A stretch of 60,603 bases of DNA, filler included, from Sandaracinaceae bacterium (GTDB taxonomy: Bacteria > Myxococcota_A > Polyangia > Polyangiales > JADJQN01), in assembly GCA_947483975.1 (NCBI GenBank). It is 4 parts of 4 records of this genome, joined end to end, with 100 filler letters (N's around TTAATTAATTAA, not from the genome) between each part and the next. Parts side by side here need not be neighbours in the genome. Positions count along the whole stretch, not along the records: positions 45,576 to 60,603 come from CANKOL010000101.1; 3 more parts are not named here. The stretch is one strand, 5' to 3'. A model generated the notes under the pieces. That model ran no database searches. It had not been told where the DNA came from and saw nothing but the letters and a program-made list of their open reading frames with translations. The position numbers were made by a program, and so were the translations under genes. Below are positions 1 through 60,603 of this stretch, piece by piece (the first letter of the stretch is position 1; every line of letters begins with the position of its first letter).

Positions 1-1143
1 ATGGCGCACCGCGCTCGCGCCCTGATCCACGCCGGCCGCGCCGAGCGCGCGCTGCCGTCGCCCGAGGTCGGCGTGCAGCTGACGAACTTGCCGCTGACGC
101 GCCCCTACGCGCTCGGCGAGGCGAGCATGTACATGGTCGAGCTGCAGCAGCGCTTCCCCGTCGCCGCCGCGCTCGACGCGCGCGCCCGGGCGATGTCGGA
201 AGAGGCGCGCGCCGCGCTCGCGGAGCTCACGACCGAAGAGCGGATGACGGCGCAGCGCGCGGCCGACGCCTTCGCCTCGTACGTGCAGGGCGAGCAAGAG
301 CGGGCCGTCGAGGCGCAGCAGCTCGTGCTGCTCGAGCGGATGGCCGCCGCGATACGCGCGCGGTACTCGACGGGCGGGGCTGCGCTCGCCGACGCACCGC
401 GCCTCGAGCTCGAGCTCGCCAAGACGCGCCGGGCCATCGCGCGCAGCGAGGGCGACGTCGCGCAGGCCCGCGCTGCGCTCAACGCGCTCCTCCGCCGAGC
501 GTCGACGGCACCCCTCGCAGTCCCGCCCGAGTCGCCGCCGGAGACGGTGCGCCTCAGCGAGGACGAGCTGCTGAGGCGCGCGGACGCGAACCGAGGCACG
601 GCCCTCGCCGCCGACGCGCGACTCCGCGGCGCGCGCGCGCGTCAAGCTGCCGCCGACGCCGAGGCGCGTGTGCCCGAGGTCATGGTGGGGCTCGGCTACT
701 ACCAAGATCCGCAGATGCGCCCGGGCTTCGGCGCGACGTTCTCCATGTCGCTGCCGTGGCTCTGGGGCGCCCAAGTCGAGCGCTCAGCTCAAGCTCGAGA
801 GGAGGTCGCTGCCGAGCTCTCGACTCGCGACGCCGCCGACGTCGACGCGCACTCCGAGATCAGCGCGGCGCGCGCGCGCCTGGCGAGCTCGGAGAACCAG
901 CTCGCAGTGGTGAACACGCAGGCGCTGCCTGCGGCGCGCCGCGCCATCGACGCGCTCAGCGCCGGCTACGTCACGGGCGGCGTCACGCTGCTCGAGTGGG
1001 TCGACGCGGCGCGCGAGGTGCTCGAGTTCGAGCTCGAACGAGTCGCCCTCAGCGCGGAACTCGCGCACTCCCTCGCAGAGCTCGAGCGCGCGGTCGGTGC
1101 GCCACTCCCACGCGTTTCGCTGACCGACGAGGAGCGCCCATGA
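1..1143 (+). CDS. TolC-family outer membrane factor (CusC/CzcC-like), probably 5'-truncated at window start
   Basis: Ala/Arg-rich helical OEP-type repeats, C-terminal 'AGYVTGGVTLLEWVDA...AELERAVG' typical of heavy-metal TolC proteins; first gene of an MFP-RND operon; no signal peptide visible. Confidence 0.85.
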   Translation: MAHRARALIHAGRAERALPSPEVGVQLTNLPLTRPYALGEASMYMVELQQRFPVAAALDARARAMSEEARAALAELTTEERMTAQRAADAFASYVQGEQERAVEAQQLVLLERMAAAIRARYSTGGAALADAPRLELELAKTRRAIARSEGDVAQARAALNALLRRASTAPLAVPPESPPETVRLSEDELLRRADANRGTALAADARLRGARARQAAADAEARVPEVMVGLGYYQDPQMRPGFGATFSMSLPWLWGAQVERSAQAREEVAAELSTRDAADVDAHSEISAARARLASSENQLAVVNTQALPAARRAIDALSAGYVTGGVTLLEWVDAAREVLEFELERVALSAELAHSLAELERAVGAPLPRVSLTDEERP

Positions 1144-2453
1144 CCACGACGCACGTAGTTCGCGGACTCGGCATCATGGCGGTCGTCCGCTGGGTCTTGC
1201 TCGCGCTCGTGACGGCGCTCGCCGCCTACACGGTGTGGACGTTCTGGGGCCCCGACGCGGCCTCCCGCGTCGAGGTTGGCGCGGACCGCTTCTATTGCTC
1301 GATGCACCCGCAGGTCCGGTCCCACAACCCCGGCGTCTGCCCGATCTGCCACATGGATCTCGTGCCGATTCCAGCGGAACTCCTCTCAGGCGCTGCCCCG
1401 CACACCCACGCTTCTGCGCCGGACGCCCGGCTCAGCGACGTCGCGCCGGTCTCGCTCTCCGCCGAACAACAGCGGCTGATCGGCCTCTCGACGACCGTCG
1501 TCGTGCGCGCGTCCCTCGGCGATCGCCTGCGAGTCCCAGGCGTCGTGAGCGCGCCAGAGTCGGGCTTCGCAGAGGTGCGCGTGCGCGCGTCCGGCTTCGT
1601 CGAGCGCGTCGCCGTGCGACAGACCGGCGTGCGCGTCGCGCGCGGGCAGATCCTCGCGTGGGTCTACAGCCCCGAGGTCTACCGCGCAGAGGAGGAGTTC
1701 CTGGCCCTGACGCGCTGGAATCAGGGCGCGTCCACGGCCCCACCCTCCACTGGCACCAACGACCTCGCGCCCGCCGCTCGACGCGGACTCGAGCTGCTCG
1801 GGCTCAGCACCACGGATATCGCCGAACTCACGCGCACTGGCCAGCCGATTCGCGCCATCCCCGTGCGGGCGCCGAGCGCGGGATATGTGACGCGCTTCAA
1901 CGCCGTCCTCGGCTCGCGCGCGGAGCCAGAGACAGCCCTCTACGAGCTCGCGGATCTCTCGACCGTGTGGGTCATCGCGAGCGTGCACGAGCAAGACGTC
2001 GCGCAGGTGCGTGTGGGCATGACCGCACGCTTCGCGGTCACGGGTCAGCCGGGCGTGCCCCTCGACGCGCGCGTCGAACTCCTTCAGCCGACGCTCGATG
2101 AGAGCACCCGCACGAGCCAGGTGCGCCTCGCCTTGCCGAACCCCGGGTTGTCGCTGCGACCCGGCCAATACGGCGAGGTGAGCTTCGAACTCCCCGCGAC
2201 CGAGGGGCTGCTCGTGCCCCGCGATGCGGTGATTCACACGGGTGAACACGAGTACGTCTACGTCGCCACGGGCGACGCCGACTTCGAGCCGCGCCTCGTT
2301 CGCACCGGCGTCACGGTCGACGCGCAGGTGCACGTCCTCGAAGGGCTCGCCGCAGGCGACCGCGTCGTGTCGCGCGGCAGCTTCATGCTCGACTCCGAGA
2401 GTCGCCTCCAAGCCTCCCTCGCCGCCGCGCCCGCCCCCGCAGGAACCCCATGA
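1140..2453 (+). CDS. cusB: CusB-like RND periplasmic adaptor with N-terminal heavy-metal-binding domain
   Basis: ATG 1140 overlaps upstream stop (ATGA); TM anchor; 'YCSMHPQ..PGVCPICHMDLVP' metal-binding motif; MFP motifs 'LYELADLSTVWV', 'LRPGQYG', 'GSFMLDSESRL'. Confidence 0.88.
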   Translation: MTTTHVVRGLGIMAVVRWVLLALVTALAAYTVWTFWGPDAASRVEVGADRFYCSMHPQVRSHNPGVCPICHMDLVPIPAELLSGAAPHTHASAPDARLSDVAPVSLSAEQQRLIGLSTTVVVRASLGDRLRVPGVVSAPESGFAEVRVRASGFVERVAVRQTGVRVARGQILAWVYSPEVYRAEEEFLALTRWNQGASTAPPSTGTNDLAPAARRGLELLGLSTTDIAELTRTGQPIRAIPVRAPSAGYVTRFNAVLGSRAEPETALYELADLSTVWVIASVHEQDVAQVRVGMTARFAVTGQPGVPLDARVELLQPTLDESTRTSQVRLALPNPGLSLRPGQYGEVSFELPATEGLLVPRDAVIHTGEHEYVYVATGDADFEPRLVRTGVTVDAQVHVLEGLAAGDRVVSRGSFMLDSESRLQASLAAAPAPAGTP

Positions 2454-5400
2454 TCGGCTGGCTGATCGACGCCTCCGCGCGCAACCGCGGACTCGTGCTC
2501 TTCGCAGGACTCGCGCTCGGCATCGCGGGCATCACGGCGATGCGCAACGTGAAGCTCGACGCGACGCCGGACCTCTCGGATCCGCAGGTGATCGTCTTCA
2601 CCGAGTGGATGGGACGCTCTCCCACGCTCGTCGAGGATCAGGTCACCTATCCGCTCGTCACGGCCCTGCTCGGCGCGCCCCACGTCGTCGACGTGCGCGG
2701 TCAGACGATGTTCGGGATGAGCTTCGTCTATGTCGTGTTCGAGGAGGGGACCGACCTCTATTGGGCGCGCTCCCGCGTGCTCGAATACCTCAACACCGTC
2801 CAAGGCCGGTTACCCGCGGACGCCAAGACGCGCATCGGCCCCGACGCGACGGGCATCGGCTGGGTGTACCAATACGCGCTGGTCGACCACACGGGTCATC
2901 ACGACGTAGGCGACTTGCGCGCCCTACAGGACTTCTCCCTCCGCTACGCGCTGACGAGCGTGCCCGGCGTCGCGGAGGTGCCCGCCGTCGGGGGCTACGA
3001 GCAGCAGTATCAACTCACCGTCGACCCGCTGCGCCTGCGCAACTTCGGTCTGACCGTGTCGGAGGTCGTCAGCGCCGTTCGCCGGTCCAACGACGACGTC
3101 GGGGCGCGCGTGCTCGAGATGTCCGAGCGCGAGTACTTCGTGCGCGGGCGCGGCTATCTCACGCGCGCCGCCGATCTCGAGAGCGTCGTGATTCGGGCGG
3201 TGCGCGGCACTCCTGTGCTCGTGCGCGACATCGGCAACGTGACGATGGGCGGCGATATCCGCCGCGGCGCGGCCGACCTCGACGGTCGCGGAGAGACGGT
3301 GTCCGGCATCATCGTCATGCGGTATGGGGAGAACGCGCTCGACGTGATCAAGCGCGTAGAAGCCAAGCTCGACGAGCTGCGACCGACGCTCCCCGAGGGC
3401 GTCGAGGTCGTCCCCGTCTACAGCCGCGCAGGTCTCATCCAACGCGCGATTGACACCCTCGAGCACGCGCTCGCCGAGGAGATGATCGTCGTCGCGCTCG
3501 TGATCCTGCTGTTCTTGCTGCACGCCCGCAGCGCGCTCCTGCCGATCATCTCGCTCCCGCTCGCGGTCGCGGCGGCGTTCATCCCGATGTACTTCCTCGG
3601 GATCCCGGCGACGATCATGTCGCTCGGCGGCATCGCCATCGCGATAGGCGCCACGGTCGACGCCGAGATCGTGATGGTCGAGGCGGCGCACAAGAAGCTC
3701 GAGCACGCGCCCGCGAACCTCAGCAGCAAGGAGCGTGAGCGTCTGTTGGCGGAGGCCGCGCGCGAGGTCACTCCCGCCATCTTCTTCTCACTGCTGATCA
3801 TCGCCGTGTCGTTCCTGCCGGTATTCGGTCTCACGGGGCAAGCGGGGCGCCTCTTCCGCCCCCTCGCGTACATGAAGACCTTCGTGATGCTCTCGGCGGC
3901 GCTCCTCTCGGTCACCGTCGCGCCCGCGCTCCGCGACTACCTGATTCGCGGCAAGATCTTCTCCGAGGATAGACACCCCGTCTCGCGCCTGATTCGCAGC
4001 GTGTACGAGCCCTTCGTGCACGTCGCGCTGCACAAGCCGAAGACCACCGTGCTGATCGGCCTGATGGCGCTCGTCTCCGCGCTGCCCATCGCGCAGCGCC
4101 TCGGCTCGGAGTTCATGCCGCCCCTCGACGAGGGCGACATCCTCTACATGCCGACGACCTTCCCCAACATCTCCATCGAGGAGGCGCGCACGCAACTGCG
4201 TCGGCAGGACGGCATTCTGCGCAGCTTCCCGGAGGTGCTCTCGGTGCTCGGCAAGGTCGGGCGCGCCGACACTCCGACGGATCCTGCGCCCCTGTCGATG
4301 GTCGAGACCGTCGTGCGCCTGAAGCCCCACGAGCAGTGGCGCACGAAGTACGTGCGGCGCTGGTATGTCGGCACGACGCCCGTGTTTCTGCGCCCATTGC
4401 TCAACTGGGTACAGCCCGAGTTCGTCGTGATGTCTCGCGAGGATCTCGTGCAGGAGATGAACGAACGACTCCGCATGCCCGGCTGGACGAACGCGTTCAC
4501 CCAGCCGATCCGCAATCGAGTGGATATGCTCTCGACGGGCATTCGCACGCCCGTCGGCATCAAGATCTACGGCACCGACCTCCAGCAGATTCAGCAGGTC
4601 GGGGAGGCCCTCGAGCGCGTCGTGAACGTGGTCCCCGGCACGCGCAGCGTCCTCTTCGAGCGCTCCGTCGGCGGCCTCTACGTCGACGTCGTCCCGAACC
4701 GCGAGCAGCTCGCGCGGTACGGGTTGCAGGTCGCCGACGTCAACGACGTGCTGGGGTCCGCGCTCGGCGGCGTCCCCGTGACGACGACGATCGAGGGGCG
4801 CAATCGCTTCACCGTCAACGTGCGCTATGCGCAGGACTTCCGCACCAGCCTCGACGCGGTGCGCGACGTGCTCATTCCGCTGCCGGCGGGGATGGCGCCG
4901 CCGGCCAACGATCCGTCAGCGATGGGCGGCGCTGCGCCCCCGTCGAGCGCCGCGCCGCCGGGGCAGATACCGCTGAGCGCCGTCGCAGACGTTCGGGTCG
5001 CGTCGGGACCACCGATGATCCGTGACGAGGCGGGGCTCCTCGTCGGCTACGTCTACGTCGATCTCGCGACTGACCGCGACGTCGGCACCTACGTCGACGA
5101 GGCGAAGGCCGCTGTGGAGGCGGCGCGCGCGCGCGGCGAGCTGCGGATTCCGTCGGGCTACTACCTCAAGTGGACTGGCCAGTACGAGCTCCTCTCGGAC
5201 ATGGAAGCTCGCATGAAATTCCTGATCCCGATCGCGCTGCTGATCACGATCGTGCTCCTGTATCTGCAGTTCAAGAGCTTCACCGAGGTGCTGATCGTGC
5301 TGCTCTCGGTGCCCTTCGCGCTCGTCGGCAGCGTGTGGGCGCTCTGGCTGCTGCACTACAACTTGTCTACGGCGGTCTGGGTCGGAGTGATCGCCCTCGT

Positions 5401-6040
5401 CGGCCTCGCCGCGCAGACGGGCGTCGTGATGATCGTCTACATCGATCACGCCTACGAGCGACGGTTGCTCGCCGGCAAGATCAACTCGCTGGAGGACATC
5501 ATCGAGGCCCACGCCGAAGGGACGATCCAGCGCGTTCGCCCGAAGCTGATGACCGTCGGCACGATGCTGTTCGGCCTGGTCCCGCTGCTCTGGGCGCAGG
5601 GCAGCGGCGCCGACGTGATGAAGCGGATCGCTGCGCCGATGGTTGGCGGCTTGGTGACGAGCGCGTTCCTCACGCTCGAGATCATCCCGGTCATTTACAC
5701 GTATTGGCGCAACGAGCAGCTACTCTGGCGCAAGCTCACGCGCGTCTCGGAGAATCTCCTCGAGGCGCTGCAGGCGGAGGTCCTCGTGCTGAAGGTCGCC
5801 GGCGGCATCGCGGTCGTGGCGCTCGTCGCGCGCCTCTACCTGACCTCACCACCGCCCCTCGTGACCCTGACTCCGCTGGTCGCGGGAGCGATCGGACTCC
5901 TGGCGACCGCGGTCTATGTGTTGACGCGACAGCGCGCGCGACGCCTCGTCGCGGCTGCCGAAGCCGCAGTCGCGCCCGAAGCGACGGTCGAACGAGAACC
6001 CACGGATACCGCCCCTCCCACGGAAGGAACCTCTCCATGA
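2450..6040 (+). CDS. cusA: CusA-type Cu(I)/Ag(I) heavy-metal efflux RND permease
   Basis: 'DATPDLSDPQVIV', 'GPDATGIGWVYQY', Met triad equivalents (LYMPT, PLSMVET, VDMLSTG), 'RVRPKLMT', 'MKRIAAPMVGG'. Confidence 0.93.
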   Translation: MIGWLIDASARNRGLVLFAGLALGIAGITAMRNVKLDATPDLSDPQVIVFTEWMGRSPTLVEDQVTYPLVTALLGAPHVVDVRGQTMFGMSFVYVVFEEGTDLYWARSRVLEYLNTVQGRLPADAKTRIGPDATGIGWVYQYALVDHTGHHDVGDLRALQDFSLRYALTSVPGVAEVPAVGGYEQQYQLTVDPLRLRNFGLTVSEVVSAVRRSNDDVGARVLEMSEREYFVRGRGYLTRAADLESVVIRAVRGTPVLVRDIGNVTMGGDIRRGAADLDGRGETVSGIIVMRYGENALDVIKRVEAKLDELRPTLPEGVEVVPVYSRAGLIQRAIDTLEHALAEEMIVVALVILLFLLHARSALLPIISLPLAVAAAFIPMYFLGIPATIMSLGGIAIAIGATVDAEIVMVEAAHKKLEHAPANLSSKERERLLAEAAREVTPAIFFSLLIIAVSFLPVFGLTGQAGRLFRPLAYMKTFVMLSAALLSVTVAPALRDYLIRGKIFSEDRHPVSRLIRSVYEPFVHVALHKPKTTVLIGLMALVSALPIAQRLGSEFMPPLDEGDILYMPTTFPNISIEEARTQLRRQDGILRSFPEVLSVLGKVGRADTPTDPAPLSMVETVVRLKPHEQWRTKYVRRWYVGTTPVFLRPLLNWVQPEFVVMSREDLVQEMNERLRMPGWTNAFTQPIRNRVDMLSTGIRTPVGIKIYGTDLQQIQQVGEALERVVNVVPGTRSVLFERSVGGLYVDVVPNREQLARYGLQVADVNDVLGSALGGVPVTTTIEGRNRFTVNVRYAQDFRTSLDAVRDVLIPLPAGMAPPANDPSAMGGAAPPSSAAPPGQIPLSAVADVRVASGPPMIRDEAGLLVGYVYVDLATDRDVGTYVDEAKAAVEAARARGELRIPSGYYLKWTGQYELLSDMEARMKFLIPIALLITIVLLYLQFKSFTEVLIVLLSVPFALVGSVWALWLLHYNLSTAVWVGVIALVGLAAQTGVVMIVYIDHAYERRLLAGKINSLEDIIEAHAEGTIQRVRPKLMTVGTMLFGLVPLLWAQGSGADVMKRIAAPMVGGLVTSAFLTLEIIPVIYTYWRNEQLLWRKLTRVSENLLEALQAEVLVLKVAGGIAVVALVARLYLTSPPPLVTLTPLVAGAIGLLATAVYVLTRQRARRLVAAAEAAVAPEATVEREPTDTAPPTEGTSP

Positions 6041-6393
6041 AGCGACTGATTCTCGGTGGATTGCTCGGCCTCCTCGCGGCGACGTCCGCCTGTACGGGCA
6101 AAGCGAGCGAGTCTGCGCCTCGGGCAGGAGGGCCGGTGTTCGCCATCACGGTCGACGCGAGCGGCTTTCATCCCGACAGCGTCCGCGCCCCGGCCAACAG
6201 CCCCACACGCTTGGTGTTCACGCGCGTATCGGACGAGGGCTGTGGCCAGCAGCTGATCTTTCCGACGCTCGATATCCGGAGGGATCTCCCGCTCAACACG
6301 GCGGTCCCGGTCGATTTCACGATGCCCGCGTCGGGCAGCGTCGCGTTCACGTGCGGCATGAACATGCTGCGCGGGTCGGTGGTGGTGCAGTGA
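6037..6393 (+). CDS. Cupredoxin-domain lipoprotein (CupA-like copper-binding protein)
   Basis: ATG 6037 overlaps cusA stop; lipobox-like 'LLAATSAC'; 'GFHPDSVRAP', 'EGCG', 'FTCGMNMLRG' cupredoxin motifs; 118 aa. Confidence 0.82.
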   Translation: MKRLILGGLLGLLAATSACTGKASESAPRAGGPVFAITVDASGFHPDSVRAPANSPTRLVFTRVSDEGCGQQLIFPTLDIRRDLPLNTAVPVDFTMPASGSVAFTCGMNMLRGSVVVQ

Positions 6394-6473
6394 GAAGACA
6401 CCGCCCAAGGTGAGCGTGGGCCTATCCAGAGGAACGCGCTGCGGCGGCGAGGGGCGCCGCAGCCCGGTGTTGC

Positions 6474-7982
6474 TCAGAACCGATACGTCGCGCCGAGCGA
6501 GAACACGTCGAAGCGCGCGGAATACGTGCCCTGATTGATGACCTCACCCGCGCCGAGCGCGATCTGCCGGAGTCCCTCGGTGTCCGTCGCGGTGGAGGTG
6601 ATATCCGCCTGGAAGATGTGCTGATAGGCGAGCGAGAGATCGAGCTTGCCGAGGCGCAGCGTCGCGCCGCCGCCGACGCCGATGCGCTCACCCGGGATGA
6701 AGTCGAGTTGCGCAAAGCGATTGTCGACGCCGCTCGTCTCGTAGGAGACGCCCGCGCGGACGGCGAGCGTGCCGGGGAGCACGTTGAAGTCGCCGCCGAG
6801 GCGGAGCGAGAGCTGATTTTGCCACTTGTGGCCCAGGTGAATCGGGCTCGGGAGCGGGGAGAGCCCAACTCCGGGGATCTCCGCTTTGGGGTTCTCGGGG
6901 AGCGTCACGACGAAGTCGTTCACCCGGTTGTTGAGCTCGTAGACGGCATCGAACTCGACGTCGAAGAGCTCGGTGTTCATGCGGTCATAGGTCTCGCCGC
7001 GCAGGCTCTCTTGCGCCGCGTCCGTGATCGGAGCGCCGCTGTGCCGACGGTGCCCGTACCGCGCGCCGAAGCTGAGGGCGCCAGTCTGCGGCGCGACGAG
7101 GCGCACGTCGTGGAGCGTCGTGACCGAATTGACCGTCGCGGGATCATCGAACACGAGCGCGGTGATCGCGACGTCGCCGCGCGCCTTGACGTTGTCGACC
7201 CAGCGGAAGCCGAGCATGAAGTCGAGGCTCGGCGTCGGGCGGAGCGCCACCGAACCGATCACCGCGGGCGTGAAGTAGTCGGCCACGGTGATGTCGGCGC
7301 GGAGGTCCTGGAGGGGATCGGTGCCCGGCTGCGTCGCCGCGTTGTTCGTATAGGAGATGTGCGTGAGGCCCCACTGGAACGTCGCGCCGACGGCGAGCCA
7401 CGGAGTCACACGATAGCCAACACCCACCGACGGGAAGACCTGCAGCAGGTTCTGCTGAATCAGGTTGTAGCGAACCGGCGAAGGGAGGGTCCCGTTCGCC
7501 ACGGTGCCGTCGAGCGCGCCGAAGCGAATCGCGCCCGCCGCGTAGGGCGTCAGCACGCCCGCGCCGAGCGTGAGTCCGTCGGCGAGGTGGAAGGTCGCGA
7601 CGAGCGAGGCACCGGGCGCGAAGGGCGTCTCGTTGCAGACCTCGGGGAATGCCTTGCCGATCCAGTCCGCAGAGCCGCCCGCGAACGAATAGACCGTGCG
7701 CGGATCGGAGTCGCCGATGTACGCGCCGGGGCGCGTGACGCACGCGTTGTAGAGCGCGACGTTCGCGTTGAGCATCAGCTGCGTGCCGCCGAGATCGGCG
7801 AGCAGCGCTGGATTCAGCTGCAACGCCATCGGATCGTCGGCGCGCGCCGCGAAGGCACCGCCTCGACCGGCTGCGCGCGTCCCCGCTCCGTTGTATTCGA
7901 GCCCGCCCGCTTGCGCGTTCGACGTGGCAAACGCGATCGAGAGAACGGCGAACATCCCGATGACGATCCGAGCTCGGCGCAT
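6474..7982 (-). CDS. FadL/TodX-family outer membrane transporter
   Basis: Signal peptide, N-terminal 'AAGRGGAFAARADDPMALQLNPA' hatch/NPA motif, beta-strands, C-terminal Phe. Confidence 0.85.
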   Translation of the reverse strand: MRRARIVIGMFAVLSIAFATSNAQAGGLEYNGAGTRAAGRGGAFAARADDPMALQLNPALLADLGGTQLMLNANVALYNACVTRPGAYIGDSDPRTVYSFAGGSADWIGKAFPEVCNETPFAPGASLVATFHLADGLTLGAGVLTPYAAGAIRFGALDGTVANGTLPSPVRYNLIQQNLLQVFPSVGVGYRVTPWLAVGATFQWGLTHISYTNNAATQPGTDPLQDLRADITVADYFTPAVIGSVALRPTPSLDFMLGFRWVDNVKARGDVAITALVFDDPATVNSVTTLHDVRLVAPQTGALSFGARYGHRRHSGAPITDAAQESLRGETYDRMNTELFDVEFDAVYELNNRVNDFVVTLPENPKAEIPGVGLSPLPSPIHLGHKWQNQLSLRLGGDFNVLPGTLAVRAGVSYETSGVDNRFAQLDFIPGERIGVGGGATLRLGKLDLSLAYQHIFQADITSTATDTEGLRQIALGAGEVINQGTYSARFDVFSLGATYRF

Positions 7983-8106
7983 GCACCCTCCTACGAGAAG
8001 ACCGCAGGATACCGGCGCAGGCGCTCACCCCGTTAGCGAAAGCGGATGACGCGGCGCGTCGAGCGCGCACATCGTTGCGCCGCCGCAAGCGCAGCGACGG
8101 CCGGCC

Positions 8107-9495
8107 TCAGCCGTCTTGTTGCTCTTCGCCGTACTGATCGTCGGCGAGATTGTCGAAGCGCGTATACGCGCTGAAGAACGCGCAACGCACCGTGCCCGTC
8201 GGGCCGGAGCGCTGCTTGCCGATGATCAGCTCCGCGACGCCGCGATCGAGGGTCTCCTTGTTGTAGACCTCGTCGCGGTACACGAAGATGATCGTGTCTG
8301 CGTCCTGCTCGATGGCGCCCGACTCACGGAGGTCCGCGAGGAGCGGGCGCTTGTCCTTCGTGCCGCGCGTCTCGACGCCACGGTTGAGCTGAGACAGCGC
8401 GATGATCGGCAGAGAGAGCTCCTTCGCGAGCCCCTTCAGCGACCGGCTGATCTCGCTGATCTCCTGCTCGCGCGAGTCCGTCTTCACGCCCGCGCGCATC
8501 AGCTGCAGGTAGTCGATGATGATCAGCCCGAGCCCCGCTTCGCTGCGCAAACGGCGCGATTTGGCGCGCAGCTCCATCAGCGTGAGGCCCGGAGTGTCGT
8601 CGATGTACATCGGCAGCTCACTGAGCACGCCGGCGGCGTTGGCGAGCGGGGGCCAGTCGTCGCGCGTCAATCGTCCCGTGCGCAGGCGACCCGCGTCGAC
8701 GCGCGCCTCGCTGCAGAGCATGCGCTTGGCGAGCTGCTCTTTGGGCATCTCGAGCGAGAACACGGCGACGGTCTTCTTGCTCGCGACGCAGGCGTTGATG
8801 CCGACGTTGAGCGCGAACGACGTCTTGCCCATGCCGGGGCGGCCGGCGACGATGATGAGATCGCCCGGGTGCATTCCCGCCGTCATGTTGTCGAGTCGGT
8901 CGAAGCCGCTCGGCAGGCCCGTGATGCGCTCCTTACGGCGCGCGGCCTCGGTGATCTGCTCGAAGCTGCGGAGCACGACGTCTTTGATGTGCTCGTAGGG
9001 GTGCCGGACGCGCTCCTTCGCGACGTCGAAGACGGCCTTCTCCGCGCCATCGAGGAAGCGCTCGATCTCGCCGTAGTCGCCGTAGCCCGTCGCCGCGACC
9101 TCGTGACAGGCGAGGATCAGGCGCCGCACGACGGCCTTCTCGCGGACGATACGCGCGTGTGCCTCGATGTTGGCGACCGTGGGGATCGTGTTGGTCAGCC
9201 CGAGCAGATACTCGTCGCCGCCAGCGAGCTGCAGCTTGCCCTTCGTGACGAGCCCGGACCGCACCGTGACCGTGTCGAGCGGCTCCCCGCGCCCATAGAG
9301 CTCCTGCATCACGCGGAAGAGCTCTTGGTGCCCGGCGGCGTAGAAGTCGTCGGCCGAGATCATCTCGAGCACGGTGTGCAGCGTGGTGTTGTCGAGCAGC
9401 ACGCCGCCGAGGACGGCGCGCTCCGCGTCGAGCGAGTGCGGCGGGACGCGACCCTCGCCAGTGCTCCGCGGGCGTTCGAAAGGCTGGTCGTCCAT
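8107..9495 (-). CDS. dnaB: Replicative DNA helicase
   Basis: 'PPHSLDAERAVLG', Walker A 'GRPGMGKT', 'IIIDYLQLM', 'SQLNR', 'DLRESGAIEQDAD'. Confidence 0.98.
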   Translation of the reverse strand: MDDQPFERPRSTGEGRVPPHSLDAERAVLGGVLLDNTTLHTVLEMISADDFYAAGHQELFRVMQELYGRGEPLDTVTVRSGLVTKGKLQLAGGDEYLLGLTNTIPTVANIEAHARIVREKAVVRRLILACHEVAATGYGDYGEIERFLDGAEKAVFDVAKERVRHPYEHIKDVVLRSFEQITEAARRKERITGLPSGFDRLDNMTAGMHPGDLIIVAGRPGMGKTSFALNVGINACVASKKTVAVFSLEMPKEQLAKRMLCSEARVDAGRLRTGRLTRDDWPPLANAAGVLSELPMYIDDTPGLTLMELRAKSRRLRSEAGLGLIIIDYLQLMRAGVKTDSREQEISEISRSLKGLAKELSLPIIALSQLNRGVETRGTKDKRPLLADLRESGAIEQDADTIIFVYRDEVYNKETLDRGVAELIIGKQRSGPTGTVRCAFFSAYTRFDNLADDQYGEEQQDG

Positions 9496-9558
9496 GGGCG
9501 GCGGAGGCTACGGCCAACGCGCCGCGATGTCATCCGCCGACGCGCGGAATGCTCGCGC

Positions 9559-10149
9559 TCAGCGCAGCAGCGTCGCGATGCGGAGCAGCGCGGGGTCGAG
9601 CCCGGCGCCCTCGGCGGCGGCGGCCGTCACGTTGACGACGAGGTGCAGCCGCGGCTCGGAGACGATCGCGACGGCGAGCCCGGCGTGCACGTCCTCCTCG
9701 CGGGAAGTCATCGTCAGCAGGGAAAGCGCGCGGGCCGTCTCGGCGACGGCGCTGACCGAGGCGTCGAGCGCGCCGCAGACGTAGACCGCCTGAAACCCGC
9801 GCGCTGCCGCAGTGAGCGACGCCCCAGACGAGAACGGATGCGCGGTCGCGTCGGTGTTCATCCCGGAGACCTTCACCGACCGCCCAAGCATCCCGATCGC
9901 GCGAGCCATCGCCTCGCAGCCCTCGCGCTCACCCGCGACCGACGGGCGGTACACGGCGAGCACCCTCACGCGGCCCTGCGGAGCGCGCGCGCGGAGCGTG
10001 CGGTCATACGACAGCACGCGCAGCACGAGCGCTGCCATCGCCGTGGGTGAGGCGCGGGTCTGCGCCACGGCAGGCGTGAGCGCCAGCGACGCCAACATGA
10101 GCACCGCGCCGACCATCGAGTGGACGGCGCGGTTCCCCGATCTGGTCAT
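9559..10149 (-). CDS. YfiR/DUF4154-family periplasmic protein
   Basis: Signal peptide; 'LRVLSYD', C-terminal 'LVVNVTAAAAEGAGLDPALLRIA' resembles YfiR; follows a TBDR. Confidence 0.72.
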   Translation of the reverse strand: MTRSGNRAVHSMVGAVLMLASLALTPAVAQTRASPTAMAALVLRVLSYDRTLRARAPQGRVRVLAVYRPSVAGEREGCEAMARAIGMLGRSVKVSGMNTDATAHPFSSGASLTAAARGFQAVYVCGALDASVSAVAETARALSLLTMTSREEDVHAGLAVAIVSEPRLHLVVNVTAAAAEGAGLDPALLRIATLLR

Positions 10150-10212
10150 GCACTACCAGCGTGGAACATTCACCGAAGCGTACGACGGATCACAGGTCCC
10201 TGTGAAGGGGCG

Positions 10213-13200
10213 CTAGAAGCTGAGCGTCGCGCCGATCCGCACATACGTCGGAACCTGCCGCTGCAGCGCGGTGCCGAAGGACGAGTTGACCGCGACGGGC
10301 TCGCCGTCTGCGTTGACGAGGCTCCCGAGCGGGGTGCCGGCCGCCTGCGGCTCGACCGTGTCCATCGTGTACTCCTGATCGACGAGCGTCGGAGTTTGCG
10401 AGTCGAACACGTTGAAGACCGTCAGGTTGACGTTGAGCTTCATGCTGTTGCCGAGCCCGACGTCGTAGCCGACGAAGGCGTCGAGCTGGTGCACGAACGG
10501 CGTCCGCCCCGCCTCGCCGCGCGGCAGGATGAACACCTCGCGCCGCCCGTAGGCCGGATGACGCCCGAGGTAGTTGATCGGTGAGCCGCTCTGCCCGTCG
10601 TAGCGGACGCCGATGGTCAGGCCATCGAGCGCCGGCGTGAGCCCGCCGAGCTCGTAGGACGCGCTCAGCTTCACCTGATGCGGGTGATCGTTCGGCAGCA
10701 GGCCGTAGCGATTCTTGATCAGGCTGACGAGGTCGTACTGCGACGAGAGGTTCGGGTCGATCTGGTCGTTGTCGCCAGAGTAGAGGCCCGTGTAGTTTCC
10801 GGTGAGGCGGGAGAGTGTGTAGGACGCGAAGACCTGGAAGTGGTTGGCGAGCCGCTTCCGGACCGTCAGCGTGAGCCCGCCGTAGAGCCGCGTCGGGCTC
10901 GGGAAGACCGTCTGATCGGGGTTGTAGTTGCCCGCGGCGTCGCTGCAGACGGTCGAGAGCGAGCTACGGAGATCCGCCGAGACGTCGCAGTCGTTCTGCC
11001 CGGGGTTCGCGATGACGTAGGTGTTGCCGTCGTCTGGCGAGATGTCCTCGATGGCGCGCATCAGGCGGCGCACGACGAACGCGCCCCCGACGACCCAGCG
11101 ACGGGCGACCTCGTACTCGCCGCCGAGCACGTACTCCTCGTTGAACTGCCCGTGCAGGTTACGCACGACGCCCGCGTTCTCGCCGCCGAGGAGACCATAC
11201 GGGTCGACCGTGCAGCCGGGGGTGCCCGCCGCGACGGCGTTTCCGTCGGCGTCGAAGCAGTTGAACGCGCCAGTGTCGTCCACGAAGCGGATCGCGGTGC
11301 CCTCACCGGAGAAGCCGCGCTGCTGCAGGTCCATCGGGACCGACTCGTAGTACCAGCCGTACGAGGCGTAGAGGCGCGCGCGCCCCGTGCCCGACGGGTC
11401 GTACGACACGCCGATGCGCGGCGCGACCTCGTCGGGGATCATGATCGCCTGATTGCCCGCCGAGTCACCGAAGCGCTCGAGGTCCCAGCGCACGCCGCCG
11501 GCGAGCGAGAAGTGCCGGTCGATCTGCCAGGTATCCTGCACGAACGCGGAGACCGAGAGCGTCTGCACGGCGGCGGAGAAGTCGGGGTTGCCGCCGACGC
11601 CGAAGAGGCTCGGGTTGCCGTCGGCGCCGTTGGTCGCGAAGTAGTCGCGCTCAAACGCGTACGGGTCGTCCGCGGCGCTCGGACCGTAGCGCGTCTCGCC
11701 GTAGCCGCCCGGATAGCCGCGGGTCGAGGTGTAGTTCTTGAGCTCCGTCTCGAGGCCGTAGCGGATCGTGTGCCGGCGCAGCGTGTGCGTGAGCTTGAGG
11801 CCAGCCGAGGTGCGGTTGAGCGTCTCGTCGTACGCGAAGCCCGCGCCGCCGGTGGTGAAGTCGCTGACGAGGCACGGGGTGAAGCCGTCCGTGGTGTCGG
11901 CGTCGAGCACGGGACACGCGCCGGGTACGATGTCGTCGAGCGAGCCTGCGTAGCCGTAGGTCACGCTCGGGTTGTTCGTCTGCCCGGCCATGACGTCGTG
12001 CTCGGTGTGATAGCCGGCGAACGCCTCGAGGCGGAATCGTCGGCTGAACTGCGCGGTGTACGCGAGGGTCGCGGTGTACGAACCGCTCGAGGTGTCCCCG
12101 AGGAAGTAGTCCTCGGTGCCGTTGACGCCGTTCGACGAGCGCGCCGCCGCGGGCGAGCGCATCACGCCCGTCAACGCCGACGGATTGCCGAAGAACGCGA
12201 GGGAGATTCGGTGCCCGCGCGCGGGGGCCCAGGTCAGCTTGCTCGCGAAGCGCCAGATCGTCTCGTTGCGGTTGTACGTCTGCCGCCGCGCCTCGCGGAG
12301 CACCGGCGCGCCGGTGGTCGGGTCGACGTCGGCGACGCCGTCACCATCGACGTCCACGCCCGTGCGGAGGATGCGGTCGACATCCGTCAGATCGAACTCG
12401 GGGTTGAGCCCGACGAAGAACCAGAGATGGTCCTTGATGATCGGCCCGCCGACGGCGAAGCCGACGTCGAGGTCGAGCAGAGAGTTGTCCTGCCGGCCGA
12501 TGGACTCGCCGAGACGCACGACCTGCTCCTCTGGCGCGCGCAAGAAGCCGGGCGCGATGTTGAGGAACACGCTGCCGTGGAAGTCGTTGCTGCCGCTCTG
12601 GAGTACGAGGTTGAAGATGCCGCCCGTCGAGCGGCCGAACTCGGGCATGTAGCCGCCCGTCTTGATCTCCACCTGGTCGAAGAAGTCGAGGTTGAGGTTC
12701 GCCGCGGCGTCGCCATAGCCGATGGCCGTCGTGTTCATGCCCTCGACGACGTAGGTGTTCTCGAGGCCCGTCGCGCCGAACACCGAGACTCCGGTGCGGT
12801 CAGTCGTCGCACCCGGAGTGATGCGCAGCGCCTCGACATAGGTGCGTCCGGTCGGCGTGTTGCGAAGCAGGTCGCGGTCGAGCGTCGTGCCCGTCTCGGC
12901 GCTCGACGCGTCGACGACGTGGGTCGTCGGTCCGGCGTGCGCGTGTGCGCCGAACGTAGCGATGGGGGCCGTCCGCACGGCGGTCAGCTCGAGCTCGACG
13001 AAGTGCGCCTCGCCGAGGTCGACCTGCACGTCAGGCACCTCGAGGTCCTGATAGCCGTCGCGCGTGAAGCGCAGAACGTAGACGCCGACCGGCAGCAGCG
13101 GCACGACGAAGGTGCCGTCCCCCTCGGTCAGCGCGAACTGCTCGCCCTGCGCGCCGGGGCTCGTCGCGACGACGACGACCGCCTCGAGCGGTCCCCCTCC

Positions 13201-13371
13201 CGCGCCATCGACGACCCGCCCTCGCAGCTCACCCGTTTGTTGCGCGAGCGCCACATTCGGCACGAGCGCAGCGACGACGAGCGCCGCGGCGCCGACGAGC
13301 GCGCAGAGGAAGGCCGCGACAGGTGTGCGGAGGGTTACTAACCGGGGGGCACCGGCTCTAGAGTCACACAT
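10213..13371 (-). CDS. TonB-dependent receptor, Oar-like, with N-terminal carboxypeptidase-regulatory-like domain
   Basis: Signal peptide ending 'ALAQQ'; 'GELRGRVVD'; plug motifs 'ENTYVVEGMNTT', 'IKTGGYMPEFGRSTGG'; 'FVQDTWQ'; C-terminal 'IGATLSF'; start uncertain (ATG 13371 chosen). Confidence 0.9.
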   Translation of the reverse strand: MCDSRAGAPRLVTLRTPVAAFLCALVGAAALVVAALVPNVALAQQTGELRGRVVDGAGGGPLEAVVVVATSPGAQGEQFALTEGDGTFVVPLLPVGVYVLRFTRDGYQDLEVPDVQVDLGEAHFVELELTAVRTAPIATFGAHAHAGPTTHVVDASSAETGTTLDRDLLRNTPTGRTYVEALRITPGATTDRTGVSVFGATGLENTYVVEGMNTTAIGYGDAAANLNLDFFDQVEIKTGGYMPEFGRSTGGIFNLVLQSGSNDFHGSVFLNIAPGFLRAPEEQVVRLGESIGRQDNSLLDLDVGFAVGGPIIKDHLWFFVGLNPEFDLTDVDRILRTGVDVDGDGVADVDPTTGAPVLREARRQTYNRNETIWRFASKLTWAPARGHRISLAFFGNPSALTGVMRSPAAARSSNGVNGTEDYFLGDTSSGSYTATLAYTAQFSRRFRLEAFAGYHTEHDVMAGQTNNPSVTYGYAGSLDDIVPGACPVLDADTTDGFTPCLVSDFTTGGAGFAYDETLNRTSAGLKLTHTLRRHTIRYGLETELKNYTSTRGYPGGYGETRYGPSAADDPYAFERDYFATNGADGNPSLFGVGGNPDFSAAVQTLSVSAFVQDTWQIDRHFSLAGGVRWDLERFGDSAGNQAIMIPDEVAPRIGVSYDPSGTGRARLYASYGWYYESVPMDLQQRGFSGEGTAIRFVDDTGAFNCFDADGNAVAAGTPGCTVDPYGLLGGENAGVVRNLHGQFNEEYVLGGEYEVARRWVVGGAFVVRRLMRAIEDISPDDGNTYVIANPGQNDCDVSADLRSSLSTVCSDAAGNYNPDQTVFPSPTRLYGGLTLTVRKRLANHFQVFASYTLSRLTGNYTGLYSGDNDQIDPNLSSQYDLVSLIKNRYGLLPNDHPHQVKLSASYELGGLTPALDGLTIGVRYDGQSGSPINYLGRHPAYGRREVFILPRGEAGRTPFVHQLDAFVGYDVGLGNSMKLNVNLTVFNVFDSQTPTLVDQEYTMDTVEPQAAGTPLGSLVNADGEPVAVNSSFGTALQRQVPTYVRIGATLSF

Positions 13372-13544
13372 GGCGGGATAGTCACGGGAACCACCCAGAA
13401 ATAGCAAGGCCCCCACAGCTTTCGCGGTGAGGGCCTTGTCTTGGTGCAACCGAGGTTAGGCCGTCCGGCCAGCGTCAGGGGACTGCTCCCCTCTTGCTGC
13501 GCGCTCCGGGACGAACCCCGAGCGCGCCCGGACAGCACGCCAAG

Positions 13545-13997
13545 CTACTTCTTGACGACCTCGAGCTTGAAGGTCGCGACGACCTCCGGGGCGAGCTTGG
13601 CCTTGACCTCGAAGGTGCCGAGGTGCCGGGCTTCCGGCAGCTCGATGCGCTTCTTGTCGACCTCGAAGCCCTTCGCCTTGAGCGCGTCGGAGATCTCCTT
13701 CGACGTGACCGAGCCGTAGAGCTTGTTCTCTTCGCCCGCCTGCTTGCTCAGCGTGATCGTCACGGTCGAAAGCTGCTGCGCGATCGCGTCGAAGCTCTTC
13801 TTGAGCTTCGCTGCGTTCGCGATCGCGGCCTTACGCGCGTGCTCGATCTGCTGGATGTTGCCCTCGGTCGCGACGACTCCGTAGCCGCGCGGGAGGAGAT
13901 AGTTGCGGGCGTAGCCCGGCTTGACCTTCACGAGGTCGCCGATCTTGCCGAGCTTGGCGACGTCCTCGCGAAGAACCAGCTGGATGTGCGTTGCCAT
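13545..13997 (-). CDS. rplI: 50S ribosomal protein L9
   Basis: 'LGKIGDLVKVKPGYARNYLLP', 'KLYGSVT'. Confidence 0.98.
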   Translation of the reverse strand: MATHIQLVLREDVAKLGKIGDLVKVKPGYARNYLLPRGYGVVATEGNIQQIEHARKAAIANAAKLKKSFDAIAQQLSTVTITLSKQAGEENKLYGSVTSKEISDALKAKGFEVDKKRIELPEARHLGTFEVKAKLAPEVVATFKLEVVKK

Positions 13998-14002
13998 GGC
14001 GA

Positions 14003-14338
14003 TCAGTCCGTAGAGGTGAAGGGCATGAGGGAGATCTGACGGCTGCGCTTCACCGCGATGGTGAGCTCGCGCTGCTGCTTCGCCGAGAGACCCGTGATGC
14101 GGCGCGGGACAATCTTGCCCCGCTCCGTGATGAAGAACTTGAGCTGCTGCGGGTTCTTGTAGTCGAACTCGAAGTCAGTCTCGAGGACGAAGCTCGGCGG
14201 CCGCTTGCGCTTGCCGCGGCGTCGGAGGCCGAGCGGATCTTCGCCCTGCCCTCCCATTCCCATGCCACCGCCACCGCCTCGGCGATCATCGCCGAAGCCG
14301 CCGCGGTCATCGTCGTACGGACGTGCGTCGTGCTTCAT
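14003..14338 (-). CDS. rpsR: 30S ribosomal protein S18 with Gly/Arg/Asp-rich N-terminal extension
   Basis: '[41 protein letters not shown]'. Confidence 0.96.
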
Positions 14339-14342
14339 TGGA

Positions 14343-14945
14343 TCACTCCTTCTCCGTGGTGGGCGTCGGCGCGACCGGCGCTGCGGCCGGAGCGGCCGCC
14401 GGGGCTGCGGCTGCCGTCACCTTGGGGGTGCGCGGCGCCATCACAGTGTCTTCGTCGTCGGCCATCGGGTCGTCGGCGAACTCGTCGTCGCCGAACTCCG
14501 GCTCGTGGCGGCGCGGGCGCTGCTCTTCGAGCATGCCGAGGCGCTGCTCGAGGTTCGGCTCTTCCTCGTCCGTCGTGAGCTCGAGGCGGCGGAACTTGAT
14601 CTCCTCGGGGTCGATCGCGACGTCGAGCGTCACGCCTTCCACGCGGATGCACACGGTCTGGTGACGCATCACCTGATCGAGCAGGCGCAGGTTGCGCTCG
14701 ACCTCGGCGACGATGTCGCCGATGCCGATGTAGCGAACCAGCACGAACACGCCGCGCGTGTGCTTGCGGATCGGGTAAGCGAGGCGGCGCTTGCCCCAGT
14801 TGTCGAGCTTGGTGAGCTTGCCGTTGAGCCTTGCGACGACATCCGTGATGCGACCCGCGATGCGGTCCGCCTCATCCGGATCCACCTGCGGCTGCAGGAT
14901 GTAGATCGTCTCGTACTCACGAGGCTTCTGGATCATGATGGCCAT
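14343..14945 (-). CDS. rpsF: 30S ribosomal protein S6 with long acidic and Ala/Pro tail
   Basis: '[11 protein letters not shown]', '[12 protein letters not shown]'; ATG 14945 preceded by GAGGAG. Confidence 0.96.
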
Positions 14946-14950
14946 TCGAT

Positions 14951-14994
14951 CTCCTCTTGGTCCGAGGCCCAGGAAGGATTTCCTGAGCGAGGAG
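14951..14994 (-). promoter_or_regulatory. Putative S6:S18 autoregulatory leader RNA
   Basis: Minus strand CTCCTC-GCTCAGGAA-ATCC-TTCCTGGGC-CTCGGACCAA-GAGGAG: outer stem sequesters the rpsF SD, inner hairpin, CC-containing internal loop. Confidence 0.72.
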
Positions 14995-15030
14995 CCAACC
15001 ACGCCTTGGGCACCATGCCCGCTGGCGTTT

Positions 15031-15108
15031 GCCGACCCAGCATTCTGCTGGGCCGACTGCCGACCCAGCATTCTGCTGGGCCGACTGCCGACCCAGCATT
15101 CTGCTGGG
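15031..15108. repeat. 28-bp tandem repeat (2.8 copies) with internal hairpin, at contig end
   Basis: GCCGACCCAGCATTCTGCTGGGCCGACT at 15031, 15059 and partial 15087; CCCAGCA-TTC-TGCTGGG palindrome; no spacers. Confidence 0.92.
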
Positions 15109-15208
15109 NNNNNNNNNNNNNNNNNNNNNNNNNNNNNNNNNNNNNNNNNNNNTTAATTAATTAANNNNNNNNNNNNNNNNNNNNNNNNNNNNNNNNNNNN
15201 NNNNNNNN
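15109..15208. other. Artificial contig linker
   Basis: 100 nt of N with TTAATTAATTAA (stops in all frames) at 15153-15164. Confidence 0.99.
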
Positions 15209-15357
15209 CCTCCGGCAGCCACTCACGCAGGTCAGGCGGCAGAAGCAGTCGCTGATCGATGTCGTACGGCAGGTAGCCCTTCGCCATGCGCCATCAAATA
15301 CGGCCCGCGATCCAGATGTCGATCCCCGGCGCGACTATTTGCCCGACACGCACCTAG
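15209..15357 (-). mobile_element. Left end of IS1182-family element with transposase N-terminus (ATG 15287), truncated by contig end
   Basis: Reads MAKGYLPYDIDQRLLLPPDLREWLPE, an IS1182 transposase-like N-terminus; end sequence CTAG|GTGCGTGTCGGGCAAATAG with CTAG at 15354-15357. Confidence 0.82.
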
Positions 15358-15792
15358 GTCCAGGAATCCGGTGCATGGCCTCGGCATTGTCTCGCCCGTG
15401 TCGGGGTCGACGATCGGCATGTCGAACCTGACTTCTGTCGCAATCACCGGGAGGTCGCCGTGCTTGTCGAGGAAGAGACGCAGGAGCTTCTCGCCGTCGG
15501 CCAGCAACGACTCCTGCGACTCGCCTCTCCAGTTCACGTTCGGGTACGTCAGCGCCGCGGTGAGGTCCGCGTGCAAGATCTTGAGCGCGTCGCCGACGTC
15601 CGGCGTGCGAGCCGCGATCTTCTCGTCGAACCACCACGCGACCGCGCCGTGCACCGCTGAGCCGAGCGCGAGCGCCGTCGACCGGTGTTCAGGCTCGCGC
15701 TGCTCGACGTAGCGGTACTCGTACTTGCGCGGGCAGCTCGCGAAGCAGGCGAGCTGCGATGCGCTCGTGTGCAGCGGCCGGTCATGCCGCAT
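15354..15792 (-). pseudogene. PD-(D/E)XK (RecB-like) nuclease interrupted by IS1182
   Basis: 'SASQLACFASCPRKYEYRYV', 'LALGSAVH', 'ATEVRF', 'GFLDL', then family resemblance stops exactly at the CTAG before the expected (D/E)xK motif. Confidence 0.8.
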
Positions 15793-16465
15793 GCCCGCCT
15801 CCGTTCGCGCCGACGACGCGCTCCTCCCTCGCGAGCTCGTCGAGGAGCTTGCTCGCCTGGTCCTTCGTCGCGCGCTCGACCGCGACCCCGAGCCGGCGCG
15901 TGATGTACGTCACTGCGTCGTCGCCCTCGATGCCGCGAGCGAGCGCCTTGCGGAACAGCGCGCGGCGCTGCGCGTCGGTGATGGAGTCGGACCGCGCCCC
16001 TCGCTCCGCCCTCGGATCACGGGACGTCGGCAATGATATTATGTTGGTGGCCGTCATCGGCCGAGCATGATCGACGTCGAGGTCGTCGTCTTCGCCGAGT
16101 TCCTCCAGAGCGACCGCCTGAACGTTGCCGAAGAGGCGCAGGCAGCGGGCGATGGCCCTCGACTCTGCGACGCGCAGCAAGTGCGGCGCGACCTTCCGGT
16201 TGACGTTCTTGGGGTTGGCATCGCCGAGGCCGGAGAAGGTCCCAGCCTTCCCTGTGGCCACCGCGCGCACGATCGCGGTCTGACCGTTGGCGTCGGTGGG
16301 CGACTGGAGCAGTGTCGTCTCGACCGACTCCAAGCCAGCCGAGTGAGCCACCGTCACGAGCCCCGGGAGGGTGACGAAATCCTTGTGGCCGGTGACAGCA
16401 CCGGCCTGGTTCCTGATCGCGATGCGGACGATGAACTGCGGTGGAATCTTCTTGTCGTTGCTCAT
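15782..16465 (-). CDS. Putative Rad52/Erf/Sak-like single-strand annealing protein
   Basis: Beta-rich core 'AIVRAVAT...FSGLGDA' then helix 'LLRVAESRAIARCLR'; acidic linker; C-terminal 'ITDAQRRAL...ATKDQASKLLDEL' helical domain; strong SD; overlaps the nuclease start. Confidence 0.62.
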   Translation of the reverse strand: MSNDKKIPPQFIVRIAIRNQAGAVTGHKDFVTLPGLVTVAHSAGLESVETTLLQSPTDANGQTAIVRAVATGKAGTFSGLGDANPKNVNRKVAPHLLRVAESRAIARCLRLFGNVQAVALEELGEDDDLDVDHARPMTATNIISLPTSRDPRAERGARSDSITDAQRRALFRKALARGIEGDDAVTYITRRLGVAVERATKDQASKLLDELAREERVVGANGGGHAA

Positions 16466-16506
16466 GACCTTCTCCTTGTTGCTGCTGGTGATCCAGACGT
16501 GAAGAA

Positions 16507-16537
16507 GCCGGGGCCCAGGCAGCGCCCGAACCCCGGC
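16507..16537 (-). terminator. GC-rich hairpin (terminator/attenuator-like) upstream of annealase gene
   Basis: GCCGGGG...CCCCGGC inverted repeat followed on the minus strand by TTCTTC. Confidence 0.45.
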
Positions 16538-16564
16538 CTCGTGATGTTCAACTTCGACCCCGAG

Positions 16565-17506
16565 CTACTGCCGACGGGCCTCGGCTCGCAGACGGTCGCG
16601 CAGCGTCGTGCGCGGGAGCCCGAGCGCCTTCGCCGCGGCGGTGATGTTCCCCTTCGCCACCTGCATCGCCTGCGTGAGCGACGTCGGCGCAGACGTCATC
16701 GGCTCGCTGCTGACCGCCGCGATGGCAGCTTCAATATCCACTACGTCGATGAACCTGCCGATCGAGCCGATGGCCGCGGCAGCAAGTAGATTCCGCAACT
16801 CCCGCACGTTCCCGGGGAAGGGGTGCGCCGCGAGCCGGATGCGCGCGCCTTCGGTGAGGCTCACGCGCCCGAGCTCCGCGCTGATCAACTCGACGAAGTG
16901 CTCGACGAGCTCAACGGCATCCATGGGGCGCTCTCGCAACGGCGGCACCTCGAGCACGACACACGCGAGGCGGTGATAGAGGTCGGCGCGGAACGTCCCC
17001 GCGGAGACCATCTCGCGCAGGTTCCTGTTCGTCGCGCAGACAACTCGAACGTCGACGCGACGCATCTGAGACGAGCCGATGCGCCGGACCTCCGAGGTCT
17101 CCACGACGCGCAGCAACTTCGCCTGCGTCGTCAACGAGAGCTCGCCGACCTCGTCGAGGAAGAGGGTGCCGGTGTGGGCCGACTCGAACACGCCGCAGTG
17201 CGTGCCGATGGCTCCGGTGAAAGCGCCGCGCTCGTGCCCGAAGATCTCGCTGATGACCAACGTCTCGGGTAACGCGCCGGCGTCCACGACCACGAACGGG
17301 CAACGTGCCCGCGGTGACGACTGATGCAGCGCCCGCGCGATGCCCTCCTTCCCGGAGCCTGTTTCGCCGGTGATGAGCACGGGCCACCGCAGCCCTGCGA
17401 CGCGCTCGACCTTGTTCAGCAACTCGATCATCTGCGGCGAGGCGGCGATGTACCGTCCCTCCGGTCGCGCCGATGGGCGCTCAGGCATCCTCACGATGGC
17501 GGCCAT
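16565..17506 (-). CDS. Sigma54-dependent enhancer-binding protein (AAA+ and Fis HTH) lacking a sensory domain
   Basis: 'GETGSGKE', 'GAFTGA', 'LFLDEVGEL', 'FRADLYHRL', 'FPGNVRELRN', C-terminal HTH; ATG 17506 with AGGAGG. Confidence 0.92.
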   Translation of the reverse strand: MAAIVRMPERPSARPEGRYIAASPQMIELLNKVERVAGLRWPVLITGETGSGKEGIARALHQSSPRARCPFVVVDAGALPETLVISEIFGHERGAFTGAIGTHCGVFESAHTGTLFLDEVGELSLTTQAKLLRVVETSEVRRIGSSQMRRVDVRVVCATNRNLREMVSAGTFRADLYHRLACVVLEVPPLRERPMDAVELVEHFVELISAELGRVSLTEGARIRLAAHPFPGNVRELRNLLAAAAIGSIGRFIDVVDIEAAIAAVSSEPMTSAPTSLTQAMQVAKGNITAAAKALGLPRTTLRDRLRAEARRQ

Positions 17507-17610
17507 GTTCAACCTCCTGTTGGATAGCGGGAATGCAGACGCGGATGCGCCGAAGCCCGAGCACCCACGTAGGTACCCAAGCTCCGGCGTCGGTGAAACG
17601 CTCAGCGCGG

Positions 17611-17633
17611 GCGAGCGCCGTCGAGGCGCTCGC
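17611..17633 (-). terminator. Hairpin downstream of macrodomain gene
   Basis: GCGAGCGCC-GTCGA-GGCGCTCGC perfect 9-bp stem. Confidence 0.45.
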
Positions 17634-17639
17634 GGTGCC

Positions 17640-18524
17640 TCACGCTGTTGCGGACAGCACGGCGGCGAACACGTCGGCCGCCTCGCCGTCGTAGAGCACG
17701 ACGACCAACTTCCGCAGCGAGCGCCACTCGGTGCGCGCCTCGACGGCACTCCTGAGCAACGCCGCGGACTTCTCCAGCGCGAGGCCGCCGGTGCCGCATC
17801 CGAGCGCGGGCACAGCGATGCTGACGAGCTGCATCCGCTCAGCGAGCTCGAGCACCTCACCGTAGGCCCGGCGCACCACGCGCTCGTCCCCGCTCGCGGT
17901 GGCGGCATGCAGGATGAAGCGAACCGAGCCGAGGCCGTGCGCGGCCGTCGCCACGACCTCGCCGGGCTGGATCGGGCCACGCGCGGTCATCTCGGCCTGG
18001 AGGGCCTCGGGCCGCGCGACCGCCTTCTTGATCGCCCCCGACACGCCTGCGCCGAGCGCGAGGCGGATGTTGCTGGCGTTGACGATCGCGTCGGCGTCGA
18101 TGGAGACGATGTTCCCCTGCACGACCGACACCTGGAGCGCGCCGAACATCGAGACGCGCGTGGGTCGAACGAGCCCAGGCAGCACCCGCTCGGCTGAGCG
18201 CTTCGCTCGGTCAGACGCGAACAGGCAGAGCACGGTGGGTGCCGCCGCGCAGGCGGCGTGCGCCTTCACGAGCGCCTCCATCGCCTCGGGCACGGTGATG
18301 GGTGCGGCGGGTCCCGCGTGAAGCGCGATCGCGACGTGGCCCGCTCGAGACGCGCTGGGCCGCAGGAGCGCGCCGAGCTCGTCCTCGAAGTCCTCGAGCG
18401 AAGCGCAGTCGGCCAGGCGAAGGTCGGCAGGGGTCGCTGCGTCTGCAACGGCGAGTTCGATCCCGCCGTCGCCCGTCACGTCACCCAGCGCTGCCGCGTC
18501 TCGAACATGGTCTTCGTCGGTCAT
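17640..18524 (-). CDS. Macrodomain (ADP-ribose binding/hydrolase) protein with unknown N-terminal domain
   Basis: 'VVQGNIVSIDADAIVNASN...GAGVSGAI', 'FILHAA', 'SIAVPALGCGTGGL'. Confidence 0.88.
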   Translation of the reverse strand: MTDEDHVRDAAALGDVTGDGGIELAVADAATPADLRLADCASLEDFEDELGALLRPSASRAGHVAIALHAGPAAPITVPEAMEALVKAHAACAAAPTVLCLFASDRAKRSAERVLPGLVRPTRVSMFGALQVSVVQGNIVSIDADAIVNASNIRLALGAGVSGAIKKAVARPEALQAEMTARGPIQPGEVVATAAHGLGSVRFILHAATASGDERVVRRAYGEVLELAERMQLVSIAVPALGCGTGGLALEKSAALLRSAVEARTEWRSLRKLVVVLYDGEAADVFAAVLSATA

Positions 18525-18553
18525 GTTCTACCTAGCAGGTGGGGGCGCAGGAC

Positions 18554-18585
18554 GGGCACCCGACGCCGACGCGCATCGGGTGCCC
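18554..18585 (-). terminator. Hairpin downstream of radC-like gene
   Basis: GGGCACCCGA...TCGGGTGCCC perfect 10-bp stem. Confidence 0.45.
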
Positions 18586-18606
18586 CTCCGTGGATTCGTC
18601 CGGTCC

Positions 18607-19188
18607 TTACCACGCGCGTGGCGAGAGCAGTCCGGCGTCGAGGAACGAGAAGTGCGCGTCGTTCCCGACGATGATGTGGTCGAGCAGCCGCACGCCGAGC
18701 ACTTCTGCCCCGCGCGCAATCCGCTCGGTGAGCACGAGATCTTCTTGGCTCGGCTTCGTCTCGCCTGACGGATGGTTGTGAACGACAACAGCCGCGGCGC
18801 AGGCGTTGAGCAGAAGCGGACGAAGGATGTCGCGCGGGGTCACCGCGCACGAACTGATGCCGCCGCGGCACACGCACTGCATCAGCCGCACCGCGTTTCT
18901 GTTGTCGAGCCCGACGACGTGGAGCGACTCCACGGTGTCGCCCCGCAGCAGCGGGACGTAGTGCTGCGCGACGTCCCTGCTCGAGTTGATCCGTGAGCCG
19001 AGAAGGTCGTCCGCTCGACCGCCGCGCCGCACGAGCTCGCGCAGCGCATGGACCTTCGCGGCCACCTTCGCGGGCGGCACGACGTCCTCGTCGAGCAGCT
19101 GCGAAGGCTGAAGGTGCGACGCCAGCGCCACCTTCGGCAGCAGTGTCGCGACGAGTTCATCAACCCGCGTGAGCCCGTGTCTCATCAC
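18607..19188 (-). CDS. radC: RadC-like JAB-domain protein
   Basis: 'ESLHVVGLDNRN', 'HNHPSG..PSQED', 'LLDHIIVG...FSF'. Confidence 0.92.
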   Translation of the reverse strand: MMRHGLTRVDELVATLLPKVALASHLQPSQLLDEDVVPPAKVAAKVHALRELVRRGGRADDLLGSRINSSRDVAQHYVPLLRGDTVESLHVVGLDNRNAVRLMQCVCRGGISSCAVTPRDILRPLLLNACAAAVVVHNHPSGETKPSQEDLVLTERIARGAEVLGVRLLDHIIVGNDAHFSFLDAGLLSPRAW

Positions 19189-20018
19189 GTACCTCCCACG
19201 GCGGCGGAGAGTGCGTCGAGAAACGTGGCGAACCGGCGGATGTGGCGACGCTCCGTAGGTCGCCTGGGCGGCTCTACAGCGCGTTCTGGCGTGGTCGGTG
19301 CCCAGGCGGGCTCGGGAAGGCGGTAGCGGGCATCCTGAGCGCCGGAATCGACACCCTCGATCGACGAGGATGCCGAGACAGTCTCACGCGCGTGGGGGGT
19401 CTCGACGACCCCGACCGCGGCGACGGCCACCTCGGGAGGCGGCTCGACGAGCGGGACAACGACCGCCTCCGCCGAGAGCTGCACCGGCTGTAGATGCAGC
19501 CGCACGATCCCCCGCGAGCGTTCCGTCATGTAGATGATGCACAGCGAGTTGTCGGTGAGCAGGGCCGAGCACCCGCTCACGCGTCGGACCTCGTGGAAGA
19601 GCTGGTGCAGCTTGCGGCTGCTGACTGCTCCACGATCTCCGAACACGATGAAGTGGTGATCGCCGATGCACGCGATCTCCGCGAGCAGGTGCAAGTCGAG
19701 CTCGCAGGTCCCGGCGTTGTCGAACACGGCCGAGCGCCCCAGCTGCTCCGCGAGCTCAGCCGCGCGACGGTTCTCCATGCGCAGCTTCACGCCACGCAGC
19801 ACCTTCGGAGCGCCTTCGATCGTGCCGACGAGCACCGCGACGGGGTCGTCGTGCTCGCGGAGGCGACCGAGATTCTCCTTCGGGAAGTTGAGCAGGCTTG
19901 GGAGGTCGTCGAGATTCTCTTCGATGATCCCGCGAAGCCGAAGCTCGGCTCCCTCGACGCCCTGTCGGTAGAGCTTCGCAGCTCCGCGGAGCTCAGCGAT
20001 GCTCAGCGCCGGCGCCAT
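19185..20018 (-). CDS. Hypothetical protein (277 aa)
   Basis: Globular-looking composition, GGAG SD, overlaps both neighbours. Confidence 0.7.
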   Translation of the reverse strand: MAPALSIAELRGAAKLYRQGVEGAELRLRGIIEENLDDLPSLLNFPKENLGRLREHDDPVAVLVGTIEGAPKVLRGVKLRMENRRAAELAEQLGRSAVFDNAGTCELDLHLLAEIACIGDHHFIVFGDRGAVSSRKLHQLFHEVRRVSGCSALLTDNSLCIIYMTERSRGIVRLHLQPVQLSAEAVVVPLVEPPPEVAVAAVGVVETPHARETVSASSSIEGVDSGAQDARYRLPEPAWAPTTPERAVEPPRRPTERRHIRRFATFLDALSAAVGGT

Positions 20019-20383
20019 CGCTCCTCCTCGTCCTCGAGTAGGTCGCGTGGGTCATCCGCCCAGTTCGGCAGGTGAGCGCTGCGACGATCTTCGTAGCGCG
20101 GCGGAGGCGTAACGATCGGCGCTCGGTACCCTGGCTCGTTGTTGGTAGCCGCACGGGCGACCTCGACGACGACCCCGGCGACGACGCAGCCGGCCTCGAT
20201 GATCACGAGGCCGGAGTAGATGATGCCCGACGGGCTGACGACGCGGAGGCCGATGGGCGGCTCGACCAACGGGCGCAAGCGCTGGGCCGCGCGCTGCGTG
20301 AACGAAACTGCGACGTCGCAGAGAAAGAGAACCGCGGCCCCGAGGGTGCGGACGGTGTCCTGTGGCAGGTCAGCTGGATACAT
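20003..20383 (-). CDS. Hypothetical, probably membrane-associated protein (126 aa)
   Basis: ATG 20383 with GGGAGA SD; hydrophobic segments; overlaps downstream gene. Confidence 0.6.
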   Translation of the reverse strand: MYPADLPQDTVRTLGAAVLFLCDVAVSFTQRAAQRLRPLVEPPIGLRVVSPSGIIYSGLVIIEAGCVVAGVVVEVARAATNNEPGYRAPIVTPPPRYEDRRSAHLPNWADDPRDLLEDEEERWRRR

Positions 20384-20401
20384 GGTGTCTCCCAAAGACG
20401 A

Positions 20402-20446
20402 AGCCTCGGCCCCCGATCCCGCTGGGCGAGATCGAGAGCCGAGGCT
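20402..20446 (-). terminator. Hairpin between small protein gene and next ORF
   Basis: AGCCTCGGC...GCCGAGGCT 9-bp stem with inner CGATC/GATCG pairing, followed by TCGTCTTT on the minus strand. Confidence 0.5.
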
Positions 20447-20464
20447 GGCCGTGGTGAAGGTTGG

Positions 20465-20620
20465 TCAGCGCACCTTCGAGAAGAGCAGCGTCTTCACCAC
20501 CGCGATGCCGAGGGCCACGGCCGTGCCCGCGGCAGCGGACTGGACGCCCTTGTCCCGGATGACCGAGCCGAAGAAGCCGGGCTCGTTGTTCGTGGTCTCG
20601 TCGTTGTCGTTGTCGTTCAT
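20465..20620 (-). CDS. Small protein (51 aa), acidic N-terminus, single C-terminal hydrophobic helix
   Basis: ATG 20620 with AGGAGA SD; MNDNDNDETTNNEPGFFGSVIRDKGVQSAAAGTAVALGIAVVKTLLFSKVR. Confidence 0.6.
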   Translation of the reverse strand: MNDNDNDETTNNEPGFFGSVIRDKGVQSAAAGTAVALGIAVVKTLLFSKVR

Positions 20621-20913
20621 GTCGAGTCTCCTGAGAAGCGGAGCTGAGATAGCTGCCGTCATGTTCTTGATAGGAGAAACAGGGGCGGTTCTTGCAAGGG
20701 CCGAGCGGTGCTGCGCCCGCGCATGCGAGAATCGGCACGGCGCACGAGTCGGGCCCCCACGCACGCCGGACGATCGTTGCGCGACGATGACGACGACGAC
20801 GATGACGACGATGACGACGCGCAGCTCGGCCGCGTACCTCGAGCGGCTCCGCGTGGTGGCGTGACCCGGCACCGCGACTGCCACAGAGTCGCCCCGCCTG
20901 TACGATGGTCGTC

Positions 20914-21540
20914 GTGGAGCATCTCCTGGCCGAGGTCGTCGTCGCCGTGGGTGTCTTCGCGGGCACCAACGTGGACGACCTCGTCATCTTGACGGTGTTG
21001 TTCCTCGCGTCCCGCGCGTCAGGCCGACCGAAGGTCTCGGAGATCTGGGTCGGCCAATATGTCGGCATCGCGACGCTGCTCGCCGCGTCGAGCGGCGCCG
21101 CGCTGGGGATGATGCTCGTGCCGGACGAGTGGATCGGTCTGCTCGGCCTCGTGCCCGTCGCGCTCGGCACCTGGGGCATGATGAAGGCCGTGCGCGCGCA
21201 TCGCCGACGTGAGCACGAGAGCGAGCCGGCGGCGACGGCCGTCAGCGGCGTGCTCTCGGTCGCGGTCCTGACGATCGCCAACGGAGCGGACAACGTCTCC
21301 GTCTACACGCCGATGTTCCGCACGATCGGGCTTCCGCAGAGCGCAGTCACGGCCGCGGTGTTCGTCGTGATGATCGCCGGCTGGTGCGCGGCTGGCTCCT
21401 GGCTGAGTTCCCACAAGCGACCCATCGCGCTCGTGGAGCGCTACGGGCACTGGCTCGTGCCCGCAGTGTTCATCGTCGTCGGCGTGTTCATCGTGATCGA
21501 TTCGGGCGTGGCCGAGCACCTGGCGCGCGCGCTCCGCTAG
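20914..21540 (+). CDS. cadD: CadD-family cadmium resistance transporter
   Basis: 'FAGTNVDDLVIL', 'VGQYVG', 'TIANGADNVSVYTPMF'; GTG 20914 lies 7 nt after TACGAT (ATG 20905 is an alternative). Confidence 0.88.
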   Translation: MEHLLAEVVVAVGVFAGTNVDDLVILTVLFLASRASGRPKVSEIWVGQYVGIATLLAASSGAALGMMLVPDEWIGLLGLVPVALGTWGMMKAVRAHRRREHESEPAATAVSGVLSVAVLTIANGADNVSVYTPMFRTIGLPQSAVTAAVFVVMIAGWCAAGSWLSSHKRPIALVERYGHWLVPAVFIVVGVFIVIDSGVAEHLARALR

Positions 21541-21587
21541 GCGCCGCGCCGACCTCATCGGGCAGGCGTCGTGCTAGGGTTCCGCCC

Positions 21588-21947
21588 GTGCGCGAGCGAA
21601 CAACACTGCGAGTGGGTCGGCGCGCGCGCGACCTCGTAGCGTCGGTGCTCGTGCTGCTCGTGGTCGTGCTCTCGACGCCCGGCGTGGCCGATGTCGTCGA
21701 GGAGCTGGTCGCGCACTCCCTCGGCGTCGAGTGCTGCGATGACGGAGGTTGCTGCGACGGATCCGGACGGAGCTGTCCCGGGACGTGCCCGAGCTGCGCC
21801 TGCTGCGCGCCGTCGCGCGCCACGGTGACGACGGCTCAGCTCCTTCCCCCGCTCGAGCGCCCGCCTGTCGCGATCACCCGCGGCGGCAGCGAGCTCCCGC
21901 GCGCCCGCGGATTTCACGCTGCGCCCTTCCGACCTCCGACGGCCTGA
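21588..21947 (+). CDS. Cys-rich exported leader-like protein (DUF2946/CzcI-like) ending in RPP
   Basis: Signal/TM segment, 'CCDDGGCC...CPGTCPSCACC', C-terminal 'HAAPFRPPTA'; GTG 7 nt after TGcTAGGGT; directly upstream of an RND operon. Confidence 0.62.
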   Translation: MRERTTLRVGRRARDLVASVLVLLVVVLSTPGVADVVEELVAHSLGVECCDDGGCCDGSGRSCPGTCPSCACCAPSRATVTTAQLLPPLERPPVAITRGGSELPRARGFHAAPFRPPTA

Positions 21948-22084
21948 GCGTTCCTCTCGGGTAGCGCGGGTCGGTGCGAAGACGGCGGTCGCCTTCTCGC
22001 GCTGACGCGTGCCTTGGGGCCTGTGCGCCGCGCGTCGTGACCGCGCGGGCACTCGCTCGTTCGTCGCTCGGAGCTGCTTCCATC

Positions 22085-23299
22085 ATGACCCTTGTTCATC
22101 CGCTTGCGGTCGGCACCCCATGGCTCCCGATCTGCGCGCTCGCCTGCGTCATCTGCGCCGCGGGGGGCCTCTCCGCCTGTACCTCCGACCGGCCGCGCGC
22201 CGAGTCCGGCGGAGGCGCGGGCGAAGAAGGGCACGCGCCCGCTGACACGGCTCCCGCCGCCGGGGACGACGTCGTCCGGGTCGTGCCCAACATGCTGAGT
22301 GACCTGCGCGTGACGACCCAAGCTGCGGAGTCGAGACCCGCCGGCGACGTGGCCACGGTGCTCGGCGAGCTCCACGTCGACGAGGACGCCTACGCGGAGA
22401 TCGGCACCTCGCTGCCAGCCCGAGTGTGGCGCGTGCTCGCAGCTCCAGGCGACGTCGTCACCGCCGGCCAGCCGCTCGTCGAGCTCGAGAGCGCCGAGGT
22501 CGGAATGGCGCGGGGAGCGCGGCTCAGCGCCCGTGCACGCCTTGCGCTCGCGAGGCAGACGCTCGAGCGTCGCCGCCGTCTCGCGACCGATCAGGTCGTG
22601 CCCCAGCGCGAGCTGGAGGCCGCCGAGGCGGAGCTCGCGGAAGCGGACGCAGGGGACCGCGCCACACAACAATCGCTCGGTGCGGTTGGCGCTGCGCGAG
22701 GTTCCGGCGCGCGCTTCGCGCTCACGTCGCCTATCGCGGGGACCGTCCTCGATCGCACGGCGCTCCGCGGCCGGATGGTCGACGCCGAGCATCCGCTCTT
22801 CGTCGTGGGCGACCTCCGCCGCCTCTGGCTCATCGTCCACGCCTTCGAGCGCGACGCGGTGCGGATGACCATCGGCTCGACCGCGCGCGTCGCATTCACC
22901 GCGCTTCAGGGCCCGGCTACGGGCGGTCCGGTGATGCGCGTCGGGAGCCACGTTGATCCGACGTCGAGGACGATCGACGTGCGCATCGACGTCGACAACG
23001 AGACCGGGGTGTTGCGTCCCGGCATGGCGGCCAGCGCGCTCATCCCTCTGGGTGACGACGCCGGCACCATCGTGACCGTGCCCGTCGAGGCCATGCAGCG
23101 GCAGCCGCAGGGCTGGTGCGTCTTCCTCCCTCGGCAGGAGCCCGGCGTGTTCGACGTGCGCCCCGTCCGCCGTGGGCGAGACATCGGTGGCGAGGTCGAG
23201 GTCGTGTCGGGCCTGCGCGCCGGCGAGCGAGTCGTCGTCGACGGCGCGTTTCTCCTGGCGGCCGAGGCCAACAAGGCGCGCGGGGGAGGCGAGGAATGA
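22085..23299 (+). CDS. CzcB-like RND periplasmic adaptor
   Basis: Lipoprotein-like signal 'GGLSAC'; 'LTSPIAGTV', 'LFVVGDLRRLW', 'VDPTSRTI', 'LRPGM'. Confidence 0.88.
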   Translation: MTLVHPLAVGTPWLPICALACVICAAGGLSACTSDRPRAESGGGAGEEGHAPADTAPAAGDDVVRVVPNMLSDLRVTTQAAESRPAGDVATVLGELHVDEDAYAEIGTSLPARVWRVLAAPGDVVTAGQPLVELESAEVGMARGARLSARARLALARQTLERRRRLATDQVVPQRELEAAEAELAEADAGDRATQQSLGAVGAARGSGARFALTSPIAGTVLDRTALRGRMVDAEHPLFVVGDLRRLWLIVHAFERDAVRMTIGSTARVAFTALQGPATGGPVMRVGSHVDPTSRTIDVRIDVDNETGVLRPGMAASALIPLGDDAGTIVTVPVEAMQRQPQGWCVFLPRQEPGVFDVRPVRRGRDIGGEVEVVSGLRAGERVVVDGAFLLAAEANKARGGGEE

Positions 23300-26200
23300 T
23301 CGAGCGAATCATCCGCGCATCGTCGGGGAAGCCGCTCTTCGCGCTCGTGCTCACGCTCGGAGCTGCGGCGCTTGGCGTGAGCGCGTTTCGAGACCTGCGA
23401 CGCGACGTGTTCCCGGATCTGTCGGTCCCGACGTTCAACGTGATCGTCCAGAACCCCTCGATGGGCGCGGAGGAGCTCGAGACCGCCATCGCCATCCCGA
23501 TGGAGACCGCGCTCGCGGGGCTGCCCGACACTCGCCGCGTCCGCTCGGTCAACCAGCTCGGCGTGTCGCAGATCACGATCGAGTTCGAGGCGGACGCCGA
23601 CTACTTCCGTTCTCGGCAATCCGTCGCAGAGCGCGTGCAGCAGGTCGCCGTCTCGCTGCCCCCCGGCACGGCGCCGCCCGTACTCTCGAGCCTGACCGGA
23701 CGGCTCAACGAGATCCTCGAGCTGACGATCGAAGCGGCGCCCGGCACGGTAGATCTGATGACGCTGCGGGATCTCGCCGAGTTCGACGTGCGCAATCGGC
23801 TGCTCGCCGTGCCCGGCGTGGCGTCCGTCGAGCGGCTCGGCGGACTCCTGCGGCAGCTACAGGTGCGACTCGCCCCCGACCGCATGGTCGCTCGCGGGGT
23901 CACGCTCGACGAGGTGCTGCGGGCGCTCGAGGGCGCGAACCTCAACGCGTCGGGTGGCCTCGTCACGCAGGGCTCGCTCGAGTGGACGGTGCGCGCCATC
24001 GGTCGCGCAGAGACCGCCGCCGACGTAGGCGCGGTCGTCGTGGCGATGCGCGGCGCGACTCCCGTGCTGCTCGCCGACGTCGCCGAGATCCACGAGGGAG
24101 CGGCCGTGCGACGCGGGCTCGCGCATCGTCTCCACGGGGAGGTCGTGAGCTGCCGCGTATCCAAGCAGCTCGGTGCCGACACGGTGCAGGTCGCGGCCGG
24201 CGTGCGCGGCGCGCTCGCGGAGCTCGCTGGCGGGCTACCGCCCGGGGTGACCATCCGCGTCGCGAACGATCAATCGGATCTGGTCCGCTCGTCGCTCGAT
24301 GGGGTCGGGCGCGCGGTGCTGGTCGGCGCGGGGTTTGTCATCCTCGTGCTCTTCTCGCTGCTCGGCGACGCGCGCGCGGCGCTCCTCGTCACGCTGACGA
24401 TTCCGCTTTCACTGGCCATCGCCGGGCTGCTGCTCGAGCGCGTCGGTGTCGGCCTCAACACGATGACGCTCGGGGGGCTCGCGATCGCCGTGGGGCTGCT
24501 CGTCGACGCCTCGATCATCGTGGTCGAGAACGTCGTGCACCGCATTCAGGGCACGACGACGCCGGACGAGCGCAAGCGGACGGCGCTCCTGGCGGCGATC
24601 GAGGTCGGCGGGCCGATCGCCTTCGCGACCTTCATCGTCATCGCGGTCTTCCTCCCGCTCTTCGGCATGAGCGGCCTCGAGGGGCGCTTGTACGGTCCGC
24701 TCGCGGGGGCCGTCATCGCGTCGATGCTCGCGGCGCTGGTACTCGCGCTCACCGTGACGCCGCTCGCCTCAGGGCTGCTGCTCCGACCTCATCGCGCGGG
24801 TAGAGCCGACGACGTCTGGCTCGTCCGCGGCATCAAGCGCCTCTACGTGCCGGTCCTCGCGTGGTGCATGCGGCACGCCGGGCTCGTTCGTCTCCTCTCG
24901 CTCGCGCTCACCATCCCCGCCGTCGCCCTCGCGCTGCACATCGGTACGGACTTCATGCCCGAGCTCGACGAGGGCGCGCTCCTCCTGCAGACGGTGCTGC
25001 CCGCCGAAGCGTCGCTCGAGACCGTCGACCGGCTCAACGGTCGCGTCGAGGAAGTGCTGCGCACCTTCCCGGAAGTGGCCGACGTCGTGCGCCGCACGGG
25101 ACGCTCCGAGCAGGCAGAAGATCCGATGCCGCACACCGTCTCCGACGTGCTCGTCGCGCTCCGGCCGACTCGCGAGCGCTCCATCGACGAGCTCAGCCAA
25201 GCGATGCGCCAGAAGCTCGACGACGTGCCCGGCGTGTTGGTGCTCTTCACGACGCCGCTCGGAATGCGCATCGATGAAGGCCTCGGCGGAACGCCCGCGG
25301 ACCTCTCCGTTCGCGTGTTCGGCCCCGATCTCGCCACGCTCGCGCGCCTCGCCGACCGCGCCCGAGACATCGCCTCGAGCGTGCGCGGCATCGAGGACCT
25401 GCGCGTGGAAGAGGCCAACAGCCTCCCGCAGCTGCGCATCTCGCTCGATCGCCCGGCGCTCGCGCGCTTCGGCCTCACGCCCGGCGACGCGATCCGCGCG
25501 GTGCGCATCGGGCTCGTCGGCGAGGTGATGAGCGAGGTCTGGCGCGGGCAGCGTCACTTCGACCTCATCGTCCGCCTGAACGACGACTCGCGACGCGACG
25601 CCAGCGCCATTCGAGAGCTGCTCATCGACGGGCACGATGGAGCGCACGTCCCGCTCGGTCAGGTCGCGCGCATCGAGCCGACGGTCGGCCCCGGAGCCAT
25701 TCGTCGGGAGGCGGGCAGTCGCCGCATCGCGGTCGAGGCGAGCGTGTCCGGGCGCGACCTCGGCAGCACCGCGAGCGAGCTGCGCGAGAAGCTCGACGCC
25801 GAGCTGCACCGGCCTCCCGGCTACTTCTACGACCTCGGCGGCCGCATCGAGAACCAAGCCCGCGCGAGCAGGTCGCTCGCGGTCGCGATCGGCGTCGCGC
25901 TGGTCGCCGTCTTCTTGCTCCTGTACCTGGCGCTCGGCTCCATCGCGGACGCGCTCGTCATCCTCGCGACGCTGCCGGACGCGTTCGTCGGCGGCATTCT
26001 CGCGCTGTGGATCTCGGGCGGGACGTGGAACGTCTCGTCGCTCGTCGGGCTCATAGGCCTCTTCGGGATCGCGGTGCAAAACGGGCTCGTGCTCGTCACG
26101 CAGACGCGCGGACTGGTCGCCGGCGGCAAGCCCTTCGACGAAGCGCTTCGCGAGGCCTGCGTCGGGCGCGTGCGACCGAAGCTCATGACCGCGTCGACCG

Positions 26201-26397
26201 CGATCCTCGGCCTGCTACCGCTGCTCGTGCTGCGGTTGCACGGTACCGAGATCGAGCGCCCGCTCGCCATCGTGATGGTCGGCGGCCTCATCACGTCGAC
26301 CGCGTTCACGCTGCTCGCGCTGCCGACGTTCTACTCGCTCGTGCATCACCTGCGTGAACGACGGCGAGCGAGACTTGCCACCTACTACGACAGATAG
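23296..26397 (+). CDS. CusA/CzcA-family heavy-metal efflux RND permease (divalent-type)
   Basis: 'DVFPDLS', 'NTMTLGGLAIAVGLLVDASIIVVEN', 'FMPELDEG', 'RVRPKLMT', 'EIERPLAIVMVGG'; no CusA Met triad. Confidence 0.92.
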   Translation: MIERIIRASSGKPLFALVLTLGAAALGVSAFRDLRRDVFPDLSVPTFNVIVQNPSMGAEELETAIAIPMETALAGLPDTRRVRSVNQLGVSQITIEFEADADYFRSRQSVAERVQQVAVSLPPGTAPPVLSSLTGRLNEILELTIEAAPGTVDLMTLRDLAEFDVRNRLLAVPGVASVERLGGLLRQLQVRLAPDRMVARGVTLDEVLRALEGANLNASGGLVTQGSLEWTVRAIGRAETAADVGAVVVAMRGATPVLLADVAEIHEGAAVRRGLAHRLHGEVVSCRVSKQLGADTVQVAAGVRGALAELAGGLPPGVTIRVANDQSDLVRSSLDGVGRAVLVGAGFVILVLFSLLGDARAALLVTLTIPLSLAIAGLLLERVGVGLNTMTLGGLAIAVGLLVDASIIVVENVVHRIQGTTTPDERKRTALLAAIEVGGPIAFATFIVIAVFLPLFGMSGLEGRLYGPLAGAVIASMLAALVLALTVTPLASGLLLRPHRAGRADDVWLVRGIKRLYVPVLAWCMRHAGLVRLLSLALTIPAVALALHIGTDFMPELDEGALLLQTVLPAEASLETVDRLNGRVEEVLRTFPEVADVVRRTGRSEQAEDPMPHTVSDVLVALRPTRERSIDELSQAMRQKLDDVPGVLVLFTTPLGMRIDEGLGGTPADLSVRVFGPDLATLARLADRARDIASSVRGIEDLRVEEANSLPQLRISLDRPALARFGLTPGDAIRAVRIGLVGEVMSEVWRGQRHFDLIVRLNDDSRRDASAIRELLIDGHDGAHVPLGQVARIEPTVGPGAIRREAGSRRIAVEASVSGRDLGSTASELREKLDAELHRPPGYFYDLGGRIENQARASRSLAVAIGVALVAVFLLLYLALGSIADALVILATLPDAFVGGILALWISGGTWNVSSLVGLIGLFGIAVQNGLVLVTQTRGLVAGGKPFDEALREACVGRVRPKLMTASTAILGLLPLLVLRLHGTEIERPLAIVMVGGLITSTAFTLLALPTFYSLVHHLRERRRARLATYYDR

Positions 26398-26399
26398 TA
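26383..26399. promoter_or_regulatory. Putative BlaI-family operator 1 (TACTAC-N5-ATAGTA)
   Basis: TACTACGACAGATAGTA immediately upstream of the BlaI-family gene, preceded by TTGCCA. Confidence 0.72.
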
Positions 26400-26426
26400 C
26401 ATGCGTCTGACCTCGAGGTTCACGCC

Positions 26427-26843
26427 ATGACGTTTCACATCCGGACAGGGAAGAAAGGCGTCGCGCTCCGCCTGCACGATCTCGAGGCTGCGGTCATGGA
26501 GGTCATCTGGACGCGGCGACTGTCGGGATTCGCGGTGAGCGATGTCGTGGCCGTGCTCGAGAAGCGGCGTGACATCGCCTACACGACGGTGATGACCACG
26601 CTCGGTCGCCTCCACGACAAGGGCCTGCTGACCCGCGAGCGCGAGGGCAAGCGATACCTCTACACAGCCAAGCTCTCCCGTGCGGCGTTCCTCGAGTCGA
26701 CGGCGCGCGAGGTGCTCGACGGCGCGGTGGGCGGCCCTGGCGCGCTCGCGCTGCTCGTCGAGAAGGTCTCGGAGGCGTCGACCAGCGAGCTCGATGCGCT
26801 CGAGGCGTTGATCCAGCAGCGACGACGGGACCTCGACGCGTGA
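26427..26843 (+). CDS. BlaI/MecI/CopY-family transcriptional repressor
   Basis: 'LEAAVMEVIW', 'AYTTVMTTLGRLHDKGLL.R...GKRYLY'. Confidence 0.92.
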   Translation: MTFHIRTGKKGVALRLHDLEAAVMEVIWTRRLSGFAVSDVVAVLEKRRDIAYTTVMTTLGRLHDKGLLTREREGKRYLYTAKLSRAAFLESTAREVLDGAVGGPGALALLVEKVSEASTSELDALEALIQQRRRDLDA

Positions 26844-27862
26844 GCGAGGCTGCCTTCCCGCTGCTCGGCGCCGCTTTCGTCGTGCTCGGCGTGCTCCCGG
26901 TCTGCGCGCTGCTCGCCAAGGGCGCGCTCTGGGCCCTCGAGCGCGAGCCGTGCGGCGGTCCTTTGCGGCGCCTCGACCTGCGGCACCTCGTGCTCGTCAG
27001 CGCGAGCGCGCTACCGCTCGCGTGGTTCCTGTCCGCGAGCCTTCATCAAGTCGAAGCCGGACGGTCGACGATCGCGTGCATCCTCGACCACGACGTCGCC
27101 GCACTGTGCTTCGAGCCGGGCTACTTCGCCGCGACGCTCGGGGTGCTGCTGATCGCCCTCTCGATGAAGAGCGTACGAGCCGCATGGGGTGCCCGTGCAT
27201 CGGGCTCGGAGCGGGCGCTGACGGTGCGACGACGCGTCGAACGAATCGTCGGTGAACGCTCGTCCCTGCGCGAGCTCGCGGGGCGCGTGGCGGTAACGGA
27301 AGCTCCTGCCTTCGCGCTCGGCACTCAAGGATTCCTTCGACCGCGGGTCATCGTCGGCCTGTCCTATGCCGACCAGCTCGACGACGAGACCCTCGCCAGC
27401 GCGCTCGGGCACGAGGCAGAGCACGCGCGTACGCACGACCCCCTACGCTACCTGGCGCTCTCACTTGCCCTCGCGATGAACCCACTCGGCCGGTGGCTGC
27501 TCGAACCCCATGCACGACGTTGGTTCGCGGCACGCGAGGCCTCCTGCGACCGCGAGGCCGTCCTCCGCGGCGCCGAGCCACTTTCGCTCGCGAACGCCAT
27601 CATCCGCGCCGCGCGTCCGGTGAGCGCGGAGGCGGTGGCGCTCGGAGCCCCCGACACATCGGTGCTGAAGCTGCGCGTCGACCTGCTGCTCGCGTTCTCC
27701 GAGCAGCGTCCGGAGCCTCGCAGCCCGCGTGGTCCGTCCGCGGTGTCGATTGCGGTCGTGCTGCTCTCGCTCGCGCTGATTCTCCCCCACCGCACCGGCA
27801 CCGATGCGCTCGACGCGCTGCATGTCGGCGTCGAGCGCGCGTTCACCGACGGCTCGCCCTGA
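26840..27862 (+). CDS. M56 (BlaR1-like) membrane metallopeptidase without penicillin-binding domain
   Basis: Several TM helices; 'GFLRPRVIV', HExxH 'HEAEH', 'HDPL', 'EASCD'; translationally coupled to BlaI. Confidence 0.85.
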   Translation: MSEAAFPLLGAAFVVLGVLPVCALLAKGALWALEREPCGGPLRRLDLRHLVLVSASALPLAWFLSASLHQVEAGRSTIACILDHDVAALCFEPGYFAATLGVLLIALSMKSVRAAWGARASGSERALTVRRRVERIVGERSSLRELAGRVAVTEAPAFALGTQGFLRPRVIVGLSYADQLDDETLASALGHEAEHARTHDPLRYLALSLALAMNPLGRWLLEPHARRWFAAREASCDREAVLRGAEPLSLANAIIRAARPVSAEAVALGAPDTSVLKLRVDLLLAFSEQRPEPRSPRGPSAVSIAVVLLSLALILPHRTGTDALDALHVGVERAFTDGSP

Positions 27863-27869
27863 GGACTCG

Positions 27870-29303
27870 ATGGCTCACCTGAACCGGAATCGTTTGCCTG
27901 AAACTACTACGCGCCATAGTAGGTGTTCGCCTGCGATCGCGCTCTGCGCGCTGCTCGCGGCATGCGCACACGGAGGCGCGGGCGACCAGGCGACGCTCGA
28001 AGCGCCGCCGCCGCATCTTCGAGAGGTCGCGGATTCCGCAGCTCGACCCGCGCTCGCGGGCGCGCAGTCCGAGCCTGCCCCGGCTCCAGCCACCGCCGAG
28101 GAGGTCACCTTGGGGCGCTTCCTCGACTACGCGGACCAACACTCGCCCGCCTTGATCATCGCGCGAAGCGCGCGCTCCAGGGCGGAGGCGGCGCATGTGG
28201 CAGCGTCCCCCGTCCTCCCCGCAAACCCGGAGGTCTCGCTCGCCGTTGGTGCCCGCTTGGGGTCGCCGAGCGCGGGCGTCGATGTCGACGTCGCGCTGAC
28301 GCAAGAGCTCGAGATCGCCGGGGAGCGCGGCGTGCGCTTGGACGCCGCGGACCGGCTGCGCGAGCTCACCGACGCCGAGATCGAGTCCGCTCGATGGGCC
28401 GTGCACTGCGACGTGCACGCGGCCTTCCATCGGGCGCTGCTCGAGCGGGAGCGCGAGCCGCTCGCCGAGCAAGTCGTCGCGTTTCAGGAAGGCGTGCTGC
28501 GGATCGTCGAGCGGCAGATCGCCGCGGGCGATGCCGCGCCTCTCGCGCTTCGCCTCGCGCAGGCCGAGGTCGCGCAGGCGCAGCAAATGCTCGTCAGCGC
28601 GCGCCAGGGGTATCTCGCCGCCCGCATTCGACTGGCCCAACTCGCGGGCTGGCCCACGGCGCGTCCTCCGAGTCCCATCGGCACGGTCGACCCGCCGCGC
28701 GACCCTCCGCAGCAAGCACAGCTCCTCGCCGTCGCGCAGCAGCGGCTGGCGACCTTGCGCGCAGGCGCAGCGCGGATCCGCGAGGCCAACGCGCGCGTCG
28801 AGGTGGCCGACCGTGAGGCATGGCCCCGCCCTTCAGTCGGCGTGCAGTACCGTCGTGAGGCCGGTTCGGGGAGCGACGGCGCCAGCGTCGTGACCGGCGT
28901 CGTCTCGATTCCCATTCCTCTCTTTCAGACGAATCAGGGACCGCGCGCCGAGGCCCGCGCGGACGTCGTCATGGCGGAAGCGGAGCTGGCCGCGACGCGC
29001 GCCTTGCTCGAGGGGCAGATCGCCGAGGCGCGCAGCGCGGCGGTCGCTGCTGCCCAGCGCACGCGCGCGTACGGCACGGAGATCCTGCCGCGCTTCGAGG
29101 AGAATCTCACTCTGCTCGGACGCTCCTTCGAGCTCGGCGAGATCGACCTGCTCGCGCTCTCGGCCGGCCGCGAGAGCTTCCTTCGGATTCAGAGCGACGC
29201 GCTCGACGCCGCGCTCGACTACCTCACTGCGCTCACCGAGCTCGAGCGCGTCGTGGGCGTCGATCTCTGGCGAGATGATCAGCACGAGGAGGCCACGCGA
29301 TGA
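27870..29303 (+). CDS. TolC-family (CzcC-like) outer membrane factor, lipoprotein
   Basis: Lipobox 'LLAAC'; 'NPEVSL', 'QELEIAGERG.R', 'IPIPLFQTNQG', 'SFELGEIDLL'. Confidence 0.88.
   Translation: MAHLNRNRLPETTTRHSRCSPAIALCALLAACAHGGAGDQATLEAPPPHLREVADSAARPALAGAQSEPAPAPATAEEVTLGRFLDYADQHSPALIIARSARSRAEAAHVAASPVLPANPEVSLAVGARLGSPSAGVDVDVALTQELEIAGERGVRLDAADRLRELTDAEIESARWAVHCDVHAAFHRALLEREREPLAEQVVAFQEGVLRIVERQIAAGDAAPLALRLAQAEVAQAQQMLVSARQGYLAARIRLAQLAGWPTARPPSPIGTVDPPRDPPQQAQLLAVAQQRLATLRAGAARIREANARVEVADREAWPRPSVGVQYRREAGSGSDGASVVTGVVSIPIPLFQTNQGPRAEARADVVMAEAELAATRALLEGQIAEARSAAVAAAQRTRAYGTEILPRFEENLTLLGRSFELGEIDLLALSAGRESFLRIQSDALDAALDYLTALTELERVVGVDLWRDDQHEEATR
27905..27921. promoter_or_regulatory. 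Putative BlaI-family operator 2 (TACTAC-N5-ATAGTA)
   Basis: TACTACGCGCCATAGTA with the same half-sites as operator 1, preceded by TTGCCT. Confidence 0.7.
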
Positions 29304-30300
29304 AGGCCATGCTCGAGTCGCTCCGCGCGAGGGCGGCGCTCGTCGCGCTGCTCACCGCGAGCATCGGATGCGGCGATCCTCCGCCACCGGCCGCCGCCGC
29401 GCAGCAGGCGCCGAGCGCTCCCGACGTCGTGCGGCTCTCGGCCGATGCCGTCTCGCGCAACGGCATTCGAGTCGCGGCGGTGACCAGCCGCGCGCTCGGC
29501 GACTTCATCGACGCGCCTGCCGAGGTTCAGCTCGACCCGGACCGTGTCGCACACGTCGCGCCGCTCGTCGCAGGCCAGCTCCAGCAGGTCGACGTCTCCG
29601 TCGGTGATCGCGTGCGCGCCAACGAGGCGCTGGCCGTGCTGCGCAGCGTGGACCTCGGTCAAGCGCGCGCCGAGGGCCGCCGCGCGAGCGCGATGCTCGA
29701 CGTGGCGCAGGCGAACCTCGCGCGAGAGGAACGACTTCGAACCGAGGGGATCTCGTCAGAGCGCTCGTTGCTCGAGGCGCAGCTCCGGCGAGCAGAGACT
29801 CAAGCGGATCGAGACGCAGCCCGAGCGCGGCTGCTGGTGTTCGGCCTGAGTCGAGGCGCGGGCGCCAACGTGCCGATCACCGCACCGATCGGCGGCACAA
29901 TCATCGAGCGCCATGCCACGCGCGGCGAGAACGTCGGACCGGACGACGACCTCTTCGTGATCGCGGACACGACGAAGGTGTGGGTCCTCGCGCGCGTGTA
30001 CGAGCGGGACATGGCCAACGTGCACATGGGCGCGAGCGCCCGCCTCACGGTACCAGCACAGTCCGAGCGCTCGTGGGACGGGCAGATCACCTTCATCTCG
30101 CCCGTCGTGGACGAGACGACGCGCACGCTGGCGGTACGCATCGAGCTCGACAACGACGCCGACGGGTCCTTGCGCCCGGGGCTCTTCGGGCGCTTGCGCA
30201 TCGCCGTCGGAGAGGCGCCAATCGTCCCTGCGGTCCCTGAGGATTGCGTGCAGACCCTCCGTGGCGCGCCCGTGGTCTTCGTCCCCGCGGGCGACGTGAA
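29300..30300 (+). CDS. Second CzcB-like RND adaptor, 3'-truncated at contig end
   Basis: Lipobox 'ASIGC'; 'ITAPIGGTIIER', 'LFVIADTTKVWV', 'VDETTRT', 'LRPGLF'. Confidence 0.88.
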
Positions 30301-30400
30301 NNNNNNNNNNNNNNNNNNNNNNNNNNNNNNNNNNNNNNNNNNNNTTAATTAATTAANNNNNNNNNNNNNNNNNNNNNNNNNNNNNNNNNNNNNNNNNNNN
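30301..30400. other. Artificial contig linker
   Basis: 100 nt N with TTAATTAATTAA. Confidence 0.99.
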
Positions 30401-31025
30401 CCGCCGCGACGAGCGCCTCGCAAGAGAGCCCCGCCTCGCGCGCGTCGGGCACGCACACGCGCGCGCCATCCGGCGCAGCGTCGTCGCGCGGCCTGCAGCG
30501 CCGCAGCCCAAACGGGCAGTCCGCGTCCACGCGACACTCGCTCGTGCACACCGGCCCGGCGACGTCGAACGTGAAGCACTGGTCGAAGCGCCCCGTGCAC
30601 GTCGTGCCCGCGCACGCAGAGCCTGGCGCGCTCTCGACGCACGAGCCGCTCGTCGGGCGACATTGCAGCGGCGCGCCCGCGAGCTCCTCTGCGCAAGTCG
30701 CCGCCGCGCCGAGCGCCGCGCAGTCGCCGTCAGTCGCGCACGGCACGCCGCAGCCGCGCTCTCCGCCGTCGAGCACGAGGCAGAGCGCGCCGTCGGCGCA
30801 GTCCGAGTCACGCCGGCAGATCGCGCAGAACGCAGGCGGGAGCGGCCCAGCGTCGGTGCCGAGATCGGCCTCGCCGCCGTCCTCACCGAGGTCTGCACCA
30901 CCGTCGACCATCGCCGCGGGCGCGTCGTCCCCGCACGCCGACACGCCGACACCGACCGAGAGAACGAGCACCCAGAGGTTTGCGCGTGACGTCACCGCGC
31001 GAGCGTACTCCGAACGCATCGCCAT
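30401..31025 (-). CDS. Cys-rich myxobacterial-type lipoprotein, 3'-truncated
   Basis: 'GVGVSACGDD' lipobox-like; DGG/DAG linker; repeated 'C..D.DC' disulfide modules. Confidence 0.7.
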
Positions 31026-31030
31026 CCGTG

Positions 31031-31087
31031 GCTGCGCTCTTTGCGGTCCTCCGTTGCTGCGCTCTTTGCGGTCCTCCGTTGCTGCGC
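31031..31087. repeat. 25-bp tandem repeat (2.3 copies) in divergent intergenic region
   Basis: GCTGCGCTCTTTGCGGTCCTCCGTT x2 plus GCTGCGC. Confidence 0.9.
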
Positions 31088-31119
31088 GCACGGCGCCGCT
31101 CGCGTAGCATCGCCGTCGC

Positions 31120-32151
31120 ATGAAAGACGGGCGCGCTCAGGTCTTGGTGCTGCACGCCGGCGGCACCATCGGCATGGTCCAAGGGCACGAGGGCTTCGGG
31201 CCGAGCGACGGCTTCCTCGCGACGTACCTCGCGTCGATGCCCGAGCTCACGCGCGCCGACATGCCCGAGCACACGCTCTCCGTGCTCGAGCCGCTGCTCG
31301 ACTCCGCCGACATGGCGCCCGACGACTGGGTCCGCATCGCGGGCGTGATCGCCGCGCGCTACGCGGAGTTCGATGGCTTCGTCGTCGTGCACGGCACCGA
31401 CACGATGGCGTACACGGCGTCGGCGCTGAGCTTCTTGCTCCCCGGGCTCGGCAAGCCCGTCGTGCTGACCGGCTCGCAGCTCTCGCTGACCGACCCGCGC
31501 AGCGATGGCCGCGAGCACCTCGTCACGTCGATCTTGCTCGCCGGCACGACGGGCCTCGCCGAGGTCTGCATCTACTTCGCGCAGCGCCTCTTGCGCGGAA
31601 ACCGCGCGCAAAAGGTGCACAACGACCGCTTCGCCGCGTTCGACAGCGGCAATTTCCCGGCGCTCGCGCACGCGGGCACCGTCATCGAGGTGCGGCACTC
31701 GCTCGCCATTCCGCCGGGCACGGGGCTCCTCCAGCGCGTCGAGCTGCCGCATCGCCCGGAGGTCGCGGCGCTGCGCATCTTCCCGGGCATTCGCGCGGGC
31801 TTGATCGAGAAGGTGATCGAGGCGCCGCTCGAGGGGCTCGTGCTCGAGACCTACGGCGCGGGCAACGCGCCCGGGCGCGACGCGGCGTTCCTCGGGGCGC
31901 TCGAGCGCGCGACGAAGCGCGGGGTCGTCGTCGTCAACTGCTCTCAGTGTCACGGCGGGCGAGTGCGGCAGGGGCTCTATCAGACGAGCAGCGCGCTCGC
32001 GCGGGTCGGCGTGATCAGCGGGCACGATATGACGCCGGAGGCGGCGCTGACGAAGCTCTACTGCCTGCTCGCGAGCGGGCTCGATGTGCGCACGGTGCGC
32101 GCGCAGATGGAGCAAGACCTCGCTGGTGAGCTCACGCCGCTGCGCCGCTGA
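31120..32151 (+). CDS. ansA: L-asparaginase type I
   Basis: 'GGTIGM', 'HGTDTMAYTAS', 'TGSQ', 'ETYGAGNAP', 'DMTPEAALTKL'. Confidence 0.93.
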   Translation: MKDGRAQVLVLHAGGTIGMVQGHEGFGPSDGFLATYLASMPELTRADMPEHTLSVLEPLLDSADMAPDDWVRIAGVIAARYAEFDGFVVVHGTDTMAYTASALSFLLPGLGKPVVLTGSQLSLTDPRSDGREHLVTSILLAGTTGLAEVCIYFAQRLLRGNRAQKVHNDRFAAFDSGNFPALAHAGTVIEVRHSLAIPPGTGLLQRVELPHRPEVAALRIFPGIRAGLIEKVIEAPLEGLVLETYGAGNAPGRDAAFLGALERATKRGVVVVNCSQCHGGRVRQGLYQTSSALARVGVISGHDMTPEAALTKLYCLLASGLDVRTVRAQMEQDLAGELTPLRR

Positions 32152-32189
32152 GCGCGTCGCCGGGCAGGGCAGGGCAGGGTGCGCGAGGA

Positions 32190-32456
32190 TCAGCGCGGAA
32201 CGTTCGCGCGCAGCGGTCCGGCGTCCGGCACGCCGCCGTCCGTCGTCAGCCGATCGATCTCGCCGAGCACGTGCGCCTCGAGCGTGTGGGCCGTCGTCGC
32301 CGCGTCGCGCCCGAGCTCCTGCGCGGGCTCCGTCGCGGCGATGCGCATCGTGTGCTCGAAGAGCGTGCGCTGCCCGACGGGCACGAAGAAGTACACGTAG
32401 CCGACGCACGCGAGGCAGACCGTGCCGATCACGCTTTCGACGAGACGCCGGATCAT
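32190..32456 (-). CDS. Small hypothetical membrane protein (88 aa)
   Basis: N-terminal TM 'VYFFVPVGQRTLFEH'; fills the gap between two plus-strand genes. Confidence 0.6.
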   Translation of the reverse strand: MIRRLVESVIGTVCLACVGYVYFFVPVGQRTLFEHTMRIAATEPAQELGRDAATTAHTLEAHVLGEIDRLTTDGGVPDAGPLRANVPR

Positions 32457-32542
32457 CGTGGGCGCAGTTTCGCACGCGCGGCGCTCACGCCGAAGAAACG
32501 CGCAGCCGGTCCGCGGGGCGCCCCTGCTACGCTCGCGGGTCC

Positions 32543-33565
32543 ATGCCTTCCCCCGCGCGTGCCGTGCTCGATCCGCGCCTGCGCGCCGTCGTCGTCGCTC
32601 GTCAGCCGCTCTTTTACTCGGACGGCGCAGATGTGGCGACGGATCGCCCGGCGCACGTGCGCGCAGGCTCGGCGCTCGTGCGGGTCGGCGCGCGCCTCGT
32701 CGTGGTGCAGGACGACGCGGCGTTCCTCGCCGTGCTCGAGGAGGACGGCACCGTGCGCGCCGTGCCGCTTCCGTACGCGCCGGGCGGCGTGCGGCAGTTC
32801 GACGAGGGGCGCGGCAACAAGGCGCAGAAGCTCGACCTCGAGGCGTGCACGACGCTCCCCGATGGTCGCCTGCTCGCGCTCGGCTCGGGCTCGAGCGAGG
32901 TGCGCGATCGCGCGGTGCTCGCGGACCTCCGCGGGGCCTCGGACGGTCTCCCTACGCTGCGCCTCGTGCGCCTGCAGGCGCTCTACGCGGCGCTCCACGC
33001 GCGGCACGACCTCAGCGGCAGTCGGCTGAACCTCGAGGGCGCCGCGGTGCTGCCGACGCTCGGCGTGCTGCGCCTCTTTCAGCGCGGAAACGGTGAGCCG
33101 CGCGGCGGATTCCTGCCGCTCGACGCGACCTGCGACCTGCCCCTCGACGCGCTCCTCCGCTACCTCGACGCGCCGGAGACCGTTGCACCTCCAACGATCA
33201 CCGACGTCGTCCGCTGGGACCTCGGCGCCCTCGGCGACACGCGGCTGACCTTCACCGACGCCTGCGCGGCGCACGAGCGGCTCTTCTTCCTGGCCGCCGC
33301 GGAGGCGTCGCCGAGCGCCATCGACGATGGCCCGGTGGCGGGCGTCGTGCTCGGCGTGATGGCGAGCCTGAGCGCGCAGACCAGCGCGCGCGTCGCGCCG
33401 CTCGTCGACGAGCGCGGGGAGCCCTTCCGCGCCAAGGCCGAGGGGCTCGCGTTCGACCTCGACGACCCGACGCGGGCGCTCGTCGTGCTCGACGTCGATG
33501 ACGCCGCGCGGCCGACGGAGCTCTGCACGCTGCGCCTCGATGGCCCTTGGCGCGAGCCCGCCTGA
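32543..33565 (+). CDS. Conserved hypothetical beta-propeller-like protein (DUF6929/DUF6910-like)
   Basis: 'VVQDD', 'KAQKLDLEA', 'LGSGS', 'LNLEGA', 'FQRGNG', 'KAEGL'. Confidence 0.65.
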   Translation: MPSPARAVLDPRLRAVVVARQPLFYSDGADVATDRPAHVRAGSALVRVGARLVVVQDDAAFLAVLEEDGTVRAVPLPYAPGGVRQFDEGRGNKAQKLDLEACTTLPDGRLLALGSGSSEVRDRAVLADLRGASDGLPTLRLVRLQALYAALHARHDLSGSRLNLEGAAVLPTLGVLRLFQRGNGEPRGGFLPLDATCDLPLDALLRYLDAPETVAPPTITDVVRWDLGALGDTRLTFTDACAAHERLFFLAAAEASPSAIDDGPVAGVVLGVMASLSAQTSARVAPLVDERGEPFRAKAEGLAFDLDDPTRALVVLDVDDAARPTELCTLRLDGPWREPA

Positions 33566-33652
33566 GCGCGACCTGAACGTCGACTCGCGTCGCCCGTCGT
33601 GCGAGGAGCCCGCGCGTGAGCCCGTGCGGGCGAGCGGGCTTTCGTCGCCGAC

Positions 33653-35254
33653 CTAGGCGCGCCCGACCGCCTCCACGAGGCTGCGCACGGCGTCGATCGT
33701 GAACGGCTTGTCGAGGCACGGGCAGCCCGCGCGCTCGATCTTGAGGCGGGTGCGCTCGTCGAGGACTCCGCCCGTCATGAACGCCAGCCGCCGCGCTCGC
33801 TCGTCGGCGCGCGCCTCGAGCCACGCGAGCACATCGACGCCGCTGCCGTCCGGCATGGACAGGTCCGCGAGGATGACGTCGAACGGGGCGCTCTCGAGGT
33901 GCGCGAGGGCCTCCCGCACGCCGCCAGCGACCGTCACCTCGTGGTCGAGGTCGAGCACGTTCACGAGCGCCTCGCAGATGGCGGGTTCGTCGTCGACGAC
34001 CAGCACGCGGAGGCGGCGCGGGGCTTCGACCGACGCAGCCTCGAGCGGCACGTCGAGCGGCGGTGCCGGGCGCGCGGCCGGCTGCAGCAACACGCGGAAC
34101 GTCGCGCCGCGCTCGGGCTCGCTCATCACGGAGAGCTCGCCGCCCATGCCGCTGACGATCGTGTGGCAGACCCAGAGGCCGAGGCCGGTGCCCTCGCCGC
34201 CGAGCTTCGTCGTGAAGAATGGCGCGAAGACGCGCGCCAGGTTCTCCGGCGCGATGCCGTTGCCGGTGTCGCTCACCTCGAGGCAGACCCGCCCGTCCCC
34301 CGCGAGCGACGTCGTCACCGTGATCGTGTGCGCGTCCGGGCTGCCCTCCGGCGTCGCCTGCATCGCGTTGAGCAGCAAGTTCAGCAGCACCTGCCCGAGC
34401 CGCGTGTCGCTGGCGTGCGCCCGCGGCAAAGCCCCGAGCGCTTGCACGAGGTGGGCGCGCTTGCCGAGCTCGTTGCGCACGAGCGAGCACGTCGACGTGA
34501 CGACCGCGTTCGTGTCCGTGGGCCCGAGCTCCGCCTCGTCGCCGCGCGTGAACGTCCGCAGATCGCGCACGATCGTGCGCACTCGACCGAGCCCCTCCTG
34601 CACGTTGGCGAGGTGCTCGCGCGCCTCCGTGACGACGGGCGCGCACTCGCCGCAGCGCGCGGGCGCCTCGAGCCCCTCGCGGAGGAGCGCGAGGTGCAGC
34701 GACACATACGAGAGCGGATTGTTGATCTCGTGCGCGACGCCCGCCGCGAGCGTGCCGACGGCGCTCAGGCGATCCGCGAGCGCGAGCCGCGCCTCGAGCT
34801 CCCGCAGCGTGCCCTCGATGCGTCGCTGCTCGGAGGTGTCGCGCGCCACGACGAAGGTCTCGCTCGTCTCGGGATAGTAGGTGCTGTGCGCCTCGACCTC
34901 GACGACCTCACCGTTCGCTCGGCGGAGATGCAGGCGGATCGGCGGCAGGCGGGCGAGCGTCGCGCGCTCGAGCCGCATGCGCTCGATGACGATCGAGTGA
35001 TCCCGCTCGGCGACCATCGCGAACACCGAAGCGCCGATGACCTCGTCCTCGGAGGTCAGCCCCGCGAGCGCGAGCGCTGCCCGGTTGGCGAACGCGATGC
35101 GCCCCTCGTCGCCGCAGTGGATGACCACGGGATCGGGGATGCGCTCGAGCGCTTGTCGCGCGGTGCCGTCGAGCGCAGCGATCGCCGCCGCCGTCGCTTC
35201 AGCGATCGGCGCAGGCTCTGCGTCGCCACGCGACTCCCTGTCGTGAAGATTCAC
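33653..35254 (-). CDS. PAS-domain hybrid sensor histidine kinase/receiver
   Basis: PAS region; H-box 'AAGVAHEINNPL'; 'QVLLNLLLNA', 'PFFTTK..GEGTGLGL'; receiver 'VLVVDDE...DLSMP...KPF'. Confidence 0.93.
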   Translation of the reverse strand: MNLHDRESRGDAEPAPIAEATAAAIAALDGTARQALERIPDPVVIHCGDEGRIAFANRAALALAGLTSEDEVIGASVFAMVAERDHSIVIERMRLERATLARLPPIRLHLRRANGEVVEVEAHSTYYPETSETFVVARDTSEQRRIEGTLRELEARLALADRLSAVGTLAAGVAHEINNPLSYVSLHLALLREGLEAPARCGECAPVVTEAREHLANVQEGLGRVRTIVRDLRTFTRGDEAELGPTDTNAVVTSTCSLVRNELGKRAHLVQALGALPRAHASDTRLGQVLLNLLLNAMQATPEGSPDAHTITVTTSLAGDGRVCLEVSDTGNGIAPENLARVFAPFFTTKLGGEGTGLGLWVCHTIVSGMGGELSVMSEPERGATFRVLLQPAARPAPPLDVPLEAASVEAPRRLRVLVVDDEPAICEALVNVLDLDHEVTVAGGVREALAHLESAPFDVILADLSMPDGSGVDVLAWLEARADERARRLAFMTGGVLDERTRLKIERAGCPCLDKPFTIDAVRSLVEAVGRA

Positions 35255-35345
35255 CCGGCTCCCCGAGGGACACCGTACGGTGGCTCGGGCGATTCCTCAA
35301 CTGTGCTGTTTCGCCGACGCAGCGAAGCGTGTGAAAGTCCCGCCC

Positions 35346-37394
35346 ATGGACCTCGTGACCCTCCCCGAGCCGCTCCGCCGGCGCTGCGTAGACACCCTCC
35401 GTATGCTCGCCGCCGACCAGGTCGAGAAGGCGAAATCGGGGCATCCCGGCACGCCGATGGGCGCGGCGGACCTCGCCTTCGTCCTCTGGACGGAAGTGCT
35501 GCGCCACGACGCGAGCGCGCCCGGCTGGCAGAACCGCGACCGCTTCGTGCTGTCAGGCGGGCACGCGAGCGCGCTCCTCTACTCGCTCCTGCACCTGCAC
35601 GGCTACGACCTGCCGCTCGACGAGCTCAAGCAGTTCCGTCAGTGGGGCAGCAAGACGCCGGGGCACCCGGAGTTCGGGCACACGGTCGGCGTCGAGGCGA
35701 CGACGGGACCGCTCGGCGCGGGCTTCTCGAACGCGGTCGGCATGGCCCTCGCGAGCAAGATGCTCGCCGCGCGCTTCAACGACTCCGATCACGCCGTGAT
35801 CGACGCGCACGTCTACGGGCTCTGCGGGGACGGCGACATGGAGGAGGGCGTCACGGCAGAGGCCGCGTCGCTCGCGGGGCACCTCGGGCTCGGCAACCTC
35901 GTCTTCGTCTACGACGCGAACGACATCACGATCGAGGGGCACCTCGAGCTCTCGATGACCGAGGACGTCGGGCGCCGCTTCGAGGCGTACGGCTGGCAGG
36001 TGCAGCACATCGACGGGCACGATCACGTGCAGATCCGCGCGGCGCTCGCGACCGCCCGCGCCCAGACGAAGCGGCCGTCCCTGATCATCGCCAAGACGAC
36101 GATCGGCTTCGGCGCGCCGACGAAGGCGGGCACGCACGACGTGCACGGCGCCCCGCTCGGCGCCGACGAGATGAAGCGCGTCCGCGCGGCGTTCGGCTGG
36201 CCCGACGAGACCTTCCACATCCCGGACGAGGTGCGCCCGGTGTTCGCCGCGGTCGCCGAGCGCAACCGCAAGGCCCGCGAGTCTTGGGACAAGAGCTTCG
36301 CCGCCTGGCGCGCAGCCCGCCCGGAGCTCGCCGCGCTCTGGGACACGCACTGGGCGCGCAAGGCGCCGAGCGATCTCCCCGAGCAGCTCGTCGCGGCCGT
36401 CGGCACCGACGCCGCCGCGACGCGCGCGCTCTCCGGCAAGGTCATTCAGAAGGCCGCGGCGCTCTTGCCGTGGATGATCGGCGGCTCGGCGGATCTCGAG
36501 CCCTCGAACAACACCGGCATCAAGGGCGTGCCCTTCGTCGCGCCCGCGTCGATCGCGTCCGATGTGCTGCCGGATGCGTCTTTTGCAGGGAAAAACCTGC
36601 ACTTCGGCATCCGCGAGCACGCGATGGGCGGCGTCGCGAACGGGCTCGCCTACTTCGGCGGCTTCGTCCCCTTCTGCGCGACCTTCCTGGTCTTCAGCGA
36701 TTACATGCGCGCGCCGGTGCGCCTCGCCGCGCTGTCGAAGCTGCCGACGATCTTCGTCTTCACGCACGACAGCTTCTGGGTCGGCGAGGACGGCCCGACG
36801 CACGAGCCGATCGAGCACGTCGAGTCGCTGCGTCTGATCCCGCAGCTCGACGTCTGGCGCCCCGCGGATGGGCTCGAGACCGCGATGGTCTGGGCGTGGT
36901 CGCTGGCGCGCCCCGAGGGCGAGCACCCGTCCACGATGATGCTCTCGCGGCACAAGCTGCCCGTGCTCCCGCGGCCGGCGGGCTTCGCGATTCGCGACGT
37001 CTGGCGCGGCGGCTACACCGTCGTCGAGGCGGAGGGCACGCCCGAGGTCGTGCTCGTCGCGACGGGCAGCGAGGTCGGCATCGCCGTCGAGGCGCACGCG
37101 GAGCTCGTGAAGTCGGGCGTCCGCGCGCGCGTCGTCAGCATGCCGTGTCGAGAGCGCTTCGAGGCGCAGGACGCCGCGTACCGCGCCGCCGTCGTGCCGG
37201 AGGACGACGCGACGACCATCGTCGTCGTCGAGGCAGGGCGCACGAACGGCTGGTGGAAGCTCGTCGGACGCCGCGGGCTGGTGCTCGGCGTCGACCGCTT
37301 CGGCGCGAGCGCGCCGGGCGAGGTGATCGCGGAGAAGTTCGGCTTCCACAAGGCGGCGGTCACCGCGCGCGTGCTCGCGCACCTCGGGCGCTGA
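35346..37394 (+). CDS. tkt: Transketolase
   Basis: 'KSGHPG', 'NRDRFVLSGGH', 'TPGHPE', 'GDGDMEEG', 'FGIREHAM', 'GEDGPTHEP'. Confidence 0.98.
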   Translation: MDLVTLPEPLRRRCVDTLRMLAADQVEKAKSGHPGTPMGAADLAFVLWTEVLRHDASAPGWQNRDRFVLSGGHASALLYSLLHLHGYDLPLDELKQFRQWGSKTPGHPEFGHTVGVEATTGPLGAGFSNAVGMALASKMLAARFNDSDHAVIDAHVYGLCGDGDMEEGVTAEAASLAGHLGLGNLVFVYDANDITIEGHLELSMTEDVGRRFEAYGWQVQHIDGHDHVQIRAALATARAQTKRPSLIIAKTTIGFGAPTKAGTHDVHGAPLGADEMKRVRAAFGWPDETFHIPDEVRPVFAAVAERNRKARESWDKSFAAWRAARPELAALWDTHWARKAPSDLPEQLVAAVGTDAAATRALSGKVIQKAAALLPWMIGGSADLEPSNNTGIKGVPFVAPASIASDVLPDASFAGKNLHFGIREHAMGGVANGLAYFGGFVPFCATFLVFSDYMRAPVRLAALSKLPTIFVFTHDSFWVGEDGPTHEPIEHVESLRLIPQLDVWRPADGLETAMVWAWSLARPEGEHPSTMMLSRHKLPVLPRPAGFAIRDVWRGGYTVVEAEGTPEVVLVATGSEVGIAVEAHAELVKSGVRARVVSMPCRERFEAQDAAYRAAVVPEDDATTIVVVEAGRTNGWWKLVGRRGLVLGVDRFGASAPGEVIAEKFGFHKAAVTARVLAHLGR

Positions 37395-37446
37395 GTCGTT
37401 GCCGCGGCGAGTGCGCTGAGGGGCGCTGCGACGTAGCCTCTCCGCA

Positions 37447-38238
37447 GTGTCTCTGCTCGCGCATCTCTCGGACGTGCACCTCCTCGCGCCAGGCGAGGCG
37501 GTGCATGTGCCGATGCGCCTCGCGAGCACGGGGAGGGTGCTCGACGCGGAGGGCCGCATGGAGAAGCTGCGCGGCGCTCTCGCGGAGGCGCAGCGGGCGG
37601 CGGCGACGCACTTCGTCTTCTCGGGCGACCTCACGGAATTCGGCACGGAGCGGCAGTACGAGACGTTCGCCGAGCTGCTCTCGGAGGCGGGCCTCGGCGG
37701 CGACGCCGTCACGCTGATCCCCGGCAATCACGACGCGTACACCTCGCCGACGGGCTGGCGTCGCGCCATCGAAGGGCCGCTCCGCGCGTGGGCGCGAGGC
37801 GCCGCCGCCGAGCCCGGCAAGGTGCAGCCGATCGAGCGCGCCTTCGTGCTGCCGGTCGACGTCTCCCGTCATCAAAACGTGATCCGCTCGCAGGGTTACG
37901 TCACCGCAGAGGTCGGCGCCGCGCTCGCGAAGCGCCTCGCGGACCCCGCGCTCGCGCGTGAAGCCGTGCTCCTCGTCGTGCATCACACGCCCTTCAAGCA
38001 CGACAACGCCGCGTGGCAGTGGATCAACGGCCTGCACGACCAAGAGCGCGTCCTCTCGCTCCTCGAGCAGCACCCGCACGCGCACGTGCTGCACGGGCAC
38101 CTCCACCGCCGGATTCAGCGTCCGGTGGGCGAGGTCGCCCGACCGCGCGTGTTCTGCGTGCCCGCCGTCGTCAACGTCACAGGCGCGCGGATGCGCCTCT
38201 ACGACGTCGGCGATGGCGCCGTGACGCAGATCGACTGA
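37447..38238 (+). CDS. Calcineurin-like metallophosphoesterase (Icc/CpdA-like)
   Basis: 'HLSDVH', 'SGDLT', 'PGNHD', 'HH', 'HGHLH'. Confidence 0.88.
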   Translation: MSLLAHLSDVHLLAPGEAVHVPMRLASTGRVLDAEGRMEKLRGALAEAQRAAATHFVFSGDLTEFGTERQYETFAELLSEAGLGGDAVTLIPGNHDAYTSPTGWRRAIEGPLRAWARGAAAEPGKVQPIERAFVLPVDVSRHQNVIRSQGYVTAEVGAALAKRLADPALAREAVLLVVHHTPFKHDNAAWQWINGLHDQERVLSLLEQHPHAHVLHGHLHRRIQRPVGEVARPRVFCVPAVVNVTGARMRLYDVGDGAVTQID

Positions 38239-38283
38239 CGCGCGCCCGTCGGACTGCGCAAGCTGCGCGAGCGGAGGCGCGGC

Positions 38284-39132
38284 TCAGCCGAAGAGCGTGG
38301 CGGTCACCGGCATCGCAGGCACGCCCGTCGGCGCGGTGAGCACGCGCCGCTCCGCGAGCGCCGCCGCGAGCGTCACGTCCGCGAGCGTGATGCGCGCGTC
38401 GAGCGCGCCGGGCAGCGCCTCGACGACGAGCGGCAGCGCGAACGCCCGCACCGTGAGCGGACTCGACAGCAGGTGCTCGTGGAGCGCGTGCCCGAACGCG
38501 AACACGACGACGTCCCCGTTGCGCACCGACGCCCCGAGCGCGTCGGCGTCTGCGCGCTCGAGGGCAGCGTTCACGCCGGGCGCGGCGTCGGGCGTCGAGA
38601 GCACGAGGATGCCGCCCTCGTCGAACATCGAGAGCGCGTCTTGCTCTCGCGTGCGCGCGCCGGGGATCCGCGGGGCGCCGTCGAGGACGTAGGCGCGCAG
38701 CGCGCTCCGCTGCCGCTCGTTGACCGCGCGCTTCGCCGCCGGGAAGGTCGCCCAGATCAGCATATTCAGGAAATCATGCCAAGAGTCCGCGCGGCTCGGC
38801 ACCTCGCCGCGCACGTAGATCCGCTCGTCGTAGATCGTCCCGACGTCCACCGGCGCGCGCCGGCGGCGGGACTTGCTCTTCGGCGGCGAGAGCGCGAAGC
38901 CGATCGGGAGGCCGTGTTCCGTCACGAGCGGCGTCGCGAGCCCAGCGGCCTCGAGCGCGCCGCGCCACGTCGCGGGCTGAGGCCACTCGCGCGCGTCCGC
39001 GAAGCACGCGGCGGCGCGCTCGAGCGCGGCGTGCGCTGGGTGCCCGGCAATGAAGCGCGCGTCCCACGTCGTGCGCGGGACGAGCGGCAGCATCGCGGCG
39101 TTCTCGGAGGCGGGCGGCGCTTGGACCATCAC
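38284..39132 (-). CDS. DUF3025-domain protein
   Basis: 'YDERIY..GEVPSR..SWHDFLN.LIW..FP.AK', 'DALSMFDEGG', 'FGHALHE'. Confidence 0.8.
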   Translation of the reverse strand: MMVQAPPASENAAMLPLVPRTTWDARFIAGHPAHAALERAAACFADAREWPQPATWRGALEAAGLATPLVTEHGLPIGFALSPPKSKSRRRRAPVDVGTIYDERIYVRGEVPSRADSWHDFLNMLIWATFPAAKRAVNERQRSALRAYVLDGAPRIPGARTREQDALSMFDEGGILVLSTPDAAPGVNAALERADADALGASVRNGDVVVFAFGHALHEHLLSSPLTVRAFALPLVVEALPGALDARITLADVTLAAALAERRVLTAPTGVPAMPVTATLFG

Positions 39133-39266
39133 GTCGGGACGGCAGACACGGGGCTGAGGGCCGTCATCGACGCAGCGTACCCCGACCCAGCGCGAGCGTG
39201 CAGCGCGAGGCCGCTCCCGCGGCGAGCCGGGAGGGCGCCGTCCGCGCTGGGCTCACGCAGTGGCCG

Positions 39267-41903
39267 CTACCAGCACTGGGTGCCGTGGCAGCCGGCGGGC
39301 GCGCAGCTACCGGCGCCGCCGCACGCCGTCGAGTTGAACGTCGGCACGCTCACCTCGACGATCCCGTTGACGTGCTGGTCGACCCGCAGCAGCGCGCCCG
39401 TCGCGCTGACGCTCGCTGCGTGACAGCGGTTGCAGGTGTATCCGAGGCTGCGCACGTGCCGGTCGTGCTCGCCGCTCATCGCCCGAAGTTGCGTCGAGGT
39501 CGCGCCGGTGAACGGTGCATGACACGAGCCGCAGTTGAGCGTCGGGTTCGTGTCCCACTCGGGCGCGGCGGCGCGCACGTTGCCGTTGCCGTGGCAGTAG
39601 GTGTTGCCGCAGCCTCCGGTCGTCGTTGCGTACGTCGTGCCCGCGCCGAGGATCGGGCCGAACGCCACCTCCGCGCGCGCGTCGCCGTCGATGTGCCCGA
39701 CGGACAGCGCGGACGTCGGCGTCGTCGCCCCATGGCAGAAGGTGCAGTTCCACGCGGAGTGCATCGTGGTCGCGGACACGTGCTCCGCGTGCGCGCCGAC
39801 CGTGATGTCGAGGCGCGCGAGCTGCCCATCGACTCCCTCGGGCGGTGACGACACTCCAGTGGTCCGATTGCCGTGGCAGAACGTGCAGTCGGTCTGCCAG
39901 CCGGAGTGGCAGCTCTCGCACGAGACCCCGACCGTGCCCCCCGTGAGCGTCGCGCCGTGGCAGCTCTGGCACGCGCTCGCGCCGCTCGCGTTGAACGTGC
40001 GGCCGTGGCTCGTCGGGGCCGCCCAGCCTGGCGGGTGGTAGTTCGTGCGCTGCACGATGCCGTCGACGTGGAGCGCTGGGGCGGTGATGATGCCGGCCGC
40101 GCTGATCACGGTCGAGTGGCACATATTGCAGTTGAGCTCGCTCGGGTGCGCGCCCCCCGGTGGGATGCCGTGGCAAGTGCCGCACGCTGCCTGCAGACCG
40201 TCGACGCGCGCCCAGGTCGGCGTCGTCAGCGTGCCGCCCGACATCAGCGTCGGGCCGTGGCAGTAGGTGCCAGTGCAGGTGGTCCCGTTGAACGCGGGGC
40301 TCGCCCCGTCGGCGTTCGCGACCGCTCCCCAGGTGAGCTCAGCCGGGAGCGCCGTGTCGATGTGCCCGACCGCCGACACCGCCGCCGGCACGAGGTGGCA
40401 CTCCGTGCACGCGATCTCGCGGCGCCAGGTCGAGCTGCGGAGGTGGCTCGCGTGGGCACCGACGCCACGCCGTGAGGTCGCCGTACCGCCCGTCGTGTCG
40501 GTCGGCGGCGCCGGGCCGACGGCGACATCGCCGTGACAGCTCGTGCAGGTCATGGCCGTGATGTCGACGACGCCGTCGATGTGCCGCGCGGGGTCGATGA
40601 TGTCGCCCGCGGCGTTCATCGTCGGATGGCACGTCGAGCAGTTCCCCGACGACGGGTGCGTGCCGCCTGGCGGGAGACCGTGGCAGGTGCCGCAGGCCGA
40701 CTGGCTTCCGTCGACCGTCGTCCAGTTCGGCGCCGTGTTCGTGCCGCCGGGCTGCAGCGTGGCGCCGTGGCAGTACGCGCCGGAGCAACGCGCCCCGTCG
40801 AAGCCCGGGGACGCCGTGTCGGCCGTCGCGAGCGCGCCCCAGGTCAGCTCTGCGGGGAGCGCCGAGTCGATGTGGCCGACGTCCGTCACTGCGGCGGGCA
40901 CGTCGTGGCACTCGGTGCAGCCGATCTCATGGCGCCACGTCGACGTGCGCAAATGGCTCGCGTGCGCGCCGACGCCGCGCCGCGAGGTCGCCGTCCCGCC
41001 GCTGGAGTCTCGCGGAGGCGCGGGCCCGGTGGCGAGGTCCCCGTGGCAGCTCGTGCAGTTCAGCGCGACGACGTCGACGACGCCGTCGATGTGGCGCGCC
41101 GGGTCGGTGATCTCGCCCGCGGCGTTCATCGTCGGATGGCACGTCGAACAGAGGCCCGAGGTCGGGTGCGAGCCGCCAGGCGGCAGCCCGTGGCAGGTCC
41201 CGCAGTCGGCCTGCGTGCCGTCGACCGTCGTCCAGTTGGGCGTCGTGTTCGAACCGCCCGGCAGCAGCGTCGCGCCGTGGCAATACGCGCCTGCGCAGCG
41301 CACGCCGTCGAAGGCCGGCGTCGCAGAGTCGGCCGTGGCGAGCGCGCTCCAGGTCAGCTCCGCCGGGCGCGGCGTGTCGATGTGCCCGACGTCGCGCATC
41401 GCGGTGGGCACGATATGACAGTCGGTGCAGGCGACCTCGCGGTGCCACGCCGACGTGCCGAGATGGCTGCGGTGCGCTCCGACTCCCCGCTCTGCCGTGC
41501 TCGTCGTCCCGCGCAGACCGATCGGGGGCGCCGGGCTATCGACGTCGCCGTGACAGTCGTGGCAGGTGACCGCTGGCGCTGGCCCCGCGTCCTCGGCGCC
41601 CGCGTCGGGCGCCGCCGCCCCTGCGTCGTCGTTGAGCCCCGCGTCGAGCACGTCTCCGTCGAGTACGTCTCCGTCGAGCAGGTCTCCGTCGAGCAGGTCG
41701 CCGTCGAGCACGTCGCCGTCGATTGCGCCGCCGTCGACCGCAGGGCCAGCGTCCACGCGCCCGGCGTCTTGGCCGCCCCCGTCCCCCGACACTGCGCCAT
41801 CGCCCGGGCCGCCATCGGCGGAGTTCGCCGGCGTATCGGCCGCGCACGAGGCAAGCAACAATCCGAGAGCGAGCACGAGTGATCCGTGTGCAGCCCGACG
41901 CAT
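39267..41903 (-). CDS. Multiheme c-type cytochrome lipoprotein (CxxxxCH/CxxCH family), ~23 heme motifs
   Basis: ATG 41903 with GGAGG; lipobox 'LLLASC'; 18 CxxCH and 5 CxxxxCH motifs by manual count; three ~170-aa repeats. Confidence 0.9.
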   Translation of the reverse strand: MRRAAHGSLVLALGLLLASCAADTPANSADGGPGDGAVSGDGGGQDAGRVDAGPAVDGGAIDGDVLDGDLLDGDLLDGDVLDGDVLDAGLNDDAGAAAPDAGAEDAGPAPAVTCHDCHGDVDSPAPPIGLRGTTSTAERGVGAHRSHLGTSAWHREVACTDCHIVPTAMRDVGHIDTPRPAELTWSALATADSATPAFDGVRCAGAYCHGATLLPGGSNTTPNWTTVDGTQADCGTCHGLPPGGSHPTSGLCSTCHPTMNAAGEITDPARHIDGVVDVVALNCTSCHGDLATGPAPPRDSSGGTATSRRGVGAHASHLRTSTWRHEIGCTECHDVPAAVTDVGHIDSALPAELTWGALATADTASPGFDGARCSGAYCHGATLQPGGTNTAPNWTTVDGSQSACGTCHGLPPGGTHPSSGNCSTCHPTMNAAGDIIDPARHIDGVVDITAMTCTSCHGDVAVGPAPPTDTTGGTATSRRGVGAHASHLRSSTWRREIACTECHLVPAAVSAVGHIDTALPAELTWGAVANADGASPAFNGTTCTGTYCHGPTLMSGGTLTTPTWARVDGLQAACGTCHGIPPGGAHPSELNCNMCHSTVISAAGIITAPALHVDGIVQRTNYHPPGWAAPTSHGRTFNASGASACQSCHGATLTGGTVGVSCESCHSGWQTDCTFCHGNRTTGVSSPPEGVDGQLARLDITVGAHAEHVSATTMHSAWNCTFCHGATTPTSALSVGHIDGDARAEVAFGPILGAGTTYATTTGGCGNTYCHGNGNVRAAAPEWDTNPTLNCGSCHAPFTGATSTQLRAMSGEHDRHVRSLGYTCNRCHAASVSATGALLRVDQHVNGIVEVSVPTFNSTACGGAGSCAPAGCHGTQCW
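41642..41722. repeat. 15-bp coding tandem repeat (DGD[V/L]L x5) in cytochrome linker
   Basis: GTCGAGCA(C/G)GTC(T/G)CC-type units; protein IDGDVLDGDLLDGDLLDGDVLDGDVLD. Confidence 0.85.
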
Positions 41904-42101
41904 TCGGCACCTCCAGCGATGGATGGCCGCCGCGTGCGGCACCGCCCGCTCTTCAGGGCCACGTGCGCCCGGGAGGCAATCCGCGGATGACCTCGATCAA
42001 GCGCTCATCCGCTACGGCCACAATTGGGGCGCCCCTCGTCCGGCGCGTGCTGCGTCCGGAGAGGGGCGAGGTCGCCGCTGAAGGTTCGGCGCGCGCCGCG
42101 G

Positions 42102-43079
42102 CTACACGCCGCCGAGCGCGTCGAGCTTCTCGCCGAGCAGCTTCTCGGCCTGCACGAGCGCCTTCGAGAAGCCGTCGATGCCCTCGGCGAGCTTGTCGTT
42201 CGCCATGCGGTCCTCGGCGTGCATCTTGCGGAAGACCGCCTCGTCCATCGCGATGCGCGCGAGCCCGAGCGCCTGCGCGTTCGCCGCGTCGAGCTTGCGG
42301 GGCAGCGTGCCCTCGGTGCTCTTCAGCTCCGCGAGGAGCTGCGGCGAGATCGTGAGCAGATCGCAGCCCGCAAGCTCGGTGATCTCGCCGACGTTGCGGA
42401 AGCTCGCGCCCATCACCTCGGTCTTGTGCCCGTGGCGCTTGTAGTAGTTGAAGATCGTCGTCACCGAGACGACGCCCGGATCCTCGTGCGAGGGATAGCT
42501 CGCGCGGCCGGTGTCCTTCTTGTACCAGTCGAGGATGCGTCCCACGAAGGGCGAGATCAGCGTCGCGCCGGCCTCCGCGCACGCGATGGCCTGATGCAGC
42601 CCGAAGAGCAGCGTCAGGTTGCAGTGAATGCCCTCCTTCTCGAGGACCTCGGCGGCGCGGATCCCCTCCCAGGTCGAGGCGATCTTCACGAGGATGCGCT
42701 GTCGGCTGACGCCCGCGGCCTCGTACCAGCCGATCAGCTTGTGCGCCTTCTCGACGGTGCCTGCGGTGTCGAAGCTGAGGCGCGCGTCGACCTCCGTCGA
42801 GACGCGTCCGGGGATGATCTCGAGGATCTTCCGGCCGAATTCCACGGCGAGCCGGTCGAGCGCGTTCGTGATCTGCTGCTCGCGCGAGCCGCCCTGCGCG
42901 TGCGCCCAGCGGACCGCCTCGGTGACGAGGTCGGCATACTCGGGCATCTGCGCGGCGGCGGTGATCAGCGACGGGTTCGTCGTCGCGTCGCGCGGGCGGA
43001 ACTTCTCGATCGACTTGAAGTCCCCCGTGTCGGCCACGACCACGGTCATCTCGGTCAGCTGTTCGAGCAGGTTCGCCAT
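42102..43079 (-). CDS. tal: Transaldolase
   Basis: 'VVVADTGD', 'DATTNPSLI', '[12 protein letters not shown]', 'KIASTWEG', 'NLTLLF', '[11 protein letters not shown]'; ATG 43079 with GGAGGAG. Confidence 0.98.
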
Positions 43080-43137
43080 GAGATCTCCTCCGCGCGGTTC
43101 GTCCGGTCGGCGCGCAGAGAGTAGCAGCCGAGGCGCG

Positions 43138-43195
43138 GGCTGTAAGGCTCGTCGCCGCGTCGGCTGTAAGGCTCGTCGCCGCGTCGGCTGTAAGG
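43138..43195. repeat. 24-bp tandem repeat (2.4 copies) in tal/vWA divergent region
   Basis: GGCTGTAAGGCTCGTCGCCGCGTC x2 plus GGCTGTAAGG. Confidence 0.9.
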
Positions 43196-43223
43196 TCGCG
43201 CGCGGTCGCGCGTTTCCTCGTGG

Positions 43224-44678
43224 ATGACCCGCACTTCGTCGCTCTTCGCCGCGCTCTGTCTCCTCGCCGCGTGCGCAGGCAGCGACGCGAGCTACACACG
43301 CTGGCGGGGCCGAACCGCGCGCGGCGAGGTCGCGCGCGCCGAGGAAATTCGGGCGTCTGAGCTCATCGGCTATCACGCCGACGAGGACGCCCCGCGCCCG
43401 TCGGAGCCGCAGCCCGCCGGCTCGGGCGGGCTCTACGTCGCCGCAGAGCTCGGCGAGCCTCGCTTGCCTGCGGGCAGCGCGACCCATCCGCTGCTGCAAG
43501 TCTCGGTGCGCGGCGCGCGCGGGGCGGCGCGGCATGCCGCGAGCCTGGTGCTCGTGCTCGACACCTCGGGCTCGATGGGCGAGGCGACGAGCGCCGAGGG
43601 CACGAAGCTCACCGACGTGAAGCACGCGGTCACGCGCCTGCTCGAGCAGCTGAGCGACGAGGACCACGTCGCGCTCGTCGCGTTCGACTCGAGCGCCCGT
43701 GTGCTGCTCCCGCCGACGCGCCTCGGCGACGTGCGCAGCCGCGCGACCGCGCTCGTCGGCGCGCTCGAGTCGGGCGGCTCGACCAACCTGCACGAGGCGC
43801 TCGCGCGCGGCGTGGAGCTCGCGCGCTCACGCCCGCTCTCGCGCGGCGTCGACCGCGTCGTGTTGCTGACCGACGGGATGCCGACCGCTGGCGAGCAGAG
43901 TCCCGAGGCGTTCGACTCGCTGCTGCGCTGCGCCGTCGCGGGCGGAGTGCACGTGACGACGATCGGCGTCGGGCGCGCGATCGACGACGCGCTCCTGTCG
44001 CGCATCGCCCGTGAGTCGGGCGGCGCCTATCACTACGTCGACCGCGCGGACGAGGTCGAGCGAGTCTTTTCGCAGGAGCTGCGCTCGCTCGCGGAGCTCG
44101 CCGCGCGTGACGTCGTGCTCCGCATCGAGCTGCCCGCGGGCTGGTCGCTCGTGCAGGCGTACGACGAGCAGACGAGCGCCGACGGGCAGAGCATCGTCTC
44201 GCGGCTCGGCGATCTCGGCGGCGACGAGGCGGCCGTGCGCCTCTACGAATTGTCCGCGCCGAGCGTCGCGCTCGCGGGCGCCGAGGACCTGCACGTGCGG
44301 GTCACGCTGCGCGCGCCCGAGGCGCTGACGACCGCGTCCGAGCAGACGCTCACCGCCGCGCAGCGCATCGTCGTGACGCGCGACGGCGCGCTCCCGTATG
44401 CTCCCGCGCGAGGAGGCGCCGTGCTCAGGAATCTCGTGCTCGGCCGCATCGCAGGCGCGCTCCGCGACGCAGAGCTTCGCCGCCGCGGTGGAGACGTCGG
44501 CGGGGCGCTCGTCGCGCTCGACGCCGCCCTCGCTGACGCGCGCGAGGCCCGCGCACTGCTCGTCGCGCAAGCCGACGCGCACCGCGCCGAGACGCTCGAC
44601 GAGCCGCTCGCGCTCCTGACGGGGACGCGCGCGCTCGTCGCGCGAGGCGCGCAGAGCGGCCGCGCAGGGGCCGATTGA
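43224..44678 (+). CDS. vWA-domain lipoprotein
   Basis: Lipobox 'LLAAC'; MIDAS 'DTSGSM', 'GGSTNL', 'LLTDG', 'TTIGVG'. Confidence 0.85.
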
Positions 44679-45253
44679 GCTGGGACGCGGCGCGAGAGCG
44701 GGCGCTCTGTCAGGCGGCGTCGCGCGGCGACCGCGAGGCCCTGCGCGAGCTCTGCACGTACTTCGCAGAGCCGCTCTTCGCCGGCGTGATCTTGCCGCGC
44801 ATCGGGAATCGCGCGGACGCCGAGGACATGCTCCGCGAGACGCTGCTGCGCGCGGTGCAGGGCTTCGAGAGGTTCGAGTACGGCGCCGCGGGTGTGTGGC
44901 CCTGGCTGCGGAGGATCGCGATGAACCTCGTCATCGACCGAGCGCGCAAGGCGCGCGTCCGCGAGCGGCACGAGCAGGTGTACGAGGCGGAGCTGCGCAC
45001 GCTGCCGCCGAGCACGACGCCCGGCGCCGAGGCCGACCTGATCGCGGCGCAGGAGCGCCTGCTCGCCGAGCGACAGCTGCGCGGCGCGCTCGCGCGCCTC
45101 AACGAGCGCTATCGGCGGGCGATCGAGCTGCGCGTGCTCGAGGAGCGACCGCGCCTCGAGGTCGCCGCGCTGCTCGGCGTGACGCCGCCGACCTTCGATG
45201 TCCTGCTGCATCGCGCGCTCGCCGCGCTGCGTAAGTCCTGGGAGACGACATGA
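44675..45253 (+). CDS. ECF RNA polymerase sigma factor
   Basis: 'GDREAL..L', 'DAEDMLRET', 'WLRRIAMNLVIDRARK', region 4 'LNERYRRAIELR'; TTG overlaps vWA stop. Confidence 0.88.
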   Translation: MSWDAARERALCQAASRGDREALRELCTYFAEPLFAGVILPRIGNRADAEDMLRETLLRAVQGFERFEYGAAGVWPWLRRIAMNLVIDRARKARVRERHEQVYEAELRTLPPSTTPGAEADLIAAQERLLAERQLRGALARLNERYRRAIELRVLEERPRLEVAALLGVTPPTFDVLLHRALAALRKSWETT

Positions 45254-45475
45254 GCGAACAGAAGAATCACGATGATGACGCGCTCCATGAGGTGGAGGCG
45301 ACGGCCGATGAGCTGCGCGCTGCCGAGGCGTTGCGCGCGGCGCTCGAGCAGCGGACGCCCGCGTGGAGCCGCGGCGCGACCCTCGGTGACGAGGGGCTCC
45401 TCGACGTCGCGCTCCGTGCGCGCGCAGCCCTCGGTCATGCGCCTCCGCTCGACGCGGCGGTGCGTGCGGCGAGCG
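45250..45475 (+). CDS. Hypothetical protein, possible anti-sigma factor, truncated at contig end
   Basis: ATGA overlap with the ECF gene and GGAG SD; positional inference only. Confidence 0.5.
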
Positions 45476-45575
45476 NNNNNNNNNNNNNNNNNNNNNNNNN
45501 NNNNNNNNNNNNNNNNNNNTTAATTAATTAANNNNNNNNNNNNNNNNNNNNNNNNNNNNNNNNNNNNNNNNNNNN
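45476..45575. other. Artificial contig linker
   Basis: 100 nt N with TTAATTAATTAA. Confidence 0.99.
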
Positions 45576-46487
45576 CGCAGAGCCCGCGCCCGCCGCGGCG
45601 CAGAACGCGGCGATCGCGGGCGCCGCGTAGCTCAGCCCCTCGCCGCGCTCCGTGGCCGAGTTGACCACGTTCACGACGAAGCAGCGGCCGCTCCATTGAT
45701 AGTCCATCGCGCCCGAGTCGAGCACGCCGACGAGCTGTCCGAGGTCGTTGAACACGCCTGAGCCCGAGTTGCCCGCGAACGCGTCCACGCTCGCGGTGAA
45801 GGTCCGCGGTCCGCTCGAGATCACCGCGCCGTTCGACGCGATCTTGATCGGGATGCCGTCGGGGTGCCCGATCAGCGTGAGCGCTGTGCCCGTGGCGAGC
45901 GGCGCGACGGGGCCCGCGAACGCCGCGGGCGTGTGCCCGACGACGTCGCGATCGAGCTCGATCACCGCGTAATCGACGGTGCCGTCCATCGTCCGCACGA
46001 CGACGCGCGAGCAGGTGTAGACGTCGTCGGAGGTCAGCGGCGCGAGCACGCCGGGCGACTCGTAGCGGAGGCCGAGCACCCAGGCGTCGGTGCCGGCGCA
46101 GTTGCGCGCCGACGCGATGCAGTGCCCGGCGGTGAGGATGTGCCGATTGTCGATCAGCGTGCCCGAGCACGACGCCGCGGTGATCTGGTCGGCGAAGCGC
46201 TCGCCCGTGCAGAGCTGCGCCGCCTCGCCGAGCGTCGTCGCGCTCGTGACGCGCACGTGCGCCGGATCGCTCTGGTCGAGGTCGTAGGTGCTGACCTGCC
46301 CCGCGATCGCAGACTCCGCGAGCGCGCGCAGCGACGCGCTCGAGCTCTCGTAGGGCTCGACGCGGTCGTCGACGTCGTAGACGACGGGCGCGCGCGCGGC
46401 GCCTACCTCGTCCTGCGTGGCGCAGGCGGCGAGGGAGAGCAAGAGCGCGAGTCCGAGGCGGTCGGGTGAGCCGGTGAAGAAGGTCAC
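45576..46487 (-). CDS. Trypsin-like (S1) serine protease lipoprotein, 3'-truncated
   Basis: 'LSLAAC' lipobox; 'CSGTLI...LTAGHC', 'DYAVI', 'GNSGS' triad; GTG 46487 lies 7 nt after TACACT. Confidence 0.87.
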
Positions 46488-46613
46488 GCAGCCGAGTGTA
46501 GCGGCAGTTCGTGTGGATGCGTGCGAGTCGAGCGTTGCCTCGCGCGCGTCTCGGAGTGCGACCCTACGATGGTCAGTGGCACGCACGCGGCGCCCCTCGC
46601 GTGAGCGCTCCCC

Positions 46614-48467
46614 TCAGACGAGCGCGGCTCGCACCGCCGCGAGCAGCGCCGTCGCGCTGAACGGCTTGGCGAGCACGGCGCGCGCGTCCCACGCCGCCGT
46701 GCCGGAGGCCGCGCCGCGGAGCGGATAGCCCGACATGAACAGCACCTTGAGGCCCGGCTGTTGGCGCTTCAGCCGCTCGGCCAACACAGCCCCGGTCATG
46801 CGCGGCATCACCATATCGGTCAGCAGCAGGTCCACGGTCGTCGTCGCGGCGAGCGCCAGCGCCTGCTCGCCGTCCGCCGCGTCGAGGACGTCGTAGCCAG
46901 CGGCGGTGAGCGCGCGCCGCACGATCTTCCGAATCGCAGGCTCGTCCTCGGCGACGAGCACCGTCCCATGCGCGCGGCCCTCGCGCGGCGCAGGCGCGCT
47001 CGGCGGCGGAGCGACGGTCGGTGTCCCGCTCGCGAGGAAGAAGACCGTGAAGGTGGTCCCCTGGCCGACCTCGCTCTCGACGAAGACGTGTCCACCGCTC
47101 TGCTCGACGATGCCGTACACCGTCGCGAGCCCGAGGCCCGTGCCGCGGCCGACGTCCTTCGTGGTGAAGAACGGCTCGAACACATGAGTCAGCAGCTCAT
47201 CGGGGATCCCGACGCCCGAGTCCTCGACCTCCAGCGCGATGTAATCCTCGTCGCCGCCGACGCCCGCGCGCTCCGCCTCGTCCGCCGACACCGCGCGCGT
47301 CCGGACCGAGAGCGTGCCGCCGCCCGGCATCGCGTCGCGCGCGTTCAGCGTCAGGTTCATCAGCACTTGCTCGAGCTGCCCGCCGTCGAAGCGCAGCTGG
47401 AGGCGCTCGGGCGCGAGCGTGAGCTCGAGGTGCACGTGCTCGCCGATCAGCCGCCCGAGCACGCGCGTCGTGTCCGAGACGAAGCGATTGAGCTCGAGCT
47501 CCTCCAATCGCTGGCTCTGCTGCCGACTGAAGCTCAGCAGCTGCCGCGTGATCGAGGTCGCGCGCGCTGCGGCGTCGAGGATCGCCGTCGCGTCCTCGGC
47601 GGCGCTCCCGACCTCGAGGGCGTCGTCGCGCAGGAGCTCCGCGTGGCCCAGGATCACCGTCAAGAGGTTGTTGAAGTCGTGCGCGACGCCGCCGGCGAGC
47701 CGCCCGATCGCCTCCATCTTCTGCGCTTGAACGAGCTTCTCCTGCGCCTCGGTCAGCGAGCCGAGGCTCTCGGACAAGCGCAGGTTGGCGAGGGTCAGCT
47801 CGCTGCCGCGCGAGGCGAGCGCCCCCGTCAGCGCCACCGCCTCCAGCGTCCGCCCGACTTGGTTCGCGAGCGCGGACAGGAACGCCAGGTGTCGCGGCGC
47901 GAGCGGCTTGGTCATCACCGAGCGACGTAGCTGCGCGCTCTTCCAGGCGAACACCGAGACCACGCGCTCGGCGTCTCCGCTCGCCATGCGCAGCACCGCG
48001 AGCAGGGAGCCTCCAGCGGGCTCCTGCGGCAAGCCGAGCTCACCCGCCATGGCCAGCGCGGCGGTCACGGCGACGTGCTCGACGGCCCCGAGCGAGAGGA
48101 GCTCCGTCCGCTCCGAGGCGCGTAGCCAGCTCACGAGCGGCGCGTCCGAGTGCAGCACGGCCCGTCGCCCCGCGTCGTCCCAACCCTCTCCACGTTCCTG
48201 CCCGCGGCTGTGCGCGAAGGCAAAGACGCAGTCGACGTGGAAGCTCGCGCGCAGCAGGCGAATCACTCGCGCGACGACGTCGTCCTCGGCGTCGCTCGGC
48301 GATGCGCTCAGCGCGAACTCGGCGAGCGCGCGCGTGTTCGAGAGCTCTTCGTCTAGCTCCTTGCGCGAACGGAAGAGGCGCTGCTCCGTCCGCACGAGGA
48401 CCTTCAGTTGCTCGTCGAGCGCTCGATTCTCTTCGCGGAGTCGCGCGAGCTCGTCATCGCCGCTCAT
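46614..48467 (-). CDS. Cytoplasmic hybrid histidine kinase/receiver coupled to the FIST gene
   Basis: N-terminal coiled coil; 'QKMEAIGRLAGGVAHDFNNLL', 'EPFFTTK..GRGTGLGL', receiver 'VLVAEDE..DMVMP..KPF'; ATG overlaps FIST stop. Confidence 0.92.
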   Translation of the reverse strand: MSGDDELARLREENRALDEQLKVLVRTEQRLFRSRKELDEELSNTRALAEFALSASPSDAEDDVVARVIRLLRASFHVDCVFAFAHSRGQERGEGWDDAGRRAVLHSDAPLVSWLRASERTELLSLGAVEHVAVTAALAMAGELGLPQEPAGGSLLAVLRMASGDAERVVSVFAWKSAQLRRSVMTKPLAPRHLAFLSALANQVGRTLEAVALTGALASRGSELTLANLRLSESLGSLTEAQEKLVQAQKMEAIGRLAGGVAHDFNNLLTVILGHAELLRDDALEVGSAAEDATAILDAAARATSITRQLLSFSRQQSQRLEELELNRFVSDTTRVLGRLIGEHVHLELTLAPERLQLRFDGGQLEQVLMNLTLNARDAMPGGGTLSVRTRAVSADEAERAGVGGDEDYIALEVEDSGVGIPDELLTHVFEPFFTTKDVGRGTGLGLATVYGIVEQSGGHVFVESEVGQGTTFTVFFLASGTPTVAPPPSAPAPREGRAHGTVLVAEDEPAIRKIVRRALTAAGYDVLDAADGEQALALAATTTVDLLLTDMVMPRMTGAVLAERLKRQQPGLKVLFMSGYPLRGAASGTAAWDARAVLAKPFSATALLAAVRAALV

Positions 48468-49666
48468 CGTGTCGGGGGCGTCTCGTACACCGCGCAGAGC
48501 GCCACGGAGTAGTTGTGGAAGAACGGGACTCCATCGACGGGCGCGATCTCGCCGTACGTGTGCACGCCAATCCAGGGGATATCTGCTCCCAAGATCGTCT
48601 GCAGCGGCTCGATCAGCTCGCTCGCCGCGAGCTCCCCGAAGAGGATCCGCCCGCGCCCTGCACAGTCGAATTGCAGCACGAACGCGGGAGTCTGCCCCGG
48701 TGCGGCTTGCCTCAGCGCCGCTGCGCATTCGGTCCCGCTGCCGCGGATCAGCTCCCCGTCTCGGCGAGTCACGCGCACCCTCGTGCCGGTCTCGATGCCG
48801 CCTCCCGGGAAGAACAACGCCCCGTTCTCCTTGTCGAGGACCATCGGAGTGCGAATCACATATCGCGGAGTGTCGCTCGAGAGCATGCGTCGGATATCGA
48901 CTCCGATGCAGAGGTAGATGATCCCCTCCGCGGTCAGGTCCTCCGGGTCGCCGTCCAGGTACTCCTTGAAGACCTCCCACGCGGGGAGCCCATCGATCGT
49001 GAAGACCCAGCCGTCCTGCGCGCGCGTGACGACGCGGTCGAGGCCGACGGTGGTGCAGCCGTGGCTCACGCCGACGTGCAGCGTCGCCGCGCCCCGGAGG
49101 ACGAAGCCCGCGACCGCATCGGAGACCACGCGCTCGTCGAGGTACTGGTGCGTCTTCTCGAAGAGCATCGCGTCGCCCGCGGAGCCCCCGACGATCGGCA
49201 CGCTCCTCGGCAGCTCCGCCGCGAGCCCGTCGATCAGCGCGCTCGCGTTGCCTCGAATGCCGTCCGGCAGGATGACGACGCACACCGGAGCTGCGCCGTC
49301 GACGGGGCCGCACAGCGTCGCGATGGTGCGCCCCGCCCCCGCGGGATCCGCGTGATAGCCCTCGACCAGGAATGGCTCGAAGCGCACTGAGTCGCTGCTC
49401 ACCGCGAGCACGGCGACGGCGAATTCGACCTCGTGTGTCGCGCTCCCCCCGATGACGCCTTCCCCAGAGCACCCCGAGAGGCGCGCGCCCGGGAGCACGC
49501 CAGCAATCGCCGCGAGCACCTCCGCCTGCGGATATGCCCCCGTCGCGAAGACGAGCGCGAACGTCGCCGCGTGGTCGCCGAGTGAGCGAGATGCCGCCTC
49601 GGCGGCTGCTCGGCCTGCCTCGCTCGCATCTGTATGCCGACTCACGCCGACGGCTGCCCTGAGCAT
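48464..49666 (-). CDS. FIST-domain signal protein (NosP-like)
   Basis: FIST_N 'GCSGEG', 'GGSAGD'; FIST_C 'FDCAGRG', 'GVHTYGEIAP...FHNYS'. Confidence 0.9.
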   Translation of the reverse strand: MLRAAVGVSRHTDASEAGRAAAEAASRSLGDHAATFALVFATGAYPQAEVLAAIAGVLPGARLSGCSGEGVIGGSATHEVEFAVAVLAVSSDSVRFEPFLVEGYHADPAGAGRTIATLCGPVDGAAPVCVVILPDGIRGNASALIDGLAAELPRSVPIVGGSAGDAMLFEKTHQYLDERVVSDAVAGFVLRGAATLHVGVSHGCTTVGLDRVVTRAQDGWVFTIDGLPAWEVFKEYLDGDPEDLTAEGIIYLCIGVDIRRMLSSDTPRYVIRTPMVLDKENGALFFPGGGIETGTRVRVTRRDGELIRGSGTECAAALRQAAPGQTPAFVLQFDCAGRGRILFGELAASELIEPLQTILGADIPWIGVHTYGEIAPVDGVPFFHNYSVALCAVYETPPTR

Positions 49667-49803
49667 GTCTTCCTATTCCGCGCTAACTCGCCGCTCGACG
49701 CGGTCCCCGGGAAAGGGAGCTGGAACACCAGAATATCGCAACCGCGGCCGTGCGTCGATAGCGACGGCGGCGTGCGCGCGCGACGCGACCGCGCCCACTC
49801 GCG

Positions 49804-51780
49804 TCAGTCCGGCGCGAGGAGCGCCGCCGTGATGATGTTGAGCTTGTAGCGCTCCTTCGCGATCTGCTGAATCGCCGCGGCGATGTGGGGATTGTCGCGG
49901 AGGATCCGGCTGAAATCGGCCCGCTGCAGCACGAACAGATCGCACGCCCGGCGCGCGCGCACGTCGGCGGTGCGTGGCTTCGACATCAACACGCCGATCT
50001 CTCCGAAGATGTCCCCGTCGGACAGCACCTTGAGCACCTGCCCAGTGTCGCTCAGCACCTCGACCTTGCCGCGCGCGAGCAAGTAGAGCTCCTGACCGAG
50101 CTCGCCCTTGCGGATGATCAGCTCGCCCGCCGCCACCTGCTTCGAGCGCAGCGCCATGATCACCTGCTCGAGGAAGACCATGTCGCCGTCCTTGAAGAGC
50201 GGCACCTTGCGCAGCACCTCCTCGGTGACGACCTCGTGCCAGCGGCGCCCGTCCTTCGCGACGAGATCCGCGGCCGCCTTCGGCCCCCAGCTGCCGCGCG
50301 CGTAGTTCGGAAACTCCGCGGGCGTCTCCGCCCAATGGTCCATGATCGGCTGCGCGACGCGCCACGCGGCCTCGACGAGATCGCCGCGGGAGAAGAGCGT
50401 CGCGTCCCCGTGCGAGCACGCGTAGAGCATCACCTCGTAGCCCGTGTAGCGCGACGCCTTGAACGCGTCGCCGTACGCGAACTTCATGTTGACCGGCTGG
50501 AGCCTCATCGTCGGCCCGGGGATCTTCGCCTGGAACTGAATCTCGATGCCCTGATACGGCTGAATGTGGAAGATCAGCCGATTCGCGTTGAGGGCGGGCA
50601 CCGCCGTCCCGCGAAAGAGCACCTCGGGTGCCTTCTTGAACTCGACGATGATCTCCGTGCCGCGCTTCCACAGCGCCTTGCCGGAGCGCAGGTAGATGGG
50701 CACTCCCTCCCACCGCCAATTGTCGATGTGGAGGCGCGCCGCAGCGTAGGTCTCCGTCTTGGACGCCGGATTGACGTCCTTCTCCTCACGATAGCCGGGC
50801 TTGAGTGGGTTGCCCTTGTCGTCGACGGAAGGGCCGTATTGGCCGCGCACGACGAAGCGCTCGACCTCTTCCGCCGAATACGCGCGGACCGACTCGAGCA
50901 GCTTCGCCTTCTCGTTGCGGATCGCGTCAGGCGCGAACGAGCCGGGGACCTCCATGCACAGATACGCGAGCATCTGGAACATGTGATTCTGCATCATGTC
51001 GCGGAGCACCCCGGAGGAGTCGTAGTAGCCAGCGCGTCCGCCGACGTCGACCGCTTCGGAGACGTTGAACTGGATGTTGTCGATGTAGTTCTTGTTCCAG
51101 AGCGGCTCGAACATCCCGTTCGAGAAGCGGAACGCGAGCAGGTTCTGGACGGTCTCTTTTCCGAGGTAGTGATCGACTCGGTAGATCTGGTCTTCACGCC
51201 AGTTGGCGAGCACGTCCTCGTTCAGCTTCAGCGCGGACGCGAGATCGGTGCCGAAAGGCTTCTCGACGATGATGCGCTTCCAGCCGTCGCCGTCCTTGAA
51301 GCCGCTCTGATGCAGGTTGTCGCAGAGCAGTCCGAAGAAGCGCGGCGCCGTCGCGAAGTAGAAGAGCACGTTGCCCTCCGCCGCGTACTCCGCGTCGAGT
51401 CGCTTGACCTCGCCCTTGAGCGTCTCGAACACGCCCAAGTCGCTGAACCCGCCTTGCACGTAGTGAAAGCGGCTCACGAGGTCGTCCCAGACGTCCTGCT
51501 CGAACTCGCCGCGCGTGTGAAAGGCCTTGATGTCTTCGCTCATCCGCGCCCGAAAGGACTCGGTCGTCAGGGCGTCCATCGCCGTCCCGAGCAGCGCGAA
51601 GCCCTTCGAGAGCAGCCCGTCGCAGGCGAGGTTGTAGAGCGCGGGCACGAGCAGGCGCTTGGTGAGGTCGCCTGACGCACCGAAGATCAGCATCACGTGC
51701 GGCGCGCACGACGGACTCGCCTCAGGCGCGTCGGCGCCGAGCGTGCGGAGGACTTGAGCGGCGGGGGCGTCGGCGGTCAT
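49804..51780 (-). CDS. zwf: Glucose-6-phosphate dehydrogenase with C-terminal cyclic-nucleotide-binding domain
   Basis: 'GASGDLTKR', 'EKPFG', 'RVDHYLGKETVQN', 'RDMMQNH'; C-terminal 'VPLF...IIRKGELG..LY....G.VEV...FGEIG....PRTADV'. Confidence 0.95.
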   Translation of the reverse strand: MTADAPAAQVLRTLGADAPEASPSCAPHVMLIFGASGDLTKRLLVPALYNLACDGLLSKGFALLGTAMDALTTESFRARMSEDIKAFHTRGEFEQDVWDDLVSRFHYVQGGFSDLGVFETLKGEVKRLDAEYAAEGNVLFYFATAPRFFGLLCDNLHQSGFKDGDGWKRIIVEKPFGTDLASALKLNEDVLANWREDQIYRVDHYLGKETVQNLLAFRFSNGMFEPLWNKNYIDNIQFNVSEAVDVGGRAGYYDSSGVLRDMMQNHMFQMLAYLCMEVPGSFAPDAIRNEKAKLLESVRAYSAEEVERFVVRGQYGPSVDDKGNPLKPGYREEKDVNPASKTETYAAARLHIDNWRWEGVPIYLRSGKALWKRGTEIIVEFKKAPEVLFRGTAVPALNANRLIFHIQPYQGIEIQFQAKIPGPTMRLQPVNMKFAYGDAFKASRYTGYEVMLYACSHGDATLFSRGDLVEAAWRVAQPIMDHWAETPAEFPNYARGSWGPKAAADLVAKDGRRWHEVVTEEVLRKVPLFKDGDMVFLEQVIMALRSKQVAAGELIIRKGELGQELYLLARGKVEVLSDTGQVLKVLSDGDIFGEIGVLMSKPRTADVRARRACDLFVLQRADFSRILRDNPHIAAAIQQIAKERYKLNIITAALLAPD

Positions 51781-51843
51781 GGGGCGGAGTTCCTTCTCGT
51801 CAGCGACACGGGGCACCGGGCACGGGACACGAGGCACGAACCG

Positions 51844-52593
51844 TCAACGTCGGCGCTTCTTCGCGAACAACACCCCGGCGAGCACGACGAGTCCGGCGAC
51901 GGCGCCGGCGCCGAGCACCATCCAGAACGACCTCGCCGCGACGACTCCCTCCGGCGGATTGTTCATGCCGAAGACCGCGACGAGCGTCGCGAGCGGAAAG
52001 AAGAACGCGACGAGGCGATTGAGCGTGCGCGCCTCGAGCGTCGCCTCGAGCGCGAGTCGAGCCTGCTCCTCGGAGCTACGCGCCAGCGAGAACTCCATGC
52101 CCGCTCGCGCGTCGTTCGCGACGAGATCCACCGCGCGCTCGACGTCTGCGGCGCGGTCGCGCGCGTTGATCAGCGCGTGCTCGTCGGGCTCCGCGTTCCG
52201 TCCGGCGTCGATCGCCGCGAGCAGGTGTCGGCTCGAGCGCAGCAGCGGATTGACCCAGCGCAGCACCGCGAAGTAGTCGGCAGGTGTCGACGCGCTCTCC
52301 ACCTGCTGATCGAGCGCGTGAATGCTCTTCGCGTACGAGTCGAGGTGCGCCTCGAGCGCCGCGAGTCCGCCGGCCTCCGGGCTGCTCTGCCACTCGCCGT
52401 CGGGCGCGCGCCAGAAGAACGCGCCGTGCCGCACCTCGTCGTCGTCGGGAGTCGGCGTGCGGTGCAGGACGAGCAGCAGGTGTCCCTCCGCGCTGATCGC
52501 GCGCTGACGCCCGGCGGCATCTCCGAGGCGCTTGGTCACCGCCTCGGGGAGCACCCAGCTTGTCGGGAGAAACGAGCGACCTTCGTTCGGCAT
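51844..52593 (-). CDS. Short CorA-like membrane protein
   Basis: Helical domain then two TMs with 'FFFPLATLVAVFGMN' GMN motif. Confidence 0.7.
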   Translation of the reverse strand: MPNEGRSFLPTSWVLPEAVTKRLGDAAGRQRAISAEGHLLLVLHRTPTPDDDEVRHGAFFWRAPDGEWQSSPEAGGLAALEAHLDSYAKSIHALDQQVESASTPADYFAVLRWVNPLLRSSRHLLAAIDAGRNAEPDEHALINARDRAADVERAVDLVANDARAGMEFSLARSSEEQARLALEATLEARTLNRLVAFFFPLATLVAVFGMNNPPEGVVAARSFWMVLGAGAVAGLVVLAGVLFAKKRRR

Positions 52594-52666
52594 CGGGCCC
52601 GAGTCTAGGTGGATGCGCGCCGCGCGTCACCGTCCGTCGCTGCGTGCCGCGCGATCGGCGCCGTGC

Positions 52667-52738
52667 GCTCAGCCGCTCAGCCGCTCAGCCGCTCAGCCGC
52701 TCAGCCGCTCAGCCGCTCAGCCGCTCAGCCGCTCAGCC
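52667..52738. repeat. 8-bp microsatellite (GCTCAGCC)x9 overlapping amylase stop
   Basis: Nine perfect tandem copies counted. Confidence 0.95.
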
Positions 52739-54026
52739 CCTCGCGCACCCAGACCGTCCACTCGCCCCGCTTCTCGTGCGCGACGACCCAGCCCGCGCCA
52801 GGCCCGGTGTAGTCGGAGCCGATCGAAAGCGCGAGCGCGTCCTTGCCGTGCGCGTCCTGCACGATCCCGGCGAAGCCCGAGTGCGCGTCGCAGAGGTCGG
52901 TCCACTCCGACGCGGCGACGATGCCCGCGCGCTGCCGAGCGGCGATCAGCGCGGCGATCTCCTCGCGCATCCCCCAGTCGAAGCAGTCGGGCCAATAGAC
53001 CGAGGGCGTGCCCGGCATCGAGAGCACGAACGCATAAGCGCTCGACTTGAAGTGCGGCGGACACTCCCAGTGTCGCTGCCCGCTGCCCGCGGCACAGGAG
53101 GGAGAAGCGCCGGTGTCGTGGTTGTCCACGTAGGTGACCGCGACCTCGCGGTCGCCGCGTCGTCGGCTCGCGTTGAGGCCGAGTCGCAGGTTGCGTGGGT
53201 CCGCCGTCTGGACCTGCTTCTTCAGCAGGACGTCGTAGGCGCAGCTGCGCGTGTCGCACGCCCAGCCGACGATGCGCGCTCGCTCGTGCGTGCCATAGCG
53301 CTCGATCATCGGATCATCGGGTCGCGTCGGGTCGCCCTGCCAGTACTCGCCCATCGAGAAATACGGCGCTTTCGGGGTCTCCTCGAGGAGCGCGATGACG
53401 TCCTCGACCGAATAGCCCCAGACGAAGTCCCAGCGATATCCGTCGACGCCGCACTCCTCGAGCAGCTCGTTCATCGCGGCTCGGATGCGCGCGTGCACGA
53501 CGGGATAGTCGAGCGCGAGGTCGTTCTCGCCGCGGTCGAAGCCGCCGCCCGTGTCGTGCCCGCCGACCGCCCAACAGGGGCCCGGCCACTCCCACACATC
53601 CTCGCGCATCCTGCTCTTGTCGCGGTGGTTGATGACGACATCGACGATCACGCGCACGCCGAGCGCATGCAGCTTGGTGACCAGCGCGGTCAGCTCAGCC
53701 TTGCTGCCATAGCGGGAGTCGAGGTCGAAGTCGTGCCAGAAGTAGCCCTCCCCGCCGCCGCTCCGCTCGCCCGATTGCCACTCCGAGTCATCCCGCCAGG
53801 GCGGCGGCAAATAGACGATCGTGAAGCCGAGCGCCGCGACCTGCTCGGCCATATCCGTCAGGACTCGATACCAGGACTCCGCGCGCCCATCCATGGTGCC
53901 CGTGCCGCGGGTCTTCACGAGGTTCCAGTGAAACGCCTGCAGGATGACGTCGCCGCCGTCGCCCCGCGCGATCTCGTGGCCTGGGAGCCGATCGACGGTG
54001 CGCCGAGACAGGATGGGCGGGTGCAT
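52725..54026 (-). CDS. GH13 alpha-amylase, maltotetraose-forming (G4) amylase-like, no signal peptide
   Basis: 'DVILQAFHWN', 'GGGEGYFWHDF', 'DVVINH', catalytic 'RWDFV', 'GEYW', 'VDNHDTG'. Confidence 0.87.
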   Translation of the reverse strand: MHPPILSRRTVDRLPGHEIARGDGGDVILQAFHWNLVKTRGTGTMDGRAESWYRVLTDMAEQVAALGFTIVYLPPPWRDDSEWQSGERSGGGEGYFWHDFDLDSRYGSKAELTALVTKLHALGVRVIVDVVINHRDKSRMREDVWEWPGPCWAVGGHDTGGGFDRGENDLALDYPVVHARIRAAMNELLEECGVDGYRWDFVWGYSVEDVIALLEETPKAPYFSMGEYWQGDPTRPDDPMIERYGTHERARIVGWACDTRSCAYDVLLKKQVQTADPRNLRLGLNASRRRGDREVAVTYVDNHDTGASPSCAAGSGQRHWECPPHFKSSAYAFVLSMPGTPSVYWPDCFDWGMREEIAALIAARQRAGIVAASEWTDLCDAHSGFAGIVQDAHGKDALALSIGSDYTGPGAGWVVAHEKRGEWTVWVREGLSG

Positions 54027-54111
54027 GGTGCCGCCAAGATACGCGAGGCGAGGGCGGCGCGCGCGCTCCCGCTCCATGAGCGCGCGCACCCTTACGTGCC
54101 GAGGTGGGAGC

Positions 54112-54663
54112 TCAGGCGGTCTTCGCGGCCTTCTTGGCGTCCCTCTTGGTCGCCTTGGCGTCCTTCTTGGTCGCCTTGGCGTCCTTCTTGGTCGCCTTGA
54201 GCTCCTTCTTGGCCGGCTTCTTCTCCGCCTTCTTGGCGGCCTTCTCCGCCTTCTTGGCGGGCTTCTTCGCTGGCTTTTCCTCGGCCTTCTTCTCGGCCTT
54301 CTTCGGCGCCCGCTCCCAGACGCCGAGCGCGGCGCCGTTCGGATCGACGAACACGCCGACCGCGCCCATCTCCCCGATGGACCTGAACGGCGCGATGATC
54401 TTGGCGCCCGCCTTCTCGGCCTTGGCGAGGGTCTTCTGGACGCTCTCGACCTCGACGTAGGCAAGCCACGCGGTGGGCATCCCAGGCATCGGCTTCGCTT
54501 GGATGCCGCCTCCCGCCGTCTCGTCGCCGCAGTCGATCATCGTGTACGGCGAGCCCGGGCCGGCCATATCCGTGATCTTCCAGTCGAACAGCTTCTTGTA
54601 GAACTTCTTCGCCCCGGCGACGTCGTCGGTGCTCAGCTCGAGGTGCGCAAACGGATTTCCCAT
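54112..54663 (-). CDS. VOC/glyoxalase-family protein with Lys/Ala-rich C-terminal tail
   Basis: 'FAHLELSTDDV..AKKFY..LFDW', 'GGGI', 'W.AYVEV', 'DPNGA.LGVW'; tail of PAKK/ATKKDAK repeats. Confidence 0.88.
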   Translation of the reverse strand: MGNPFAHLELSTDDVAGAKKFYKKLFDWKITDMAGPGSPYTMIDCGDETAGGGIQAKPMPGMPTAWLAYVEVESVQKTLAKAEKAGAKIIAPFRSIGEMGAVGVFVDPNGAALGVWERAPKKAEKKAEEKPAKKPAKKAEKAAKKAEKKPAKKELKATKKDAKATKKDAKATKRDAKKAAKTA

Positions 54664-54917
54664 GTCGTTCTCCCAGCCGTGTGGCGCAGCGACCGTAACA
54701 CGGCGCCGCGCGCGCTGGCCTCTCTGCTGCGGTTCACGACGGCCGCGGGCGCGCAGCGCCGGCGAGGCGGGCGAACGAGCGAACAGGCGAGAGACGACGC
54801 ATGGCACTCCCCGTGGCTGCAGGCCTCCGACCGCTGGGCCCATGCGGAGCTTGGCTCGCGGTGAGCCGTACGACGACAGGACGGCGCCCGGCGCGAGGAC
54901 CGACTATCTTACGCGCC

Positions 54918-57374
54918 ATGTCTCAGCCGAACCTCCCGAAGCACGCTCGCGTCGTCGTCATCGGAGGGGGCGTGATCGGCGCCTCCGTCGCGTATCACCT
55001 CGCCCATATGGGCTGGAAAGACGTCGTGTTGCTCGAGCGCGACAAGCTGACCTCGGGGACGACGTGGCACGCGGCGGGGCTGATGGTGACGTTCGGTTCG
55101 ACGTCCGAGACCTCGACGGAGATGCGCAAGTACACGCGGGATCTCTACGCGCGGCTGGAGGCCGAGACGGGGCAGGCGACGGGCTTTCGGCCGTGCGGCT
55201 TCATCGAGGTCGCGGGCGACGCGGACCGACTCGAGGAGTACCGCAGGGTCTCCGCGTTCAATCGCTACTGCGGCATCGACGTGCAGGAGATCTCGCCGTC
55301 GGAGGTGAAGAGGCTGTTCCCCCTCGCGAAGGTCGATGACCTCCTCGCGGGCTTCTACGTGCCGCAGGACGGTCGCGTCGACCCGGTGGACGTCACGATG
55401 GCGCTCGGCAAGGGCGCGCGGATGCAGGGCGCGACGATCCTCGAGGGCGTGCCCGCGCTCGGCGTCGTGACCAAGCGCGGCGCCGTCGCGGGCGTCGACA
55501 CGCCCTTCGGCACGATCGAGTGCGAATACGTCGTCAACTGCGCGGGGATGTGGGCGCGCCAGCTCGGCGCGAAGAATGGCATCAACATCCCGCTGCAATC
55601 GACTGAGCACTACTACCTGATCACGGGGAAGATCCCCGGCATCGAGCGGGATTGGCCGGTGCTCGAGGACCCGGGTTCGTATGGCTATTTCCGCGAGGAG
55701 GGCGGCGGGCTGATGGTCGGCCTCTTCGAGCCTGTGTGCGCGCCGTGGAAGGTCGGCGGCGTGCCGGAGGACTTCAGCTTCGGCGAGATCCCGCCCGACT
55801 GGGAGCGCATGACTCCCTATCTCGAGAAGGCGATGGCGCGAGTGCCGGTGTCGGCCGAGGCGGGCGTCAAGAAGTTCTTCTGCGGGCCGGAGAGCTTCAC
55901 TCCCGACCTGCGCCCCGTCGTCGGCGAGGCGCCCGAGGTGAAGAACTACTTCGTCGCGGCGGGCCTGAATTCCATCGGAATTCTGACGGGCGGCGGGCTC
56001 GGTCGCGTGATGGCGCACTGGCTCGTCAACGGGAGCCCTGACGTCGACATCACGGGCATGAACATCGACAGACTCCACACCTATCAGTCGAACCCGGAGT
56101 ATCGGCGGACTCGCACGGTGGAGTCGCTCGGCCTGGTCTATCAGTGCCATTATCCGACGAAGTCGATGACGACGGCGCGCGACGCCAAGCGCTCGCCGGT
56201 GCACGACCGGCTCGCCGCGCAGGGCGCGTATTTCAAGGACGTCAGCGGCTGGGAGGGCGCGGACTGGTACGCAGGCAAGGGCGAGACGCCCGACCCCGGT
56301 CCGCTCTCGTGGGGGCGGCAGCGCTGGTTCGGGGTTTGGGAGGCGGAGCATCGCGCCGCGCGCGAGGGCGTGATCCTGATGGATATGTCCTTCATGTCGA
56401 AGTTCCGCGTCGAGGGGCGCGACGCCGGCAGGCTGCTCAATCAGCTCTCGGCGAACGAGGTCGACGGTGAGAGCGGGCGCATCACCTACACCCAGTGGCT
56501 CAACGAGGGCGGCACTCTCGAGGCGGATCTCACGGTCGCCAAGCTCGAGGAGGGGCGGTACTTCGTCGTCGCCACGGACACCGCGCATCGGCACGTCGAG
56601 ACGCGGATGCGGCGCCTCTTCGAGGATGGGCACGCGTTCTGCTCGGACGTGACCTCGGCGTACGCGCAGCTGAACGTGCAGGGGCCGCGCTCGCGCGAGC
56701 TGCTCCAGTCGCTGACGACGGTGGACCTCTCGAACGAGGCGTTCCCGTTCCGCGCCGCGAAGGAGATCGACGTCGGCTTCGCGCGCGCGCTCTGCGTGCG
56801 CATCACGTACCTGGGCGAGCTCGGCTACGAGCTGTACGTGCCCGCCGAGCAGGCGGTGCACGTCTACGACCGGATCGTCGCGGCGGGCGAGCCGCTCGGG
56901 CTGCGGCACGCGGGGCTCAAGGCGCTCGCGTCGTTGCGGATGGAGAAGGGCTATCGCGACTACGGGCACGACATCGACAACACGGACTGCGTGCTCGAGG
57001 CGGGGCTCGGCTTCGCCGTCGATCTGAAGAAGCCGGGCGGCTTCATCGGCAAGGAGGCCGTGCTGCGGAAGAAGGCCGCCGGGCCGCTTCAGCGCCGGAT
57101 TCTGCAGGTGCTCGTCAAGGACCCCGAGCCGCTGATGTTTCACGCGGAGCCCGTGTGGCGCGACGGCAAGCCGGTCGGCTACGTGCGCGCGGCGTCTTAT
57201 GGCTTCTCGCTCGGTGGCGCGGTCGGGCTCGTCATGGTCGAGGCGGGCGAGGCGCTCGATCAGAGGTACGTCGACTCGGGCGTGTGGGAGGTCGAGATCG
57301 CCGGGCGACGCTACCCGGCGATGGCGTCGCTCAAGCCGCTCTACGATCCCGAGATGAAGAAGGTGAAGGCCTGA
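54918..57374 (+). CDS. GcvT-family FAD/folate-dependent oxidoreductase (dimethylglycine/sarcosine dehydrogenase-like)
   Basis: 'VIGGGVIG', 'TSGTTWHAAG', 'GPESFTPD', 'YLGELGYELY', 'SLRMEKGY'. Confidence 0.92.
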   Translation: MSQPNLPKHARVVVIGGGVIGASVAYHLAHMGWKDVVLLERDKLTSGTTWHAAGLMVTFGSTSETSTEMRKYTRDLYARLEAETGQATGFRPCGFIEVAGDADRLEEYRRVSAFNRYCGIDVQEISPSEVKRLFPLAKVDDLLAGFYVPQDGRVDPVDVTMALGKGARMQGATILEGVPALGVVTKRGAVAGVDTPFGTIECEYVVNCAGMWARQLGAKNGINIPLQSTEHYYLITGKIPGIERDWPVLEDPGSYGYFREEGGGLMVGLFEPVCAPWKVGGVPEDFSFGEIPPDWERMTPYLEKAMARVPVSAEAGVKKFFCGPESFTPDLRPVVGEAPEVKNYFVAAGLNSIGILTGGGLGRVMAHWLVNGSPDVDITGMNIDRLHTYQSNPEYRRTRTVESLGLVYQCHYPTKSMTTARDAKRSPVHDRLAAQGAYFKDVSGWEGADWYAGKGETPDPGPLSWGRQRWFGVWEAEHRAAREGVILMDMSFMSKFRVEGRDAGRLLNQLSANEVDGESGRITYTQWLNEGGTLEADLTVAKLEEGRYFVVATDTAHRHVETRMRRLFEDGHAFCSDVTSAYAQLNVQGPRSRELLQSLTTVDLSNEAFPFRAAKEIDVGFARALCVRITYLGELGYELYVPAEQAVHVYDRIVAAGEPLGLRHAGLKALASLRMEKGYRDYGHDIDNTDCVLEAGLGFAVDLKKPGGFIGKEAVLRKKAAGPLQRRILQVLVKDPEPLMFHAEPVWRDGKPVGYVRAASYGFSLGGAVGLVMVEAGEALDQRYVDSGVWEVEIAGRRYPAMASLKPLYDPEMKKVKA

Positions 57375-57389
57375 GCGGCGCGCCCGTCG

Positions 57390-58733
57390 TCAGACGGCGG
57401 GCTTCGGCGCCTTGCCGAGCAGGTTCAGCACGAGGGAGAAGAGCACGACGGCGACGACGCCGAAGAGCGCCTCGGTGTAGAGCAGGGAGGTCGGGCCGGG
57501 CGCTCCGTGGAAGAGGCCGACGACCTTCGCGAGCCAGACGTCGAAGGCGCCCGGAGGCACCGGCGCGCCGCCGCCCGTGGGCGTCGTCGTCGTGCCGAGC
57601 GCGCTGTCTGCGACGCGTCCGAGCAGCAGGCCGAGCCACCAGATCGGGAAGTTCGAGAGAGACGCGAAGAAGCTGTACTTCGTCGCGGCGGACCCCGAGC
57701 CGATGGCGCTGAGCACGACGGCGGTGAAGCCGGAGTACGCGAGGCCGACGGCGAACGAGTAGATCATGTTCCAGCCGATGTACATCGTGACCGTCGCGGG
57801 GGAGAGCCCCATGCCGATGGCGATGAACGCGAGCGCGAGGCCGATCCCTGCGTAGACCGTGCGCGGGTGAAAGCGATCGCAGAGCCAGCCGCCGGCGAAG
57901 CAACCGGCGGTCATCACGACGCCGCCGAAGAGACCCTGCACGAGCCCGACCTCGGTCGCGCCTGCGCCCCAGTGCTTGGCGATCTCGGCCTGCGCGAGCA
58001 CGCCCTGCGCGGCGCCCGTGCCGATCGGCAGCACGCAGAGGAGCGCCGAGAGGAAGCCCGCGCGCGTCTTGAGCATCGCCCACACGTCTCGGACGACGGT
58101 CGTGGTCGCGCCCCACACGCCGCCCGCCGGCTTGTGCGCCTGGATGTCCGGCACCCAGCGGAGCGCGAGGCAGCACGCCATGAACGCGCTCGCCATCAGC
58201 GCGCCTGCCATCCACGGCGCCGGAAGTACTTGGAGCAGCAACAATCCGAGCGCGCCGCCGAACGCCGCGCCGCCGAGGTTGCCCGCTTGGAACCACGCGC
58301 TCACGCGGCCTTGCTCGGCCTCGCTCGTCGTGACGGCCATGATCGCCTCGATGGCCATGCCGACGATCGAGTTGATCAGGCTCGCCGCCGCGATGATCAC
58401 GAGCAGCAGCGGGAGCGTGCGCTCGTTGATCGGCAGGGCGGACATCCCGAAGACGCCGAGGGCCGAGGCCGCGGTCGCGAAGACGTACCACTTCTTCGGC
58501 GAGAGGGTGACGTCGACCATCGGCGCCCACGTCCACTTGAGCCAGCTCGTCAGCAGGTTCGCGCCGTTGAGGAGCGACGTGTCCGTGACCGAGAGCCCGT
58601 TCGCGCTCGCCATGAAGGTGAGCGCGACGCCGACGAAGCCCGAGAGCGCTCCGAACGGGATGTAGAGGAGCGTGTAGACGACCGGGTGCGGTACGCGCAT
58701 CGGCTCGGTGGTCGTGGCTTGGCCAGTGGTCAA
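57390..58733 (-). CDS. MFS transporter (AmpG-like)
   Basis: About 12 TMs; 'WLKWTWAPMVD', 'AATKYSFFASLSN'. Confidence 0.82.
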   Translation of the reverse strand: MTTGQATTTEPMRVPHPVVYTLLYIPFGALSGFVGVALTFMASANGLSVTDTSLLNGANLLTSWLKWTWAPMVDVTLSPKKWYVFATAASALGVFGMSALPINERTLPLLLVIIAAASLINSIVGMAIEAIMAVTTSEAEQGRVSAWFQAGNLGGAAFGGALGLLLLQVLPAPWMAGALMASAFMACCLALRWVPDIQAHKPAGGVWGATTTVVRDVWAMLKTRAGFLSALLCVLPIGTGAAQGVLAQAEIAKHWGAGATEVGLVQGLFGGVVMTAGCFAGGWLCDRFHPRTVYAGIGLALAFIAIGMGLSPATVTMYIGWNMIYSFAVGLAYSGFTAVVLSAIGSGSAATKYSFFASLSNFPIWWLGLLLGRVADSALGTTTTPTGGGAPVPPGAFDVWLAKVVGLFHGAPGPTSLLYTEALFGVVAVVLFSLVLNLLGKAPKPAV

Positions 58734-58797
58734 GGCGGTGTCCTCTGAAGGGGGAGCGACGGTACACGCGCCGCCGCGCGGCGGCTAGCCCGGCGTC

Positions 58798-59772
58798 TCA
58801 GAGCGCGAGGTGAAAGACGCGCTCGACGGGCGGCGGGGCGCTGCAGCGTGGGGGGCTCGCGTACTGCGCGCGCACGACGAGCACGCCGCGCGCGGCGTCG
58901 AGCCAAGCGCTCGAGAGCGACGCTGCGCTCGTCACGTCGCGCCCCTCGCAGCGGGAGACCCGCGGCTCGAGCGTCGCGCGCAGGAGCTCGCGCCTGTCGG
59001 TCGTGAGCGCGACCAGCGTGCCCGTGGACGGGTCGAAGTCGAGGGTGAATCCCGCGGCGGCGCTCGTCCGGTGCGCGCTCGCGCCCGTCGTCCCCGCGGA
59101 GAGCGGGGCGGAGGCGAGCGGCGTGAAGCCACCGTGGGTCATCGCCGCGGTGAAGGCGGTGATGCGCGCCTCGAGCTGCGCCCGCAGCGCGGGAGCGGGG
59201 GCGTCGGCGTCTTCGAGCGTGAGCGCCTCTTCCGGGCTGACGATCAAGTAGTCCTGCTGGGGCGCACCGTCGCTCGCGCGCACGCAGCGCACCAGCAAAG
59301 CGGAGGTCGCCGTCTCGGCGTCGGTGACCGCGAGCGCAACCTCGGTGCCGTCGGCAGAGAGCGCGGGGAGCCCAGCTTCGGTGGGCGTCAGCGACTCGTC
59401 GAGCACGATGCGCGGTCGCTCGCCCCGCGGCGGACACGCGCTCGTCGCGCCGGGTACGCAGACGCGCTCGGGGGGAGCGCCGCTCTCGAGCGGTTGCTCC
59501 GGCGCGGTCGGGGCTGCGCGGGGGCCCGGGAGGTCATACGCGGAGGCACGGAGCGCGTGCTCACAGACGACCGGCGGCAGCGGCTGGGCCGTCGTGGCGC
59601 GCGTGCGCACCGCGCCTCCGCCGCACGCGCAGAGGGCGAGCGAGCAGAGGACGGAAAGCGAAAGCCCGCGCAGGGGAGCCCGCGCGAGCGCGATGGAACG
59701 CAAAAACGCGCGCAGAGTCGGCTGCGCGCGCCACGATCGCGCGCCTGGCCTCGGCTGCCGCGCAGAATGCAC
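58798..59772 (-). CDS. Hypothetical lipoprotein (start uncertain)
   Basis: 'LCSLALCACGGG' lipobox-like; the upstream part of the tracked ORF overlaps rpmG and is spurious. Confidence 0.5.
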   Translation of the reverse strand: MHSARQPRPGARSWRAQPTLRAFLRSIALARAPLRGLSLSVLCSLALCACGGGAVRTRATTAQPLPPVVCEHALRASAYDLPGPRAAPTAPEQPLESGAPPERVCVPGATSACPPRGERPRIVLDESLTPTEAGLPALSADGTEVALAVTDAETATSALLVRCVRASDGAPQQDYLIVSPEEALTLEDADAPAPALRAQLEARITAFTAAMTHGGFTPLASAPLSAGTTGASAHRTSAAAGFTLDFDPSTGTLVALTTDRRELLRATLEPRVSRCEGRDVTSAASLSSAWLDAARGVLVVRAQYASPPRCSAPPPVERVFHLAL

Positions 59773-59798
59773 GGCAGCGAGCGGCGGCGCGACGACCG

Positions 59799-59960
59799 TC
59801 AGCCCTTGCTGATCTTGCCTTCTTTGTGGAGCTTGTGGGTGCGGCACGCGGGGCAGAACTTCTTGATCGAGAACTTCTCGGTCATGGTCCGCTTGTTCTT
59901 GGACGTGTAGTAGTTCGCCCGGGTGCAGGTCTCGCAGGTGAGCTTGATGAGGTCGCGCAT
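59799..59960 (-). CDS. rpmG: 50S ribosomal protein L33 (four-Cys zinc-ribbon form); absent from ORF track
   Basis: MRDLIKLTCETCTRANYYTSKNKRTMTEKFSIKKFCPACRTHKLHKEGKISKG translated by hand. Confidence 0.95.
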   Translation of the reverse strand: MRDLIKLTCETCTRANYYTSKNKRTMTEKFSIKKFCPACRTHKLHKEGKISKG

Positions 59961-60089
59961 GACGTCTTTCCTCGAACGGTCTCCGGCCAGTCGACACGCA
60001 CTGTCGGCTCGAACGTTCTATCGGTCCCCGGGTCGCGGAGAGGGCGGCAGTCTAGCCAGCGCGCCCCCGCCGTCAAGCGTGTTGCGCGG

Positions 60090-60603
60090 CTACTGAGCGA
60101 GTCGCTGCGTCGCGGTGCGGTCCGCGGGGTCGATCCCGAGGGCATCTTGGTACGCCTGGCGTGCGCCCGCGGCGTCGCCCGCAGCCCGCTTCGCGTCGCC
60201 GAGGAGCACGCGCGCCTCGGTGCGCCGCCGACGAAGCGAGACCAGTTTCGAGGCCCATTCCACTGCGCCCGTGGTGTTTCCGGTGCGCAGATACAGCCGC
60301 GCGAGCGCCTCGACGGGGTGCGGGTTGCGCACGGAGAGCTCCGTCGCGCGCAGGAGCAGGGCCGCCGCGCGCCCAGGCTCGGCCAACGACTCGGCCTGGT
60401 CGGTCAGGCGATCGCATTCGGCGTCTGGGTCCGTCCCGGGGTCGGTGGGAACCGCCGCGAGCGCGCTGCCCGCGTCCGGGGCGACCTGCTCGGCGGTGGG
60501 GTCCGGCGTCGGCAGCGGTGTCGGCAGCGGTGCCGGCACGGCAGGTACGTCGGGCACGGCGGGCACATCGGGCACGGCGACTGGCGGGGGCGCGAGCGGG
60601 GCG
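60090..60603 (-). CDS. TPR-repeat protein C-terminus with Pro-rich linker, 5'-truncated
   Basis: PDVPAV/PTPL repeats then TPR-like 'ARVLLGDA....GD..GA..AY..AL.IDP'. Confidence 0.72.
   Translation of the reverse strand, partial: APLAPPPVAVPDVPAVPDVPAVPAPLPTPLPTPDPTAEQVAPDAGSALAAVPTDPGTDPDAECDRLTDQAESLAEPGRAAALLLRATELSVRNPHPVEALARLYLRTGNTTGAVEWASKLVSLRRRRTEARVLLGDAKRAAGDAAGARQAYQDALGIDPADRTATQRLAQ

Follow-up and report, generated by a model that had tools for sequence, protein, structure and literature searches.

A glucose-6-phosphate dehydrogenase fused to a cyclic-nucleotide-binding domain in uncultured bacteria: a putative cyclic-nucleotide-gated accessory isozyme

The locus described here raises the question of whether sugar oxidation could be placed under the direct control of a cyclic nucleotide. 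On the minus strand of the window, a 60,603-nucleotide stretch of DNA from a Sandaracinaceae bacterium, a glucose-6-phosphate dehydrogenase (G6PDH, Zwf) gene continues in frame into a cyclic-nucleotide-binding (CNB) domain. We refer to the gene as zwf-CNB and to its product as P0001. The window consists of four contigs joined by N spacers, so only the fourth piece (45576–60603), on which the gene lies, is its true context. The reading frame contains no stops. The longest possible product, 677 aa, would begin at GTG 51837, and the start at ATG 51780 yields the 658-aa P0001. Alignments with relatives begin at about residues 1–10 of the 658-aa form, and a ribosome-binding-like word precedes ATG 51780 (Table 1).

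Table 1. Features of the zwf-CNB gene, its product P0001 and the downstream genes (positions in the window).
Feature	Residues	Position	Strand	Remarks
zwf-CNB gene (P0001)	1–658	49804..51780	-	658 codons plus stop; stop included, at 49804
Ribosome-binding-like word GAGAAGGAA, AAGGA-type		51790..51798	-	about 10 nt before ATG 51780; read from the sequence
G6PD_N coenzyme-binding domain	32–213	51142..51687	-	Pfam PF00479, 3.2e-59, 201.1 bits
β1-α1 fingerprint GASGDLTKRLL	34–44	51649..51681	-	holds Leu43
β2-α2 loop GTAMD	65–69	51574..51588	-	Met68 at the usual 2'-phosphate-binding Arg position
EKPFG motif	173–177	51250..51264	-	present in P0001
RVDHYLGKE substrate/catalytic motif	201–209	51154..51180	-	present in P0001
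G6PD_C β+α domain	215–515	50236..51138	-	Pfam PF02781, 6e-112, 373.9 bits
QNH with putative catalytic-base His266	264–266	50983..50991	-	base by the motif list in the available part of PMC8546961
CNB domain	518–645	49846..50229	-	N-terminal helices, β roll, αB/αC
Phosphate-binding cassette FGEIGVLMSKPRTA (FGE...PRTA)	592–605	49966..50007	-	read in P0001
FIST sensor-domain gene		48464..49666	-	137 nt downstream, same strand; local, not conserved in relatives
Hybrid histidine kinase/receiver gene		46614..48467	-	start codon (ATG) overlaps the stop of the FIST gene; local context

The dehydrogenase part is intact. P0001 scores 572.2 bits against the NCBIfam zwf model TIGR00871, well over the membership cut-off of 400.6 bits. 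The motif search used the list quoted in the available part of PMC8546961 (GxxGDL, EKP, RxDHYLGKE and the QNH histidine), where the catalytic base is H240 of the L. mesenteroides enzyme. P0001 contains all of these motifs, and none of their residues varies among the 76 fused relatives. The AF2 model of P0001 (pLDDT 79.7) displays the two-domain G6PDH fold, with a weak spot at core residues 408–442 (pLDDT <50), and its top Foldseek match is 1h93 (E 7.9e-44, TM by target 0.84). Judging from the family score, motifs and predicted fold, P0001 is most likely a catalytically competent G6PDH.

The C-terminal part of P0001 matches the Pfam cNMP_binding family (PF00027) over residues 547–630 (2.5e-20, 72.7 bits against a cut-off of 27.5). 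Residues 511–650 of the AF2 model have block-mean pLDDT values of 79–94 and follow the order helix, β roll, cassette helix, αB/αC. DSSP assigns helices at 534–543, 594–598 (the cassette helix), 620–629 and 631–645 and, between residues 545 and 619, seven strands of at least three residues plus one further short strand. The CNB domain is complete in the model, and its fold is predicted with confidence. Gly593, Glu594, Arg603 and Ala605, the predicted contacts with a cyclic nucleotide (cNMP), are invariant in all 76 fused proteins. Base recognition is not fixed, since the residue after the cassette arginine varies (Thr in 49, Asn in 18 and others in the remainder; n = 76). The nearest solved relatives of residues 518–647 are a PKA regulatory subunit (5kbf, 1e-27) and the cAMP-gated channel SthK (4d7s, 1.8e-26), the best solved CNB matches ranging from E 1e-27 to 5e-26. 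The original prediction of an intact Zwf in frame with a complete CNB domain is thus borne out by the 658-aa gene and its scores against both families. The organism's own genome (81% complete) encodes three class III cyclase domains and has 17 matches to the CNB domain.

The two parts are joined essentially without a linker: the G6PD_C match runs to residue 515 and, after about two residues, the helices of the CNB domain start at about 518–520. Mean pairwise identity among the fused proteins is 59.7% in the CNB part, compared to 75.7% in the core, and 11 of the 35 clade-specific positions fall in residues 444–495, near the C-terminus. A complex prediction of the CNB part (517–658) with the core (26–516), given alignments as input, gave no verdict (score 0.00, without controls) and counts neither way. 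A 24-nt word at 50246 is also matched elsewhere by some contigs and has another copy in the window at 52106 (two mismatches), which we take as chance.

The fusion is neither rare nor unique. It occurs in at least 80 species-level metagenome-assembled genomes (MAGs) with at least eight phylum labels and in at least 120 protein clusters at 90% identity, and the fused proteins group as one tight clade. The distribution is patchy, the fusion being present in two of the 101 genomes of the source organism's own order. One could suspect that the fusion is an artefact of assembly or gene calling, or that the gene is a remnant in decay, because the source assembly is itself a fragmented MAG of an uncultured lake bacterium (524 contigs, 81% complete). 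However, contigs from three other studies (49600–50403, 50098–50341 and 49803–51900) span the joint at 50233, and this architecture is shared by all 80 best genome loci and by the 120 best protein clusters. In an independent strain that is ∼97% identical, 33 of the 37 listed differences are synonymous third-position changes, as are nine of the ten in the CNB part. This preponderance of synonymous differences, CNB part included, indicates that zwf-CNB is under purifying selection and, together with the absence of stops, speaks against a remnant. We consider such an origin extremely improbable. Misassembly, named beforehand as an outcome that would overturn the original prediction, is ruled out by the bridging contigs and by the recurrence among species-level MAGs.

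The coenzyme site of P0001 departs from the usual pattern in two columns. An eye alignment had placed GTAMD at the position of GTARQ in Leuconostoc G6PDH. A phmmer comparison of residues 30–120 with L. mesenteroides G6PDH chains, ungapped in this region, upholds this placement: GTAMD (65–69) lies on GTARQ (43–47), and Met68-Asp69 pair with Arg46-Gln47. The Met68 column is arginine in the Synechocystis (9emm) and Zymomonas (7xhp) enzymes, as well as in 82 of 92 unfused representative Zwf proteins. P0001 lacks the arginine of NADP-specific G6PDHs (E. coli R50, L. mesenteroides R46), and it shares with the rest of its crown subclade the missing arginine by which NAD-preferring or relaxed isozymes are recognized in the available part of PMC8546961. 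The most NAD-specific G6PDHs are devoid of the β2-α2 arginine, which is described as the main determinant of NADP use (available parts of PMC8546961 and PMC4807051). In E. coli G6PDH, R50 and K18 account for up to 60% of the NADP+ binding energy and K25 also contributes, according to the accessible text of PMC4807051. Counting from the G19-D20-L21 named there, K25 corresponds to Leu43 of P0001; all 76 fused proteins have Leu in this column, compared to Lys in 83 of 92 unfused ones. The basic residues Lys41 and Arg42 are retained next to the coenzyme site.

The crown subclade, P0001 included, carries a signature of Met, Leu, Ile, Val or Phe followed by Asp or Glu at the discriminating site. The 121 closest proteins overstate the uniformity of arginine loss, since all of them belong to this subclade. 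Among the 76 fused proteins, 12 keep the arginine and another five have it one place later. Given those 12, arginine loss does not characterize the fusion clade in its entirety, and a coenzyme change is not part of the common mechanism of the fusion. The CNB fusion and the altered coenzyme fingerprint, originally presented as coupled features, are separable. P0001 itself most likely accepts or prefers NAD+, as suggested by the replacement of the arginine with Met-Asp and of the second conserved lysine with leucine.

The source genome carries a second, unfused zwf with the canonical arginine (GVARR), located beside gnd on another contig. Two or more zwf genes (counted as G6PD_C matches) are present in 48 of 50 carrier genomes, and the partner zwf keeps the arginine in 19 of the 20 checked. 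The canonical gene in this genome and the frequency of a second zwf in carriers identify zwf-CNB as an accessory isozyme. The original suggestion that the oxidative pentose phosphate pathway might be gated at its entry does not hold for the pathway in general, given this second gene. An Edd over the family cut-off was not found in the source genome (81% complete) and occurs in four of 51 carrier genomes, while 49 of the 51 have a 6-phosphogluconate dehydrogenase. A link with the Entner-Doudoroff pathway, expected from the available part of PMC8546961, is ruled out as a general rule by the four of 51. The product of zwf-CNB is most likely routed to 6-phosphogluconate dehydrogenase, not into the Entner-Doudoroff pathway.

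Neighborhoods were compared by clustering the open reading frames of the 80 loci and the window piece, with shadow frames over zwf set aside. No conserved operon around zwf-CNB was found among these loci. The commonest neighbor, a GH63/MGH1-like glycosidase, is present in 10 loci; a Ser/Thr kinase occurs in seven, and gnd in six of the 81 loci. The FIST and histidine kinase genes downstream of zwf-CNB are local to the window and absent as a shared feature of the other loci. The gnd next to the fusion gene in the three closest carrier loci is likewise without its 2'-phosphate-binding arginine (GWDAW; FNRT in loci L074 and L078). Removing the corresponding arginine and adding an aspartate reversed the coenzyme preference of Moorella 6-phosphogluconate dehydrogenase 4,278-fold (PMC5009329).

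We lean, by a little over even chances, towards zwf-CNB being a cNMP-gated, NAD-accepting accessory G6PDH that stands beside the canonical NADP-type Zwf and feeds 6-phosphogluconate dehydrogenase. The putative cAMP- or cGMP-binding domain would be welded, essentially without a linker, to the C-terminal end of the β+α domain. Once a cyclic nucleotide is bound by the cassette through Glu594 and Arg603, the αB/αC hinge and lid of the CNB domain would shift, and this motion could pass through the rigid joint to a C-terminal allosteric surface, altering activity, by activation or inhibition, or the oligomeric state. Direct mechanical coupling is favored because the joint has no linker. The same C-terminal surface in Synechocystis G6PDH binds the protein effector OpcA, and the authors of that work equate the surface with the structural-NADP+ site of human G6PD (accessible part of PMC11648896). 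OpcA (PF10128) has no matches in the source genome (81% complete). The cell's cyclases might in this way switch the zwf-CNB isozyme directly, without transcription. With Arg replaced by Met-Asp and Lys by Leu, the enzyme would accept or prefer NAD+ and make NADH. The original reading of cNMP gating and NAD use is partly supported by the complete CNB domain, its invariant contacts, the cyclases and the missing arginine.

Several alternatives share the same domains and differ in what these do. The CNB domain may bind cNMP yet control assembly, localization or partner binding, for instance by shifting the enzyme between dimer and tetramer or by recruiting it to another protein, or the enzyme, being abundant, may act as a cNMP buffer, with catalysis left untuned. 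G6PDHs act as dimers or tetramers with a stabilizing C-terminal surface, as described in the available text of PMC11648896, and outside its ligand contacts the CNB part shows lower conservation than the core. The clade-specific positions in residues 444–495 would fit any new contact surface. We nevertheless judge this unlikely: the linker-free joint favors mechanical coupling, and no conserved neighbor gene points to a partner. A change in the oligomeric state of a G6PDH normally alters activity too, so this alternative largely merges with the gating of catalysis proposed above. It may also be that neither cAMP nor cGMP is the ligand of the domain and that it responds instead to a different nucleotide, to a nucleoside or to some metabolite, making the enzyme metabolite-gated. 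CNB folds with other ligands are known, since the trypanosome PKA binds nucleosides (available part of PMC10959531) and CRP/FNR-type relatives respond to other signals (PMC2246266), and the variable residue after the cassette arginine would suit such a change. The invariant ribose-phosphate contacts (Gly-Glu...Arg-x-Ala) and the nearest solved relatives, which are true cNMP binders, make another ligand quite improbable.

A further alternative concerns the coenzyme: the site may still prefer NADP+, with neighboring basic residues compensating, so that the isozyme would differ from the canonical enzyme in regulation only. The retained Lys41 and Arg42 would be compatible with this, as would the fused proteins that keep the arginine, and loop motifs are insufficient to predict the coenzyme preference of G6PDHs (available part of PMC4807051). 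However, a hydrophobic residue followed by Asp or Glu replaces the arginine throughout the crown subclade, the second basic residue is gone from all 76 fused proteins, and both the arginine-less gnd next to the closest carrier genes and the reversal achieved in the Moorella enzyme argue for a shift towards NAD+. We regard a retained preference for NADP+ as rather doubtful.

The NAD-accepting, cNMP-gated reading may be extended further. We suggest tentatively, and with some doubt, that zwf-CNB is a horizontally spread "plug-in" that provides a second, cNMP-switched and NAD-linked oxidative pentose-phosphate branch in parallel to a constitutive NADP-linked zwf-gnd. On a cAMP or cGMP signal, the cell would then oxidize glucose-6-phosphate, derived for instance from glucan that was stored or scavenged, to supply respiration with NADH and not biosynthesis with NADPH. 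In the closest carriers, this branch would be completed by the adjacent, arginine-less 6-phosphogluconate dehydrogenase. If this extension is true, zwf-CNB would be the first case in which a cyclic mononucleotide directly gates a dehydrogenase of central carbon metabolism in bacteria.

The targets through which cyclic AMP and cyclic GMP are known to act in bacteria are mainly transcription factors and channels, together with a few enzymes. The original prediction knew of no biochemical characterization of such a fusion, and our paper searches likewise found no study or biochemical datum on any member of the Zwf-CNB family. Nor did full-text searches turn up any central carbon-metabolism dehydrogenase reported to be gated directly at the post-translational level. 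Neither "dehydrogenase" nor "glucose" occurs in the main text of a 2007 census of CNB families (PMC2246266). That the enzyme has gone unassayed is probably due to its hosts, since all 80 listed carriers are uncultured MAGs. This conserved, putative design could put sugar oxidation under direct second-messenger control. If the CNB domain does switch the dehydrogenase, second-messenger signaling would be linked to redox and carbon partitioning within seconds, and biosensing or metabolic engineering would gain a naturally occurring source of NAD(P)H that a ligand can switch within a single polypeptide. The family also forms a natural series on one scaffold, with Arg, Met-Asp, Asn-Thr and others at the discriminating site, which should be useful for the determinants of NAD/NADP preference in G6PDHs, still unsettled according to the accessible part of PMC4807051.

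Compared to canonical Zwf proteins (9emm, 1dpg/1e77 and 7xhp), residues 26–516 of P0001 match end to end, with the same fold and all catalytic motifs (E 4.9e-131 for 9emm and ∼1e-91 for L. mesenteroides). P0001 differs in its ∼140 extra C-terminal residues, which form the CNB domain, and in having Met for Arg46 of L. mesenteroides and Leu in the α1 lysine column. No solved chain among the sequence and Foldseek matches covers both the Zwf core and the CNB part. The available part of PMC8546961 describes NAD-preferring or dual isozymes without the arginine, namely P. putida G6PDH-B (His68) and those of K. hansenii, B. cepacia and P. fluorescens. Like these, zwf-CNB lacks the β2-α2 arginine and resides with an arginine-bearing isozyme. 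The isozymes described there have no sensor domain, and zwf-CNB has a hydrophobic residue plus Asp in place of His. NAD-type isozymes are tied to users of the Entner-Doudoroff pathway in the same text, in contrast to the scarcity of Edd in zwf-CNB carriers.

The CNB domains of SthK and of the PKA regulatory subunit, the best matches to residues 518–647, have the same cassette signature. What they control is an ion pore or a kinase instead of a dehydrogenase, and their ligand preference is not transferable to P0001.

In the mycobacterial acetyltransferase Pat, cAMP relieves autoinhibition. Pat (NF058543) is also a CNB-enzyme fusion, and the CNB part of P0001 matches its model weakly (8.1e-11, far under the cut-off). 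However, Pat belongs to another enzyme class and has its CNB domain at the N-terminus (model positions 3–122), not at the C-terminus, so the likeness is a functional analogy only. The OpcA-regulated cyanobacterial G6PDH (available part of PMC11648896) offers a further comparison: the Synechocystis enzyme is the nearest solved relative of the zwf-CNB core, and in both systems a protein module sits at the C-terminal end of the β+α domain, from where it controls the cyanobacterial enzyme allosterically and would do so in P0001. OpcA is a separate, redox-sensing protein, whereas the module of zwf-CNB is fused in cis and is a putative nucleotide sensor.

The zwf-CNB gene lies on the fourth piece of the window (45576–60603, contig C101). 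The N runs at 15109–15208, 30301–30400 and 45476–45575 are spacers between four contigs; adjacency in the window does not, therefore, make neighbours of genes from different pieces. The source MAG comprises 5.29 Mb in 524 contigs and is 81% complete. The minus-strand open frame ends at 49804, and an ATG at 51780, with an AAGGA-type word ~10 nt upstream, yields the 658-residue protein P0001, whose relatives in the genome loci begin aligning at about residue 1–10. The original prediction of a Zwf with intact catalytic motifs, in frame with a cyclic-nucleotide-binding (CNB) domain, is borne out by the Pfam domains (Table), by the NCBIfam zwf equivalog (572.2 bits against a cut-off of 400.6), and by the GASGDL, EKPFG, RVDHYLGKE and QNH motifs, all of which are intact. 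The G6PD_C match stops at residue 515 and the CNB helices begin at ~518–520; there is, therefore, practically no linker.

Coordinates of domains, genes and metagenome contigs discussed in the text
Feature	Location	Strand	Remark
G6PD_N	P0001 residues 32–213		Pfam 3.2e-59
G6PD_C	P0001 residues 215–515		Pfam 6e-112
cNMP_binding	P0001 residues 547–630		Pfam 2.5e-20; 72.7 bits, cut-off 27.5
FIST-domain gene	window 48464–49666	-	137 nt downstream of zwf-CNB
Hybrid histidine kinase/receiver gene	window 46614–48467	-	ATG overlaps FIST stop
Glyoxalase/VOC-fold gene	window 54115–54663	-	
X6 record 9	window 49600–50403		no differences; spans joint 50233
X8 record 19	window 50098–50341		spans joint 50233
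X11 record 1	window 49803–51900		59 differences, no gaps; spans joint 50233
gnd, closest carriers	L003:160–1881		
gnd, closest carriers	L004:4452–5867		
gnd, closest carriers	L005:3375–4949		
gnd, Arg-keeping fused loop	L074:1192–2634		
gnd, Arg-keeping fused loop	L078:1192–2634		
GH63/MGH1-like gene	L035:4882–7758		example
gnd, canonical zwf, fused zwf	G147:C5 23084–30894		
gnd, canonical zwf, fused zwf	G149:C25 1736–9543		
Two zwf genes	G111:C68 11658–14852		divergent

The FIST and kinase/receiver genes (46614–49666) are translationally coupled. Upstream of zwf-CNB are a weak CorA-like match (Pfam E 9.6e-4, under cut-off) and, two genes away, a GH13 alpha-amylase-family gene. These neighbours are not conserved in relatives, and the FIST–kinase pair is absent beside the fusion in 80 related loci. 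The same piece also encodes a glyoxalase/VOC-fold protein with a long Lys/Ala/Glu-rich, histone-H1-like C-terminal tail.

Misassembly and decay were considered as explanations for such a gene. The domain joint at 50233 is bridged by lake or freshwater metagenome contigs from three studies besides the possible source (run sets X6, X8 and X11, Table). The architecture also recurs: all three Pfam domains are present in all 120 best protein clusters listed (74–98% identity; of the 8,000 candidates scored, 7,997 were within E 1e-10), and three ESM Atlas clusters with 83, 59 and 65 members contain them as well. An Atlas cluster of 109 shorter proteins (representative 425 aa) has only G6PD_C and cNMP_binding. 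Among one genome per species in GTDB r232, 231 stretches encode a relative; the best 80, all titled as MAGs, match at 64–84% identity, and in 78 of these the match starts no later than query residue 23 and ends no earlier than residue 645. The remaining two (L059 and L069) start within the first two bases of their contigs, and their matches therefore lack the N-terminal part. In the X11 contig, of the 37 listed differences that were classified (a further 29 stand outside this set), 33 are synonymous third-position changes and four are single-residue replacements (I640V, A494T, V244I and N231H), with 9 of the 10 listed in the CNB part being synonymous. Both misassembly and decay are excluded. 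Among the best representatives are also other long Zwf-containing or CNB-rich proteins of 624–1011 aa (P0132, P0137, P0189, P0192, P0233 and P0225), so further zwf fusions with other modules probably exist.

Full-text searches yielded no paper on a G6PDH–CNB fusion, and "dehydrogenase" and "glucose" are absent from the main text of a 2007 census of CNB families. The gene joins two well-known modules in a combination that is so far uncharacterised.

The fused proteins form a single clade. Among the best 150 hits in a library clustered at 50% identity, P0122 (73% identity) is the only full-length fused representative, and the next full-length hits are unfused, ~510 aa long and at most 49% identical. 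A quick maximum-likelihood tree was calculated from 76 fused sequences (75 loci and the window) and 10 unfused representatives; five of the 80 loci were left out, three with no fused ORF passing the motif filter (L025, L031 and L067) and two whose ORF lacks the N-terminal motif (L059 and L069). All fused proteins group on the same side of a single branch (SH-aLRT support 100%, stem length 0.51). The submitters' phylum labels (Myxococcota 27, Pseudomonadota 19, Planctomycetota 11, Methylomirabilota 5, Acidobacteriota 5, and others) are clustered on the tree (12 changes of label, compared with a mean of 40.5 after shuffling) yet interleaved; some are probably binning or naming errors. P0001 nests in a starred set of 31 tree rows, 27 of them labelled Myxococcota, and its nearest relatives (84% identity) are from Polyangiaceae- and Myxococcales-labelled MAGs. 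An unfused 498-aa protein, P0126 (54% identity), has many of the residues that characterise the fused clade but no CNB domain, and its catalytic motifs are degenerate (EKP to EGP, the DHYLGKE word replaced, QNH to PNH); it is either an enzymatically dead derivative or a pseudogene call.

At least one zwf occurs in 60 of the 101 genomes of the window's own order, while a match through the CNB part is found in only two, the window's own and G034, which belongs to another family (75% identity). A genome of the same genus (G014) and one of the two other family members searched (G032), both ~94% complete, have only unfused zwf of 41–45% identity, and the second of these family members (G042, ~90% complete) gave no match at all. 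This patchiness is new. Since identity is 64–84% across phylum labels, compared to 34–48% to the zwf of order-mates, we infer that the gene was transferred horizontally a few times and then inherited vertically.

The CNB part (mean pairwise identity 59.7%) is less conserved than the core (75.7%). However, Gly593, Glu594, Arg603 and Ala605 are invariant in all 76 fused sequences. The best solved relatives of residues 518–647 are a PKA regulatory subunit (5kbf, 1e-27) and then the CNB domain of SthK (4d7s, 1.8e-26), a cAMP-gated channel. The residue following the cassette Arg is Thr in P0001 and Thr, Asn or another residue in 49, 18 and 9 of the 76 family members; the sequence does not tell cAMP from cGMP as the predicted ligand. 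Three class III cyclase domains are encoded in the genome, alongside 17 matches to the CNB domain. An AF2 model built on the alignment of the 76 fused sequences (mean pLDDT 79.7, pTM 0.77) has the canonical order of CNB elements, with block-mean pLDDT of 79–94 over residues 511–650; residues 1–20 and 408–442 are below 50. In Foldseek, the whole model matched only G6PDHs, and no solved chain spanned both parts.

Of the solved structures, the Synechocystis enzyme is closest to the core, and its chain end (residue 531 of 532) aligns with residue 516 of P0001; the CNB domain, therefore, starts at the very point where the Synechocystis enzyme stops. In PMC11648896, the OpcA-related C-terminal surface of Synechocystis G6PDH is equated with the structural-NADP+ site of human G6PD. 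By analogy, the CNB domain is probably a cis-acting counterpart of OpcA: on predicted binding of a nucleotide, its hinge and lid would shift, and the linker-free joint would relay this motion to the allosteric surface at the C-terminus. Eleven of 35 fused-clade-specific positions (one residue in at least 95% of fused and at most 10% of unfused sequences) lie within residues 444–495, which fits a co-adapted surface without proving one.

The original prediction had also aligned GTAMD by eye with GTARQ of Leuconostoc G6PDH. The phmmer alignment of residues 30–120 with L. mesenteroides chains is ungapped and confirms this, placing GTAMD (65–69) on GTARQ and Met68 on Arg46 (chain residue equals query residue minus 22). 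This column is Arg in Synechocystis 9emm, Zymomonas 7xhp and 82 of 92 unfused representative Zwf proteins. According to PMC4807051, E. coli Zwf derives most of its NADP+ binding energy from R50 and K18, the double mutant no longer discriminates, and K25 is listed among the contributors; PMC8546961 states that the Arg is absent in the most NAD-specific G6PDHs and that its absence has served as a classifier. Possible use of NAD+ following loss of the Arg, as predicted, is thus backed in principle by both sources, although PMC4807051 warns that loop motifs are insufficient for predicting coenzyme preference. Counting from G19-D20-L21 of PMC4807051 (G37-D38-L39 in P0001), K25 corresponds to position 43, which is Leu in 76/76 fused proteins, compared to Lys in 83/92 unfused ones; this universal Lys-to-Leu change is new.

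Position 68 is variable in the 76 fused sequences (Met 26, Arg 12, Thr 9, Asn 8, Ile 7, Phe 5, Leu 4, Ser 3, Val 2), and the residues at position 69 include Asp (36) and Glu (4). Arg-keeping forms read G[TSV]GRSE, G[YF]ARSE or GTGRTQ; in five sequences, the Arg is one place later. By tree order, a hydrophobic residue followed by Asp/Glu is limited to a crown subclade labelled Myxococcota, Planctomycetota and Methylomirabilota, and so the CNB fusion most likely came first, the coenzyme site being re-tuned later in the lineage including P0001. Fusion and Arg loss are thus separable, which is new.

As for the product, 4 of 51 genomes gave a true Edd (over cut-off) and 49 a 6PGD; the window's own 81%-complete genome gave no such Edd. 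In 6 of 81 loci, the fused zwf has gnd as its upstream neighbour. The three closest carriers (L003–L005) combine a fused loop of GTAMD or GTAFD with an adjoining gnd that reads GWDAW at the 2'-phosphate site; in L074 and L078, the fused loop has Arg and gnd, which lies ~5.4 kb upstream in the same orientation, reads FNRT. Moorella 6PGDH has the motif GYART, and A30D/R31I/T32I reversed the preference 4,278-fold toward NAD+ (PMC5009329). Aligned by eye, these sites hint at a paired coenzyme change of fused zwf and gnd in only two independent lineages; such co-variation is new. Among real neighbours of the fused zwf, the most frequent is a gene for a ~900-aa GH63/MGH1-like glycoside hydrolase, ~130 nt off in 10 of 81 loci; together with the GH13 gene, it weakly suggests a connection with the breakdown of glucan or compatible solutes.

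Contig C222 of the window's genome carries another zwf, whose loop reads GVARR, with a full-length 6PGD ~1.3 kb downstream. At least two G6PD_C matches were found in 48 of 50 carrier genomes, picked from the 80 loci for longer contigs; G132 and G145 have one each. The best-scoring unfused zwf was compared in 20 carriers, all plus-strand hits: 16 align with Arg at the Met68 column, three (L094, L096 and L097) read VGRRD by eye, and one (L095) has no Arg there, while the fused copy of its genome keeps it. In this Gallionellaceae-labelled MAG (G120), roles look swapped, the fused form (L033) reading GTGRTQ. In Granulosicoccaceae-labelled carriers (G147 and G149), gnd, canonical zwf and fused zwf lie within ~8 kb on one contig, and in a Myxococcota-labelled MAG (G111) two zwf genes are divergent neighbours. 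With at least two matches in 48/50 carriers and Arg in 19/20 partners, the usual arrangement is a canonical Arg-type Zwf plus a fused, putatively accessory isozyme. This pattern for the fused zwf is new, and it matches the multi-isozyme pattern of Pseudomonas, as described in PMC8546961.
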